A stretch of 64,000 bases of DNA from an uncultured Chlamydiales bacterium (GCA_963700985.1 OY969554.1:1344001-1408000); one strand, 5' to 3'; positions 1 to 64,000 are shown, numbered from the stretch's first letter. The notes: generated by a model not told the origin, from the letters alone. Translations and numbers: made by a program.

Positions 1-1049
1 TTAGCGAATGAAAACGCGGTTCCAGTGGCTCCAGCTCTACCAGTTCTACCGATACGGTGCACATAATCTTCCACACTCATCGGCAGATCAAAGTTAAACA
101 CATGGCTAATAGCCGGGACGTCAATTCCCCTTGCTGCCACATCTGTGGCTACCAAGACCCGCACATCATTCTGTCTAAGCTTCATAATCATGCTCGTACG
201 TTGACGTTGGCGCATGCCCCCGTGCAACACACCGACAGCCTCACCGCTTTTCCCTAGCTTCTCTGCTAACTGGTCAGCTTGGTGCTTTGTAGAAGTAAAT
301 ACGATTGCCTGATGGACTGCTGGATCTTCGAGTAGGCTCTCTAAAAGACGGTATTTATGCGATATATCATCCACATTGACCAGAACTTGGTCGATGTTCT
401 CATGTTTCTCTTCTTGACCTGCAACGCTGATTTCAACAGGATTTTTGAGCAGGCGTCTCGAAAGATTCATCACGCTGCCTTTGAGAGTAGCAGAAAACAA
501 GAGCGTTTGGCGTGTTGGAGGAAGTGCAGCTGCAATCAGCTCTACGGGTTCGATGAATCCCATATCGAGCATTCGGTCGGCTTCATCCAAGATAAAGACT
601 TCAACGCGCGAAAAATCAACTCGTTTCTGTTCGAGAAGGTCGATTAAGCGACCTGGTGTCGCAACCAGAATCTCAAAAGGACGAGCGAGCTCTTTGTATT
701 GAGGAGGGTATGGAGTGCCGCCGTAGATACAAACAGTTTTAGCACGTAGAACATATTTGCAAAATTTTCTAGCTTCAGCTGCCACCTGAACGGCAAGCTC
801 ACGAGTAGGAACTAGGATTAATGCACGAGGGCCTCTGCCAGGCAGCGTTGATGGTGTCATAAGGCGCATGAGGACAGGCAGAATAAAAGCCGCTGTCTTT
901 CCTGTACCTGTCTGTGCAGATCCACGGATATCAGAACCCTTCGCTATCTCTGGAATAGCCTGGGCTTGAATAGGTGTAGGCTCTGTGTATCCGAGTTCTT
1001 CAAGTGCTTTGAGAATCTCAGGAAAAGGAATTAGATCTTGAAATGTCAT
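1..1049 (-). CDS. DEAD-box ATP-dependent RNA helicase (RhlE-like), runs off the window start
   Basis: Not in the ORF track. Manual minus-strand translation from ATG at 1049: MTFQDLIPFPEILKALEELGYTEPTPIQAQAIP...GSAQTGTGKT...LILVPTRELA...VATPGRLID...ILDEADRMLDMGF, giving the Q, I, Ia, Ib and DEAD motifs. Confidence 0.93.
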   Translation of the reverse strand, partial: MTFQDLIPFPEILKALEELGYTEPTPIQAQAIPEIAKGSDIRGSAQTGTGKTAAFILPVLMRLMTPSTLPGRGPRALILVPTRELAVQVAAEARKFCKYVLRAKTVCIYGGTPYPPQYKELARPFEILVATPGRLIDLLEQKRVDFSRVEVFILDEADRMLDMGFIEPVELIAAALPPTRQTLLFSATLKGSVMNLSRRLLKNPVEISVAGQEEKHENIDQVLVNVDDISHKYRLLESLLEDPAVHQAIVFTSTKHQADQLAEKLGKSGEAVGVLHGGMRQRQRTSMIMKLRQNDVRVLVATDVAARGIDVPAISHVFNFDLPMSVEDYVHRIGRTGRAGATGTAFSFA

Positions 1050-1181
1050 TTTATCTTCTTTGTGTGTCTTGGTATAATGAACAATTTGCTGAATTTAACA
1101 TATGTGCTCTATTAAAGGCAGCTTTTTTATTAATTTTTTGAGCCCTCTAACAAAATCAATTTATTTTCGTTGGTTCAAATG

Positions 1182-1211
1182 AAAAAAGCGGTGATAAATC
1201 ACCGCTTTTTT
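1182..1211. terminator. Bidirectional-type intrinsic terminator
   Basis: aaaaaagcggtgat-aa-atcaccgctttttt, a perfect hairpin with A/T tracts, just downstream of the minus-strand gene ending at 1242. Confidence 0.8.
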
Positions 1212-1241
1212 AGACTATTAGCTTCTAATAGTAATAAAAGA

Positions 1242-1925
1242 TTATTTAGGAGGGAAAATCACGGATTTACTCTCATCTTGTGCAAGAATAATTTGATAGC
1301 CGTTGGCTAAGATCTTCCAGCCTCGAGCGAGAAGGAAATTAATGACAAACTTGCCTTTTCCTCCGTGAGGCATCCCACAATCATCAATCATCACGATACT
1401 ACTTTTCGTGAGGTGCGGATAAGCATTCATGATCTCTTTTAAATGGTGCTGCTGAGATGGAATTGGATCATTCACATCAAAGTCATAGCTATCCAAATAG
1501 AGAAAGTCGATGGGCTCTTTGAAGTGATGCAAAAACGAGATCGCTTCTTCATTCACCAGACGCACATAGTGTCTGGATTCTCCCAAAGCACTGGCCGCAT
1601 TCGAAAGGGCGGCCATATTTAGATCTACAGAATAAAAGGTTCCACCGTTGTCACGTACGTAATCGCCTGCCAGAATAGTAAAGCCGCCATCTCCTTCAAA
1701 ACCCGAAGCTCCAAAACGGGAAGTGCCCGTCTCAACGATGTTTACTGGGTTTCTTTCTTTCATGAGTTGAAGAGCATAAAGAAGCGTTGCATATCGCTTA
1801 TCATTCTTATCAATTCGTCCTTCGAGATAGTGTTCAACCGGAATACGGCCATCTTGATCAGCAACAGCTTGATTAAAAGTCAGAGAAGACACGAGAACAA
1901 AGAGGGTCAAAAGAAAGCGTTTCAT
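1242..1925 (-). CDS. Class I SAM-dependent methyltransferase-like protein (Methyltransf_24-like) with N-terminal signal peptide
   Basis: IVETGT, YSVD, IDFLYLDSYD and IVMIDD motifs. Likely start MKRFLLTLFVLVSSLTFNQAVA (ATG 1925); the ORF track starts at 1970. Confidence 0.7.
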   Translation of the reverse strand: MKRFLLTLFVLVSSLTFNQAVADQDGRIPVEHYLEGRIDKNDKRYATLLYALQLMKERNPVNIVETGTSRFGASGFEGDGGFTILAGDYVRDNGGTFYSVDLNMAALSNAASALGESRHYVRLVNEEAISFLHHFKEPIDFLYLDSYDFDVNDPIPSQQHHLKEIMNAYPHLTKSSIVMIDDCGMPHGGKGKFVINFLLARGWKILANGYQIILAQDESKSVIFPPK

Positions 1926-2050
1926 AAGGTTCTCCATTTTTGGGAATTGAAATTCTAAGCGATTCTCCAATTTGTGGATAGATCCGTTGACAAATTGTTA
2001 AAGAGATGCAATACGGAAGATAATTCGATAACTCTAACCTGAGATATTAT

Positions 2051-2374
2051 ATGTTGCTTTGGATTCTTTCACGTTTCGCATTGCGAAGACCCAAAAGAAA
2101 AGCTTGGGATCTTTTAACATCTTTCGTCGTTCTATGCGCTTTAGGTGGATTATTTGTCCTCACTGCATGCGGAGACGGCAGATACTACCATGACGGCTAC
2201 TATGATGGTGGTTATTACGATGACGGCTATTATAATCGACGTGGCTATCGCGACGGGCATTACCACAATGGTGGACATAATGGCGGCGGCGAGTGGCAAG
2301 GCGGTCATGGCGGTCACGGTGGCGAAGGTGGAGCTGGCGGTGGTCATAGCGGCGGTGGCGGCGGACATCACTGA
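2051..2374 (+). CDS. Small Gly/Tyr/His-rich probable lipoprotein
   Basis: Hydrophobic segment ending in lipobox-like LTAC, then (D/G)GYY repeats and a GGH-rich tail; followed by a terminator hairpin. Confidence 0.6.
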   Translation: MLLWILSRFALRRPKRKAWDLLTSFVVLCALGGLFVLTACGDGRYYHDGYYDGGYYDDGYYNRRGYRDGHYHNGGHNGGGEWQGGHGGHGGEGGAGGGHSGGGGGHH

Positions 2375-2405
2375 TTAAGACAGCGTTCTTCTTAGTACAG
2401 ACATA

Positions 2406-2440
2406 AGCTGAAGCTCTCTTACGAGGGCTTCAGCTGTTTT
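2406..2440. terminator. Intrinsic terminator between convergent genes
   Basis: agctgaagctctc-ttac-gagggcttcagct followed by gtttt. Confidence 0.7.
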
Positions 2441-2866
2441 CTATAGCTTCTTAGTTAAGAAAAGGACGTTAAAAGGTCCATCGCGCTGATAATCGATTAA
2501 ATCCATCAGGTTCTGTGTAAACAGAATTCCAAGACCACCTTCTTCTCTTTCTTCCAATTCTGCAAGAGGGTCTGTGCGAGGCTTTTGAAGGATCGGATTG
2601 AAGGGTATTCCGCGATCTTTAACGATAAACATGAGTCGATCGCCAGGATAGAGTTCACAGGTTAGATGGACTTCGCCCTTATGCTCGGGATAAGCGTAGC
2701 GCACCACATTCACTAGAACCTCTTCTAAGGCGAGCTCTGCTCTCCTCGTCTCCTTTCCTTCCAGGTACGCTTCTTTGCAACATTGACGAATCCATTCAAA
2801 AACGGCAGGCAGTTTATCAAATTCGGCTAGAAAAGTAATTTCCTGAATTCTTGGTGTAGATGACAT
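2441..2866 (-). CDS. rsbW: Anti-sigma factor / serine kinase RsbW
   Basis: LALEEVLVNVVRYAY, DRGIPFNP and GGLG HATPase motifs; same neighbourhood as chlamydial rsbW. Confidence 0.9.
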   Translation of the reverse strand: MSSTPRIQEITFLAEFDKLPAVFEWIRQCCKEAYLEGKETRRAELALEEVLVNVVRYAYPEHKGEVHLTCELYPGDRLMFIVKDRGIPFNPILQKPRTDPLAELEEREEGGLGILFTQNLMDLIDYQRDGPFNVLFLTKKL

Positions 2867-3477
2867 TAGAGACTCATTTTTAAGCCTTCGACGATTTTCT
2901 GGGATAGATGGCGATAAAGAGGTGTTGAAGAATCATCTTGAGCCCCTTCGATGGAGTCTAGCTGGCCAAGAGAAAGAGCGATGGTGCGCTGAGGAGGACG
3001 TCCATCTTCAAAAAAAAGCAGGTCGCGAACGGAATAGGGATCGATGTAATCGTATTCGGTGTGCGCAACCACTTTGGTTGGCTCGAGCAGAATTGTATCA
3101 GTGCGGCTGTCGATCAAGGAGATCTCCACAATCAGCTCACGGCGATTTTCTATGCCTACTAGCCTGTGCCTTCGCTTGCCTTCTTTTCCATGCCGATCAT
3201 AACGATAGCCTATGCGATCTACGTTATCGGATACGATCACCGCATTCAAAAGTAGTTCGCCCCCACTTTTCACACATTCAAAACTCCCAGATGCGGAGAG
3301 TTGATGAAGAAGCTCACTTGTGAGCTTACCTTCTGCATCGCCCTTCACATATGGAACAGTGATGGTGTGTACAGTAGACGCTACTTCTTCTGCTTCATAA
3401 CGATATCCGCAAGCAGAAAGAAGGAGCAACACCCAAAGAAAATAGGTCTTTTTGATCATTTTACTCTGAAACAACAA
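2866..3477 (-). CDS. lptE: LptE-like lipoprotein
   Basis: Lipobox LSAC-GY and 'TITVPYV'; lies between the BamD-like gene and rsbW as in Chlamydia. The start may be the Met at 3459. Confidence 0.7.
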   Translation of the reverse strand: MLFQSKMIKKTYFLWVLLLLSACGYRYEAEEVASTVHTITVPYVKGDAEGKLTSELLHQLSASGSFECVKSGGELLLNAVIVSDNVDRIGYRYDRHGKEGKRRHRLVGIENRRELIVEISLIDSRTDTILLEPTKVVAHTEYDYIDPYSVRDLLFFEDGRPPQRTIALSLGQLDSIEGAQDDSSTPLYRHLSQKIVEGLKMSL

Positions 3478-4453
3478 CCGGAGCAGACTCGACTGGCTCT
3501 TCAGCTGTTTTTGGCTGTATCTTATCTAAGCGTCTTTGAGAAAGGGCCGCACATTTGGTATTGGGATAGTTGGTAACAACTTTTGTGTAGTAGATGATCG
3601 ATGCATGAGGTTTTTTTGTACGCTCAAAAAACTGCGCGGTTTCATATAAATTAGTGGCGTAGATCTCTTGCATTTGCATATGCATAGCTTCGGCTTGCTG
3701 CACCTGTTCATCTTGTGGGAAATCTAGCTTGAATTTACGTAGATTAATCTCTGCTAGATCTAAGAAATCAGGGTCGGGATACTGATTTTGGCACTGGCTT
3801 AAATAGACTTCACCAATTCCGAGATAACTCTGTGCAGAGAGCGCATTTTTCGGAAAACGGCGGATAAGCATCTGATAGGTTTCTATGCAGGTCTTATAAT
3901 CTTCATCTTTTAAAAGAAGGCGCGCTTTACCATATAGCGCCTTTGCGCCGAGTTCATGGTGTGGCAAGGCAGTGATTACTTCATCGTAGATACCTAGAGC
4001 CTCTTCGCGAGCAGGAGCCCATTTAGGCATGCTCTTCCAACCCATGAGATGTCTTCTAGCACCTTTCTGAAACATTTCAGCGATAGAAAACTTATACTGA
4101 ATCGCTTCTTCAAAGTGTTTAGGCGTCGTCTGTTTTTTCAAATAAATTGTAAACTGCTCGTTGGCTAAATCAAATTCTTTTTGGTTAAAATACCCAACAC
4201 CAAGGTAGAAAAGAGCTTCTTGAGCGAACGGGGTATCGGGAAAGCTTTTTGTAACGATGATTGCTTGTTGGACTAGGGTATCCCACTTTTTCTTCTGAAA
4301 GGCCTCCATAGCCGCGCTATAATGCTCTTGGACAGACTTAGTCGCCACTTCCTCTTGGGGAACGAGCCGTCCATCTTTTAGAAGGTAGGCAGCATGCGCA
4401 ACAAAAGGTGAAAGTACTAACGAAGAAAGAACTAAACTAAACAGTGTTTTCAT
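3461..4453 (-). CDS. bamD: Outer-membrane assembly factor BamD/ComL-like TPR protein
   Basis: Signal peptide, TPR-like repeats (FPDTPFAQEALFYLG, FPKNALSAQSYL) and C-terminal YYTKVVTNYPNT. Confidence 0.75.
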   Translation of the reverse strand: MKTLFSLVLSSLVLSPFVAHAAYLLKDGRLVPQEEVATKSVQEHYSAAMEAFQKKKWDTLVQQAIIVTKSFPDTPFAQEALFYLGVGYFNQKEFDLANEQFTIYLKKQTTPKHFEEAIQYKFSIAEMFQKGARRHLMGWKSMPKWAPAREEALGIYDEVITALPHHELGAKALYGKARLLLKDEDYKTCIETYQMLIRRFPKNALSAQSYLGIGEVYLSQCQNQYPDPDFLDLAEINLRKFKLDFPQDEQVQQAEAMHMQMQEIYATNLYETAQFFERTKKPHASIIYYTKVVTNYPNTKCAALSQRRLDKIQPKTAEEPVESAPVVVSE

Positions 4454-4474
4454 AATATAATGAAATTAATCTCT

Positions 4475-7400
4475 CTATGAAAAGATGTCAACAACAGATG
4501 AAATGCGTTTTAGCTCAGCTTCAAGCTTAGTGCTGTGCTCTATCCCCCAAGAACTATCGATCTCAATGTTGCCTAAGATGCCGTCCTGATTGAAAAATTC
4601 TAATTTAACTGCAGTAGATCCAGAATGTGAGCGGAAAATTTTTTTCAGCTCTAGAACATGACTCAGGCGGACGATTTCTGCATCGAGACGTAGGCGTAAC
4701 ATTTTTGGGGCCTCTTTTTTGGGGGCCGCGGGGGCCTTTTCTTGCATCCGCTGGCGAGATTCTGCCATTTTAACATGAATTTTTGCTTTATCATAAGCCG
4801 TATCGCACTCACGGATCATTTCATCACTGGCTTGCGTAAGATCACCCAGCCATTTACACTGCAAGCGGATCGTCTCTTCATCTTCACGATCTACGACCAA
4901 AACAGCGTAGAGCAACTGATTTTCAACCAGCAGATGCTGCTTCTCTTCGTAGAGATCTGACCAGATCGGCAATTCAAAACGCTCTATGCCATCACTGATG
5001 GTTAGAATTGCAAATTTCCGTTGATTTTTCTGTCCAATCTTCACATTGATAATTTCGATGATAAAAGCAGAGCGCACCACGGCGCCTTTATCCAATGTGG
5101 AAAAATGATTTAGCGGCACACAAGATAGCCGCTGCATGATTGTACGGTACTCATCCATCGGGTGACCAGTAAGGTAGAAGCCTAAAAGCTCTTTTTCGCG
5201 CTTTAAGATCTTCTGTTTATCTTCTTTCTCTTCGATTTCAGGAGGCAGATCGCTCGGCTTTTCTTCGACCAAAGAGAAAAGACTGAGTACGCCGCGCTCG
5301 GCTTCTTTTTGATCGCGCGATGAGGTTGCAAAAAGAGGATCGACGCTGACAAGAAGCGCCTGTCGCGACCATCCAGTAAAGTCGAAGCAACCCGCCTCGA
5401 TTAGATGCTCGGCAGCTTTTTTTCCAACTTTTTTCGTATCGGTGCGCTTTAAAAAATCAGCAAGGGATTTGAACCAACCACCGCGTTTGCGCTCCTCGAT
5501 GATCGCTTCAACTACGCCTTCGCCAATGCCTTTAATCGCTGTAATTGCAAAGCGGATGCCCTGTTCAGTTGAAACAAATTCCTTACCCGACTCGTTGACG
5601 TCAGGCGGAAGGATCGCAAGGTTCATGGCTCGACACTCGCCAATCACCTTAGCTACTTTGGAAAGGTCATCGCGATCAGAGGTCATGAGGGCTGCCATCC
5701 ACTCACCTGGATAATTCGCCTTTAAATAGCTAGTGACATAGGTCAAATATCCATAAGCTGCAGCATGTGACTTATTGAATCCATATGACGCAAACTTCTC
5801 TACTTTATCAAAGATGCGCATGGAAGTCTGTTCGTCGATGCCATTTTTAAGTGCACCCATGCGGAACTTCTGCCGCTGACCCATCATCTCTTCTCGATCC
5901 TTTTTACCCATCGCACGTCTTAAGACGTCGCCTTCTCCTAAGGTATAGCCTCCGAGATGGCTGGCGATTTGCATTACCTGCTCTTGATAGACCATAATTC
6001 CATAGGTCTCTGACAAGATATCTTTCATGAGCGGATGGTCGATCTCGAGCTCTTCTTTACCGTGCTTACGTTGGATGAAGGAGGGAATCATCTCCATGGG
6101 GCCAGGTCGATAGAGCGCGCCTACCGCGATAATCTCTTCAAAACAGTCGATATGCAGCTGCTTAGCAAGTTCTTGCATTCCAGCAGACTCTACTTGGAAA
6201 ATCCCTAGAGTTTTAGCTTGATTAAGCAGCGAGAAGGTCTTTTTATCTTCAAGAGGCAGGTTCACCCAATCGAGTGCAACGCCATGGTTAGCCTTCACGG
6301 CATCGACGGCTAGCTGAATTGATGTGAGTGTTTTCAAACCCAAGAAGTCGATCTTCAACATCCCCACGGTTTCAACGGGCTTCATGGAAAACTGGGTGAC
6401 TACTATGTCTGTATCTTTGGCTACGCAAACAGGAATGCGATCCATGATCGGATCGGCAGAAATAATTAACCCGGCGGCATGAATGCCTGTATTACGTACG
6501 GATCCTTCTAAAATTCTAGCTAGATCGATACAGCGATGCACCTCATCATCCGTCTCATATTGCTGTCGCAGCATGGGATCGAGCTCAAATGCTTTATCGA
6601 GCGTCATGTTAGGATCTTCGGGCACAAGCTTAGCAATCGCGTTGACCTTGGCTAATGGAATGCTGAGTACTCGACCGACGTCTTTGATCGCCATCTTGGC
6701 TTTCATCGTGCCAAAAGTGATAATCTGAGCGACTTTATCTTTGCCATATTTGCGAATCGTATAATCGATCACCTCACCACGTCGATCCATGCAGATATCG
6801 ACGTCGATATCGGGATAGGATAAGCGTTCAGGGTTGATAAAGCGCTCGAAAAAGAGGCTAAATCTAAGCGGTTCAATATCGGTGATCTGAATGAGATAAA
6901 GGACGATCGATCCGGCTCCAGAACCTCGCCCTGGGCCCATCGGAATGCCACTGCTTTTAGCCCAAGCGATAAAATCCCACACGATCAGCAGATAATCACC
7001 CATCCCTTTAGAAATGATGATTTCCAACTCATAGCTGAGTCGATCGCGCACAACTTGCAGAGGGTCTTTTCCGGGATATTTTTCTTGGACTTTAAGCAGT
7101 CTCTCAGGGGTATAGCGCTTTGCAATTCCCTCTTCACAAAGCTTTCTTAAAAAGGCTTCGGCGGCTTTTTCGCGTTCTTCCTTTGTAAAACTCTTTCCTT
7201 CTAAATGCGGCGGCACGAATACAGGATAATACTTTGTCTTAAAATCCATCTCGAACTGGCAGCGACTTACAATTGTCTGCGTTGCGGCAATAGCTTCTGG
7301 AAAGTCAGCAAAAAGCGTGCACATCTCATCTGGAGATTTAAAATTGTGCGCATGAGAAGCAATCGTCTGGCGCTTAGGATTTAGAATGCGATTTTTAGGA

Positions 7401-8188
7401 TTTCCTTGCGAATCTCTCTCCCAGATTTCACACGGCTCGCCCGATTGGATATTCATCATGACTTCGTGCGCTTTCCAGTCGGCCCGTTCAAGATAATGGG
7501 TTTCACCTGTTGCAACGCAAGGAATTCCATACTCTTTAGAAAGCTCACGGAAGCGACTGATTACTAGCTCTTCTTGAGCCACCCAATCTTGATAATTTTG
7601 ATAAGCCCAACCCTCATCGCGCATGCCATCCGCATTAATCTCTTCTTCGCTCATCGGATGGCGCTGGACTTCGAGAAAATAGTCTTCTCCAAAAAGCTCT
7701 TTGTACCACTTTAATTCAGCCGCCAGTTCTTCCTCATTTTTCTGAAGAACAAGTTGAGAGATATGGCTTTGTAATGGCCCAGAAAGGCAGATCAACCCTT
7801 CGTGATGTTTGCTGAGCAGCTCTTTATCGATGCGTGGAACGTAATAAAAGCCTTCAAGATGTGCCAGCGAAGAGAGCTTGCATAGGTTTTCATAACCCTG
7901 CTTGTTCTTTGCCAGTAGCACAATTGGAAAACCAACAGGCTGTTTTCCCTGACGTTTTTTCTCATGGCGCGAACCTGGTGCGACTGCAAGCTCACAGCCT
8001 AAAATAGATTTGACTCCCGCCTCTTTACATGCTTTGAAAAATTCAACCGCGCCGTAAAGATTGCCAGAATCCGTAAGTGCAACGGCAGACATGCCAGAAG
8101 CTTTGGCTTTAGCCGCAAGCTTCTGGATAGAAATTGTCGAATCTAAAATTGAATATTGAGAGTGAACATGCAGAGCCGTCCAGGACAT
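4475..8188 (-). CDS. dnaE: DNA polymerase III alpha subunit
   Basis: PHP domain HVHSQYSILD, GRGSGAGS, PDIDVD, FNKSHAAAY. Confidence 0.99.
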   Translation of the reverse strand: MSWTALHVHSQYSILDSTISIQKLAAKAKASGMSAVALTDSGNLYGAVEFFKACKEAGVKSILGCELAVAPGSRHEKKRQGKQPVGFPIVLLAKNKQGYENLCKLSSLAHLEGFYYVPRIDKELLSKHHEGLICLSGPLQSHISQLVLQKNEEELAAELKWYKELFGEDYFLEVQRHPMSEEEINADGMRDEGWAYQNYQDWVAQEELVISRFRELSKEYGIPCVATGETHYLERADWKAHEVMMNIQSGEPCEIWERDSQGNPKNRILNPKRQTIASHAHNFKSPDEMCTLFADFPEAIAATQTIVSRCQFEMDFKTKYYPVFVPPHLEGKSFTKEEREKAAEAFLRKLCEEGIAKRYTPERLLKVQEKYPGKDPLQVVRDRLSYELEIIISKGMGDYLLIVWDFIAWAKSSGIPMGPGRGSGAGSIVLYLIQITDIEPLRFSLFFERFINPERLSYPDIDVDICMDRRGEVIDYTIRKYGKDKVAQIITFGTMKAKMAIKDVGRVLSIPLAKVNAIAKLVPEDPNMTLDKAFELDPMLRQQYETDDEVHRCIDLARILEGSVRNTGIHAAGLIISADPIMDRIPVCVAKDTDIVVTQFSMKPVETVGMLKIDFLGLKTLTSIQLAVDAVKANHGVALDWVNLPLEDKKTFSLLNQAKTLGIFQVESAGMQELAKQLHIDCFEEIIAVGALYRPGPMEMIPSFIQRKHGKEELEIDHPLMKDILSETYGIMVYQEQVMQIASHLGGYTLGEGDVLRRAMGKKDREEMMGQRQKFRMGALKNGIDEQTSMRIFDKVEKFASYGFNKSHAAAYGYLTYVTSYLKANYPGEWMAALMTSDRDDLSKVAKVIGECRAMNLAILPPDVNESGKEFVSTEQGIRFAITAIKGIGEGVVEAIIEERKRGGWFKSLADFLKRTDTKKVGKKAAEHLIEAGCFDFTGWSRQALLVSVDPLFATSSRDQKEAERGVLSLFSLVEEKPSDLPPEIEEKEDKQKILKREKELLGFYLTGHPMDEYRTIMQRLSCVPLNHFSTLDKGAVVRSAFIIEIINVKIGQKNQRKFAILTISDGIERFELPIWSDLYEEKQHLLVENQLLYAVLVVDREDEETIRLQCKWLGDLTQASDEMIRECDTAYDKAKIHVKMAESRQRMQEKAPAAPKKEAPKMLRLRLDAEIVRLSHVLELKKIFRSHSGSTAVKLEFFNQDGILGNIEIDSSWGIEHSTKLEAELKRISSVVDIFS

Positions 8189-8197
8189 GGTGTGTGA

Positions 8198-9589
8198 TTA
8201 ACCCTCTTCAGGAGGTGCATTTTCGATAGCAGATGGTGTCTTCTTATTTTTATCATCTGTATCCGCCAGAAAACGCGGATTGCTCTTAACAGCCCACATG
8301 GGAAGCAAGAGCGCCACAGAGATAGCGCCACAAACAGCTAAGCAGGCAAAAAACCCAAACCAGCCGAACTCTTGTGTCATTTTTCCTAAAGGATAGCCTG
8401 CGGTAGCTGCACCCAGGTAGGCGATCCATCCCACAAATCCTGTGGCTGAACCCGCAGCTTTTTTATGCGAAAGTTCGGCAGCTGCCATTCCAATGAGCAT
8501 CTGCGGCCCAAAGATTAAAAAGCCGATTACGAACATGATGGCAAAATCTAAAAGAGGCACGCCAGGAGGCGAAAGCCAGAGAGCGCCCACTGCGAAGATC
8601 ACCGCAAAGCTAAAGAGCACGTTAATCGGTCCACGCCTTCCTTTAAAAATGCGATCGGAGGCAAGGCCGGCAACTAAACTACCAAAGACCCCACCGATTT
8701 CAAACCAGAACACGCAAGCTCCAGCTGTGAGAAGAGAATAACCCTTGGTTTCAACCAGATAGAGCACGCTCCAATCGTTAATTCCAGTGCGGATAATGTA
8801 GACGAAGAAGTAGGAGATGGCCAGAAGCCAGATGTATTTATTCGTTAGAACATATTTGAAGAGGATCTCCTTCATGGGGAGTTCCTTTTCCTGTTCATGT
8901 TTAGCTGTGGGATAGTCGTCTCTAAATTTTTCAATTGGGGGCAGGCCAAGCGATTGAGGAGTGTCGCGCAAGCGGTTAATGACAAACAATCCTACACCGA
9001 TACAGAGCACACCAGGAATATACATGGCATAGCGCCAACCCCAATATTCTGCGCAAAATGCGGCCAAGAGTGGAATGAGCGCTCCACCTACGCTATGAGA
9101 AGAGTTCCAGAATCCCCACCAGGTTCCACGCTCTTTTTGTGAATACCAGTGAGTAAGAAGACGCGCACAAGGCGGCCAACCCCATCCTTGAAACCAGCCA
9201 TTTAGGCCCCAGAAAATCGCAAAAAAGACGAGCGAAGAGGTGAACCCAAAAAGAATATTGAGAACACCCGTTAGAATTAGACCCGCTGCCATGAAGTAGC
9301 GAGGATTAGATCTATCGGCCAAAATGCCACTTAGAAACTTACTCATTCCGTAAGTGATTGAGAGAATACTGCCTAGAATTCCAAGATCGGACTTATCAAA
9401 GCCCAGATCCTGAATAAGCGCAGGCATCGCAAACGTAAAGCTTTTGCGCGAGAAGTAGTAGAAAATGTAGCCGATATACATCCCTGAAAAGATGCGCAGC
9501 CGCCAATACTTATACTTTTTTTTAACAACTTCCGGATCAGCGATCTCTTCTTTATAGGGCGCGGGCTTAAACAGATCTAAGATGCTCAC
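8198..9589 (-). CDS. uhpC: MFS hexose-phosphate transporter (UhpC/GlpT family)
   Basis: YWRLRIF...YYFSRK, WFQGWGWPPC, ERGTWWGFWNSSH, GFLIFGPQMLIG. Likely GTG start at 9589 after aaagga; the ORF track starts at 9622. Confidence 0.93.
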   Translation of the reverse strand: MSILDLFKPAPYKEEIADPEVVKKKYKYWRLRIFSGMYIGYIFYYFSRKSFTFAMPALIQDLGFDKSDLGILGSILSITYGMSKFLSGILADRSNPRYFMAAGLILTGVLNILFGFTSSLVFFAIFWGLNGWFQGWGWPPCARLLTHWYSQKERGTWWGFWNSSHSVGGALIPLLAAFCAEYWGWRYAMYIPGVLCIGVGLFVINRLRDTPQSLGLPPIEKFRDDYPTAKHEQEKELPMKEILFKYVLTNKYIWLLAISYFFVYIIRTGINDWSVLYLVETKGYSLLTAGACVFWFEIGGVFGSLVAGLASDRIFKGRRGPINVLFSFAVIFAVGALWLSPPGVPLLDFAIMFVIGFLIFGPQMLIGMAAAELSHKKAAGSATGFVGWIAYLGAATAGYPLGKMTQEFGWFGFFACLAVCGAISVALLLPMWAVKSNPRFLADTDDKNKKTPSAIENAPPEEG

Positions 9590-9795
9590 GCAAGCCGTCC
9601 TTTGTATATTTTGTGCCGACACCCATTATGCAAAATTTGGGCCATTTCAAAAAGAGAAGAAAATTAAAAAGATTTATACCAGATGTCAATCATTTTTTAT
9701 TTTTACCATAGCCTCTTGCAATTGAAGACAATAGCGTAACGATGTTATGTCTTGTCACATATGCATATAAAAAAATTTAATGCGAGCGTTGCCTG

Positions 9796-10440
9796 ATGAG
9801 CTATGATAAACGCGTGGAAAGATTTGAGAATGACAAGAGCAAAGAGTGGTCCCTTCCACCCGTTCAACGCATTGAGCGAGATAAAAAATCAGAAAAAGAT
9901 CTCCCTCCAGGCGAGAAAAAAGAACGCGCAGATCAAGCACTGCTCTTTGCGGCGCTGGCAGTTTACGCCAAAAAATTTTTAAACCTGTTCTCCTCGAAGG
10001 AAAATCTGCAGGCAGCTTTGGTGGATCGAAAACAGATTCTAGAAGATTTACGCAGCTTTAAAAAGCTACTTGAACAGCTGATCCGCGAAGACTTAAGTCG
10101 GGTGTCTCTTTTCACGCGCCAGTTTTCGGACCTCTGGTATCGGCTTATTGAAGATCTAAAAAGAATTGAGGAATATGAAAAAGGCAAGCCCGTGCTTGGA
10201 TCTGAACTCAAACGAATGCTCGAAACAGTCGGCAACTTTCCGCCAGCTTCCGATCATCCTTTGGGCTATTATCTGACAAAACACGTAGGAGAAGAGTGGC
10301 TACCCTTTCCTTTTATGGATATTCTTTCACTTCTTCATAAAGAACATATACAGAATCAAAAACGCAGCGTACTTAGTGCTTGGCTTGCACTTATTCAAAA
10401 TGTCCAGACCGCAATCGAGAATAATCCCAATCAACTTTAG
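9796..10440 (+). CDS. Hypothetical protein
   Basis: 214-aa ORF filling the gap, helical and charged; no motif recognised. Confidence 0.75.
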   Translation: MSYDKRVERFENDKSKEWSLPPVQRIERDKKSEKDLPPGEKKERADQALLFAALAVYAKKFLNLFSSKENLQAALVDRKQILEDLRSFKKLLEQLIREDLSRVSLFTRQFSDLWYRLIEDLKRIEEYEKGKPVLGSELKRMLETVGNFPPASDHPLGYYLTKHVGEEWLPFPFMDILSLLHKEHIQNQKRSVLSAWLALIQNVQTAIENNPNQL

Positions 10441-10464
10441 CTACGCTTAGTTTTTGATTACAAA

Positions 10465-10878
10465 TTACTTAGGCAAAAAGAGTAGTGCGGTTGAATTCAT
10501 GCAATAGCGCTTACCACTCGGAGGAGGTCCATCGTCAAAGACATGGCCGAGATGGCCATCACAACGCGCGCAAAGAACTTCCGTGCGTTTGCTGAAAAGC
10601 GCAAAATCGTCGTGATAAGTTACGTTTTCTGGGCAAATAGGCTGTGTAAAGCTAGGCCAACCCGTGCCTGAGTCATACTTCGCTTCAGAGCTAAAAAGAG
10701 GCAGGTCGCACCCTGCACACACATAGAGGCCTTTTTCTTTCCAGCTGGCAAACTTGTTACCAAAGGCAGGCTCAGTCCCTTTTTTGCGTAAAACTTTAAA
10801 CTGCTCGGGCAAAAGTCGTTCTTTCCACGCATTTTCGGATAAAAGGAGCTTCTTTCCGTCAAAACGATAGTCAGGCAT
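10465..10878 (-). CDS. msrB: Peptide-methionine (R)-S-oxide reductase
   Basis: GTEPAF, SGTGWPSF, HLGHVFDDGP, RYCMNS. Confidence 0.97.
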   Translation of the reverse strand: MPDYRFDGKKLLLSENAWKERLLPEQFKVLRKKGTEPAFGNKFASWKEKGLYVCAGCDLPLFSSEAKYDSGTGWPSFTQPICPENVTYHDDFALFSKRTEVLCARCDGHLGHVFDDGPPPSGKRYCMNSTALLFLPK

Positions 10879-10958
10879 CTATCCTCCACGAGCTATTAGC
10901 TCTAAGCAACAACGCTCTTTACTGTATATATATGAGGTCCTATAATTTTTTCTCTATG

Positions 10959-11120
10959 AACCTATCCGAATAAAGGCTCTGGATGAGATTTTGGAATGGT
11001 TTGAGGTGGATTTTGAAGCGCCGACTGAAGACAATATTGAGAATAATATGGCTGAAGAAGGGGCTTCAAAAGGCACCCAAAGCAGCCAAAAGGTCTCCAG
11101 AGAGCTTATTAGGATAGGTT
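10959..11120. repeat. About 162-bp imperfect palindromic element (RPE/MITE-like) directly upstream of hisS
   Basis: The 5' arm aacctatccgaataaaggctctgga...ttttgg...ttttgaagc pairs with the 3' arm gcttcaaaa...ccaaaa...tccagagagcttattaggataggtt. Confidence 0.8.
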
Positions 11121-11122
11121 AA

Positions 11123-12424
11123 ATGGATTATACAATTCCGAAAGGTCTCTATGACATTTTGCCAGAAGAGACTGACCCTGAAGCTGTTTGGCGCACCTCA
11201 GATAAGTGGCATTACGTCGAAAAAGTAATGCGCGAAACGGCACTTCTCTATGGCTTTAAAGAGATGCGCACGCCTATGTTTGAGCGCACTGAGCTCTTTG
11301 TGCGGGGTGTAGGCGAATCTTCCGATATCGTCTCAAAGGAAATGTATACTTTTCTCGATAAGGGCGAGCGCTCCATGACTTTGCGTCCTGAAGGGACTGC
11401 GGCAGTTTTGCGCGCCTTTGTTGAAAATAAACTCTCCGAGCTCCCTTCACTACATAAATTCTTCTACATTGGCCCGATGTTCCGTTATGAACGGCCGCAA
11501 GCAGGCAGATATCGCCAGCACTATCAATTTGGTGCGGAAGCTATCGGCATTTCAAAGCCTGAACAAGATGTAGAAATGATCGATTTTCTCTGCGAGATCT
11601 ACCGCAAGCTTGGCCTTAAAAACCTGCTGGTTATGATCAATAGCGTTGGAGATGAGCAATCAAGAGAAGAGTATCGAAAAAAACTCACCGAATATTTAAC
11701 TCCACATTTTGCCGAGCTTTCCGCTGATAGTCAGGTGCGCTTTACTAAAAACATCCTGCGCATTCTCGATTCGAAAGATCTCAAAGATCAGAAACTGCTA
11801 GAGGGCGCCCCATCTATTCTCGACATGTTGAGCCAAGAAAGCCGCGAACACTTTGAACAGGTGCAAGTGCTACTCAGAAAATTAGGCATTCCTTTTGTGG
11901 TAAACCACAAACTGGTGCGTGGCTTAGATTATTACAACAAAACTGTATTTGAAATTCTCTCTTCTGAATTGGGCGCGCATAACACGATCGGTGCCGGCGG
12001 AAGATATGACGGTCTCATCGCAGATCTCGGTGGGCCTAACCTTCCATCAGTCGGCTTTGCCACAGGTATTGAACGCATCCTTCAAACCATGACCCGTCAA
12101 ACCGCCCCTTTTCCTGCTCCTCCGCATCCTCTAGTATTTATCATCAGTTTGGGCCAGGCAGCTTATAATTACTGCTTTGAACTACTGACCTCTCTGCGCC
12201 ATGCAGGCATAGCAGCCGAAATAGACTTATCTGGGAAAAAGCTGCAACACGGGCTTCAGCTTGCAAACGCAACGCGCGCCAGATATGCTCTTGTGATCGG
12301 AGATAGTGAGCTTGCTGCACAAGAAGCCAGCCTGAAAGATATGGCTACACGTGAAAATAGCAGCATAAAGCTAAGCGAGCTGCGTAGCAGACTGATGGAG
12401 TTAAATCAGGTTGAAAATGTTTGA
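11123..12424 (+). CDS. hisS: Histidine--tRNA ligase
   Basis: LRPEGTA, FRYERPQAGRYRQHYQ, LVRGLDYY, GGRYDGL. Confidence 0.99.
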   Translation: MDYTIPKGLYDILPEETDPEAVWRTSDKWHYVEKVMRETALLYGFKEMRTPMFERTELFVRGVGESSDIVSKEMYTFLDKGERSMTLRPEGTAAVLRAFVENKLSELPSLHKFFYIGPMFRYERPQAGRYRQHYQFGAEAIGISKPEQDVEMIDFLCEIYRKLGLKNLLVMINSVGDEQSREEYRKKLTEYLTPHFAELSADSQVRFTKNILRILDSKDLKDQKLLEGAPSILDMLSQESREHFEQVQVLLRKLGIPFVVNHKLVRGLDYYNKTVFEILSSELGAHNTIGAGGRYDGLIADLGGPNLPSVGFATGIERILQTMTRQTAPFPAPPHPLVFIISLGQAAYNYCFELLTSLRHAGIAAEIDLSGKKLQHGLQLANATRARYALVIGDSELAAQEASLKDMATRENSSIKLSELRSRLMELNQVENV

Positions 12425-14201
12425 TTATCGCCGAACCCATACATGCGGAGAGCTCACCGAAGCGCAGAGCGGAAAAGAAGTTACCCTTTCTGGTTGGGTA
12501 AATCGTCGGCGCGATCATGGAAATCTCATTTTCATCGACTTGCGCGACCGATTCGGAATCACGCAGTTAGTCTTCGATCCAACCAAAGATCAAAATCTAC
12601 ATGAAAAAGCTTCCAAGCTTCGATCTGAGTGGGTGCTTTCGATTAAAGGGATCGTCTCTCCTCGTGCTACGAGCATGATCAATTCACGTCTTCACACGGG
12701 CATGATCGAAATTCTAGCCAAAGAGATGGAAATCCTCTCTTCGGCTAAAACTCCACCTTTTTCGATTTGTGATGAAGAGATCAACGTCAATGAAGAGCTG
12801 CGCCTCAAATATCGTTACCTAGATATTCGACGAGGCCATATCGCTAAAAACCTCGCTCTGCGCCATAAAGCCATGCTAGTCACGCGTAATTATCTAGATA
12901 AAAATGGCTTCATGGAAATCACCACGCCTATATTAGCAAAATCCACTCCGGAAGGCGCGCGCGACTATCTCGTGCCCTCGCGTATCTATCCTGGAAATTT
13001 CTTTGCTCTTCCTCAATCACCACAGATCTTTAAGCAGCTTTTCATGGTGTCTGGAATGGATCGCTATTTCCAAATCGCTCAATGTTTTCGCGATGAAGAT
13101 TTAAGAGCTGATCGGCAGCCTGAATTTACCCAGATCGACTTAGAGATGAGCTTCGGAAAGCCAGAAGATCTAATGCACCTTTTGGAAGGGTTAGTTAAAA
13201 GTCTCTTCAAAGAATGTGTCGGCATAGACGTCTCTTCTCCATTTCTTAAAATGTCTCATAAAGAATGCGTCGAGCGTTATGGCAGTGACAGACCAGATTT
13301 GCGGTTTGCTATGCCATTATTTAGATTAGATGATATTGCACAGCGCTCCTCTTTTGCAGTTTTCAAGCAGGTTCTTTCCGAAGGGGGCATCATCAAAGCT
13401 CTATGCGTTAAAGGCGGCGCGGAGATTTCGCGCAAAGAGATCGACGGTTACACTGACTTTGTCACGCCTTTGGGAGTAGGCGGGCTTGCCTGGTTGAAAA
13501 AGCAGCCCGAAGGTTTGACTTCAAATATTGCCAAATTTTTTAGCGACGAGCTCCTGAAAGAACTCGAAAAACGCGCTGATGCCGAAACAGGCGATCTTAT
13601 CTTCATTGTAGCAGGCCCCGAAGATAGAGCTAACGTCGCTCTCGATCACTTGAGGCGACGCATTGCAAAAGATCGCAATCTGATTAAGCCAGATGACTTA
13701 AAATTTTTGTGGGTGACCGAGTTCCCGCTCTTCCGTTGGGATGCAGATGAAAGAAAAATCGATAGCGAGCACAATCCATTTACCTCACCGCATTTCGATG
13801 ATTTGGAGCTTTTAGATAAGGAACCTCTCAAAGTGCGCTCACTCGCTTACGACTTAGTTTTAAATGGCTATGAAATCGGCGGAGGTGCTCAACGTATCCA
13901 CAATGGTGAACTGCAAGAAAAAATCTTCAAAATTTTGAGCCTGACTCCTGAAGAGATTCATGGCAAATTCGGCTTCTTCGTCGAAGCGCTTAAATATGGC
14001 ACGCCGCCTCATTTAGGGTTGGCATTCGGCCTAGACCGCATCGTGATGCTTCTGGCTAAAACTGACAATATCCGAGATGTGATCGCTTTTCCAAAGACAC
14101 AAAAAGCCAGTGACCTCATGATGCAATGTCCCTCTCAAGTAACCGAGAAACAATTAAAAGAGCTTAACATTCAAACTAAACCAGTGGAGATTACCTGGTA
14201 A
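12417..14201 (+). CDS. aspS: Aspartate--tRNA ligase
   Basis: RTHTCGEL, STPEGARDYLVP, FRDEDLRADRQPEF, GLDRIVM. ATG at 12417 (ORF track starts at 12411). Confidence 0.99.
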   Translation: MFDYRRTHTCGELTEAQSGKEVTLSGWVNRRRDHGNLIFIDLRDRFGITQLVFDPTKDQNLHEKASKLRSEWVLSIKGIVSPRATSMINSRLHTGMIEILAKEMEILSSAKTPPFSICDEEINVNEELRLKYRYLDIRRGHIAKNLALRHKAMLVTRNYLDKNGFMEITTPILAKSTPEGARDYLVPSRIYPGNFFALPQSPQIFKQLFMVSGMDRYFQIAQCFRDEDLRADRQPEFTQIDLEMSFGKPEDLMHLLEGLVKSLFKECVGIDVSSPFLKMSHKECVERYGSDRPDLRFAMPLFRLDDIAQRSSFAVFKQVLSEGGIIKALCVKGGAEISRKEIDGYTDFVTPLGVGGLAWLKKQPEGLTSNIAKFFSDELLKELEKRADAETGDLIFIVAGPEDRANVALDHLRRRIAKDRNLIKPDDLKFLWVTEFPLFRWDADERKIDSEHNPFTSPHFDDLELLDKEPLKVRSLAYDLVLNGYEIGGGAQRIHNGELQEKIFKILSLTPEEIHGKFGFFVEALKYGTPPHLGLAFGLDRIVMLLAKTDNIRDVIAFPKTQKASDLMMQCPSQVTEKQLKELNIQTKPVEITW

Positions 14202-15025
14202 TGAAAAATTTACACTTCGCACTATTTCTTTCCCCTTTACTCTGCTTTGCAGATGCAAACCCAGAGGTAGATCCTCTTGACGAGGAGTCCGTCCTAGCTC
14301 TTGAAGCTGCTATGGCTTCCGAAAAAAAAGCTGTAGTAACTGAAGAGAAATCTCAGGTAGACATCATAAAAATTTCTGAGGCTTTTGGCCATCTAATCGG
14401 CAAAAACATGGAAACTCTCGGCGTAAACTTTGACGTCGAACGCGTTGCCAAAGGAATTAAAGACTCTGCCGCTGGCAAAGAGTCTCCAATGTCAGAAGAA
14501 GAGTGCGTGCATGCACTCACGACTGTTCAGGAGCTTCTCTTCAAAAAGCAGTCTCAAGAAAACTTGAAAACTGCGGTTAATTTCCTCGATCAAAATGCTA
14601 AAGATAAAAGCGTGGTTGTCTTGCACGAAGGCAAGCTCCAATATAAAATTGAGAAAAATGGCATCGGTGCTGCGCTTGAAGCACATGCAGCTCCACTTAT
14701 TCGCTATGTAGGTAAATATCTAGACGGATCAGTATTTGGCGCTTCAAAAGAAGAAGAATCCCTCTCTCTTGATGAGACGATTGCGGGGATCCAAGAAGGC
14801 TTAATCGGCATGAAAGAGGGCGAAAAGCGCGTGCTATATATCCATCCAGATTTGGCCTATGGCACAAGCGGTCTTTTACCGCCTAACTCTCTGCTAACTT
14901 TCGAAGTTGAACTCGTGAAAGCCAATGCTGTTAACCCGGAAAATGCTCCATCTATTTCTCCTGTTAACGAGCTTGAGAACTTGCAAGAGATCGCAACCCC
15001 TGAAAAACGAGAAGCCATCCGCTAA
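14201..15025 (+). CDS. mip: Mip-like FKBP peptidyl-prolyl isomerase
   Basis: Signal peptide, SEAFGHLIG dimerisation helix, GEKRVLYIHPDLAYG...PPNSLLTFEVEL. Confidence 0.93.
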   Translation: MKNLHFALFLSPLLCFADANPEVDPLDEESVLALEAAMASEKKAVVTEEKSQVDIIKISEAFGHLIGKNMETLGVNFDVERVAKGIKDSAAGKESPMSEEECVHALTTVQELLFKKQSQENLKTAVNFLDQNAKDKSVVVLHEGKLQYKIEKNGIGAALEAHAAPLIRYVGKYLDGSVFGASKEEESLSLDETIAGIQEGLIGMKEGEKRVLYIHPDLAYGTSGLLPPNSLLTFEVELVKANAVNPENAPSISPVNELENLQEIATPEKREAIR

Positions 15026-15029
15026 CACT

Positions 15030-15476
15030 GTGGAGATTATTCTATTTCAGCCCCAGATCCCACAAAACACCGGCAATATTGTCCGAACATGCGCTGTCAC
15101 TGGCAGCGCACTCACTCTGGTGCGCCCGCTAGGATTTAGCACATCTGCACGCATGCTAAAGCGCGCTGGGTTGGATTATTGGGAAAATGTCACTGTAAAC
15201 CTCATCGATAATCTGGTCGATTATCTTGAGAACACCTCTAAAGCGTTCTACTTTTTTTCTAGCCACGCTAAGCAGCCTTATACCGAAGCCAGCTACTCTT
15301 CTGACGATTTATTAATTTTTGGCTCGGAAACCGCTGGTCTTCCCGCACTGTTTCGTGAGCGCTGGCCAGAGTGTTTTCGTACAATTCCCATGCGCAAAAA
15401 TAACCGTTGCCTCAATCTTTCTAATGCCGTCTCTGTCGTAATATACGAGGCATGGCGCCAACAACAATTTGTATAG
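15030..15476 (+). CDS. trmL: tRNA (cytidine/uridine-34 2'-O)-methyltransferase, SpoU family
   Basis: PQIPQNTGNI, RAGLDYW, FGSETAGLP, RCLNLSNAV. Likely GTG start at 15030. Confidence 0.95.
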   Translation: MEIILFQPQIPQNTGNIVRTCAVTGSALTLVRPLGFSTSARMLKRAGLDYWENVTVNLIDNLVDYLENTSKAFYFFSSHAKQPYTEASYSSDDLLIFGSETAGLPALFRERWPECFRTIPMRKNNRCLNLSNAVSVVIYEAWRQQQFV

Positions 15477-15488
15477 TCGGATAGATTC

Positions 15489-17621
15489 ATGACCTTCTCT
15501 CTTCCCCTTCAAATGCTCTTTGCCTCTCTACTTGGAATTGGAGTGGGTATTTTCTTTGGTGAGTCTTGTGAAGTCTTTGCCCGTTGGGGTAATGCCTACA
15601 TCATGCTCATGAAAATCACCATTCTCCCTTACTTAATTTGCGCCATCATTCATGGAGTGGGAAGATTTCAAGCAGCTCAAGCCAAAACAATTCTCAAAAA
15701 AGGGATTTTATTTATTGCGATCGCATGGGTAATTAACATCGCCATGATCTACTTAACAGTTTATGCGTTTCCTCAACCCAGTGGCGAGCAGCTCGGCAGT
15801 TTTATTAGTGAAAAGCCCCCTGCTATCGATCTAGCTAAAATGTTGATTCCCGAAAATATCTTCTTTGCTCTGAGCCACAATATTGTACCGGCCATCGTCA
15901 TCTTCTCGCTTCTCATCGGCATTGCGCTGATCAATCTCCCAGAAAAGCAAGCGATGATGGATTTTTTAGGCGTTTTTGTAGCCGCCCTCACGCGTATTAC
16001 CATATGGATTGCTAAGATCACACCCATAGGAACATTCCTCATCATTGCCTATCAGGTGGGCACAACCGATCTTGCCACCGTTAAACAGGTAGGAAGCTAT
16101 CTCTTTCTCTACCTGCTGACGTTAGGATTCATCATCTTTTGGATTTTCCCGAGACTGACTAGTTCACTGACCACGCTTAGCTCCTATGCATGGATTAAAG
16201 ACCTCTTTCCGATTCTATTACTGGCTTATACAGCGAACACCGTGATCGTCTGCCTGCCATATATTATTCAATTATTAGAAAGAGAAACGAGCTTTTCCAA
16301 AGAAGCTCAGAGCCAAAATCAGGGCATTGTTTCAATTGTTTTTAACTTGCCTTTTGCCTCTCTTTTTATGACTGTTTTTGTCTTTTTCACCGCAGTGCTT
16401 TATCGTTCGCCACTTTCTTTGCTCGGACAGTTAGAGCTCTTTTTGACCACCTTCCTCACCAGCTTAGGCGCCATCGGTATTGGCTCATGGCTGAATAGTT
16501 TAACTTTCTTGCTAGATACACTCGGGTTGCCGCTCGATGCGCTAGATCTTTATCTCGTTACAATGCCCTTTACATCTGGGGTGCAGTCGATGCTGGCTGC
16601 AGTTGAGATTGCCTCCATCTCGCTTCTGATCACCCTTTCCTGTCAAAATCGCCTGCAGTTTAACTGGTCTAAGATCTTCAAAAGCGCGTTTATCACAGCT
16701 CTACCTGTTCTGCTCGTCTTCGCTGCAATTAAAAGCTCGCATCTTCTGCCCAAATTGGAAACAGAAGGCCAGACAATCTGTGATATGGCGATGCGCGAAG
16801 ATGTGCAGGTGAGGTTTTCGGGCGAGCTGCAAGCTGCGCGTCATTCCAAGGAAGATCCATTTGACCGTATTTTACGCACCAAGGTGCTACGCGTTGGCTA
16901 CAATCCTTCAACCATCCCTTTTTGTTTTTTTAATTCGCAAGGAAATCCAGTTGGATATGACATGGCCTTTGCTTTCGAGCTCGCCCATGATCTCGGATGC
17001 ACACTCGAGCTTGTGCCTATGGATTACAGCGAAGTCGCTAAGGAAGCGAATGAAGATCTCTTTGATGTAGGCATGTCTTCAATCTCGATCACTGAAGAAA
17101 GGTTAAAAGAAGGCGCTTTCACAACACCTTACATGCATGCAAAACTTGTTTTTGTGATCAATGATCGCCACAGAAAAGAGTTTTCCTCACTTGAATCTAT
17201 CCAAAAGAATCCGCATGTCAGAATTGCTGTGCTCAAGAACACCTCTTTTGTTTCTCTGGCTGAACGCCTCTTTCCAGGGAAAAAAATTGTGCAACTTGAG
17301 ACCGAAGATATGTTCACCGACCAGTCTGCAGATGTGCTTTTTTGGGGCGAGCAGGAAGCTATCTCTTGGGTGATTCGCCACCCTCATTATACGGTAATTT
17401 TTCCCACACCCTCACTGGGAGTAGATTCTTTTGGTTACCTTGTGCGCGGCAATGCTCCGCGCCTGCTCAATTTTCTCAATCAGTGGTTGGAACTTAAAAA
17501 GAACGAAGGCTTTACACAGCTGCAGTATGATCGTTGGATTCTGGGCAAAAAAGAAAGACCAGCTGATGCAGAGCATCGCTGGTCTCTAATGCAAGATGTC
17601 CTTCACTGGAAAAAGGATTAG
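15489..17621 (+). CDS. Dicarboxylate/amino-acid:cation symporter fused to a C-terminal family-3 substrate-binding domain
   Basis: N-terminal multi-TM domain (IPENIFFAL, KITPIGTF) plus C-terminal LRVGY...PFCF...GYDMAFAFELAHDLG...ISITEER. Confidence 0.85.
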   Translation: MTFSLPLQMLFASLLGIGVGIFFGESCEVFARWGNAYIMLMKITILPYLICAIIHGVGRFQAAQAKTILKKGILFIAIAWVINIAMIYLTVYAFPQPSGEQLGSFISEKPPAIDLAKMLIPENIFFALSHNIVPAIVIFSLLIGIALINLPEKQAMMDFLGVFVAALTRITIWIAKITPIGTFLIIAYQVGTTDLATVKQVGSYLFLYLLTLGFIIFWIFPRLTSSLTTLSSYAWIKDLFPILLLAYTANTVIVCLPYIIQLLERETSFSKEAQSQNQGIVSIVFNLPFASLFMTVFVFFTAVLYRSPLSLLGQLELFLTTFLTSLGAIGIGSWLNSLTFLLDTLGLPLDALDLYLVTMPFTSGVQSMLAAVEIASISLLITLSCQNRLQFNWSKIFKSAFITALPVLLVFAAIKSSHLLPKLETEGQTICDMAMREDVQVRFSGELQAARHSKEDPFDRILRTKVLRVGYNPSTIPFCFFNSQGNPVGYDMAFAFELAHDLGCTLELVPMDYSEVAKEANEDLFDVGMSSISITEERLKEGAFTTPYMHAKLVFVINDRHRKEFSSLESIQKNPHVRIAVLKNTSFVSLAERLFPGKKIVQLETEDMFTDQSADVLFWGEQEAISWVIRHPHYTVIFPTPSLGVDSFGYLVRGNAPRLLNFLNQWLELKKNEGFTQLQYDRWILGKKERPADAEHRWSLMQDVLHWKKD

Positions 17622-17947
17622 GTTTTTCCGCCTGAGAGGATAAACTGTTTAATGGTTTCAGCATCTCTGACACCCACGATGCGACCCGCTTCTTTGCCAT
17701 TATTCAACAGAATCAATGTTGGAATGGAGGTGACCTGATAAGTAGAGGCAATCCGTTGCGCTGCATCCACATCGATTTTGGCAATCCGCGCCTGACCTTT
17801 AACTTCTTGCGCCACTTTTTCAAGCACTGGGGTGAGCATACGGCATGGGCCGCACCAGTCTGCGTAGAAATCCACCAGCACTAAACCAGATTGTACGTCT
17901 TTTTCAAAGGTAGCTTCTGTAATTTTCTCTATGCCTTCGCCTGCCAT
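17618..17947 (-). CDS. trxA: Thioredoxin
   Basis: VLVDFYADWCGPCR active site and SIPTL. Start 17947 (after ggagga) or 17959. Confidence 0.97.
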   Translation of the reverse strand: MAGEGIEKITEATFEKDVQSGLVLVDFYADWCGPCRMLTPVLEKVAQEVKGQARIAKIDVDAAQRIASTYQVTSIPTLILLNNGKEAGRIVGVRDAETIKQFILSGGKT

Positions 17948-18053
17948 GAGTTCCTCCATTATTTATTTACAATATAAGGGATAAATCCGTTTTTCTTCTA
18001 GAGACAAATACGCTCCAAATGGTATTTTTTGTTCCCTATCTCAGTGTATTTCT

Positions 18054-18137
18054 GCGGCCATGGCGGAATTGGTAGACGCGCTAGATTCAGGTTCTAGTCA
18101 GGGCAACCTGGTGGATGTTCGAGTCATCTTGGCCGCA
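18054..18137 (+). tRNA. tRNA-Leu (anticodon CAG)
   Basis: gcggcca/tggccgc acceptor stem, D-arm tggcggaattggtagacgcg, anticodon arm ctaga-ttCAGgt-tctag, long variable arm, gttcga T-loop; CCA is not encoded. Confidence 0.96.
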
Positions 18138-18203
18138 ATCCCCTCAAAGATCCAACATAAGCCTCCCATCCCTATATCTCCTCGAATATCTGAACAAAAA
18201 GTA

Positions 18204-18362
18204 AAAACAGGATCCGCTGCGCTAGCAGGATCGACGCTGACGTGTCGGCAGGATGCGCAAGATAGAAAGGAAAAATTATTTCTTATCTTATCCTGATTTA
18301 CCCTGCCGCCGCCTCTTGTTGCAATTTGGCGGCGATCCTGCTAGCGCAGCGGATCCTGTTTT
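18204..18362. repeat. Inverted-repeat element (30-bp perfect arms, about 100-bp spacer), MITE/REP-like
   Basis: aaaacaggatccgctgcgctagcaggatcg (18204-18233) and its exact reverse complement (18333-18362). Confidence 0.85.
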
Positions 18363-18469
18363 ACTTTTCTTTGAGAAGATCGGATGCGTGACTATGCCCG
18401 ACTTTCGGTGATTTTCCTTTAAGTGAGTTTGAGGTTTAATGAAAATTAACCCCAACACTCGGAATTTGC

Positions 18470-19099
18470 ATGACCCCGTTTTCGATTGCGCTGGTTGCAA
18501 ATGGAAAGATCTCAAAATCTAAATTACTTCTCGAAAAAATCAAGGCTTATCCCTACCTCATCGCCGTAGACGGCGGGCTCAATCACTGCCATAAACTTGG
18601 GCTTAAACCCAACCTGATTATCGGAGATTTAGACTCAGCCCAAAAGAAGATCTTGTCTTCATTCGAAGATGTCTTAAAGCAGGTTTTTCCCGTTGATAAG
18701 GACAAAACCGATCTAGAACTCGCTATTGAACATGCGCTTAAATTAGGCGCTAAGCGCTTAACTGTTTTTGCAGCTCTCGGCGGAAGGGTCGATCACACAC
18801 TCGTCAATATCCATCTCCTCTCTCGCTACCCTGGAAAACTTTTTTTTGAAACCGAAAATGAGCTGCTCTTTGTGATTGATAAAAGCGTCGAGCTAGCTTG
18901 CATGCCAGGACAGACTATCTCTCTTTTGCCCTTAAATGGCCCTGCCACAAGCGTGACTACCCAGGGTTTAAAATGGGAACTCTCGGAAGCCACACTCGAC
19001 AAGCACTTCATGGGAATTTCTAATATCGCCCTTCAAAACAAGGTGCGTATCCAAGTCGCTCATGGCAACCTTCTATGTATACTTCTTAGCACTCCTTGA
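18470..19099 (+). CDS. thiN: Thiamine pyrophosphokinase
   Basis: IAVDGG, IGDLDS, KDKTDLELA, GGRVDH, GLKWEL, GISN. Confidence 0.95.
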   Translation: MTPFSIALVANGKISKSKLLLEKIKAYPYLIAVDGGLNHCHKLGLKPNLIIGDLDSAQKKILSSFEDVLKQVFPVDKDKTDLELAIEHALKLGAKRLTVFAALGGRVDHTLVNIHLLSRYPGKLFFETENELLFVIDKSVELACMPGQTISLLPLNGPATSVTTQGLKWELSEATLDKHFMGISNIALQNKVRIQVAHGNLLCILLSTP

Positions 19100-19221
19100 A
19101 ATTAACTCAGCTTTAATTATATAATAAAATTTATAATAACAAATTTAAAGAAAATATATTAGTTTAGATTTATTATATTACCAGAGATAATATCGCCCGT
19201 TTATAACAAAAAGGATAATAA

Positions 19222-20175
19222 ATGAGTGCTGTTTCGAAAGCGATTTTAAGTAGATATACTTCGTTTTTTCCTTCTAAGTCAGAATGGGAAAGAGAAGCTG
19301 CAATCTATAGAGCAATTGAAGTGATCTGCAAGAAAATTGACCTCGTGGCAACTAGCCTATTTAAAGCCCGAGAGCTTCTCGAAAATCCGGCTAATTTGGT
19401 GATCTTTAAAAGCGTGACGCACTTGGATTTATCCAACTGTGGCCTCGAGCTTCTTCCTGATGAGCTGTTCAATTTAAGAGGCCTAAAAACCTTGAATCTC
19501 GCTCAGAACAAACTTGGAGATCTTTCTCCAGGAATTCGCGACCTCGCTGATTTAGAAGTGCTCCAATTAGAACGCAATCCTCTAGAATCATCCCAAATTC
19601 ACGAAATTGCGTGCATTTTGCTTGAACTTCCCAGCTTGAAACAGTTCTCTTCTGATTGCCAATCACTCATCGATATGTATCATGAGGAACGTATTCAAAG
19701 CCGAGCTATTTGTAGAGCTTGGGAGCAAATTCGACCAGAACTTGTTTCTTGCCGTGATCTTGTATACATAATCCGCAAAGTTCCTCAATTAGAATACCTC
19801 TTTAAGCTCGCCACTCCCCATTCTCGCGAGATAAGCAGAACACTTAATCTCTGTAAGCTGTACTTTCACCTTTCTTTTGATAGGATACGTAAACTTTCAC
19901 TTGAAAGATTGAATCTACAATTTTTCCCGCCTGCCCTTTGCTGCCTAAGAGAACTTCGAGAGCTAGATCTTTCACACAATCTTTTTGATAAAGTTCCTCG
20001 AGAAATAGAGGCTTTTGGAAAATTGGAGACTTTAAGCTTAGTGGATAACCCCCTTCCTACAAGACAACTTGGAAGTATCGAGAAAAAACTGAAAGCAGCC
20101 ATGCCAAGTTTAAAAGAGGTCTCTTTACCCACTGTAAGAGATCAAACTAGATCTTCGGCCTGCATCATCATGTAA
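19222..20175 (+). CDS. Leucine-rich repeat protein with C-terminal CaaX (CIIM), putative effector
   Basis: LxxLxLxxN repeats (VTHLDLSNCGL, LKTLNLAQNKL, LRELDLSHNLF); ends RDQTRSSACIIM*. Confidence 0.9.
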   Translation: MSAVSKAILSRYTSFFPSKSEWEREAAIYRAIEVICKKIDLVATSLFKARELLENPANLVIFKSVTHLDLSNCGLELLPDELFNLRGLKTLNLAQNKLGDLSPGIRDLADLEVLQLERNPLESSQIHEIACILLELPSLKQFSSDCQSLIDMYHEERIQSRAICRAWEQIRPELVSCRDLVYIIRKVPQLEYLFKLATPHSREISRTLNLCKLYFHLSFDRIRKLSLERLNLQFFPPALCCLRELRELDLSHNLFDKVPREIEAFGKLETLSLVDNPLPTRQLGSIEKKLKAAMPSLKEVSLPTVRDQTRSSACIIM

Positions 20176-20215
20176 GTGGAAATCCGGTTTAAATTTAACA
20201 ACTAATAGGCAACAA

Positions 20216-21190
20216 ATGGCAGCAATCTCTGATGCAGTGTACTGGATAGACGCAGGTTACATCGTTGCTATGACCGAAGATGAGAAAGAGGATGCGCGCC
20301 ATCGGGCTATCCTCAAGATCTGGGAAAATATCCAGTCGCAGTTCGAATTTCCAATAGTTGTAAAAGATACAAAGCTGGCATTAGCCCTTCTAAAAGAAGA
20401 AAGAAATTTCCCGACTTTTACGTCCGTTACGCAACTGAATTTATTTGGCGCGGGGCTCCCGTTTCTTCCTAATGAGACATTCAACTTATGCTCTCTTAAA
20501 AGCCTAAATCTCGCTGGTAATGCGCTCCTCGATCTGCCACCTCGTATCACTAGGCTTCAACAACTGGAAGTGCTTAAGTTGGAGGGTAACCCCTTAAAGG
20601 CTCCTCAATATCAAAAAATTGCACGCATTTTATGTGAATTTCCTAACTTGCACACCTTCACGCATCATAGCCAATTACTCATGGACACATACGATGCAGA
20701 AAAGGCTCAAAGCTTAGCTATTTGTAGAGCTTGGGAACAAATTCGCCTCGAACCCGATCAATCTGATGATCTCGATTGTAAATCATTCGATCTTCAATTA
20801 GATAAGCTCTTCAATGGAGCCACACCCACTCCTAGCCAGATACGCGAAGCACTAGAGATGTGTCGGAAACAGTTTCCCAGCGCACTTACTAGCATACGCG
20901 AGCTTTCCCTTAGGGCATTGAGATTACAAACATTTCCTCCTGAGCTACGTTGCTTAAAGATGCTTCAAGAGTTAGATCTTTCGCGGAATCTATTTTCGGA
21001 AGTTCCAAAAGAAGTATACGAATTTAAAGAGCTAAAAACTTTGAAATTAGCGCAGAATCCCATTCCTGCAAGCCGGCATAAAGGCATCGTGAAAGAACTT
21101 AAATCTGCTCTACTAAAGATTGAAGAGGTACATCTGCCAGTAGTGCCAAAAAGAGATCAAACTAAATCCACTGTTTGCGTCATTATGTAA
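20216..21190 (+). CDS. Leucine-rich repeat protein with C-terminal CaaX (CVIM), putative effector
   Basis: LKSLNLAGNAL, LEVLKLEGNPL, LQELDLSRNLF; ends RDQTKSTVCVIM*. Confidence 0.9.
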   Translation: MAAISDAVYWIDAGYIVAMTEDEKEDARHRAILKIWENIQSQFEFPIVVKDTKLALALLKEERNFPTFTSVTQLNLFGAGLPFLPNETFNLCSLKSLNLAGNALLDLPPRITRLQQLEVLKLEGNPLKAPQYQKIARILCEFPNLHTFTHHSQLLMDTYDAEKAQSLAICRAWEQIRLEPDQSDDLDCKSFDLQLDKLFNGATPTPSQIREALEMCRKQFPSALTSIRELSLRALRLQTFPPELRCLKMLQELDLSRNLFSEVPKEVYEFKELKTLKLAQNPIPASRHKGIVKELKSALLKIEEVHLPVVPKRDQTKSTVCVIM

Positions 21191-21217
21191 TCCGATTTCT
21201 TAAAGAATGGAGGCAAA

Positions 21218-22273
21218 ATGGCAGCAATTTCAGGCAAAGAGAGACGGATAACTACATTTGAGGTGGAACCATCTGCACTTTTGCGTTCGCAAAGAGAATT
21301 TGAACTGAAAGAAAGGTTGCGTTTTCAAGCTATTGCCGCAATCTGGAAAAAGCTCGAGTTTGAATACCCAATCGTGGTAAAAAAAGGCGCGAGACAGATG
21401 CTAAGCCTCATTGGAAACCCAGAAAACTTTCCAACTTTTAAGCACATCACAGCATTGAATCTATCCAACTTAACGCTACCTCTCATCCCAGATGAGCTAT
21501 TCGTTGGGCTAAAAAATCTTAAAACCTTAAATCTCGCAGGAAATGCGCTTCACGATCTTCCCGAAACCATCACCTATCTCACTGAATTGGAAACGCTCCA
21601 ACTTGAGAATAGTCCCCTTACTCAGCTTCAAAACGTCATTCGTCTTCTATGTGCACTGCCTAAATTGCAAAAACTTACACATCACAGCGAAATATTCGCC
21701 GCCGCTTTCAAAGCTGAACAAAATCTCCGTGCAGCCAAAAAAATTGAAGGTCTAGCTATTTGTAATGCGTGGGAACAGATTAGACGCACCCTTTTAGGCT
21801 ACCCTCCACTTAAGAAAACCATTGCCAGTAACCCCGCATTAAAAGCCATGTTAGAGGGTCCGTTTGAAGCTGATCCCGTTAATGCTTATGATTCATTAAA
21901 AAAATGCCAGCAATATCCTTCTAATCCGCTTGATTGCGTGCGTGAGCTCTCTCTCAAAGGACAGGAATTACTGACCTTCCCCCCAGAACTTTGCTGCCTT
22001 CGCGAACTTCGCGCGTTAGATCTTTCACGTAATAAATTTCCTAGAATTCCTACTGGAATACTCCTCTTCAGGAATTTAGAGACTCTGATTTTAGACTATA
22101 ACCCCCTGACTTCGAGCGAATATGAAAGCGCCCGTAAAATGCTGATCGAAGCTCTACCTAGTTTAAAAAATGTGCGCTTTCTCGGGATTTTAGCGAGGAT
22201 TTCAGAGAAGGATGAACACAAAGAAGATCAAACTCCTGACGCTGCAGTCGAAGCTAAAGAACATAAAACTTAA
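21218..22273 (+). CDS. Leucine-rich repeat protein, paralogue lacking CaaX
   Basis: Same architecture (LKTLNLAGNAL, AICNAWEQIR, LRALDLSRNKF); ends EDQTPDAAVEAKEHKT*. Confidence 0.9.
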   Translation: MAAISGKERRITTFEVEPSALLRSQREFELKERLRFQAIAAIWKKLEFEYPIVVKKGARQMLSLIGNPENFPTFKHITALNLSNLTLPLIPDELFVGLKNLKTLNLAGNALHDLPETITYLTELETLQLENSPLTQLQNVIRLLCALPKLQKLTHHSEIFAAAFKAEQNLRAAKKIEGLAICNAWEQIRRTLLGYPPLKKTIASNPALKAMLEGPFEADPVNAYDSLKKCQQYPSNPLDCVRELSLKGQELLTFPPELCCLRELRALDLSRNKFPRIPTGILLFRNLETLILDYNPLTSSEYESARKMLIEALPSLKNVRFLGILARISEKDEHKEDQTPDAAVEAKEHKT

Positions 22274-22308
22274 TAGAACCTGTAAATTAAAAAATAACGG
22301 AGAAAATT

Positions 22309-23466
22309 ATGGCTCACGTATCAGACGCTGCTGTTAGAGGGCATTCACTCCTCAATCGAAGGGCCTCAACAGCCTATGCTGAATTTGCGGCTCCCGCCCC
22401 AAGAAGTGGCTCACACAAAGACGACCATAAAGTGGATGGACCCTCGGAAGCTGATCGAGAAAGATCTATTAAATTTATCTGGGAAAAATTCGAATCTCAC
22501 ATCAACCCTCCAATCCCCGTAAAAGATGGTAGCGAAATGCTCGCAGCGCTCAGAAACCCTGAAAATTTGGCAGCGTTTGCAAAAGTAACTGAGTTAGACC
22601 TTTCAAGTTTTGCTGCTTTCAATTTGAATTTCCGATGTCTCCCGATAGAACTATTTGAGCTCCCTCTCGCTTCTTTAAAGTTAATCGGCCCTGAGGCACT
22701 GGTCATTCCTGATGAACTCTGTAAGCTCGACAAGCTTAAAGTGCTTATTGCTCGCGGCCTTAGTCTTCAAGCTCTCCCCAAAGGAATCGCCCTGCTTCCT
22801 AGACTAGAACATCTAGATCTAAGATTTAATTTGCTCACCAAAAAAGCTTGCAAAGCCGTGGCACGAGCGTTAACTGACATCCCAAGCTTAAAATCCGTCT
22901 TATTCGATACTGAGCGTGGGGAAAAAGATGTTGCTTTTGCTAATGAAAGAGCAAAATCTAATGCTTTGGTGAGAGTGTGGAAGGAACTAGGCGATTTTAT
23001 CGGTGGAAATGAGGCTTGGCAAAAGGCGGTCGAGAGCAATTCTTTGCTAAGAGAAATCTATAGCAATCCTCAGCCGCGCCCTTCACAACTTCGTTCATTT
23101 TTTAATACATGCTTTAAAGAAAGGATCTATTGTTTTGATTCCATTCTCAAGCTAGACCTTAACGGTCTGGACTTAACGACGATCCCGGCTGAATTACGCT
23201 GTCTTCGTAAGGTGCAAGTAATTACTCTTTCTAACAATCGAGTTTCTGATGAAACCATCCCTCTAGATCCCCAAGAAATCCTAGCCCAATTTCAAGAATT
23301 AGTTGTACTCGATCTACGGGGTAATGATATCCCAGCAGAAGAAAATGCTGAAATCCGTAAAAAATTGCTTACGATATGTAAAAAACTTAAAACCATCCAT
23401 TTCCCAAAGGATGACCCGGTACCACAGAGAAATCAATCTCGCTCTATTGCCTGCATAGTCATGTGA
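22309..23466 (+). CDS. Leucine-rich repeat protein with C-terminal CaaX (CIVM), putative effector
   Basis: VTELDLSSF, LEHLDLRFNLL, LVVLDLRGNDI; ends RNQSRSIACIVM*. Confidence 0.88.
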   Translation: MAHVSDAAVRGHSLLNRRASTAYAEFAAPAPRSGSHKDDHKVDGPSEADRERSIKFIWEKFESHINPPIPVKDGSEMLAALRNPENLAAFAKVTELDLSSFAAFNLNFRCLPIELFELPLASLKLIGPEALVIPDELCKLDKLKVLIARGLSLQALPKGIALLPRLEHLDLRFNLLTKKACKAVARALTDIPSLKSVLFDTERGEKDVAFANERAKSNALVRVWKELGDFIGGNEAWQKAVESNSLLREIYSNPQPRPSQLRSFFNTCFKERIYCFDSILKLDLNGLDLTTIPAELRCLRKVQVITLSNNRVSDETIPLDPQEILAQFQELVVLDLRGNDIPAEENAEIRKKLLTICKKLKTIHFPKDDPVPQRNQSRSIACIVM

Positions 23467-23529
23467 GTTTGGATTATATAGCCCTCTATGTTAGGTTTAT
23501 TATTGTCGTCTAAAAATAGGAGACGTTTT

Positions 23530-23682
23530 ATGAAAGGAAAATTTCTTTTAGCTCTACTAGCAGGACTTTTTGCAACAAGCTTCATTACCCCTAGCAATGA
23601 CTGTGGAAGTTGCGGCGGCAAAGGAAATCATTCAGAATCTCTTCTGGATGGAAGCTGCGATAGATGCAAAAAAGGTCGCTAG
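23530..23682 (+). CDS. Small exported protein (50 aa) with two CxxC motifs
   Basis: aggag SD before the ATG at 23530; MKGKFLLALLAGLFATSF signal-like segment; CGSC and CDRC. Confidence 0.6.
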   Translation: MKGKFLLALLAGLFATSFITPSNDCGSCGGKGNHSESLLDGSCDRCKKGR

Positions 23683-23695
23683 AAAATAGAGGCTT

Positions 23696-24382
23696 TTAAG
23701 GCGGGGTGCCTTGTGCCCCCGCTTCATACCATTGACGCAATGCTGTTAAAGAACTTGCAATCTGCTGAGAAAAGGCCTCTTGAGCCTCTTTCTTTGCCAG
23801 ATGTGCGAATGCATCGTAACGAATTGGCGAACCAAAAACGCTAGCCGTTCTACCTGAGAATCTGGGAAATTTCTGGAAGCGACTCCAAATCTTAAAAGTT
23901 CCGTGAATATATAGCGGTTGAATGAACGCTCCGGTGCGCGAGATGAGTAACGACATGCCCGGCTTGATCTCTTCTAATTGATCGCTGCTTTCACGCGTAC
24001 CTTCTGGAAACAAGAGGACTTTCTTGCCTTCTTTCAACAATTGGCAGATGAGTTTAAAAACTGCCACATCGCCCGTGTCTCCACGTACGGGATGGGCGTT
24101 GAGCGCGCGAATTAGGTTACCGAAAAGGGGAAATCTAAAAAGCGAGTCGCGCGCGAGAAAATGCACCTCTTCGGGAGAGGAGATAGCTCCGATGGGAGGA
24201 TCGTAAAACGAGGCATGATTGGCCGCAATGATCGCTCCACCGGGCGCGAAATTCTCAATTCCATAGACTTGATGTCGATAGAAAAGCTTAAAATACCCCT
24301 TGGCCATTGCCAAAATGGTGCGATAAAGCAGGTTCCCTTTGCTGAATTCACTCTCTTCTTGCATGGCCTTTCTTCTCCGCAT
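23696..24382 (-). CDS. plsC: 1-acyl-sn-glycerol-3-phosphate acyltransferase
   Basis: NHASFYD and FPEGTR motifs. The true start may be the Met at 24364. Confidence 0.95.
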   Translation of the reverse strand: MRRRKAMQEESEFSKGNLLYRTILAMAKGYFKLFYRHQVYGIENFAPGGAIIAANHASFYDPPIGAISSPEEVHFLARDSLFRFPLFGNLIRALNAHPVRGDTGDVAVFKLICQLLKEGKKVLLFPEGTRESSDQLEEIKPGMSLLISRTGAFIQPLYIHGTFKIWSRFQKFPRFSGRTASVFGSPIRYDAFAHLAKKEAQEAFSQQIASSLTALRQWYEAGAQGTPP

Positions 24383-25034
24383 ATTCCAGAATCAAAGTTA
24401 CTACTTGATCGATTGAAAGATTAGAAGTATCAACTCGAAAAGCGTCTTTAGGACAGATCAATGGCGCATGTTCACGGGTTGAATCGATCTCATCACGCTT
24501 TATGATCTCTTCTAACATCTTCTGATGATCAAGCGTTTGTGCGAGCTCAGGATTCTTAGCGATTAATTCTTCAAGCCGCCTTTTGGCACGCACTTCAGGC
24601 GCTGCGGTTAAAAAAATCTTAAGTTCAGCATTCGGAAAAATGACGCTTCCCATATCTCTGCCTTCAAAGACGGAGTTTCCATGAGCCGCGAAGGTGCGTT
24701 GGATTTTGCCAAGAGCGTTACGTATTGGTAGCAAAGCCGCGACTTCAGAAACACGCGCGGTGATTTCGCGCGAGCGAATGACCTCTGTTACTTCATCTTT
24801 GCCCACAAAATAGCGTTTATTTTTGTTCTCTTCTGTGATGCGAAATGAAAAATTCTCTAGGAGCTTTTCAATTGCAGGAAGATCTTTTAGATCGGTTCCA
24901 CTTTGCAGAATCAGCCAGGTAACTGCACGATACATAGCGCCGGTATCGAAGTAAGCAAAATGTAAGCGCCCAGCCACAGTTTTTGCCACCGTGGTTTTAC
25001 CCGTCCCTGCTGGTCCATCGATGGTGATGATCAT
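24348..25034 (-). CDS. cmk: Cytidylate kinase
   Basis: ITIDGPAGTGKTT, DTGAMYRA, EGRDMGSVIFP. Confidence 0.97.
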   Translation of the reverse strand: MIITIDGPAGTGKTTVAKTVAGRLHFAYFDTGAMYRAVTWLILQSGTDLKDLPAIEKLLENFSFRITEENKNKRYFVGKDEVTEVIRSREITARVSEVAALLPIRNALGKIQRTFAAHGNSVFEGRDMGSVIFPNAELKIFLTAAPEVRAKRRLEELIAKNPELAQTLDHQKMLEEIIKRDEIDSTREHAPLICPKDAFRVDTSNLSIDQVVTLILEYAEKKGHARRE

Positions 25035-25048
25035 GATTATCTCAAAGT

Positions 25049-25921
25049 TTAATGCATCCGAAGGAACAGATAGACAATGGGAGCGGTAAATAATAGCGAA
25101 TCTAACAAGTCAAGGACCCCTCCAATGCCTGGTAGATTGTTGCTGTCTTTTACTAGAGCATCACGTTTAAGCAAAGATTCAGCCAAATCACCTACTTGCC
25201 CGACAATGCCTATCAGCATTCCCATCCAGATCGAATCTGCAAGCGAAAGGTCGAACATTCCATTAGAGAAATTCTTGCCCAAAAGGTAGAGCAGAATACT
25301 AGCGCCAACGGCGGCAAAAAATCCTGCTACGGCGCCCTCAACGGTTTTTTTAGGGCTCAAAACAGGGGCGAGTTTATGATTGCCCCAGAGCCTTCCAACA
25401 AAATAAGCCCCAATATCTGAGATCTTGGTCACAATGACCAGATATCCTAGCCACCATCTGCCATCTTGAGGAATCAGATGTGAAGAGATTGGATAGAGAA
25501 TACCTAACATGAAGCAGAGCGGAAGCGCTACGTAACAAACCCCAAAAAACTCTACCGCAATGTGCTCAAGTGCATTATGCGACTCTTTAAAATGGAAAAT
25601 AAAAAAAGTCACGACTCCAATGATCAAAATAGCCAGAGGAAGAAGTGAGGAATATTGTAATTTTTGCGCGAAAAAAAAGGCCAAGACTTCGCAAAAGGCT
25701 AGCCCCATCATCAGATTAGACGCGGGCTTTAATCCTTTCGCATGTGCCAGCTTTATATACTCCCAAACGCCCATTACCGCTGCGCCCGCTACGCTCAGCA
25801 CTAGGAGAACTCCAACCCATTTTACTTGAGAAAAGGTGATCAGAAAGCCGACAAAGGCCACAACAAATACTGAAACCAAGAGCCGCTTGTTGAGGTCGGC
25901 CAATCTTTTCATCTTAAACAT
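25049..25921 (-). CDS. cdsA: Phosphatidate cytidylyltransferase
   Basis: SPKKTVEG, GDLAESLLKR..VKDS..LPGIGGVLD. Confidence 0.97.
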   Translation of the reverse strand: MFKMKRLADLNKRLLVSVFVVAFVGFLITFSQVKWVGVLLVLSVAGAAVMGVWEYIKLAHAKGLKPASNLMMGLAFCEVLAFFFAQKLQYSSLLPLAILIIGVVTFFIFHFKESHNALEHIAVEFFGVCYVALPLCFMLGILYPISSHLIPQDGRWWLGYLVIVTKISDIGAYFVGRLWGNHKLAPVLSPKKTVEGAVAGFFAAVGASILLYLLGKNFSNGMFDLSLADSIWMGMLIGIVGQVGDLAESLLKRDALVKDSNNLPGIGGVLDLLDSLLFTAPIVYLFLRMH

Positions 25922-25923
25922 CT

Positions 25924-26697
25924 TTATCCTCCTAACCTACGATCGCGCTTTTGATAATCTACTATTGCTTCAATCAGATCTTTTTCTGAAAAATCAGGCC
26001 ATAGGGTCTTTGTAATATATATTTCAGTGTAGGAGATCTGCCAAAGTAAAAAATTACTTAATCTGGCCTCGCCGCTTGTGCGGATCATGAGGTCGGGGTC
26101 TTTCCATTGTGCTGTATCCAAGTAAGCTGCAAAGCTCTTTTCGGTAAAAGTCTCTTTTGAGAGTTTGCCTTGCGCGATGTCATCTGCGGCGGCCAGTACG
26201 GCGCGCCTAATCTCATCACGGCTGCCATAATTTAAAGCGAGCACGAGCTCGATTTTTTCACAATGGGCTGTAGCCTGTTTGGTTGCAGCTAAAACTGCTT
26301 TAACTTCTTCGGGAAAGGGAGAGAGGTCTCCGATTGTATTTAGCCGCACTCCTTCTTGAATCATATGCTCTTTTTCTCTACGCAAAAAAGTGCATAGAAG
26401 ATTCATGAGTACGCTGATCTCTTCTGATGAGCGATTCCAGTTCTCGGTAGAAAATGAATAGAGAGTCAGAACTTTGATGCCTATGGAAGAAGCCACATCG
26501 ATGATTTTTAAAAGGGTCTCCGCACCTTTCCAATGACCAGCAGCGGCTGGAAGGAAACGACTCTTAGCCCAACGACGATTTCCATCCATGACAATCGCCA
26601 CATGGTGAGGAATGCGCTTTGGGTCGAGTAACGGGGGAGACTTCAGGCATAAATTCGCCTTTACAGACTTAGTCGAATGAGCGGCCGTCATAGTCAT
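25924..26697 (-). CDS. uppS: Undecaprenyl diphosphate synthase
   Basis: HVAIVMDGNRRWA, FSTENWNRS, IRTSGEARLSNFLLWQ. Confidence 0.98.
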   Translation of the reverse strand: MTMTAAHSTKSVKANLCLKSPPLLDPKRIPHHVAIVMDGNRRWAKSRFLPAAAGHWKGAETLLKIIDVASSIGIKVLTLYSFSTENWNRSSEEISVLMNLLCTFLRREKEHMIQEGVRLNTIGDLSPFPEEVKAVLAATKQATAHCEKIELVLALNYGSRDEIRRAVLAAADDIAQGKLSKETFTEKSFAAYLDTAQWKDPDLMIRTSGEARLSNFLLWQISYTEIYITKTLWPDFSEKDLIEAIVDYQKRDRRLGG

Positions 26698-28007
26698 ATG
26701 TTAGAAGTAAAGGCATCGGCTAGATCGCCTAGTATAAGGGTTTGATGACGTTCTGGACCGGTGGAAATAAAGCTGATTGGAGCCTCGCATAACTCTTCGA
26801 TACGCGCTAGATAGCTTCTTGCCAATTTAGGAAGATCTTCCAGCGTTTTGGCCTCATGCGTCGGCATGAGCCAACCTTTATGCGTTTCGTAAATCGGCTC
26901 AACTCTTCCTAGCACCTCAGAGGAGGCCGGAAAGTAAGACAGTTCGTTGCCATCCAGCTTGTATCCGGTGCAAATTTTTATCTCTGAAAGTTTATCTAAT
27001 ACGTCGAGTTTTGTGACGGCCATTGAGTCAACTCCATTGAGCTGCACAGAACGCCTCACAAGTGGCGCATCAAACCAAGCTAATCTGCGTTTTCGTCCAG
27101 TTGTGGTTCCTACTTCTCGAGCTTGCTGATGATCTAAAAATTTACTCTCTTCTTCGGGAGTTAAAGCTGTTGGAAGTGGGCCATTTCCCACGCGAGTAGT
27201 ATAAGCTTTTACCACCCCGAGCGTATGATCGATACTCGTAGGTCCAATACCGGCACCTGCGCAAATACCAGCAGATAGAGTGCTTGATGAAGTTACAAAA
27301 GGATATGTGCCAAAAGTAATATCTAAAAAGGTGCCGTGTGCGCCTTCAAAAAGCATCGTCTCATCATTTTGCAGCGCTTTTGCGAGCTCCTGTTCGACAT
27401 CGGTCACAAAAGGCAAGAGTTTGGCACCAAAAGCCGCATATTGTTCATAAAGACGGTCAAAATCTAAAGCAGGTTCTTGATAGAGCTGCTGTAGTTCTGC
27501 ATTCTTCAACTGTAAAACGGGTTTGAGAACACTTCTTAAAATTGCAGGGTCAACTAAGTCGCAAACGCGAATGCCGATGCGTGCTGTTTTATCTGTGTAG
27601 CAAGGTCCGATGCCTCTACCAGTTGTGCCAATTGCATTGGCGCCTTTTTTCTTCTCTTGAAGGCGATCTATTTCACGATGATAGGAAAATACAACATGTG
27701 CATAAGGTGATAAAAATAGGCGCCCTTTAACCTTCACGCCTTTTGATTCTAAGCCAGCAACTTCTTGAAGAAAGCTCTCTGGATCTAAGACTACGCCGCC
27801 ACCAATAAAACAAAGAGTATGCGGATAGAGAATTCCAGAAGGAATCAGGTGAAAACGGTACTCTTCTCCACGCACGGAAATTGTATGACCAGCGTTATTT
27901 CCTCCTTGAGAGCGCACTACGTATTTAGCTTGCTCGGAAAGAATATCGATCATCTTTCCTTTCCCTTCATCACCCCATTGAGTACCCACGACGATTACTG
28001 CTGGCAT
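26694..28007 (-). CDS. purA: Adenylosuccinate synthetase
   Basis: QWGDEGKGK, GGNNAGHT, YPFVTSS, GTTTGRKRR. Confidence 0.99.
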   Translation of the reverse strand: MPAVIVVGTQWGDEGKGKMIDILSEQAKYVVRSQGGNNAGHTISVRGEEYRFHLIPSGILYPHTLCFIGGGVVLDPESFLQEVAGLESKGVKVKGRLFLSPYAHVVFSYHREIDRLQEKKKGANAIGTTGRGIGPCYTDKTARIGIRVCDLVDPAILRSVLKPVLQLKNAELQQLYQEPALDFDRLYEQYAAFGAKLLPFVTDVEQELAKALQNDETMLFEGAHGTFLDITFGTYPFVTSSSTLSAGICAGAGIGPTSIDHTLGVVKAYTTRVGNGPLPTALTPEEESKFLDHQQAREVGTTTGRKRRLAWFDAPLVRRSVQLNGVDSMAVTKLDVLDKLSEIKICTGYKLDGNELSYFPASSEVLGRVEPIYETHKGWLMPTHEAKTLEDLPKLARSYLARIEELCEAPISFISTGPERHQTLILGDLADAFTSNI

Positions 28008-28311
28008 TTTTTATGACCTAGAATATTAAAAGTAAAAAAACACAAGATATCAGCTTAGCCTAAAAAGCTCTCTTAAAACTAGATCTTTCAGAATTAGGAG
28101 GAAATTTTTGAAGAGGAAAAAGGAAGAGAGTCTATTTCTTTTTTGATGGACGCAGTGGACGTTGTGGATCAAAGATTGGACGAAGTGGACAGATACATGT
28201 ACAAACCTTCTTTGGTGCATTGCCCAACCCCTCTTCAAAGATTTTTTTTAAACTAGACAGAATCCGCACTCCATAAGTATTGTTCTAAGGTTTCTAACTA
28301 TTTAATTAGGG

Positions 28312-31300
28312 ATGACCATGGAAAAACAAAAGCGTTGGCAGCGCATTCTAATTGTCGCTGTTTTAATCCTCACAGTTTACAACATTCTCCCTACCCTTTT
28401 CTTCTATTCAAAATCGCTGCATAAGCCAATTGATGAGAAACGCGCGGGCCAAATCGCAAAATCAATTGCTCAGCGTGTAAATTCACTGGAAGAAGACTCT
28501 CTTGATTGGCTGCATTCTTATTGCCGCCAACTCGGCATTAAGCCCCAATCCTTAAACTTTGACGCTAAAACGCCTCAATTCATCTCTTTGACTTTCAAAA
28601 ACACTGATGAAGCACAAAAATTCCGCCGTTTCTTTCCTCGCGCCGGCACGCTTATTCCTTTTGTACCAGCACAGCTGTCACTCAATCAGTTTTCAGATAG
28701 TGATGAAGCGCGCAAAACAGTGCTTGTTCAGAGAAAAATCCCCGTGCATTTCGCATCGGATCAGCTCTCTTCTTTTTTTCAGTTCTCTACTAAAGTAGAT
28801 GCAGAAGGCAAAATAACTCCCCTTTATCATGCCCTCGTAAGCGATCGCGTATTAGAAATGGGTCTAGCGCTCGGCGGTCCCAGCCAAAATGCACAGTTTT
28901 TACAAGCGACTCTCGGCAACTCAAAAGATCCTCAAATCCAAGATCTCATCTTGCTGCTTTCTCAAGATATCCTCTCGTTTGTGAAAACTTTTGGCGAAGA
29001 CTCGACGATTGCTGCACGCTATTTTGCCAATTTCACACAAATCGAAGGCGAGAATGCTTCTCTAGCTGTTCAACGTTTTACTGCTGCTACCGAAAGCCTG
29101 AAAGACCAGATAAAGCTTGAGAAAATTGCGCTCCAAACCGAAAGAGATCAGAAAAAGGCTCAAGGTGCTTTTTTAGAAACCGCTAAACAACAGAGACTCG
29201 AACAACTCGCTTCTCGTGAAAAGACCCTTAGCTCTGCTATTGATGTTCTCAAAAGAAAAAGCTCGCTGTTTGCTGCAGGAAAAAAACCTTTAACTTACGC
29301 TACATTAGGAGCAGCTCTCGATGAGAGCGCCCGAAAGATCGATCCAGCAAGCAAAGTTCAAACCATATCTTTAGAAGGTCGCAACCCATTTATCGAGAAA
29401 CTCTCGATCGATTGGTCAAATGAGAAAATTACTTTATTTCTCTTTCCTGATCTTCTCAGCTTTAAAAACGATTTAGGAAAAAAAGGCGATAAAAGAGCGG
29501 AAGGTGCAGAACAGTTTATCTATAACGAAATCGCTCTAATTTCGCGCCAAACTTCTGAAGAAATCGCCCCCCTTCAAGATCAGTTCGAAGTTACGCTTAA
29601 CCAGCTTACTAATAGCAACAGCTTTTTAGCTTTACGCTTGGCTAGCATTGCACAAGCCGAAGCTTCACAGCTCAAACAACTTCTACAAAGCGGCTGGATT
29701 CCTAACCACCCAGACTTAAAACGCGATGTGTTTCCAATTTGGGATTATGAAACCTATCTCACTCTCCCAGCTGATCAGAAAAAGCTCGGTTTAGTTGTCT
29801 ATTCTCCAGCTCAATATAATAAGATGGCGCCTAAAGGCTTTAGGATGAATTCTGTCTATATCCTGGCAAAAGGTATAGATAAGATTCTGCAGAAAGCCCA
29901 AGCCGCTCCTGATTCTGAAGAAGCTCGTCAATTCCTCTCAGATTTTAAAGCTTTACGTGAAGTCCTCCAGAGCAATGGCTTTTTTGGTTATAACGGCTCC
30001 TCTCAGCTCATGGGCGTAGAATTTGCTCAAGACTTCATCTTTGAAAAAGAAAACTATTATCAAACCCTGCTCAAAGCCACACGTGAAGACTTCACTGTGC
30101 ATGGCACAAAGCGTTTTGCCGCTCTCGAGTTTACTGACGTTGAACAACGCATCTTAACCGAAAATAAGATCGATACGCGCATTCACGAAGATCTACAGAA
30201 GTGGAAAGATGACTACAATGCAGCCCAATTAGGCATTAAAGGCATCTCTCCGCTCGATGTTCCAAAGCCAACAAAGAACGTCTTTTTCGATAACTTCCGC
30301 TTGAGTTTGATTAAATACTTTCGTGGAGACGATCGAAAAATTCTGCATTGGGGCCTCGATCTCTCCGGTGGAAAGACTGTTCAAATTGAACTTCGCGATG
30401 CCAGCGGCCGCGTGGTGACTAATGAAGTCGACATCAAACAAGGCATTAACGAGTTATATAAACGCGTTAATAAGATGGGCGTTTCAGAGGTCAGCATTCG
30501 TCAAGAAGGCAACTCGATTACCCTCGACTTCCCTGGCTCGCAAGGCCTCTCAGCCCAAGAGCTGGTGAAAGCCTCTTCTATGTATTTTCATGTAGTTAAC
30601 GAGAAATTCTCATCTAACAGTTCTCCTTTAGTGGAAGAGACTGCAAGGTTCTTACAAGAAGTTTGGAATGAGGCAGTTGTTACAAATCGAAAAGATCCCG
30701 AAGAGATCAATCAGATCGCTTGGCAACATCTTCATGGGGATTCTCACGATCCTGAGATCGTGCAACCAAGAAGCGAAGCCGCGCGTACGCTCTACCAAAA
30801 TGGCCTGCGTCTAGCTCTTCCCCAAGACCCTGCAGCTGGCGACAATTTTAATGATACGATCTCTAAGATCGCCGTTTTAAGAGGAGAAGATTTCACTGAT
30901 TGGCAAGGGCAAACGAACCCCTTACTTATTGTTTTCCGTAACTATGCACTGGAAGGGTCTAACCTGGAAAATGTGCACGCCTCTTACGATCCATCAAAAG
31001 GCAACTTCTTAGGCTTTGGCGTAAAGGGGTCTCAAGCTGCTAAAGATGGCATTAAGTTCAATCCTCGCGACGACCTCTATGCCTGGACTTCACGTTTCTC
31101 GAAAGAGAAGATCGTAGGTACACCTCTCGAAACTTATTCGAAAGGAAGAGGCTGGCGCATGGCAGTGATCTTAAACGGATCGATTATCAGCTCTCCTACG
31201 CTCAACTCTGCTCTGCGTGACAGCGCCATGATCACCGGAAGTTTCACTCAACGCGAAGTCAATCAATTAGAAGCTGATTTAAAAGCTGGATCTCTTAGCT

Positions 31301-32892
31301 TTACTCCACGCATTCTTTCTGAAAAGAACGTAAGCCCAGAACTTGGAGCGCAGGAGCGCACATTGGGAATATGGGCTATGTTCATCGCACTACTTCTGGT
31401 CATGCTAGTCATGGTAAGCTATTACCGCTTCGCTGGGGTAGTCGCTTCGGTAGCTGTGATCTTTAACCTATTGATCATGTGGGCCACCCTTCAAAACCTT
31501 TCGGCCACGCTCACCTTGGCGACCATCTCTGGTCTGGTCTTAGCCCTTGCTATGGCGGTGGATGCGAACGTGCTCGTTTTTGAAAGGATTCGTGAAGAAT
31601 TTGCCGTAACTGGCCGCATCTCTCATGCTTTGCATGCCGGCTATCGCAAAGCTTTTTCTGCGATTCTCGATTCAAACGTAACGACCGTAATTGCGGTTCT
31701 TATTCTTCTGAATTTTGACTCGGGACCCATTAAAGGATTTGCTGTAACCCTGATTATCGGCATTTTTTCGTCGATGTTTACGGCGCTTTTCATGACCCGC
31801 TTTTTCTTTGCTGGCTGGGTACAAAATCCACAGCACAAGACTTTGAATATGGCCAATTGGATTAAAGCCACACGCTTCGACTTTTTGAAGTTTACCAAAC
31901 CCACGTTAATCGTCTCTTGTGTGATCATTGCGGTAGGAGCACTCCTATTTTCTTCTCAGCGCAATACGATCTTAGGGATGGACTTTACCGGTGGTTATGC
32001 GGTTGAAGTTGAGTTGCAAAAACAGCCCTCCGACGAATATCGTAAGCTGGTTGAAACGGCGCTTTTGAAAGCTGGGGCAAGCCATCAGGACTTCCAGGTG
32101 AGGGAACTTACTCCATCTAATAACATCCGTATCTTCTTAAGCCGTAGCATGGAACAATCCGGACGCCCTTTCTATGGCCTTCAAAACCAAGAAGTTAGCC
32201 GTGAGTTGCTCTACTCCTACGAGGCGAATCCCAAACTCGTTTGGATTGTTAATGCGCTGCAGCAATCGCATGTTCCTCTTTCCGAAAAATCCATGCAAGA
32301 TCTAGACAAGAGCTGGTCATCGGTCAGCGGACAGATGTCCGATGCAATGCGCACCTCGGCTTTAATCGGCCTAGGCCTTGCGCTTCTGTGCATCTTGATT
32401 TACATAACTATTCGCTTTGAGTTTAAATACGCCATTTCTGCCACAATTTGTTTGGCACATGACGTGATTTTCACAGTTGGTATGGTTGCGGTTCTGCATG
32501 CGTTAAAGGTTCCCGTTCAGATCGACTTGAATACGATTGCGGCCCTAATGACGATTGTGGGCTACTCTCTTAACGATACGATCATCATTTTTGATAGAAT
32601 TCGCGAAGATTTACGGCTCATGCGTAAATCCTCATTTAGCGAAATCATCAATCATGCACTGAATGCAACATTAAGCCGAACCATGATGACTTCAGGGATT
32701 ACACTCCTCGTGCTTGTGCCTCTTGTTGCACTGGGCGGAAGTACGATCTTTGGGTTTGCATTGGTTATGAGCATTGGAGTGATCTTCGGTACACTCTCTT
32801 CTCTCTTTATTGCCGCGCCTTTGCTGCAATATTTCCATTTAAAAGAGAGCAAGAAAAACCGAACTTTCATCCCGGATCAAACCGAGTCTTAA
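28312..32892 (+). CDS. secDF: Fused protein translocase SecDF with large N-terminal periplasmic region
   Basis: GLDLSGG, AVDANVLVFERIREE, GMDFTGG, GYSLNDTIIIFDRIRE. Confidence 0.97.
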   Translation: MTMEKQKRWQRILIVAVLILTVYNILPTLFFYSKSLHKPIDEKRAGQIAKSIAQRVNSLEEDSLDWLHSYCRQLGIKPQSLNFDAKTPQFISLTFKNTDEAQKFRRFFPRAGTLIPFVPAQLSLNQFSDSDEARKTVLVQRKIPVHFASDQLSSFFQFSTKVDAEGKITPLYHALVSDRVLEMGLALGGPSQNAQFLQATLGNSKDPQIQDLILLLSQDILSFVKTFGEDSTIAARYFANFTQIEGENASLAVQRFTAATESLKDQIKLEKIALQTERDQKKAQGAFLETAKQQRLEQLASREKTLSSAIDVLKRKSSLFAAGKKPLTYATLGAALDESARKIDPASKVQTISLEGRNPFIEKLSIDWSNEKITLFLFPDLLSFKNDLGKKGDKRAEGAEQFIYNEIALISRQTSEEIAPLQDQFEVTLNQLTNSNSFLALRLASIAQAEASQLKQLLQSGWIPNHPDLKRDVFPIWDYETYLTLPADQKKLGLVVYSPAQYNKMAPKGFRMNSVYILAKGIDKILQKAQAAPDSEEARQFLSDFKALREVLQSNGFFGYNGSSQLMGVEFAQDFIFEKENYYQTLLKATREDFTVHGTKRFAALEFTDVEQRILTENKIDTRIHEDLQKWKDDYNAAQLGIKGISPLDVPKPTKNVFFDNFRLSLIKYFRGDDRKILHWGLDLSGGKTVQIELRDASGRVVTNEVDIKQGINELYKRVNKMGVSEVSIRQEGNSITLDFPGSQGLSAQELVKASSMYFHVVNEKFSSNSSPLVEETARFLQEVWNEAVVTNRKDPEEINQIAWQHLHGDSHDPEIVQPRSEAARTLYQNGLRLALPQDPAAGDNFNDTISKIAVLRGEDFTDWQGQTNPLLIVFRNYALEGSNLENVHASYDPSKGNFLGFGVKGSQAAKDGIKFNPRDDLYAWTSRFSKEKIVGTPLETYSKGRGWRMAVILNGSIISSPTLNSALRDSAMITGSFTQREVNQLEADLKAGSLSFTPRILSEKNVSPELGAQERTLGIWAMFIALLLVMLVMVSYYRFAGVVASVAVIFNLLIMWATLQNLSATLTLATISGLVLALAMAVDANVLVFERIREEFAVTGRISHALHAGYRKAFSAILDSNVTTVIAVLILLNFDSGPIKGFAVTLIIGIFSSMFTALFMTRFFFAGWVQNPQHKTLNMANWIKATRFDFLKFTKPTLIVSCVIIAVGALLFSSQRNTILGMDFTGGYAVEVELQKQPSDEYRKLVETALLKAGASHQDFQVRELTPSNNIRIFLSRSMEQSGRPFYGLQNQEVSRELLYSYEANPKLVWIVNALQQSHVPLSEKSMQDLDKSWSSVSGQMSDAMRTSALIGLGLALLCILIYITIRFEFKYAISATICLAHDVIFTVGMVAVLHALKVPVQIDLNTIAALMTIVGYSLNDTIIIFDRIREDLRLMRKSSFSEIINHALNATLSRTMMTSGITLLVLVPLVALGGSTIFGFALVMSIGVIFGTLSSLFIAAPLLQYFHLKESKKNRTFIPDQTES

Positions 32893-32905
32893 AAAAGGAA
32901 GAATA

Positions 32906-32956
32906 AATTTCATCAGCGCCTCCATTCCCCCTAAGCGCTGATGAAATTCATCTTTA
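32906..32956 (+). terminator. Probable intrinsic terminator after secDF
   Basis: 14-bp stem aatttcatcagcgc ... gcgctgatgaaatt followed by catcttt. Confidence 0.55.
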
Positions 32957-33092
32957 ACTTTATCTGGCCACTCGTGTCCCTCCCGCCCATTAAAAAACAA
33001 ACTACAACCCCGTTCAAAAGCTAGCTGGGTTTTTAATTCCAAGGCTGCGTATAATGGGGCTCACTATCAAATATTTTTGAGATACCCAAAAA

Positions 33093-34892
33093 ATGGAAAC
33101 TTCTGATGCGCAAAAGGTTAATTCCCTTGCAGAGGAAGGCAGAAGGATAATTGATGCTGAAGGACGCAAACGTAATATTAATCCACTATGGGTCTACCCA
33201 GACTCCGATCCTGAATGGATTAAAACGATCATCAGCGAATTCAATATCCACCCTGTCACAGCACAGGTTTTAGCCTCCCGAGGATTCACTGATCTCGAAG
33301 AGATCCATGATTACCTCTATGCAAAGTTGCCCGATCTTTTCGATCCCAACCTTTTCCCCGATATGGGAAAAGCCGTTGAGAGAGTTTTGACAGCACTTAA
33401 AAACGGCGAACACATTTTAATCTACGGCGATAATGACGTAGATGGAATGACCGCATCTACTTTACTTACTGAATTTCTTCAGTTCATTGGTGCCAAGGTC
33501 TTTTATTACATTTCAAACCGCGTTTCTTTAAAGCAGAGCATGATGCTCGACGCGCTTGATTATGCGATTAAAAATAATTGTAAACTCCTTATCACTGCCG
33601 ATTGCGGCATTACGTCGGTGGATGAGATCGAAGAAGCTGTCAAAAGAGGCATCGATGTCATTATCACCGATCACCATGAACCAACAGCGCGTCTTCCTCA
33701 TTGTGTAGCAACGCTAAATCCCAAAGTAGAAGGAAGCACCTATCCCAACCGCGAGCTCACAGGGGTCGGAGTCGCCTTTAAACTTGCGCATGCTGTGACG
33801 AACCAGTTGATTACAAATGGAGAGATTGCCGAAACAAAGATCGATCTTAAGCGCTATTTAGACCTAGTGGCCATGGGAACGATAGCCGATATGGGATCAC
33901 TTCGTGGAGAAAACCGAATTCTCGTCCGTTATGGTTTAAAACAGACACGCAAAACTAAGCGAATCGGGCTTGCAAAGCTCTTTTCGATTTGCGAATTAAA
34001 AACGAGCGAGATTACACCCATTGATATCGCTTCAAAAGTTGCACCGCGCTTAAATAGTCTTGGCCGTATTGCCGATCCTAAAAAAGGCGTTGAACTTTTG
34101 CTTATTCGCGATAGCATTCTTGCGGAAGCGCTTGCTAAAGAACTTGATCTAAATAATCTCGAAAGACAAAAAATTGAAAGACGCGATGCGGAAGATATCG
34201 ATCAATTTCTTATCAAACATCCAGAAGTCTTTGATGAAAAAGCAATTGTACTTGCATCAGAAAAATGGCATCCAGGAATTATTCCTATAATTACTGCGCG
34301 CATCGCAAAAACCTATAATCGTCCAACCATTGTAATAGCAATTGAAGATGGAATTGGTAAAGGTTCAATGCGGACGATTCCCGAATTTCCGCTTCTCTCA
34401 TTCTTGAAAGAAAATGCAGATATATTGATTAATTTTGGTGGTCATGATTTTGCCGCAGGCCTTACCATCCATCAGGAAAACATCCCCGTCTTTAAACAAC
34501 GCTTCCTTAAAGCGGCCAATTATCAACTCAAAGATCAAGACGTCGCACCTAAATTGCACCTGGATGCAAAAATCGGCTTTGGCGACTTAACCTTCGATTT
34601 CCTCGAATCGCTTAATCTCTTAGAACCTTTCGGTAATGAGAATCCAGTTCCAATTCTCTACTGTGATGCCAAACAAATCTGGCTACCTAAGGTTGTTGGC
34701 AAGACACACCTTAAGTTATATCTAGAACAGAATGAGCGTTTCTTAGAGGGTATTGCATTTGGAATGGCCGAGAGAAGGCCAATGCTAGCTAAAAAAAACC
34801 TAACGCTTAGAATTGCATTTACACCACATGTAAATACCTTCCTGAACAAATCGAGCATCCAACTTCAAATCCGCGACTTTCAAGTCATTTAA
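33093..34892 (+). CDS. recJ: ssDNA-specific exonuclease RecJ
   Basis: YGDNDVDG, TADCG, ITDHH, GTIAD, PRLNSLGR, GGHDFAAG, EPFGNENP. Confidence 0.98.
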   Translation: METSDAQKVNSLAEEGRRIIDAEGRKRNINPLWVYPDSDPEWIKTIISEFNIHPVTAQVLASRGFTDLEEIHDYLYAKLPDLFDPNLFPDMGKAVERVLTALKNGEHILIYGDNDVDGMTASTLLTEFLQFIGAKVFYYISNRVSLKQSMMLDALDYAIKNNCKLLITADCGITSVDEIEEAVKRGIDVIITDHHEPTARLPHCVATLNPKVEGSTYPNRELTGVGVAFKLAHAVTNQLITNGEIAETKIDLKRYLDLVAMGTIADMGSLRGENRILVRYGLKQTRKTKRIGLAKLFSICELKTSEITPIDIASKVAPRLNSLGRIADPKKGVELLLIRDSILAEALAKELDLNNLERQKIERRDAEDIDQFLIKHPEVFDEKAIVLASEKWHPGIIPIITARIAKTYNRPTIVIAIEDGIGKGSMRTIPEFPLLSFLKENADILINFGGHDFAAGLTIHQENIPVFKQRFLKAANYQLKDQDVAPKLHLDAKIGFGDLTFDFLESLNLLEPFGNENPVPILYCDAKQIWLPKVVGKTHLKLYLEQNERFLEGIAFGMAERRPMLAKKNLTLRIAFTPHVNTFLNKSSIQLQIRDFQVI

Positions 34893-34900
34893 ACAATAAT

Positions 34901-34940
34901 AAAAAAGTCATCTGGCCAGGGCCAGATGACTTTACTTTTT
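34901..34940. terminator. Bidirectional terminator between recJ and euo
   Basis: aaaaaagtcatctggcc-ag-ggccagatgactttacttttt. Confidence 0.85.
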
Positions 34941-35000
34941 TGCGCGAAAAAGCTGAGACGTCGAAACAAAAAAGAAATAAAGAGAGATCAACGATCTCCC

Positions 35001-35459
35001 TTACATTCCTTCAGCGTTCTGACTTCTTTTGTTTAGATAGTTCTCTTGGTATTCTTTCACGTCATTTGCGTGAACAACCCAAGCAGCACCACGTCGAGTA
35101 GCTTTCAATAGACCAACGCGTGTCGCATAATAAATCTTCTGCGCAGGCACGTTCATCATCTTTGCAACCTGGTTTACTGAATAGAAACCTTTCAGGTTAT
35201 CAAATAAAAGCTCGCCGTTAAACATCGATTTCGTTCTTGAATACTTGAGTTTACGATAGTTCTCAAGATCATCTAAACTAATCGTCCATCGCGTTGTATC
35301 TTTAGATGCTTTAAGCTTCTTTTGCTTAATCGCAACATAAATAGCTTGCCGAGTAACATTGTTAATCCGCGCAGCTTCCGTGATGGATACTACTTTTCTT
35401 GAGGGTGAAGAATCCTCAATAATGACACCGTCTGTTAATTGTGATGTGTCGTGTTCCAT
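35001..35459 (-). CDS. euo: Chlamydial developmental regulator EUO (two HTH_17-like domains)
   Basis: VSITEAA..NVTRQAIYVAIKQKKLKA and YSVNQVAKMM..QKIYYATR; adjacent to recJ as in Chlamydia. Confidence 0.95.
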   Translation of the reverse strand: MEHDTSQLTDGVIIEDSSPSRKVVSITEAARINNVTRQAIYVAIKQKKLKASKDTTRWTISLDDLENYRKLKYSRTKSMFNGELLFDNLKGFYSVNQVAKMMNVPAQKIYYATRVGLLKATRRGAAWVVHANDVKEYQENYLNKRSQNAEGM

Positions 35460-35751
35460 GTTTTTTTCCTCCTAATTGTAACTCATTTCAATGAGGCACT
35501 GTTAATATTCTCAACAGCTGGCCTCTCAATTTTACGTTTTTTTCTAAGCCAAAATAGGTTTCTTTTTATTATTAGACTATCATCTATAATGGTGATGAAT
35601 AATTATGACATAAAATTGAATTGAGGGCAACCGTCATTTGATTTTTTTGACTAAATTTTTATTTGTCGTTCTTCATTCTGAAGCATTTCTCTTGGCCATA
35701 AACATTTAAATTGCTGTATGCTACGAAATTACCCCATAGAGTGAGGTCCAC

Positions 35752-37734
35752 ATGCGTTTTCGCCTTGTATTTCTCGGTCTTTTTATTCTTTCGACCTATC
35801 TCCTTGAGGCTAAACCCCCTGCGCTCTCTTCTCGCGACACTAAAATAAAAATCGAAGAAATTCTAAAAGCTCACGTTTGTCATCAAGCGATTACACGTGA
35901 ATTAATCAAACGTTCTATAGAAAATTATCTTGAAGAAGTCGATCCTGCTAAAACCTATTTTATTGAATCTGAGATAGTTACGTGGATTAATCCTTCTGAA
36001 GAACTCTTAACTAAGACCTTAGAAGCTTATAAAAAGGAGGACTTTAGCGTTTTTGAGGCTATTCACGAGGTTTTCATTAAAGCTATTGACCGTCGCAACA
36101 CTTTGGAAGCAAGAGTGCTTTCTAGCCCCCTTCCTAAGGGCGTACAGCCGAAAGAATTTAAAGATCTAGAATGGGCTAAGGATGAAGATGAGCTTTTTAC
36201 ACGCCTCTCTCGCATAAGATCCTTACAAATAGAGACTTCAGAAAAACTTAACCAAGAGAGCAAAGACAAATTTCTTGAACGCTTAACTAAAAGACGCATC
36301 AATCGCGAAAGCGAATTGGCCGGCCAAAATGCTAGCGAAAAGAAGCAAATCACTCTTTCTTATGTACTTAAGTCTGTAACATCCGCTCTTGATTCTCAGA
36401 CTTCATACTTTACTCCAGCTGAAGCGAATCAATTCATGATTCAAGTTCAACAGAGGCTCTTTGGAATTGGAGCCCAACTACGCGATGATTTAAGCGGCTT
36501 TACAATCATGCGCCTGCTTGAAGAAGGGCCTGCTAGCCGGGGCAAAAAACTCAAGGTAAACGACCGCATTATCGCTGTTAATGGCGAGCCTGTTGTAGGA
36601 ATGGAGATCACTGAAGCAGTAGAGCTTATTCGCGGTCAACAAGGCACGGCGGTCATGCTTACGATCCTGAGATCTAGTGGTGAAGGCGAAAGTAAAGCTG
36701 AAGAAAAATTAGATATTGAAATTGTACGTGGCGAGGTAGTTCTAAAAGAGACGCGTCTTGAGACCACATATGAGCCTTATGGCGATGGCGTGATTGGAAT
36801 TCTTCATCTCTTCTCATTTTATCAAGATTCTAATAGTTCTTCTACCGCTGATCTTTTTAAAGCTATTGAAGACCTTAAAAAAGAACATAATCTGAAGGGT
36901 ATTGTTCTCGATCTGCGCAGTAATGCTGGTGGATTGCTTCCTCAAGCTGTTTCAGTTACAGGCTTGTTCATCACTAAAGGCGTAGTTGTTTCTGTTAAGG
37001 ATAATAGTGGTACCGTACAACGTTTGCGCAATATTGAAGGTAAACCAGCATGGGACGGCCCTCTTATTGTGCTCACAAACCGCGCAAGCGCATCCGCAGC
37101 GGAAATTGTCGCTCAAACACTACAAGATTATGGCCGAGCACTTGTTGTTGGTGATAAAGAAAGCTATGGTAAAGGCACTTTTCAAACGTTCACTTTAGAA
37201 TCTGCGCATTACGGAAAAGTAAATCCTAAAGGTGAATATAAAGTCACACGCGGCAGGTATTATACAGTATCCGGAAAAAGCCCACAGTTGACTGGTGTAT
37301 CTGCGGATATTGTTGTGCCAGGAATTTTCTCAGATATGGAAATCGGTGAAAAATATGCTAAATTTCCTGTCGAAAACGATCAGATTGAGCCTAGCTTTGA
37401 AGATGATCTTTCAGATATTCCTTTTGGGCATCGCGACCAGATCGCCAAACTCTATCGCTTTAATCTGCAACCAATCCTCAAAACCTATCAGCCCTATCTT
37501 ACTTTTTTGAATAAAAATTCCCAGGAGCGTATCGAAAAAAACAAAAACTATCAGAGTTTTTTGAAAGAGGTCGCCAAGAAGGAAGAATTCTCAGAGGATG
37601 CGCTGCCCTTTGGTCAAGTCGATCTCCAGCTCGAAGAATCGATCAATATCATTAAAGATTTGATTTTCTTAATGCAGCAGGATAAATCGCTTGCGCTAGC
37701 CTCGCCGCTTGCCCCTCGCTCCTCAAGCAACTAA
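35752..37734 (+). CDS. tsp: Tail-specific (S41) periplasmic protease with PDZ domain
   Basis: Signal peptide, GIGAQL PDZ, LDLRSNAGG, SASAAEIV, YGKGTFQ. Confidence 0.95.
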   Translation: MRFRLVFLGLFILSTYLLEAKPPALSSRDTKIKIEEILKAHVCHQAITRELIKRSIENYLEEVDPAKTYFIESEIVTWINPSEELLTKTLEAYKKEDFSVFEAIHEVFIKAIDRRNTLEARVLSSPLPKGVQPKEFKDLEWAKDEDELFTRLSRIRSLQIETSEKLNQESKDKFLERLTKRRINRESELAGQNASEKKQITLSYVLKSVTSALDSQTSYFTPAEANQFMIQVQQRLFGIGAQLRDDLSGFTIMRLLEEGPASRGKKLKVNDRIIAVNGEPVVGMEITEAVELIRGQQGTAVMLTILRSSGEGESKAEEKLDIEIVRGEVVLKETRLETTYEPYGDGVIGILHLFSFYQDSNSSSTADLFKAIEDLKKEHNLKGIVLDLRSNAGGLLPQAVSVTGLFITKGVVVSVKDNSGTVQRLRNIEGKPAWDGPLIVLTNRASASAAEIVAQTLQDYGRALVVGDKESYGKGTFQTFTLESAHYGKVNPKGEYKVTRGRYYTVSGKSPQLTGVSADIVVPGIFSDMEIGEKYAKFPVENDQIEPSFEDDLSDIPFGHRDQIAKLYRFNLQPILKTYQPYLTFLNKNSQERIEKNKNYQSFLKEVAKKEEFSEDALPFGQVDLQLEESINIIKDLIFLMQQDKSLALASPLAPRSSSN

Positions 37735-37820
37735 ACATTTTTATATAAAAATGCTGCGCTTGCTTTCTTTGCCAAAAAAGCTAAGAATAGTAGCACCTTT
37801 ATTCACACTTTAAGAAAAAA

Positions 37821-39323
37821 ATGACAGTACGCGTACGCATTGCTCCATCACCAACTGGCGACCCTCATGTAGGCACAGCCTATATGGCTCTCTTCAATCT
37901 CATTTTCGCGCGTCATTATAATGGCAAATTCATCTTGCGCATTGAGGATACTGATCGCACTCGCTCGCGTCCTGAATACGAAAAGAGTATTTTCGATGCA
38001 CTGAACTGGGCGGGCCTTCAATGGGATGAAGGGCCAGATGTAGGCGGACCTTTTGGCCCCTATCGCCAATCAGAAAGAACAGAGATCTATCGTCAGTATT
38101 GCCAAAAGCTGCTGGATGATAATAAAGCCTACAAGTGCTTCGCTACGCCAGAAGAACTTGCTGAGATGCGCGAGATGAGCATTAAGCTCGGACAACGCGT
38201 CGGCTATGACCGCCGCTATCGCAACTGCAGCCCCGAAGAAGTAGCTCGTCGCGAAAAAGAGGGTCAACCTTTTGTTGTGCGCCTAAAAGTGCCTCTGACA
38301 GGCGAATGCGTATATGAAGACGGAATCAAAGGCCGCATCACCTGTCCATGGGCGGATATCGATGATCAGGTGCTTTTAAAATCGGATGGCTTCCCCACTT
38401 ACCATTTAGCTAACGTCGTCGATGATCATTTGATGCAGATCAGCCACGTCATCCGCGGAGATGAGTGGATGAGCTCTACGCCTAAGCATATCTTACTTTA
38501 TGAATCATTTGGATGGACGCCACCAGTCTTTATGCATATGCCTCTTCTGCTCGGAAAAGATGGCAAAAAGCTTTCTAAGCGCCGCAATCCAACTTCAATT
38601 TTCTACTATCGCGATAGTGGCTATCTTCCTGAAGCCTTTGTTAACTTTTTGACTCTGATGGGCTACAGCATGAAGGATGACAAAGAGATCTATGGTCTAG
38701 ATGAGATCATTCGCGAGTTCGATCCAAAAAGAATTGGGGTTTCAGGTGCTTTCTTCGATATGCAAAAACTCGAGTGGTTGAATCAGCAGTACCTTATCAA
38801 CCATATCCCTGAAAATCAACTTTGGGAAAAGATCAAAGCGTGGAGCTTTAACGACGCTTTTATGCAAAAGCTCATGCCACTGGTGCATACACGCATCAAG
38901 ACATTTGGCGAATTTATGGAGCTGTGTGAATTTCTATTCATCAACCACGTTCCTTATACTGATGAACTCCTCTGCCCTGGGCAGCTTGCCAAAGATAAAG
39001 CCGCGCTTGTTTTGCAAGCCGTGATCATGAGTTTAGATGAACAGGAAGATTGGGGAAAAACAGGCATTGAAAAGGCTTCTCACGAGGTAGCAGATGTCTT
39101 CGGCGCCAACTACAAAAAAGTCATGATTCCCATTTTATATGGCACCATCATGGGCAAACGCTTTGGGCCACCTCTATTTGATTCCGTGGGAATCTTAGGA
39201 AAAGATCGCACCCGCGCACGCCTACTTCAAGCGATTGAATTTCTCGGGGGGATCTCGAATAAGAAAATGGATCTTTTAACAAAAGGATGGACGAAACGAG
39301 ATTGCAAAGAACTACTTCAGTAA
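37821..39323 (+). CDS. gltX: Glutamate--tRNA ligase
   Basis: [25 protein letters not shown]. Confidence 0.99.
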
Positions 39324-39328
39324 CTTTT

Positions 39329-39502
39329 TTAATAAAGAACGCTATTTCTCCTGCGCTCCTCCTCCTGCTCGCTGTCCCGCTGCTGCTGCTCTTCTTCTTG
39401 CGAACTGTCCGAAATGATGTATACAGGCTGATTATATCCCGTGCTAAGGCATCCGCTAAGGAAGCTAGAGGCAAAAAGAATAAGAATTGTAATTCGTTGC
39501 AT
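39329..39502 (-). CDS. Small probable lipoprotein with Q/E-rich tail
   Basis: MQRITILILFASSFLSGC lipobox; fits the gltX-cysJ gap without overlap. Confidence 0.6.
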   Translation of the reverse strand: MQRITILILFASSFLSGCLSTGYNQPVYIISDSSQEEEQQQRDSEQEEERRRNSVLY

Positions 39503-39533
39503 AACTATTAACATTTATATTTTTTAACGACTT

Positions 39534-40718
39534 TTGTCTATGACTATTTCAGAAGGTGCCGATTCTAAAACTGTATTAAAGCCCTCTAAAGCTGCGCCTG
39601 TTTTGGCCACTATTAAGGAGCGTTATGCATTAACTCGCCCAGGATCGAGCAAAGAGACCTATCATATCTCTCTGGATCTGAAAAATTTACCTGTCGATTT
39701 TATGGTGGGAGATTCTCTCGGGATTTTTGGTCAAAACGATCCTATCCTCGTGCAACACCTTCTTGAAGCAATGGGTGCCACTGGCACAGAAATCATCTGC
39801 GACTTACGCACACAAGAGATGCTCTCCGTACGTAGCTTTCTACTTTCGCGTGCAAACCTTTCAAGACTCACCTCTTCTTTTCTCAAACTCTTTTATGAAC
39901 ATGGACAGGACAGCCCAAATAAAGAGCGAATCTGCGCTCTTCTCGACAAAGAGAATAAACCTCTTTTGACGGACTATTTAAGAACGAACGATCCGTTAGC
40001 TCTACTTAAAGAGTATCGCGATGTAAAAGCTCCTCTGCAAGAATTGTGTAATCAATTTGGACCTCTGCTTCCACGTTTTTATTCTGTGGCATCCTCACGG
40101 AAACTAGTCAAAGACGAAGTGCACCTCACGGTGGCGCTATCTTCCTACACCCATGGCGGAGAGCGAAGGTACGGGGTTGCAAGTCACTTTCTTTGCCATC
40201 TAGCTGAAGTGAATAAAACGCCGATTCCTCTGTATGTACAATCAGCGCACAGCTTTAGGCTGCCTGAAAAAGAAGATGCGCCCATCATCATGATCGGCCC
40301 CGGAACGGGTGTCGCACCTTTCCGTGCCTTTATGCAAGAACGTCTCGCACTTGCACATTCGGGGAAAAGCTGGCTCTTCTTTGGTGAGCGCAACAGACAT
40401 AGTGAATACTTTTATGAAGAGTTCTGGAGCTCGCTTGTCTCTCAGAAAAAATTGCGATTAGATCTCGCCTTCTCACGCGATCAAGCGGAGAAAGTCTATG
40501 TACAGCATCGCATGGCTGAAAATGCTGCTGACATCTGGGCTTGGCTACAAGAAGGCGCGTATATCTACGTATGTGGTGACGCTGAAAGAATGGCTAAAGA
40601 TGTCGACGTAACCCTAGTTCGTATTGTGGAAGAACATGGTAAACTGAGTTCCGAAGAAGCGAAAGCCTTTGTAAAAGGACTTCGCACTCAAAAACGGTAC
40701 CTGCTTGATGTCTACTGA
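39534..40718 (+). CDS. cysJ: Sulfite-reductase flavoprotein-like FAD/NADPH oxidoreductase lacking the flavodoxin domain
   Basis: PRFYSVASS, MIGPGTGVAPFR, FFGER, YVCGDA..MAKDV, C-terminal DVY. Confidence 0.88.
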   Translation: MSMTISEGADSKTVLKPSKAAPVLATIKERYALTRPGSSKETYHISLDLKNLPVDFMVGDSLGIFGQNDPILVQHLLEAMGATGTEIICDLRTQEMLSVRSFLLSRANLSRLTSSFLKLFYEHGQDSPNKERICALLDKENKPLLTDYLRTNDPLALLKEYRDVKAPLQELCNQFGPLLPRFYSVASSRKLVKDEVHLTVALSSYTHGGERRYGVASHFLCHLAEVNKTPIPLYVQSAHSFRLPEKEDAPIIMIGPGTGVAPFRAFMQERLALAHSGKSWLFFGERNRHSEYFYEEFWSSLVSQKKLRLDLAFSRDQAEKVYVQHRMAENAADIWAWLQEGAYIYVCGDAERMAKDVDVTLVRIVEEHGKLSSEEAKAFVKGLRTQKRYLLDVY

Positions 40719-41940
40719 TCGTGGCTGCGCTAAAACTCGTTTAGCTCTTCTCTGGATGAATTTAAGTAGTGAGCCGCTGACAGCTCTTTATACGCTGCTG
40801 CCATTTATTCTACGCAAAGATATGCAGGCGTCGCTTCTGCAGCTATCCATCTTTATTACACTTAGGCCTGTGCTTTCCGTTTTCTCTTTTTATTGGAGTT
40901 CATACATCTCCAATCGGCGTGAAAAACTTAAGAACAACTTAATTGGCGCGTGGCTACTTGCTAGAGTGCCCTTCCTTCTACTTCCACTTATCGACAATGT
41001 CTGGTTTCTACTTTTAGCCGCCAGCTGCTACCAGCTTTTCAGCCGAGCTGGGAATCCAGCCTTGATTGAAATCTTAAAACTCAACATCCCTAAAACCCCA
41101 AGAGAAAAGGCCTTCTCATTCTATTATGTTTTAAGCTTCATTGAAAGTGTTGCCCTAGGCCTTACAATTGCCGATGTCTTAGATGGCAGCGGCGGATATT
41201 GGAGAATTCTCTTTTTGTTCGCCACGCTCATTGGATTAACTAGCATCCTGTTTCAGATGCGCATTCCAATCCCAAAAGATGAGAAGGAAGAGCGTGCGCC
41301 TTCGCGTCCGAATCTTATTGAACCTTGGAAACAGTGTTTTGCGCTGCTGCGAGCTAGGCCTGATTTCGCCCACTTTCAGTGGGGCTTTATGATCGGGGGC
41401 TTTGGCCTCATGCTCATTGCACCTGCACTTTCGCTCTTTTATGCGGATGATTTATCTCTCTCGCACGCTGATATCTCAATTGCACGCTTTGTGCTGATGG
41501 GAGTCGGTGTTGCCCTCTCTTCTTTCTTGTGGAGACGTGGAATTGAGAAGGTTCAGATCCATCGCCTGACCTCTTGGATCTTAATCGGTTTTGCCCTTTT
41601 CCCTCTTGCGCTGATGTGCGCGCCATATAGCAAAAACTTCCTCTACGTAGCCTTCTTTATCTATGGCATTGCTCAAGCCGGAAGCCATCTTCTTTGGAAT
41701 CTTTCCGGCACACTGTTCGCTGCCGAGGGTGATAGCTCTCCCTTTTCGACTACAAACATCCTGATGGTTGGGTTAAGAGGAGCCGTAGGTCCTTTGCTCG
41801 GCGGTCTGCTTTGCAACTTCTGCGGCACACTGCCAATGCTAGCCTGCGGCGTGCTGATCTCTCTTTACGGCTCATGGTACATGATCGCCAAAGGCCCAAA
41901 GAATATTCAAACCACAGAGACACAGAGAACACAGGGTTAA
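40705..41940 (+). CDS. MFS transporter
   Basis: About 12 hydrophobic segments in a 2x6 arrangement; substrate unknown. Confidence 0.85.
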   Translation: MMSTDRGCAKTRLALLWMNLSSEPLTALYTLLPFILRKDMQASLLQLSIFITLRPVLSVFSFYWSSYISNRREKLKNNLIGAWLLARVPFLLLPLIDNVWFLLLAASCYQLFSRAGNPALIEILKLNIPKTPREKAFSFYYVLSFIESVALGLTIADVLDGSGGYWRILFLFATLIGLTSILFQMRIPIPKDEKEERAPSRPNLIEPWKQCFALLRARPDFAHFQWGFMIGGFGLMLIAPALSLFYADDLSLSHADISIARFVLMGVGVALSSFLWRRGIEKVQIHRLTSWILIGFALFPLALMCAPYSKNFLYVAFFIYGIAQAGSHLLWNLSGTLFAAEGDSSPFSTTNILMVGLRGAVGPLLGGLLCNFCGTLPMLACGVLISLYGSWYMIAKGPKNIQTTETQRTQG

Positions 41941-42093
41941 GAAAGAGAGATTATTTTTTCGCGAGCGAAGCGAAAAAACAACATCTTTGCGGCTTCGCCG
42001 ACATTCAGAAGGCGAAAGGATCGCGTTTTTTTGTTTCACTTACAAAAAAATGATCCTCTTTTCTTTACTCTATGTTCTCTGTGCCTCTGTGGT
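41911..42093. repeat. About 183-bp inverted-repeat element overlapping the MFS 3' end
   Basis: accacagagacacagagaacacagggttaagaaagagag pairs with ctcttttctttactctatgttctctgtgcctctgtggt; internal mini-hairpins cgcgagcgaagcg and cggcttcgccg. Confidence 0.8.
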
Positions 42094-42104
42094 GAGTCTT
42101 TGTA

Positions 42105-42608
42105 TTAACTATGCAACGCTGACTCGGTTGTGGTTAGAATGCAGAAGCACTGCAGACCTTCACCACGGCCAAAAGATGTTAAGCCATCTCCGGATGTCAC
42201 AGTAATGCCCACTTGACTAGGCGCGATTTTCATGATCGCCGCAACTTTTGCACAAATCTCGGGGATTCGACGCTGCAAGCGCGGCCTTTGGCCTTCGATA
42301 GAAAGCGCCACATGTTGCACGCGTTGCTTGCCCAATGTCTCAAGCGCCCTTTCCAAATAAACTTGGCTATCTTTGATGCCTTCCTTGCGGCAAAGATCAA
42401 TGGCCAACTTGCCTAAAATCGGCACGCCTGTAAGCGATGTAATCGCGTTACAAATCGCATGAAAAACCACATCGCCATCTGAATCGGCTGAAAGGCCAGG
42501 TGCATCCGCAAAGATGAGCCCTCCGATCACGCAGGATTTTTCTGAATCTTTAGGCAAAAAGCCGTGGCTGTCTTGCCCAATACCTACGCGTACTTGTGGA
42601 AAGGACAT
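42105..42608 (-). CDS. ispF: 2-C-methyl-D-erythritol 2,4-cyclodiphosphate synthase
   Basis: RVGIGQDSH, SDGDVVFHAICNA, GRGEG. Likely start MSFPQ at 42608 (ORF track 42629). Confidence 0.93.
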   Translation of the reverse strand: MSFPQVRVGIGQDSHGFLPKDSEKSCVIGGLIFADAPGLSADSDGDVVFHAICNAITSLTGVPILGKLAIDLCRKEGIKDSQVYLERALETLGKQRVQHVALSIEGQRPRLQRRIPEICAKVAAIMKIAPSQVGITVTSGDGLTSFGRGEGLQCFCILTTTESALHS

Positions 42609-42777
42609 GTGTTCACCCAAAATTTTCAATTGGCTAGATCATAGCCATTTTTCTTTTTTTCTAAGGGAAAATCTAATTTAGCCAATCTGCTTAATAAAAA
42701 ATTCATTGCTAACAATATTCTGAAGAGCTAAAAAAGTTCCTTTATAAAGTTTTAACAATCCAGATCTACTCTACTGA

Positions 42778-47145
<4,368 letters not shown>

Positions 47146-47163
47146 GGATAAGAGGTTCATTTT

Positions 47164-48099
47164 ATGAAATTCAAAACAATGCTTCTGTTCTTGGCCATCT
47201 CAATTGTCTTCATTAATTTATTCATGTATGCAAAAGAACCATTGCAAGCTGTTGATCGAAAAGAAAAAAAACACAACTTATCTATCTGTGCAATTTTTAA
47301 GAATGAAGCTAAGTTTCTGAAAGAATGGATCGAATATCATCGATTAGCCGGAGTCGACCATTTTTATCTTTATGACAATGGAAGCACAGATCGTTTTAAA
47401 GAAATACTCAACCCCTATATTAAAGATAAAGTTGTAACGCTAATCTATTGGCCAGAACGTGCCGATGAGACATCTGAAGAAAAAGCATTTGCTTGGGCCT
47501 TAAGCACTCAAGTTCCCGCTTATGAAAATGCAGTGAAATTTCGTGCACTGAATGAAACTACATGGCTCGTTTGCCTTGGCGTCCATGAGTTTCTTGTGCC
47601 ACCAAACGCTAACAGCCTCGTAGAAGTTTTGGAAAAATACAGAGATTATCCAGGCGTGACTCTTGCGAGTGATTTTTTTGATTCATCACAAGGCAATATC
47701 TTACCTCGAAGAAAATTACTGGTTCAAACGCTGGAACTCACCAAGGCTCCTTGGCAAAATCCTCAAAAAAGCGTTTCTAAAACCATTTTCAAACCAGCTT
47801 TATGCGAAGGCTTTCTCTGGCCACCTTATCAGTGTCTATTTAAAGATAATCAAATGGCTGTGATAGTAAGAAAAGATGAGATGCGCATCAATTATTATGC
47901 AAATCGAGATAAGAGCTATCTCTATTTTGATTCGCCAAAAAGCAAGTTGTACATCGATAATCGACTCTTAGCCGAAAGTGCAACAAGCGAGCTATTGGGC
48001 ATGGATTATGAAATCGAAGATCAAGAGCGTGCAATTTACCGTTTTGTACCGGCTCTTCTTAGCAAAATGGGCTTCGACTCTTCAGACTGGGGCTGGTAA
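47164..48099 (+). CDS. GT92/GT2-like glycosyltransferase-fold protein with N-terminal signal/TM segment and degenerate DxD
   Basis: LSICAIFKNEAKFLKEWIEYH..GVDHFYLYDNGSTD; WLVCLGVHEF where the family typically has W..xDxDEF. Confidence 0.85.
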   Translation: MKFKTMLLFLAISIVFINLFMYAKEPLQAVDRKEKKHNLSICAIFKNEAKFLKEWIEYHRLAGVDHFYLYDNGSTDRFKEILNPYIKDKVVTLIYWPERADETSEEKAFAWALSTQVPAYENAVKFRALNETTWLVCLGVHEFLVPPNANSLVEVLEKYRDYPGVTLASDFFDSSQGNILPRRKLLVQTLELTKAPWQNPQKSVSKTIFKPALCEGFLWPPYQCLFKDNQMAVIVRKDEMRINYYANRDKSYLYFDSPKSKLYIDNRLLAESATSELLGMDYEIEDQERAIYRFVPALLSKMGFDSSDWGW

Positions 48100-48211
48100 C
48101 TGCATTAAGAATTGCTAGATAGCTTTTGGAGTACGCGAACTTGTCAAAAATTTCTTTATTAGCATCGAGACGAGTCGCTATATTCCTCATGAAAAAGTCA
48201 TCCGGAAAGAT

Positions 48212-48258
48212 AAAAAAAGAGCCCTCACCTTTTTAGGATGAAGGCTCTATTTGTTTTT
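48212..48258. terminator. Probable bidirectional terminator
   Basis: aaaaaaagagccctca...tgaaggctctatttgttttt between convergent genes. Confidence 0.6.
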
Positions 48259-48271
48259 GAAGCGTTGCAGT

Positions 48272-49840
48272 TTATGGGAAGTTAACGTTGATGATTTGGC
48301 TTTGCGATTGCTGATTATTTATAGCAGCAACACCATATGTTGTGGCGCCGTTTTGCACCTTATTGTCATCAATGATACTTAATATATCGGCATCAACCTG
48401 CACGAAAAAGGTTCCATTGCGATAAACATTATATGCAACAACGCTTGGATCTGTGCTCGCTGTCCAGCTTACTTTGTTGTAATATTCGCTAAAAACACCA
48501 AAATTATTCACATGCTGGGTAACAGTTGGACTTGAAGGGGGCAGAACGAGCGCCCTTTTTCCTTCTACTGCTTGGATTATGCTATTTGTGCCATTGTAAT
48601 TGATCCAAACAGCCGCTGCATTAATCGCATTTCCAGTGAGGGTTGCTGCTAATCTTGGAAATCCATTATCTGTGCCTGTAGAAAGATTAAGGGGAACAGA
48701 CCAAACAGTTTGCATAAAACCCGAAAAATTCATCTCCGAAGACTGCATAATTAGAGAATTCCCATTGTAAAACATATATGCAGTAAGCGCGTCGCCAATC
48801 GAACTCACAGCGAGATCTGCCTCAAACCCATACACACTATTTACAATTTCAACAGGAGCACTCCAATTCCCTCTCAATGGTAACACAGCTGATTGAATAT
48901 CAAAAGTTGCACCATCCAAAGATGTGTTCCATAGGGCAATCGCATTTCCGTTCGCATCAAAACCCACACGAGCTATGAGGCTAGCAGGATTATAAATTCC
49001 ATGAGCTGAAAGATTGACCGAAGATCCCCAAGAGCCAATTGCTGAATTCAGAAATGCCGATTGAACAACCACATTTGAATAGAGAGAACTTGCCACATTA
49101 AACCCATACCAGACTGCTACAGCATTAGCGTTTGCATCGACTGCCACATGCGCATATGCGGCATTGTTAGTTGCATTTGAAATGGCTGTTTGTGCAGTCC
49201 ATGAACCAGAAATGGGTTTACTTGCTGAATATACGACATTTGTAGATCCAGATGTACTATGCCATACGACAAAGGCCTTTGTGCTTGCTCCAGAACCACC
49301 GATTGCAACATGTGGAGAGGTTGCTGCGGTGCTGGTAATTGTAGCGTGCGCTTGCCAGCCTGCTCCGAAAAGTTTTGTCGACGATTCAATGTTGTTACTT
49401 CTTACCCAAACTGCAACTACATCGCCTGCAGAATCCACGGCTAGATCTGGCGAAGAGGCTCCTGAAGACGAGAGCGCAGTTGAAGAAGTCCAGCTTCCAC
49501 TGAAAGGTTTTGTCGCACCATAAACAATGCCGCCTACTAACCAGATAGCTGCCGCATTGCCGCTAGAATCCGAAGTGATCCGTGGAGATGAAGCACCTGA
49601 AGCTGATAAAGTCACCGGCGCGCTCCAACTCCCACTTAGATGCTTTGAACTGGATTTAACCAATCCATTTTCTACCCATGCGGCCACTAGATTGCCACTT
49701 GCATCTATCGCAATCTGTGGATCAGAAGCATTTAGGGTCACGGTCGAGAGCGTGGCAGGAGGAAATGACCATTGGATATTGTTCGCCATTAAACATGAAA
49801 ATGAAAACATTGTTAAAATGAGAATCGATAATTTTTTCAT
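48272..49840 (-). CDS. Exported beta-propeller-like repeat protein with C-terminal Fn3-like domain (paralogue 1)
   Basis: Signal MKKLSILILTMFSFSCLMA; repeats 'P-x-(I/L)A(I/V)D-x-x-G-(N/D)-x-x-A-(V/A)-W'; C-terminal VSWTASTDP..YNVYRNG. The ORF track starts at 49888. Confidence 0.8.
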   Translation of the reverse strand: MKKLSILILTMFSFSCLMANNIQWSFPPATLSTVTLNASDPQIAIDASGNLVAAWVENGLVKSSSKHLSGSWSAPVTLSASGASSPRITSDSSGNAAAIWLVGGIVYGATKPFSGSWTSSTALSSSGASSPDLAVDSAGDVVAVWVRSNNIESSTKLFGAGWQAHATITSTAATSPHVAIGGSGASTKAFVVWHSTSGSTNVVYSASKPISGSWTAQTAISNATNNAAYAHVAVDANANAVAVWYGFNVASSLYSNVVVQSAFLNSAIGSWGSSVNLSAHGIYNPASLIARVGFDANGNAIALWNTSLDGATFDIQSAVLPLRGNWSAPVEIVNSVYGFEADLAVSSIGDALTAYMFYNGNSLIMQSSEMNFSGFMQTVWSVPLNLSTGTDNGFPRLAATLTGNAINAAAVWINYNGTNSIIQAVEGKRALVLPPSSPTVTQHVNNFGVFSEYYNKVSWTASTDPSVVAYNVYRNGTFFVQVDADILSIIDDNKVQNGATTYGVAAINNQQSQSQIINVNFP

Positions 49841-49899
49841 AAGTCGACCTTTTGTATGATTAGCCTGGGAATCAAATCCCTTTGACAAATCAGTTTCGG

Positions 49900-49928
49900 A
49901 AAAATCCCCCCTCTTCAGAAGGGGGGCG
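49900..49928 (-). terminator. Intrinsic terminator downstream of paralogue 2
   Basis: On the minus strand: ccccccttc-t-gaagagggggg followed by attttt. Confidence 0.6.
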
Positions 49929-49970
49929 ATTAATATGGTCTTCGACCACCTATCTTAAGAATAGTCACGT

Positions 49971-51569
49971 TTAAGGAATGATAACTGTCTGAGTTGCGCT
50001 TTGGTCATATTCAAAATCGAAAGCTGCGACGCCATATACTGTCGGCGATCCGGTGCCGGTTTGCGGCTGGTTATGATCAACTACTGATGTATTAGGAACG
50101 GGCACTTGAGTATAAAGAACACCATTACGGTAAATGACGTACCCTTGTAGATTCGGATCTGTGCTTGCAGTCCAACTTACCGTGTTAACATAATCCGTAT
50201 AGACCCCATAATTTGTCGGCGTCTGCGAAACACTTAAATTAGTTGGAGGCATGATAACAGTTTTTGATCCTGTTGCCGCATTGACTCTAGTATTAGAGCC
50301 ATCAAAGTAAAGCCATACAACCGCGGCATTGATTGTGTTGCCTGAAAGAGCTGTGGCACCTTTTGGAAAACCATTATCAGTCCCTGTAGAGATAGTCTGC
50401 TGTGGCGAAAATGCATTAGCGATAAAACCGCCGAAATCTGTTTCAGCGACATCAATATCCGCATTTGTCCCATCAAAGAATATAAATGGCACTAGCGCGC
50501 TTCCTATCGAATTGATGGCTAGATCGGCCTGAAAGGCATATGGATTTTCACCATTGATTATAACTGATCCAGCAAAAGGTTGCCCAACTTGCAGAGAGGC
50601 AGATTCAATATTAAAATTTGAACCATCGATGGATCTGGTCCAGACCGCGATCAAATTTCCACTTGCATCATATGCAGTTTTTAAACTGAGGGTACTTGGG
50701 TCGCGCATGCCTGGATTCGATACCGTAAATGGCGTAGTCCAGGTAGTTGCTCCTGAGAGCAAAAATGAGGCAACGACAAGATCGTTGATGAAAACGGGAG
50801 TCGCACCATTTGATTGAAACCAGAGCACTGCAGCATTCCCATTAATGTCGATAGCTACTTTTGGGTAGTTTTGATTATTGCCAGTTGTTAAAACTAGATT
50901 GTTGGTTGTACCCCAGCTTCCTCCAACCGTCGAAATGACCGCCTGAATCTGATCTGCAGAATTAATCACACTATGCCATGCAACAATAACCTCGTGCCCT
51001 GTCCCATTGGAAATTGCAACCTGTGGATTACCCGAAACATTGGAAGAAGTAAGCATGCTCACTGAGCCCCAGCTTCCGCCCGAGAGTTTCGTTGCCGTTT
51101 CGATCAATGAATTGCGAGCCCAGACCGCTATAGCATCTCCGTTATTATCAACAGCCAGTGAGGGAGTCGAAGCTACACCTCCGGTTAAACTAGATACAGA
51201 AGTTTCTGCACTCCAACTGCCCCCAACTGGCATCGTTGCAGAACTAATCACACCATTTTCCACCCAAACGGCGATCACATTTCCACTCGAATCGATCCCG
51301 AGAAGAGGTGACGAAGCCGTAGAACCCGACAAGGTTGTAAGAGCGCCCCAGCTTCCGCCTGAAGGCATGGTGCTCGATTTAATTACAGCGCCTTCCACCC
51401 AAGCTGCCGTGATATTGCCGCTTGTGTCCATAACAACTTGAGGATCTAAGGCATTTACACCGGAACTTGAAATTGTAAGAGGAGAATTCCAAGCAAGATC
51501 ATTACATATTCCTTGAGAGAAGGAAAATATAGCTAAAATTAGGATCAGCATCTTTTTCATATTTACCAC
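49971..51569 (-). CDS. Exported beta-propeller-like repeat protein with C-terminal Fn3-like domain (paralogue 2)
   Basis: Same repeats and tail (VSWTASTDPNLQGYVIYRNG); signal MKKMLILILAIFSFSQGIC. Confidence 0.8.
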   Translation of the reverse strand: MVNMKKMLILILAIFSFSQGICNDLAWNSPLTISSSGVNALDPQVVMDTSGNITAAWVEGAVIKSSTMPSGGSWGALTTLSGSTASSPLLGIDSSGNVIAVWVENGVISSATMPVGGSWSAETSVSSLTGGVASTPSLAVDNNGDAIAVWARNSLIETATKLSGGSWGSVSMLTSSNVSGNPQVAISNGTGHEVIVAWHSVINSADQIQAVISTVGGSWGTTNNLVLTTGNNQNYPKVAIDINGNAAVLWFQSNGATPVFINDLVVASFLLSGATTWTTPFTVSNPGMRDPSTLSLKTAYDASGNLIAVWTRSIDGSNFNIESASLQVGQPFAGSVIINGENPYAFQADLAINSIGSALVPFIFFDGTNADIDVAETDFGGFIANAFSPQQTISTGTDNGFPKGATALSGNTINAAVVWLYFDGSNTRVNAATGSKTVIMPPTNLSVSQTPTNYGVYTDYVNTVSWTASTDPNLQGYVIYRNGVLYTQVPVPNTSVVDHNQPQTGTGSPTVYGVAAFDFEYDQSATQTVIIP

Positions 51570-51705
51570 CTTTGCTAGCCCGATTTTTTGATGTTTCCTG
51601 CTTCAAAATCAGCAGAAAGTCCGCCTGTTTTTTGTGCAGATATTAAACTCTCCTCTCAGGCTGCTTTTTTGAAGAGCTCAATTCATTTTCTAAGAACCAA
51701 CGAAG

Positions 51706-53298
51706 TTAAGGAAGTGTGATTGTCTGAATTACACTCTGTTGTAACTGACCATCAAAAGCTGCTATGCCATATGTTACCGGAGATCCAGTGCCTGCTTGCG
51801 CTCTATTGTAATCCTCTATGGACGTAGTAGATGATGCCGCCGAAGCAAAAAAGATCCCATCACGGTAAACGGCATATCCCTGCAGGCCAGGATCTGTACT
51901 AGCGGTCCAGGTTATCGTATTGACATAGTCTATAAAGGCTCCAAAATTATTCGCGCTTTGTGAAACAGCTAGGCTCGTAGGAGGCAAAATTACAGATTTC
52001 GAACCAGTAACAGCGTTGATTCTAGTATTAGAACCATCGAAATTGATCCAAACAACAGCCCCATTAACGGTACTTCCATTGGTTGTTGTGGCTCCTCTCG
52101 GGAAAGCATTATCACTCCCGTTAGAGATCGTCAACGAGGGTGAGAAAGCGTTAGGTACGAAGCTGGCAATAAAAGCCTGGGTGACTTGAATAACCTCATT
52201 CGTCCCATCAAAAGTCATAAATGGCATCAAACCGGTTCCTGTTGAATCGATTGATAAGTCAATCTGTAAGTCATACACAGTTGAAGAGATAATTATGGGT
52301 CCTTGCAGAGTTCCTTGAACTTGTAAGGTAGCAGCCGAAGTGTTAAAAACTGAACCATCGGGAGATTCAGTCCAAACTGCAATCGCATTTCCATTAGGAT
52401 CAAAACCACACTTAAGAGTTAGGTTTGCCGGATTACGCTCTGTTATATTTGAGATTTGAATAGGTTGATTCCAGCTGGCAGCTCCCTCAAGATGCAGCGC
52501 CCCGATAACTACTGTATTGATAAAATCAGAGCCTGAGAGATCATTTCGGAACCAGACTGCAATGATGCGGCCATTATTGGCTGCGATTTGCGGGAAACTG
52601 AAATTATGGCCCGCAGCTTGTGCAGTGATGAGATTTTGCGCAGTGCCCCAAGTGCCGCCAACCGTCGGCGCGACAGACGCCAGAATTTGATCTGCTCCAG
52701 AAGCTACAGCATGCCAAACTATCGCTGCCTCTCCGTCTGAACCGATAGCAACTTGTGGTGAATCAGAGGTAGCATTCGAAAATGCATTCACAGAACCAAA
52801 GTTTCCACCAGCAAGCTGCGTCGCTGTTTCAATAAACCCATTGCGCTCCCAAACAGCAATCGCATCTCCTGAACTATCGACCGCTAGGGCGGGAGTAGAG
52901 GCCGCGCCCCCTGTTAAACTAGATATAGAAGACTCAGCACCAAAGCTTCCACCTGAGGGCTTTGTGGCAGTATTAATCACACCATTTTCATTCCAAATGG
53001 CATACACATTCCCATTTGAATCGATGCCAAGACGAGGCGACGTTGCAGTTGAACCCGACAAAGTTTGCGGGGAACTCCAGGTTCCACTGGTGTACGTACT
53101 TGATTTAATTACGGTGCCTTCTACCCAAGCGGCTGTGACGTTTCCGCTTGTATCCATAACAACCCGGGGATCGGAAGCATTAACACCTGAATCTGAAATA
53201 GGTGTGGGAGAACCCCAATTAATATTATTACATATCCCTTGGGAAAAGGAAAATATAGCCAGAACTAGGATCAGCATCTTTTTCATAATTACCACCAT
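51706..53298 (-). CDS. Exported beta-propeller-like repeat protein with C-terminal Fn3-like domain (paralogue 3)
   Basis: Closely similar to paralogue 2 (signal MKKMLILVLAIFSFSQGIC; ITWTASTDPGLQGYAVYRDG). Confidence 0.8.
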   Translation of the reverse strand: MVVIMKKMLILVLAIFSFSQGICNNINWGSPTPISDSGVNASDPRVVMDTSGNVTAAWVEGTVIKSSTYTSGTWSSPQTLSGSTATSPRLGIDSNGNVYAIWNENGVINTATKPSGGSFGAESSISSLTGGAASTPALAVDSSGDAIAVWERNGFIETATQLAGGNFGSVNAFSNATSDSPQVAIGSDGEAAIVWHAVASGADQILASVAPTVGGTWGTAQNLITAQAAGHNFSFPQIAANNGRIIAVWFRNDLSGSDFINTVVIGALHLEGAASWNQPIQISNITERNPANLTLKCGFDPNGNAIAVWTESPDGSVFNTSAATLQVQGTLQGPIIISSTVYDLQIDLSIDSTGTGLMPFMTFDGTNEVIQVTQAFIASFVPNAFSPSLTISNGSDNAFPRGATTTNGSTVNGAVVWINFDGSNTRINAVTGSKSVILPPTSLAVSQSANNFGAFIDYVNTITWTASTDPGLQGYAVYRDGIFFASAASSTTSIEDYNRAQAGTGSPVTYGIAAFDGQLQQSVIQTITLP

Positions 53299-53662
53299 TT
53301 TGCAACCTGAGTTATTGAAATTTCACATCACAAAAATCAGCAAAACATTTGCTCATCTTTGTGTAGAATCAAACTCCCCGTCTGGGCTGCTGTTCTGAGG
53401 TGCTTAATCCATTTTCAAAGAATCAAAGAAGTTAAGGAAAATATTTATTAGTTACCAACATTTTTTTAATAACAAAACGACTGCCCTGTTTTATGAATCA
53501 TCAATTTCCCTAGGAAAATCATCAAAAAAAAATTTGTTTTCTTAATTTTTTCTTTAAAGTAATATGCGTTGCTTCTTAAGTTTAATGCTAGAGCTGCCCG
53601 TGAAGCGATCTCTTTTTCGCACATTTCATAATCCTCATCTTTGAATGACAATAAGCTTCTAA

Positions 53663-56377
<2,715 letters not shown>

Positions 56378-56393
56378 CAACGAAACCTAAAAT

Positions 56394-57341
56394 ATGTTTG
56401 TAAACTTAAAAAAAAGCAAATTTCTTCTAATTTTGACAACCTTTCTTATCTCTATGGATTTATTTTCAGGGATAGAAATGCAAGAGTCGCCTCAAAATCA
56501 TTCCACTAAAAAACACCAATTGTCTATCTGTGCAATTTTTAAAAACGAAGCTAAATTCTTGAAAGAATGGATTGAATATCATCGATTAGTGGGAGTGGAC
56601 CATTTTTACCTTTATGACAACGGGAGCACAGATCGTTTCAAAGAAGTGCTCAGCCCCTATATTAAAGACAAAACCGTAACGTTAATCTACTGGCCGGAAC
56701 GTGCTGACGAAGCAGATGAAGAAGAGGCCTACAAGTGGGTGCTAAGCACACAAATTCCCGCATACGAAAATGCTGTGAGCTTTCGCGCATTGAATGAAAC
56801 AGAGTGGCTGGTGTGCCTTGCCGTCCACGAATTTCTGGTGCCACCAAATGCAAATAATCTCTTAGAGGTCTTAGAACAATATAAGGATTATCCAGGTATC
56901 AATCTTGTGAGTGATTTTTTCGATGCATCACAAAGCAACATTCTACCTAGAAGAAAATTGCTTGTGCAAACAGTTGAACTCACAAAAACCCCTTGGCAAA
57001 ATCCTCAAAAAAGAGTCTCTAAGACGATCTTCAAACCTCATCAATGTAAAGGCTTTCTCTGGCCTCCATATCAGTGCCTTTTTAAAGATAATCAAATTGC
57101 AGCAACTGTGCGCAAAGATGAGATCCGCATCAATTATTATGCAAATCGAGATAAGAGCTATCTCTATTTTGATTCACCTAAAAGCATGTTGCATGTCGAT
57201 AATCGACTTTTAGCCGAAAGCGCAACTCGCGAACTATTGAGCATGGATTATGCCATCGAAGACCAAGAGCACGCGATCGACCATTTTGTACCCGCTCTCC
57301 TTAACAAAATGGGCTTCGACTCTTTAGACTGGGGCTGGTAA
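56394..57341 (+). CDS. GT92/GT2-like protein, close paralogue of 47164..48099, degenerate DxD
   Basis: LSICAIFKNEAKFLKEWIEYH, YDNGSTD, WLVCLAVHEF, and the same DWGW C-terminus. Confidence 0.85.
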   Translation: MFVNLKKSKFLLILTTFLISMDLFSGIEMQESPQNHSTKKHQLSICAIFKNEAKFLKEWIEYHRLVGVDHFYLYDNGSTDRFKEVLSPYIKDKTVTLIYWPERADEADEEEAYKWVLSTQIPAYENAVSFRALNETEWLVCLAVHEFLVPPNANNLLEVLEQYKDYPGINLVSDFFDASQSNILPRRKLLVQTVELTKTPWQNPQKRVSKTIFKPHQCKGFLWPPYQCLFKDNQIAATVRKDEIRINYYANRDKSYLYFDSPKSMLHVDNRLLAESATRELLSMDYAIEDQEHAIDHFVPALLNKMGFDSLDWGW

Positions 57342-57536
57342 TAAACTGGCGTGAACGAATAGCAAGTGTTCTATGCCTGATACAAATTCCAACAAAGTCA
57401 CTGAAGAGGATAGATGCGCAAGATATGAAAGACCATTCTCAATTTAGATAGGCAAATCTGCAAAATTTTTTGTTTTCTTAATTTTTTCTTTAACGTAGCA
57501 TCGGCTAATTCTTTAGTCTTTTGATGTAGGATTGTC

Positions 57537-58739
57537 ATGTTACGATTTCTTTTTTCTCTGCTTCTTCTATTCCTCCCTGTTGTCTCTCACTCCAAAGAAA
57601 AACCCTTCGAAGAGAAAATTTGCCTAAACATGATTGTCAAAAATGAGAGCAAAGTGATCCAACGCTGTTTGGACTCCGTGAAACCTTTCATTGATTATTG
57701 GGTGATTGTCGATACAGGCTCAACCGATGGAACTCAAGAGATCATCAAAAAACATCTGAAAGGCATTCCAGGAAAGCTGCATGAGCGTCCCTGGAAAAAT
57801 TTCGGTGAGAACCGAAGTGAAGCATTCGAGCTTGCGAAGGGAAAAGGCGATTACATTCTATTTATGGACGCCGACGACCTAATAGAATTCGAGCCAGGTT
57901 TTATATCCGAGCCTCTCACAAAAGACCTATATAACATGTGGCGCGGCGTAAAAGGTTTCACCTACTTAAAGCCTCAATTAGTTAAAGGGAATCTTCCTTG
58001 GAAATGGGTCGGTGTAACACATGAGTATCTGGATTGTTCTAAGCCCTACTCTTCCGATATTATTAAAGGCGTTCATTATAAAGATGGCGATGGCGGCGCG
58101 CGCTCCACTGGCATTCAAAAATTCCTCAGAAACATCGAGCTGCTTACCGAGGGTCTCAAAAAAGAGCCAGACAATTCTCGTTATGCTTTTTATTTGGCAG
58201 AAAGTTACCGCGATGCGGGCCAGAAAGCCAAAGCTCTTGAATGGTTTCAAAAGCGGGTCAAAATGGGTGGCTGGGATGAGGAGACCTTCTGGTCTTTGCT
58301 GCAGATCGGCCACATGCTGCGCGATCTCGGCCTTTCGCCTAGTGTGGTGATCGAAAGCTACAAACTTGCACGCAATTTTCGCCCACATCGAGCTGAACCG
58401 ATCTATTACCTTGCTGAAATGTTCAATCAGCAAGAGGAATACAGTAATGCATACGCAACCTTGAGGGCTTGGGAATTCGTTGCCAAACCGAAAGAAAAAG
58501 ACACCTTATTTAATATGGACTGGATCGAAGAATATGGTCTTCTGTTCCAACTCTCGATCTGTTCTTATTATGTGGGCAACTATCAAGAATCACTAGATAC
58601 GTGCGATAAATTGCTCGCCTACGAAGATCTGCCTGAAGATTGGCGTAAACGAGCGGAGGCCAACCGCATTTTTCCTTTCTCTAAACTTCAAACACAAAAA
58701 GAACTTGCAAGCCGAGAAAACCTAAACATTTTTGAATAA
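57537..58739 (+). CDS. GT2 glycosyltransferase with C-terminal TPR repeats and N-terminal signal peptide
   Basis: ICLNMIVKNE, VIVDTGSTDGT, intact MDADD, GVTHE, TPR-like FYLAESYRDAG and RPHRAEPIYYLA. Confidence 0.9.
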   Translation: MLRFLFSLLLLFLPVVSHSKEKPFEEKICLNMIVKNESKVIQRCLDSVKPFIDYWVIVDTGSTDGTQEIIKKHLKGIPGKLHERPWKNFGENRSEAFELAKGKGDYILFMDADDLIEFEPGFISEPLTKDLYNMWRGVKGFTYLKPQLVKGNLPWKWVGVTHEYLDCSKPYSSDIIKGVHYKDGDGGARSTGIQKFLRNIELLTEGLKKEPDNSRYAFYLAESYRDAGQKAKALEWFQKRVKMGGWDEETFWSLLQIGHMLRDLGLSPSVVIESYKLARNFRPHRAEPIYYLAEMFNQQEEYSNAYATLRAWEFVAKPKEKDTLFNMDWIEEYGLLFQLSICSYYVGNYQESLDTCDKLLAYEDLPEDWRKRAEANRIFPFSKLQTQKELASRENLNIFE

Positions 58740-58753
58740 TTTCTAGAGGCCTT

Positions 58754-59773
58754 ATGTCTGTTAGTTTGTTAACTCGATCTTTCTTACTTTTGATCTGCAG
58801 TTGTAGTATTCTGAATGCTGCTCATGTTCCAAATAGTTGCATCGCGAAAGTTCAGCCTGAAGCAAACCATGTTATTCGCTTTTGCACGACTCGCAGTTTA
58901 ACAGATGGCGCCCTAAAAAACTCATTGCTGCTGCAACTCAAACATGCTTTCAAAATCAAAGTGTTTGTGGAGACTGGTACCTACCTCGGACAGACTACGC
59001 TTGAAGCCGCTAAACTCTTTAAGCAAGTTCATACTATTGAGCTATCGGAAGAACTGTGTAACAAGGCCAAAAATCGCTTAAAAGAATGGGGAAACACCTC
59101 TGTTCATCAAGGCAGCTCCGATGAGCTGCTTAAGCAGCTATTGCCTTCTATTTCTCAGCGCATACTTTTCTATCTAGATGGACATTACAGCGGTGGAATT
59201 ACTGCAAAAGGCGTCCAGAATACGCCTGTTTTGGAAGAGTTAGTAGCGATTAAAAATGCGGGAAAATCTGACAGCGTTATTCTTATTGATGACATCCGCT
59301 TATTTCAAGATTCGCTTTACCCAGAAAAAATTAAAAAATTTCACGTTCAAGATTATCCCGACATAAGTCAAATTATCACCGCCCTCTTGCAGATTAATCC
59401 TCGCTATCAGATCTGCTTTTTAAGCGATGCTCTGCTGGCTTTTCCGGAAGATGCCTCTGTGAGCGTTTCACCAGTTGTTAGTGCTTGCACCATGCATCGG
59501 CTCTCTTATATTTGCCCAGAGCTTTCTGAAGAAACTTTAAACAGCGCAGACCTCATCATCGGAAGGGCAGAAGAAGATGAACAAGACGAAATCGCTACCT
59601 ATTACCTAACCTATGCACCTTTTGAATTAGAGCATGGATACCGTTGTTATGGAGCCCTTTGGTTTGGACTTGTGCTTAAAGAACAGGGAAAAAATCAACA
59701 AGCTATAACCCTTCTTCAACACGCTATGCAAAATAGCATGCCAAATTGGAGAGTTGAAAAGGTATTATACTAG
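58754..59773 (+). CDS. Class I SAM-dependent methyltransferase-like protein with signal peptide
   Basis: FVETGTYLGQT, TIELS, FYLDGHYSGG, ILIDDIR. Confidence 0.7.
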   Translation: MSVSLLTRSFLLLICSCSILNAAHVPNSCIAKVQPEANHVIRFCTTRSLTDGALKNSLLLQLKHAFKIKVFVETGTYLGQTTLEAAKLFKQVHTIELSEELCNKAKNRLKEWGNTSVHQGSSDELLKQLLPSISQRILFYLDGHYSGGITAKGVQNTPVLEELVAIKNAGKSDSVILIDDIRLFQDSLYPEKIKKFHVQDYPDISQIITALLQINPRYQICFLSDALLAFPEDASVSVSPVVSACTMHRLSYICPELSEETLNSADLIIGRAEEDEQDEIATYYLTYAPFELEHGYRCYGALWFGLVLKEQGKNQQAITLLQHAMQNSMPNWRVEKVLY

Positions 59774-59774
59774 T

Positions 59775-61196
59775 ATGCGCACACTCTTATTTCTGATTTT
59801 TACGCTCTTCAGTTTAAAATTATGTAGCCAAGAGGGCAGCTATAAATTCGAAGGCCACTTCAGAGAGCCTGATGGTGAAAAGCGGCTCTTTCTAACTACG
59901 TTTTTTCTGCCTTACAATCCCACGATTATCACCTTCAGTAGTGATCCGGCGATTACAACCAAATGTGCCTATTGGTGGCCTAAAGGGAAACTTTCAGATG
60001 CACAAGATATTGATTCAGAATGCGATTTTTTGTGGATTGATAGTGACGGTCATGAACTTGCGATTCTTCAAAATAGAGAGGATCTTGTACAGAAGGCCAA
60101 AGTTATCTATACAACCACGCACTTCTTCAAGCAAGGAACCTACTACCAAAAATTAAAATTTCTTTTAGAGCTTAACGGTTTTACGCTTCTTTCTCATTGG
60201 TACTGGGAAGGTCAGCAAGGCAATGCTATTTTTGTTAAAAAAAACAGGTTTGAAGCTGCCATGCGAAGCTTAAATTACGTACCTCATGGCGTTGCGGCTC
60301 CTTCCAACCCTTCTTTAGCTTGGAATATGCAGCGCTTTTTTCAGCCCGCAACAGGAAAATCTAGTCATCACAACTTTGATCAGATCGACTTCATTTACAT
60401 GATCAACCTAGATGAAAGACCTGAGAAATTTGCTTTAGCGGCAGGAGGGCTGGCGCCTTTTGGGATTTACCCTTATCGTTTTTCCGCCGTGAATGGATGG
60501 AAATTATCTCCCACGACTCTCAATCAAGTTGGGGTGCAATTCCATTCTGAAACTCCCAGAGAAAATTTTCTGGCCACTGTTTACAGAGAAATCGATGGTC
60601 GTGATTATGTTAGTAACGAGCTCATCCAAGAAAATAACACAAACTATTTCTCCTTGGGCATGTCTCGTGGTGCAATTGGAATTGTCTTAAGTCACTTATC
60701 GGTTTTACAAGACGCCTATGATTCGGGTTACAACACCATTTGGGTGATGGAAGATGATGTCGAAGCCGTTGCGGATCCAAGACAAATACCAGAGTTAATT
60801 CGAAAATTGGATCGGTTAGAAGAATGGGATATCTTATTTACAGACACCGATACAAAAGATAGGAACGGTCACCACGTGCCTTGCCGAGCGCTTGCCGCTC
60901 GTCCTAATATTAACATAGGGCCGCTTTCATCTTTCTTCCAACGCTTCCATTCTGTTAGTAGTGACTTTAATAGAATCGGCATGCGTTATGGGGCATACTC
61001 CATGATCATTCGTCGCTCTGGGATAGAAAAAATCTTAAGGCATTTTAAAACTCATCGCATTTACCTACCTTATGACATGGATTTTTGGCTAGAGCCAGAG
61101 CTTAAAATGTTCTGCGTCAAAAGAGACATCGTTTCACACAGAGCAGGTGCATTGTCTGACAATAATGCTCCGAGCTACATAAAGAAAATGGAGTAA
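59775..61196 (+). CDS. GT25-like glycosyltransferase with an N-terminal FkbM-like fragment and signal peptide
   Basis: IYMINLDERPE, RFSAVNG, GAIGIVLSHL, VMEDD, GAYSMII; N-terminal DFLWIDSDGHEL. ATG at 59775 (ORF track 59754). Confidence 0.8.
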   Translation: MRTLLFLIFTLFSLKLCSQEGSYKFEGHFREPDGEKRLFLTTFFLPYNPTIITFSSDPAITTKCAYWWPKGKLSDAQDIDSECDFLWIDSDGHELAILQNREDLVQKAKVIYTTTHFFKQGTYYQKLKFLLELNGFTLLSHWYWEGQQGNAIFVKKNRFEAAMRSLNYVPHGVAAPSNPSLAWNMQRFFQPATGKSSHHNFDQIDFIYMINLDERPEKFALAAGGLAPFGIYPYRFSAVNGWKLSPTTLNQVGVQFHSETPRENFLATVYREIDGRDYVSNELIQENNTNYFSLGMSRGAIGIVLSHLSVLQDAYDSGYNTIWVMEDDVEAVADPRQIPELIRKLDRLEEWDILFTDTDTKDRNGHHVPCRALAARPNINIGPLSSFFQRFHSVSSDFNRIGMRYGAYSMIIRRSGIEKILRHFKTHRIYLPYDMDFWLEPELKMFCVKRDIVSHRAGALSDNNAPSYIKKME

Positions 61197-61202
61197 TCTT
61201 GA

Positions 61203-62204
61203 TTGTCTTTGATAGGAAACTCTCTTAAAAAAACCGTTTTTTCTCTCTTAACCCTCTTGTTTAACTTTGCATATGGATTTCATGATGCTGAGCTTTATAA
61301 AGTCTGGGCTTCGATAGTAGATATCAATAATCCCACCCTTGAAGAGTATAAATTAATCGAAAGCTACTTAAATTGCGGCAAAAGACCTTACCTAGATGAT
61401 TTGCGAAAATCCGCTTTAATGATGGACGATTTAAAGATGGGTTGCTTTGCAAGACTGAATCTTATGCTCAACTTCAAACTCGTTGGCTACAACGATGAAA
61501 TGCCGCTTTTCGAAAAATTCAGTTTCAATATCAATGAAAATTCAAAAAACCGATGCATCGTTCTATTCTGTTCATATAACGGAATTTATCCAAATAAAGC
61601 ACGGAAAGTCCTCTCTGAGTTAAAACAAAGAGGCTATAGCGGCCATGTTCTCTTACGCATTGGAGGATTTCCCAATCTCGAGAATGAAGGGATTAAACTC
61701 TGCCACGTACCTTATGCCTTCAAAGTCTCTTTTCTTCGCGAAGCCCAACTACTTGGCTATAAGGAAGTTCTTTGGATAGACTCTGCCCTGCATCCTCTGA
61801 CGAATTTAGAGGAAATTTTCTCTGAAATCAAAGAGCGTGGATATTTTTTTACTTCGGTAGGAACTCTCTCTGCTAATCATCGATATCACCTTCCGAATGC
61901 AGCGACATCGCTGCATATTGATGCGACATTATACGATCAAATTTCCCATATATCTTCTAGTATCATCGGGTTAAATTTAGAAAATCAACGAGTAGCGCAG
62001 CTCTTAAAAAACTGGCATCGAGAAACTGAAAGTATCTATCCAAATATCACCTGGTTCCCTGAAGAATTAAGCCTATCTGTGGTTGCTTGGCAGCTGCAAT
62101 GCAGGCCTTCTAATACATTTGGAAATATCGTCTGCGCTGAGCATGAATTGTCTCACATTCAGCATCGACCTAAGCTGCAATTTTTTTTAGATGCACTTAG
62201 GTAA
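61203..62204 (+). CDS. Hypothetical GT-A-fold glycosyltransferase-like protein with signal-like N-terminus
   Basis: PYAFK....EA...Y..VLWIDS motif; located in a glycosylation gene cluster. Confidence 0.55.
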   Translation: MSLIGNSLKKTVFSLLTLLFNFAYGFHDAELYKVWASIVDINNPTLEEYKLIESYLNCGKRPYLDDLRKSALMMDDLKMGCFARLNLMLNFKLVGYNDEMPLFEKFSFNINENSKNRCIVLFCSYNGIYPNKARKVLSELKQRGYSGHVLLRIGGFPNLENEGIKLCHVPYAFKVSFLREAQLLGYKEVLWIDSALHPLTNLEEIFSEIKERGYFFTSVGTLSANHRYHLPNAATSLHIDATLYDQISHISSSIIGLNLENQRVAQLLKNWHRETESIYPNITWFPEELSLSVVAWQLQCRPSNTFGNIVCAEHELSHIQHRPKLQFFLDALR

Positions 62205-62228
62205 AATTTATCACTGAGGAAATCCTAA

Positions 62229-62978
62229 ATGCTTTTTCTAATTTTCGTTTTTTCTACGCTATTGAATATCGCTTATTGCGACATGGAAAATCATGGCGGA
62301 GACATAGATATTCGCGAATTAAATGGAGAAGCTCTTTTTGTGAGCCTAGGTTCTTATTGTGCTCCAGCCAGCCTCGTCAGATCTTGTGGTTACAGAAAAG
62401 CGGCATTTCCTTTTGATTGGAATATCACAATGGACGGAGAAAAATTAATCGAAATGTTAGAAAATGATTTTGCGTATTTTTTCGATGATGAATATTTGAT
62501 GCCCTTTGCTAGAGGAAGTGCTCTTTTACATACATATTATCATATCGAATTTGTACATGAAGGAGTTTGGGATGTAGACCAGTATGCTCCAAATATGGAA
62601 ATTTTAAGATCAAAATATCTAAGAAGGATTGAGCGGTTTCGCCAATTAAAAAACTACCCTGGAAAGGTATTTTTCTTGAGATCTGCGTATATTTATTCCG
62701 TAGAAGATAGTCATCGTGCGTACAAATTTAAGGAAAACATTGAAATCTCCGATAAGCAATCCCTAAAACTTTATGACTCTCTCAAAAGGTTCTTTCCAAA
62801 TTTGGACTTTAGCTTACTAGTTATAAACAATCACGAACTAGATAGTGTAGTAGAGGAGAAAAGATTGTCTGACAACTTAATTAAATTTAGAGCTCCCGCT
62901 TTAAACGAATCTCTCATGATCACATCTTACAAGGAATTCTTTCCAAAATTATTGAATCTATCCGCACCTAAAGAGTAA
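62229..62978 (+). CDS. DUF1796-like putative papain-type protein with signal peptide
   Basis: FVSLGSYC...AFPFDW...FVHE...KYLRRIERF. Confidence 0.65.
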   Translation: MLFLIFVFSTLLNIAYCDMENHGGDIDIRELNGEALFVSLGSYCAPASLVRSCGYRKAAFPFDWNITMDGEKLIEMLENDFAYFFDDEYLMPFARGSALLHTYYHIEFVHEGVWDVDQYAPNMEILRSKYLRRIERFRQLKNYPGKVFFLRSAYIYSVEDSHRAYKFKENIEISDKQSLKLYDSLKRFFPNLDFSLLVINNHELDSVVEEKRLSDNLIKFRAPALNESLMITSYKEFFPKLLNLSAPKE

Positions 62979-62983
62979 TTTTT

Positions 62984-64000
62984 TTAGTTTTTTACTGCTT
63001 TTAGCGAGCGCATAAGCGCATCTTTATCAATGGTGGCGATCCATACCTCAGAGTCATCCTTTCCATAAGCTACATATATGTGGGAACCAGAAATAGCAAA
63101 ACCACCTGGAAAGACCACTCTTTTTTCATTTGAAGACTCCGTATAAAAGCCATCTGCTGCAATTGGTTGCTGGGACATTTTTGTGATCTGAAAAGGTGGC
63201 TGGGCCGCAAAAGTATAGGCTCCCATGAAATAGTGCCATAACTCCCATCCCATGGTGACTGATGAATTGGCTTTGACTCCCGAATGAAAAAAAGCTAGGT
63301 ATTCGCCATCAACAAGAAGGGGTGGTGTCGACCCTCTCAGTTTTCCCCATTTCCACTTGATATCCATCCAGGTTTCATAGCAATGATAGCAGGACCCACT
63401 CATCAGGTTTGGATAGATAATTTCATGTGGGTTGATCGAATAAATCAGAAGAAGAGTGTTATTCCATTCGAAAGGAACCCAATTTTTTTGCCACATCTGC
63501 GTGTGGTATTTTTCGTTGTAGACTAACTTGAGCGGTGAAGAGAGCTTGAAATCATTATCTCCAAAAGAGAGCTCGGCTATGAAAATATCGCGTCTTTCCC
63601 AAGTTTGTGGATTTGTGATTTCAACATTATCATTGTAGATAAGAAAAAGCCGCCCCTTATAAGAAAAGACCCGCGCATCTTCTGCCTGCGAGGGGGTCCT
63701 GCTTTGTTTCGAGCGAGCACTCAATAATTTAGGTTCCGAAACCTGTTCGAGCATCTCGTTTAAGAGAACCACTCCAATATAAGAAAGGCCTGAGTTATAT
63801 ACGTCAGGGCAATATCTAAAGGTGAGCAGAAAGCCTTCGGGAATTTTGATAATAGATGGATTAAAGGCACCTGGAAATTTATCCAATTTAATCTCAGTTG
63901 TAGCAATGACAATTTCTTGAGCTGTCAGCAAATCCTCTATAATATCTCCTGCGAATAGGCGCTGTGAAACAATACAGCTTAGCGGAAATGTGAAAACCAA
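62984..64000 (-). CDS. GH130-like beta-propeller glycosidase/mannosyltransferase-type protein (true start may lie beyond the window end)
   Basis: AFNPSII, AEDARVF, WQKNWVPF, LRGSTP, VVFPGG, VAYGKDD. Confidence 0.7.
   Translation of the reverse strand: MVFTFPLSCIVSQRLFAGDIIEDLLTAQEIVIATTEIKLDKFPGAFNPSIIKIPEGFLLTFRYCPDVYNSGLSYIGVVLLNEMLEQVSEPKLLSARSKQSRTPSQAEDARVFSYKGRLFLIYNDNVEITNPQTWERRDIFIAELSFGDNDFKLSSPLKLVYNEKYHTQMWQKNWVPFEWNNTLLLIYSINPHEIIYPNLMSGSCYHCYETWMDIKWKWGKLRGSTPPLLVDGEYLAFFHSGVKANSSVTMGWELWHYFMGAYTFAAQPPFQITKMSQQPIAADGFYTESSNEKRVVFPGGFAISGSHIYVAYGKDDSEVWIATIDKDALMRSLKAVKN

Follow-up and report, generated by a model that had tools for sequence, protein, structure and literature searches.

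Conserved chlamydial gene island of exported sugar- and methyl-adding enzymes beside threonine-rich collagens suggests extracytoplasmic glycosylation

The DNA analysed (the window) was a stretch of 64,000 nucleotides from an uncultured Chlamydiales bacterium (GCA_963700985.1 OY969554.1:1344001-1408000). An island of 23 genes and 32 kb starts in it at position 42835 and runs to about 11 kb past its end. A first-pass annotation had described signal-peptide-like segments on the glycan-modifying genes between 57537 and 64000; the feature was confirmed, and it reaches back from there to 42835 and runs on for 11 kb past the window.

The first gene, COL1 (42835..47145, + strand), encodes 1436 aa with an N-terminal signal peptide, a Pfam Collagen score of 553 bits and a non-collagenous C-terminal domain, about 140 aa long, that ends in ...FMTIVKLQ. 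Thr occupies Y in 357 of its 403 G-X-Y triplets. COL2 (53681..56377, + strand; 898 aa, signal peptide, Pfam Collagen 276 bits) has 220 triplets, 159 with Thr at Y; its C-terminal domain matched BclA_C below threshold (25.9 bits vs a Pfam cut-off of 38) and no entry in a PDB sequence search. Thr at Y thus reaches 72-89% in the two proteins, and Lys is nearly absent from the repeats (1-2 residues). By gene neighbourhood and analogy, COL1 and COL2 are proposed as glycosylation substrates. GXT collagen-like ORFs were found in 12 of 79 related loci, although the repeats break assemblies.

Directly 3' of each collagen gene, after a gap of 16-18 bp, lies a GT92 gene. GT92a (47164..48099, + strand; 311 aa, 18 bp after COL1; PF01697, 70.9 bits) opens with the hydrophobic stretch MKFKTMLLFLAISIVFINLFMYA (47164-47232), for which our own rule recognised no clear -3/-1 cleavage site. 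GT92b (56394..57341, + strand; 315 aa, 16 bp after COL2; PF01697, 80.3 bits) begins with the signal-peptide-like (SP-like) segment MFVNLKKSKFLLILTTFLISMDLFSG (56394-56471). In both proteins x-V-H-E-F takes the place of the D-x-D-E-F of relatives, which leaves their activity uncertain. The minus strand encodes three exported paralogues, each about 530 aa long (48272-49888, 49971-51569 and 51706-53298), with signal peptides of the type MKKMLILILAIFSFSQG. They matched no Pfam family and, weakly and below cut-off, an NCBIfam PDIAV-lipoprotein model. Homologues occur in 10-11 loci, are SP-like in 13 of 15 cases with complete N-termini, and adjoin the enzymes in other genomes too; these proteins may be a partner or a second substrate.

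GT2-TPRa (57537..58739, + strand; 400 aa) combines a GT2 catalytic domain containing the motif FMDADD with TPR repeats (Pfam) and starts with the signal peptide MLRFLFSLLLLFLPVVSHS (57537-57593). Its nearest solved relatives in the PDB are GmaR (1.6e-14) and SunS (3.3e-12), both protein or peptide glycosyltransferases; the NCBIfam SunS equivalog model scored 51 vs a cut-off of 350. We propose GT2-TPRa as an initiating protein O-glycosyltransferase. The next gene, MT24x (58754..59773, + strand; 339 aa), has the motif FVETGTYLG and the signal peptide MSVSLLTRSFLLLICSCSILNA (58754-58819), given earlier as ...SFLLLICSCSILNA. The name methyltransferase, used for it in the first-pass annotation, has weak backing in Pfam (20 bits, under cut-off), and all methyltransferase matches in Pfam, PDB and NCBIfam were sub-threshold; judged by sequence, it is probably a class I SAM methyltransferase. 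Its family numbers 2523 proteins, some of them fused to FkbM or GT11. Most of the long chlamydial members bear a signal, and most of the short distant ones do not (signal absent in 19 of 24 full-length cases).

A fusion of an FkbM fragment (27.5 bits in Pfam) with GT25 (28.4 bits, cut-off 24) follows at 59775..61196 (+ strand; 473 aa from ATG 59775). Its signal peptide is MRTLLFLIFTLFSLKLCS (59775-59828), and no second in-frame start was found in the first 70 codons after 59775. U333 (61203..62204, + strand; 333 aa), which matched no Pfam family, has a signal peptide quoted before as ...VFSLLTLLFNFAYG and ending in ...LLFNFAYG (61203-61277). Its AlphaFold2 model (pLDDT 95.8) was matched by Foldseek to LARGE1, XXYLT1, GTA/GTB, LgtC and glycogenin (E about 1e-5, TM 0.33-0.54); a retaining glycosyltransferase of GT-A fold, GT8/GT6-like in type, is predicted. 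D193 is nearly invariant in the U333 family, which comprises 800 representative clusters. The DUF1796-family protein (62229..62978, + strand; 249 aa; PF08795, 47.1 bits) carries the signal peptide MLFLIFVFSTLLNIAYC (62229-62279). The minus-strand gene at 62984..64000, which continues to 64072 past the window end and had been named GT92-like, instead encodes a GH130-like protein (362 aa; PF04041, 36 bits) of the beta-mannoside phosphorylase/synthase fold family; its N-terminus is weakly hydrophobic in this genome. The other family names, GT92 (80 and 71 bits), GT2 with TPR (59 bits), GT25 and DUF1796, were backed by Pfam.

Beyond the window end, positions are given in L011 coordinates (window coordinate minus 62000). 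On the minus strand lie GT2-TPRb (2077-4245), a GT47/RXYLT1-like gene (4242-5741), U262 (5725-6513), FkbM (6524-7291), GT25a (7363-8298), the O-methyltransferase genes OMTa (8308-8988) and OMTb (8999-9685), GT25b (9698-10627) and GT25c (12155-13093); an IAT-beta-like outer-membrane protein is encoded on the plus strand (10920-12125). The operon core GT25-OMT-OMT-GT25-U262-GT2TPRb-GH130L is conserved across loci, and E162-D163-D164 of GT25 is present in at least 90% of 123 aligned sequences.

Signal peptides were called with a rule-based heuristic of our own, not with SignalP, in a strict setting and a lenient one allowing any start. The hydrophobic N-termini quoted in the first-pass annotation were all present at the named genes (57537, 58754, 59754 with its ATG at 59775, 61203, 62229, 47164 and 56394). 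Under the strict rule 18 of 23 island ORFs were SP-like, vs 295 of 1786 (16.5%) among all other ORFs of the genome (Fisher p 1.8e-10); under the lenient rule the figures were 21 of 23 vs 531 of 1786 (about 30%; p 1.5e-9), both p-values being overstated because adjacent genes are not independent. Four cytoplasmic controls (TPK, PurA, GltX and an FAD reductase) were called SP-like by the lenient rule. Mip, Tsp and a BamD-like protein, known exported proteins of the same window, scored like the island enzymes. Exceptions to the pattern are OMTb, which has no hydrophobic N-terminus, and the GH130-like protein with its weak one; COL2, GT25a and the IAT-beta-like protein were also below the strict threshold.

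Across hundreds of homologues from chlamydiae, what persists is the presence of such a segment and not its sequence: the hydrophobic stretch varies, and the first mature residues are conserved. Among GT25 database homologues, 108 of 118 full-length proteins were SP-like, with a variable core followed by a mature start of the A/G|DLEDHLKK type. SP-like N-termini were also scored in 102 of the best 120 homologues of GT2-TPRa (also counted as 104 of 118) and in 108 of 142 full-length members of the U333 family, a further 9 being classed as possibly transmembrane. In the 79 related loci, SP-like N-termini were found in GT25 (123/128), GT92 (21/21), FkbM (27/27), U262 (31/32), GT47-like (11/12) and GT2-TPRb (15/16) proteins. 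DUF1796 homologues were SP-like in 11 and TM-like in 2 of 13 cases, GH130-like homologues in 37 and 10 of 50. A signal is always missing from the OMTb type (32 of 90 homologues). Within the same genome, none of 7 GT4 enzymes, no classical GT2 and no member of an O-antigen-like cluster with Wzx carried one, and GT2 proteins with a signal are restricted to the three GT2-TPR paralogues plus one membrane GT2. By computation, then, the signals are real, kept throughout the phylum, and particular to the enzyme families and the gene neighbourhood described here.

The hydrophobic N-termini are genuine Sec-type export signals, probably cleaved by signal peptidase I. Hydrophobic cores comprise about 10-16 residues, with a median of 12 in the island enzymes and only one of at least 19; over the island and the scored homologues (108-120 per family) medians were 10-13, and cores of at least 19 were almost absent (0, 0 and 1). 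Flank charges in the island enzymes are +1.5 on the N-terminal side and -1.1 in the acidic 15-residue C-flank. The N-flank is the more positive in 14 of 15 scorable enzymes, with reversal in none; the GH130-like protein, having no hydrophobic core by the rule, was left out of this scoring. Small residues stand at -3/-1 in most island enzymes, and the upstream starts are preceded by Shine-Dalgarno-like motifs. If the segments were uncleaved type II signal anchors, the logic would be unchanged, but the enzymes would form a Golgi-like array tethered to the cytoplasmic membrane with periplasmic catalytic domains, in place of soluble periplasmic enzymes. The GT47-like segment of 20 hydrophobic residues, the missing -3/-1 site of GT92a and TM-like scores in the 10 GH130-like homologues and a few others fit such anchoring, and the GT47-like protein, GT92a and the GH130-like protein with its weak N-terminus could be anchored. 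For the set as a whole this is unlikely, since the hydrophobic lengths are short for a stable membrane helix and A/G at -1, directly followed by a conserved mature start, is what cleaved signals typically show.

Nucleotide-sugar glycosyltransferases and SAM methyltransferases are normally cytoplasmic, and we know of no characterised bacterial Leloir enzyme that works in the periplasm. The earlier observation that enzymes of these kinds carry signals here was borne out, GT4 and classical GT2 enzymes being free of them. Comparison with cytoplasmic relatives identified the signal as an N-terminal add-on: residue 6 of GmaR aligns to residue 23 of GT2-TPRa. Like GmaR, the flagellin O-GlcNAc transferase of Listeria, and SunS, the sublancin S-glycosyltransferase, both of which act directly on proteins or peptides with UDP-sugar donors, the GT2-TPR proteins carry TPR or helical repeats behind a GT2 catalytic domain. 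Unlike cytoplasmic GmaR, which has no signal peptide and whose catalytic domain starts at about residue 6, they have an extra signal of about 20 residues.

The Golgi analogy drawn in the first-pass annotation is apt. Signal-bearing families in the genome are GT25, GT92, GT90, GT17, GT47-like and the GT8/GT6-like fold, and their best or top solved matches are the ER/Golgi-lumenal COLGALT1, POGLUT1/2, LARGE1 and XXYLT1. GT25, GT90 and the GT8-like fold are shared with eukaryotic ER/Golgi glycosylation by solved matches, and GT92, GT17 and GT47-like by Pfam; both sets have an N-terminal export or anchor signal and a catalytic domain on the non-cytoplasmic side. Unlike the ER/Golgi system, the chlamydial signals are of the bacterial signal-peptidase-I type, and the searches yielded neither a nucleotide-sugar transporter nor a lumenal NDPase. 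The hydroxylysine chemistry of COLGALT1 cannot apply to a Thr-rich collagen acceptor with 1-2 Lys in its repeats.

BclA-type "hairy nap" glycoproteins are Thr-rich G-X-Y collagens of the Bacillus/Clostridioides exosporium. Their G-X-Thr repeats, C-terminal globular domain of about 140 aa and adjoining genes for glycosyltransferases and sugar methyltransferases resemble the island, and the Thr-rich triplets are likely O-glycan sites. BclA lacks a Sec signal and receives its glycans in the cytoplasm of the mother cell, from enzymes that have no signal either. The chlamydial collagens and enzymes differ in both having Sec-type signals, and the BclA_C match is sub-threshold. PglB/PglL systems likewise yield glycosylated exported proteins in a Gram-negative envelope; there the glycan is assembled on a lipid carrier in the cytoplasm, flipped, and transferred by a GT-C enzyme. 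In Pfam, no oligosaccharyltransferase, flippase or lipid-carrier enzyme family was hit by any of the 23 proteins of the island.

Literature searches found no description of a system like that of the island. On balance we favour, from sequence alone, O-glycosylation and methylation of collagen fibres outside the cytoplasm by the Sec-exported enzyme set. The signals would place the enzymes outside the cytoplasmic membrane, in the periplasm, at the cell surface or in the inclusion lumen. GT2-TPR (of the GmaR/SunS kind) would start O-glycosylation, and the other exported Leloir-type enzymes (four GT25, two GT92, GT47-like, the Pfam-less GT-A and GH130-like proteins) and SAM-type methyltransferases (FkbM, cation-dependent O-MT and MT24x) would build methylated O-glycans on the co-encoded exported collagen-like proteins. 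The extracytoplasmic glycosylation line proposed in the first-pass annotation thus stands as to its signals, which are genuine, selected and of Sec type; it is not wholly extracytoplasmic, as OMTb, conserved in the operon without a signal, means that at least one step may be cytoplasmic.

The check for transporters proposed at the outset gave a mixed result: the genome has 2-3 NTT nucleotide transporters (2 full) and 3 DMT/EamA proteins, and no TPT-type nucleotide-sugar transporter scored above cut-off. CD39-type NDPase, UshA and an exporter were looked for in the genome and not found, and metK is absent from this 99% complete genome. The NTT and DMT transporters, together with the lack of metK, make it plausible that nucleotides and SAM from the host occur in the periplasm. 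The enzymes would need nucleotide sugars as well as SAM outside the cytoplasm, which is plausible only in view of life inside host cells and of existing import, through the periplasm, of host nucleotides and, metK being absent, SAM; a host origin of the sugar donors is putative. Host UDP-glucose is described as entering the chlamydial inclusion via SLC35D2, where enzymes secreted by the bacterium use it (Gehre et al. 2016, PMC4829429); this Chlamydia trachomatis system shares with the one proposed here a glycosyltransferase that acts outside the bacterial cytoplasm. The glycogen system of that report differs in its type III secretion, whereas Sec signals, other families and linkage to protein substrates are found here.

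That precedent of sugar-metabolising enzymes secreted into the inclusion lumen (PMC4829429) also fits enzymes that are Sec-exported and afterwards set free, by type II secretion for instance, to remodel as effectors not collagens but host glycoconjugates, either in host compartments or on the inclusion membrane's lumenal side. The likeness to host ER/Golgi-lumenal enzymes and the pseudopilin-like genes of the genome (N-termini, L084) point the same way. We consider this improbable, given the tight and repeated linkage of the enzymes to bacterial genes for exported GXT-collagens and the ~530-aa paralogues, the resemblance of GT2-TPR to glycosyltransferases of bacterial proteins and peptides, and a host target indicated by none of the results. 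Still less probable is that the exported proteins are enzyme-derived glycan-binding or scaffold parts of a surface layer, with any glycosylation done elsewhere. The canonical D-x-D is lost in GT92a/b and the transporter and NDPase searches identified no donor supply route, but catalytic-type motifs are kept (E162-D163-D164 of GT25, D193 of U333, FMDADD of GT2-TPRa, and the SAM motif FVETGTY in MT24x relatives), and 60-70% identity across families of thousands fits purifying selection on enzymes. Over-extended ORFs or reverse anchors, both raised in the first-pass annotation, would leave the catalytic domains in the cytoplasm, the site of nucleotide-sugar and SAM synthesis, and are barely credible: downstream in-frame starts would remove the segment in GT2-TPRa (codon 31), DUF1796 (codon 18) and GT92b (codon 28), the internal Met is the annotated start of 9 of 120 GT2-TPRa homologues in the database, and the genome makes GDP- and dTDP/CDP-type sugars in the cytoplasm, but in several families over 85% of the homologues keep the segment, residues before the internal Met are conserved (KEKICLN between signal and Met in GT2-TPRa), 59775 has no alternative start, the cytoplasmic GT4 and GT2 enzymes lack the segment, and the short cores have positive N- and negative C-flanks, never reversed.

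Giant-virus glycosylation enzymes act in the host cytoplasm and have no signal peptides. Viral contigs yielded no relative of the GT25 subfamily, and GT25a matched mimivirus R655 weakly (E 0.3). The GT47-like protein matched PBCV-1 A075L (exostosin-like; E 1.7e-18), and the U333 fold matched PBCV-1 A64R among others.

The genome is a single contig of 2.07 Mb (44.8% GC), and the closest named relatives of its genes were found in MAGs labelled Rhabdochlamydiaceae, Parachlamydiaceae, Waddliaceae or just Chlamydiae. Chlamydial-looking housekeeping genes in the window included a fused SecDF, a Mip-type FKBP and a tail-specific protease. The region from 57537 to 64000 comprises six forward genes and the beginning of one reverse gene. 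The hydrophobic N-termini quoted for this region in the first-pass annotation were all found in the sequence at the genes named there. Its domain labels were confirmed by Pfam for GT2 plus TPR (GT2-TPRa, 57537..58739, +), for GT25 fused to an FkbM fragment (59775), for DUF1796 (62229) and for GT92 (56394). Three other labels were revised. The "methyltransferase" at 58754 (MT24x, 58754..59773, +) gave sub-threshold matches only, the GT-A-like protein U333 (61203..62204, +) was without a Pfam family, and the gene from 62984 onward (-) was GH130-like and not GT92-like.

The region belongs to an island of 23 ORFs in approximately 32 kb, which continues 11 kb beyond the window end. Upstream of it, two collagen-like proteins are encoded, COL1 (42835-47145) and COL2 (53681-56377). 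Each is followed after 16 to 18 bp by one GT92 gene (GT92a, 47164-48099; GT92b, 56394-57341), and three paralogous exported proteins of approximately 530 aa are encoded between them on the opposite strand. Beyond the window, the island contains a second GT2-TPR gene (GT2-TPRb, 722 aa), a GT47/RXYLT1-like protein (top solved match chlorovirus exostosin-like A075L, E 1.7e-18), a 262-aa protein (U262), an FkbM methyltransferase and three further GT25 genes. It also contains a pair of cation-dependent O-methyltransferase paralogues with 38% identity (OMTa and OMTb; OMTb at L011:8999-9685, window coordinate 70999-71685, -). An IAT-beta-like protein of 401 aa (L011:10920-12125, window coordinate 72920-74125, +) carries a signal peptide and gave an inverse-autotransporter beta-domain match of 24.6 bits. 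It sits within the enzyme operon and was found in 10 related loci; it could serve as outer-membrane anchor or pore for fibres. Past the island, housekeeping genes begin again at an ORF with an N-terminus resembling D-Ala-D-Ala ligase. Across related loci, a core recurred in the order GT25, OMT without signal, OMT with signal, GT25, U262, GT2-TPRb and GH130-like, often adjoined by GT92, the 530-aa family and collagen.

Signal peptides were assigned with our own rule-based test, which evaluates hydrophobic core, charge, segment length and the -3/-1 rule and involves no trained predictor. Crude whole-genome ORFs (n=1809) were used as background set. With the strict rule, 18 of the 23 island ORFs passed versus 295 of 1786 (16.5%) elsewhere in the genome (Fisher p 1.8e-10). 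With the lenient rule (any start, first 30 codons), the numbers were 21/23 and 531/1786 (29.7%; p 1.5e-9). These p-values overstate the enrichment because adjacent genes are not independent; the contrast between the island and the rest is still large. In the window, the lenient rule recovered Mip, Tsp and a BamD-like lipoprotein as true positives, and four cytoplasmic controls (TPK, PurA, GltX and FAD reductase) as false positives. The first-pass annotation had assigned a signal-like segment to nearly every glycan-modifying gene of the region. This holds for most of the island, including its part beyond that region, but not for OMTb, the one conserved operon member without signal.

The segments are very probably real Sec-type export signals. 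They lie at the extreme N-terminus, have a positive n-region, and their h-region is shorter than a transmembrane helix. In the 15 island enzymes scored, the median hydrophobic length was 12 residues, and only the GT47-like protein reached 19 or more (20 residues); medians in homologues were 10 to 12.5 (108-120 scored per family). The N-flank carried a mean charge of +1.53, and the following 15 residues of -1.07. N-flank charge exceeded C-flank charge in 14 of these 15 enzymes and none was reversed, which predicts an N-in, C-out orientation. Small residues at -3/-1 were found by our rule in most island enzymes, and GT92a has no such site.

Two other explanations had been named in the first-pass annotation, and the combined evidence argues strongly against both. 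If the segments were uncleaved anchors, the catalytic domains might face the cytoplasm; charge asymmetry, segment length and the comparison with homologues speak against this orientation. Uncleaved anchors with periplasmic catalytic domains may account for a minority of the segments. If the true starts lay downstream, the segments would be artefacts of gene calling; this is made unlikely by Shine-Dalgarno-like motifs before the upstream starts, by gene 59775, which has no alternative in-frame start within 70 codons, and by conserved residues ahead of the internal Met of GT2-TPRa. Lipoprotein-type signals were ruled out, as no consistent lipobox preceded Cys residues. From signals and charge asymmetry, the catalytic domains of the exported enzymes are predicted to lie on the non-cytoplasmic side.

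The strongest argument for real signals comes from the comparison with relatives. For GT25a, 2187 database relatives were found, and the best 120 (all at least 61% identical) were analyzed. Among the 118 full-length sequences of this set, 108 were signal-peptide-like, and the hydrophobic length had a median of 13 (range 8-17). The hydrophobic stretch varies in sequence and ends with A/G; the mature protein then starts with conserved residues of the DLEDHLKK type. For GT2-TPRa, at least 5526 relatives were found; in the best 120, 104 of 118 full-length sequences were signal-peptide-like. Nine relatives scored as "none" all start at the internal Met of a conserved CLNMIVK motif, and are taken as short gene calls because KEKICLN ahead of this Met is conserved in others. 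Comparison with the cytoplasmic relative GmaR placed GmaR residue 6 opposite GT2-TPRa residue 23, so that the segment is absent from GmaR. The U333 family comprises 800 representative clusters, and in its best 150 sequences 108 of 142 full-length members were signal-peptide-like and 9 fell in the TM? class of the rule.

In 79 related loci, homologues with complete N-terminus were counted, and any start upstream of the aligned domain was allowed. Signal-peptide-like N-termini were present in 123/128 GT25, 21/21 GT92, 27/27 FkbM, 31/32 U262, 11/12 GT47-like, 15/16 GT2-TPRb and 9/12 GT2-TPRa proteins. For DUF1796 the count was 11/13 with two TM-like, and for GH130-like 37/50 with ten TM-like. Relatives of MT24x with at least 280 aa, mostly from chlamydial records, were signal-peptide-like in 73 of 93 full-length cases; 19 of 24 full-length short distant relatives were without signal. 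The OMTb type accounted for 32 of 90 OMT homologues in other genomes and was never signal-bearing. OMTb has a conserved hydrophilic N-terminus with a P-P-A-S-H-Y-E-Y-type motif, which is also present in signal-less OMT homologues, and this type hints at one cytoplasmic step.

The same genome provided internal controls. A classical glycan cluster (four GT4, one GT2, GDP- and dTDP/CDP-sugar enzymes and a Wzx flippase) contained no glycosyltransferase with a signal. Genome-wide, none of the seven GT4 ORFs was signal-bearing, and the strict rule was passed among ten GT2 ORFs only by three GT2-TPR paralogues and one 603-aa membrane-anchored GT2. Signal-peptide-like or TM-like N-termini were detected by our rule throughout a cluster at contig positions 1603001-1609000 (GT90, two GT92, GT17 and Methyltransf_24) and in a second one at 163001-171000 (FkbM and GT92); the pattern is therefore genome-wide and not restricted to the island. 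The GT90 protein of the former cluster matched human POGLUT2 (E 5e-32), and the top solved match of GT25a was human procollagen galactosyltransferase 1 (E 2e-5). The signal accordingly follows particular families, those with best-studied members active in the ER or Golgi lumen. An FkbM methyltransferase directly after the Wzx flippase (L083:10826-11668, +, contig 1593826-1594668) has a signal-peptide-like N-terminus in an otherwise signal-less O-antigen-like cluster, which hints at methylation after flipping. Far from the island, a Methyltransf_24 protein (window 1242-1970, -; 33.6 bits) is signal-peptide-like if an internal Met is the start.

The four GT25 domains (PF01755) scored 45.8, 41.6, 46.6 and 28.4 bits against a cut-off of 24, and the acidic metal-binding motif E162-D163-D164 was conserved in at least 90% of 123 sequences. 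A disulfide signature was dropped as a feature, since the sole conserved Cys feature was an uninformative C-x-C pair. The GT92 proteins (PF01697) scored 80.3 (56394) and 70.9 bits (47164) against a cut-off of 23. GT92a, GT92b and their closest orthologue (L002_7) carry x-V-H-E-F, and most of 22 aligned relatives carry D-x-D-E-F or near variants. The activity of GT92a and GT92b is therefore uncertain, and they may have a different metal ligand or altered catalysis. GT2-TPRa is not a member of the SunS equivalog TIGR04195 (51 bits, cut-off 350); its likeness to SunS and GmaR is confined to the GT2 domain and the repeats and concerns mode of action, not family membership. Relatives of MT24x include fusions with FkbM and with a GT11 fucosyltransferase domain, which fits a role as glycan methyltransferase.

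The structure of U333 was predicted with AlphaFold2 from an 84-sequence alignment (pLDDT 95.8, pTM 0.91); an earlier model from 6 sequences (pLDDT 52) was set aside. The predicted fold matched LARGE1, XXYLT1, ABO transferases, LgtC, glycogenin and PBCV-1 A64R (E ~1e-5, probability 1.0, TM 0.33-0.54). The similarity of U333 to GT-A retaining transferases of the GT8/GT6 kind is moderate and at the level of the fold, which does not imply family membership. Fusions to GT25 or GT2 domains occur in some members of the U333 family, and a profile of 6 U333 sequences gave no match to PDB sequences. For U262, the ESM Atlas yielded nothing beyond unnamed clusters and a weak lead to a methyltransferase.

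The collagen-like proteins are the candidate substrate. Thr occupies position Y in 357 of the 403 G-X-Y triplets of COL1 and in 159 of the 220 of COL2 (Pfam Collagen 554 and 276 bits, respectively). Their repeats contain only 2 (COL1) and 1 (COL2) Lys, and hydroxylysine galactosylation of the COLGALT1 type was therefore ruled out. BclA is O-glycosylated at Thr, and by analogy Thr O-glycosylation of this kind would be the natural model for the collagen repeats. The C-terminal domain (~140 aa) matched the TNF/C1q-like domain BclA_C (PF18573) with 25.9 bits, below the cut-off of 38, and gave no match to PDB sequences. Both proteins carry signal peptides and nearly identical N-domains (window 42835-43150 and 53681-54000), in which C-K-D-C precedes G-P-P-G-P-Q-G triplets and a run of Gly; through these cysteines, the fibres might be cross-linked into the envelope. 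GXT collagen-like ORFs with the same C-terminal ending, many of them broken by contig ends, adjoin the enzymes in 12 of the 79 related loci. GC content of the repeats is 58-60% versus 45% in the genome. Long ORFs that overlap the collagen genes in another frame or on the opposite strand, at 43257-46691 (-), 43355-45568 (+) and 53944-55881 (-), up to 1144 aa, were rejected as genes and are by-products of the GC-rich G-X-Y repeats.

Extracytoplasmic action of the enzymes on the collagen-like proteins is, in our view, somewhat favoured. The GT2-TPR enzymes would start the glycan, because they resemble enzymes that directly glycosylate proteins or peptides. It would then be lengthened by GT25, GT92, U333, the GT47-like and the GH130-like protein, and capped by FkbM and the O-methyltransferases; this order of steps is inferred.

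Exported Leloir enzymes and methyltransferases need nucleotide sugars and SAM outside the cytoplasm. Two full and one partial match to NTT transporters and three DMT/EamA proteins were found in the genome. No metK (S-adenosylmethionine synthetase, PF02773) was found in this 99% complete genome despite many SAM-type methyltransferases, which implies SAM import. A host origin of the donors is possible but rather doubtful. PMC3104491 reports a chlamydial SAM transporter, and PMC4829429 describes host UDP-glucose that enters the chlamydial inclusion and is used there by secreted bacterial enzymes; by analogy, host metabolites crossing the periplasm are plausible donors. Alternatively, the donors would be the bacterium's own sugars exported by some route, and it does make GDP- and dTDP/CDP-type sugars itself. 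The GH130-like enzyme might use a sugar-1-phosphate as donor.

The extracytoplasmic, Golgi-like line proposed in the first-pass annotation is thus supported in its export signals but not in its donor supply. The predicted topology is similar to that of ER/Golgi glycosylation, but a genome search gave no TPT-type nucleotide-sugar transporter over the cut-off, no UshA-type nucleotidase and no CD39-type NDPase (GDA1_CD39), the last of these being weak evidence because control genomes were equally silent. The island differs from OTase-dependent periplasmic glycosylation, as none of its 23 proteins matches OTase, flippase or lipid-carrier families in Pfam; the Wzx-type flippase of the genome is in the separate signal-less cluster. 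Functionally it is comparable to a BclA-type collagen glycoprotein locus, with which it shares Thr-rich G-X-Y repeats. To our knowledge, all characterised bacterial glycosylation either consumes nucleotide sugars inside the cytoplasm or relies on lipid-linked or non-nucleotide donors beyond it, and we know of no characterised bacterial pathway with exported nucleotide-sugar transferases.

Tentatively, and against the balance of our own expectation, a bacterial counterpart of the Golgi may be envisaged in environmental chlamydiae, and perhaps in other amoeba-associated intracellular bacteria. Sec-exported Leloir glycosyltransferases and SAM methyltransferases would act in the periplasm or inclusion lumen with host-supplied nucleotide sugars and SAM, and would build a methylated glycan coat on collagen-like surface fibres. 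Ancient gene exchange would explain why the GT25, GT92, GT90, GT17, GT47-like and GT8-like families are shared with the secretory pathway of eukaryotes, and the lumenal topology would have been kept. If so, exported nucleotide-sugar-type transferases and SAM methyltransferases across the phylum would constitute a third glycosylation design, which makes sense only in a cell surrounded by metabolites of its host. Such a design would offer a handle on the small molecules reaching the chlamydial periplasm or inclusion lumen, on the surface cover of environmental chlamydiae, and on the sharing of enzyme families between chlamydiae and the eukaryotic secretory pathway. Proof of topology and of host-derived donor supply would bring the system close to a new category. 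At least two large unannotated families were defined, the Pfam-less GT-A family U333 and the Pfam-unassigned MT24x. No description of the cluster was found in the literature (collagens, exported glycosyltransferases, BclA in Chlamydiae), in a search with most subscription journals outside its coverage.

Among 401 sampled genomes of the phylum, 105 carried GT25a-like genes (E <= 1e-30); carriers numbered 88 among 335 high-quality genomes, and 61 of 212 genera were represented. Tandem copies were frequent, and some families had none in the genomes searched. No relatives of the GT25 subfamily were found in viral contigs. Four carriers labelled Verrucomicrobiae or Bacteroidetes each had 3-8 NTT-family matches, and 14 free-living controls gave no such match. 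Within the sample examined, this ties the system to intracellular energy parasites. A relative of MT24x with a signal peptide (39% identical) belongs to a record labelled Candidatus Dependentiae, a lineage that likewise lives inside cells in association with amoebae, and export of glycan-modifying enzymes may extend beyond chlamydiae. Elsewhere in the window, four tandem leucine-rich-repeat proteins (19222-23466, +) are without signal peptides; such signal-less proteins are typical candidate host-interaction proteins of environmental chlamydiae.
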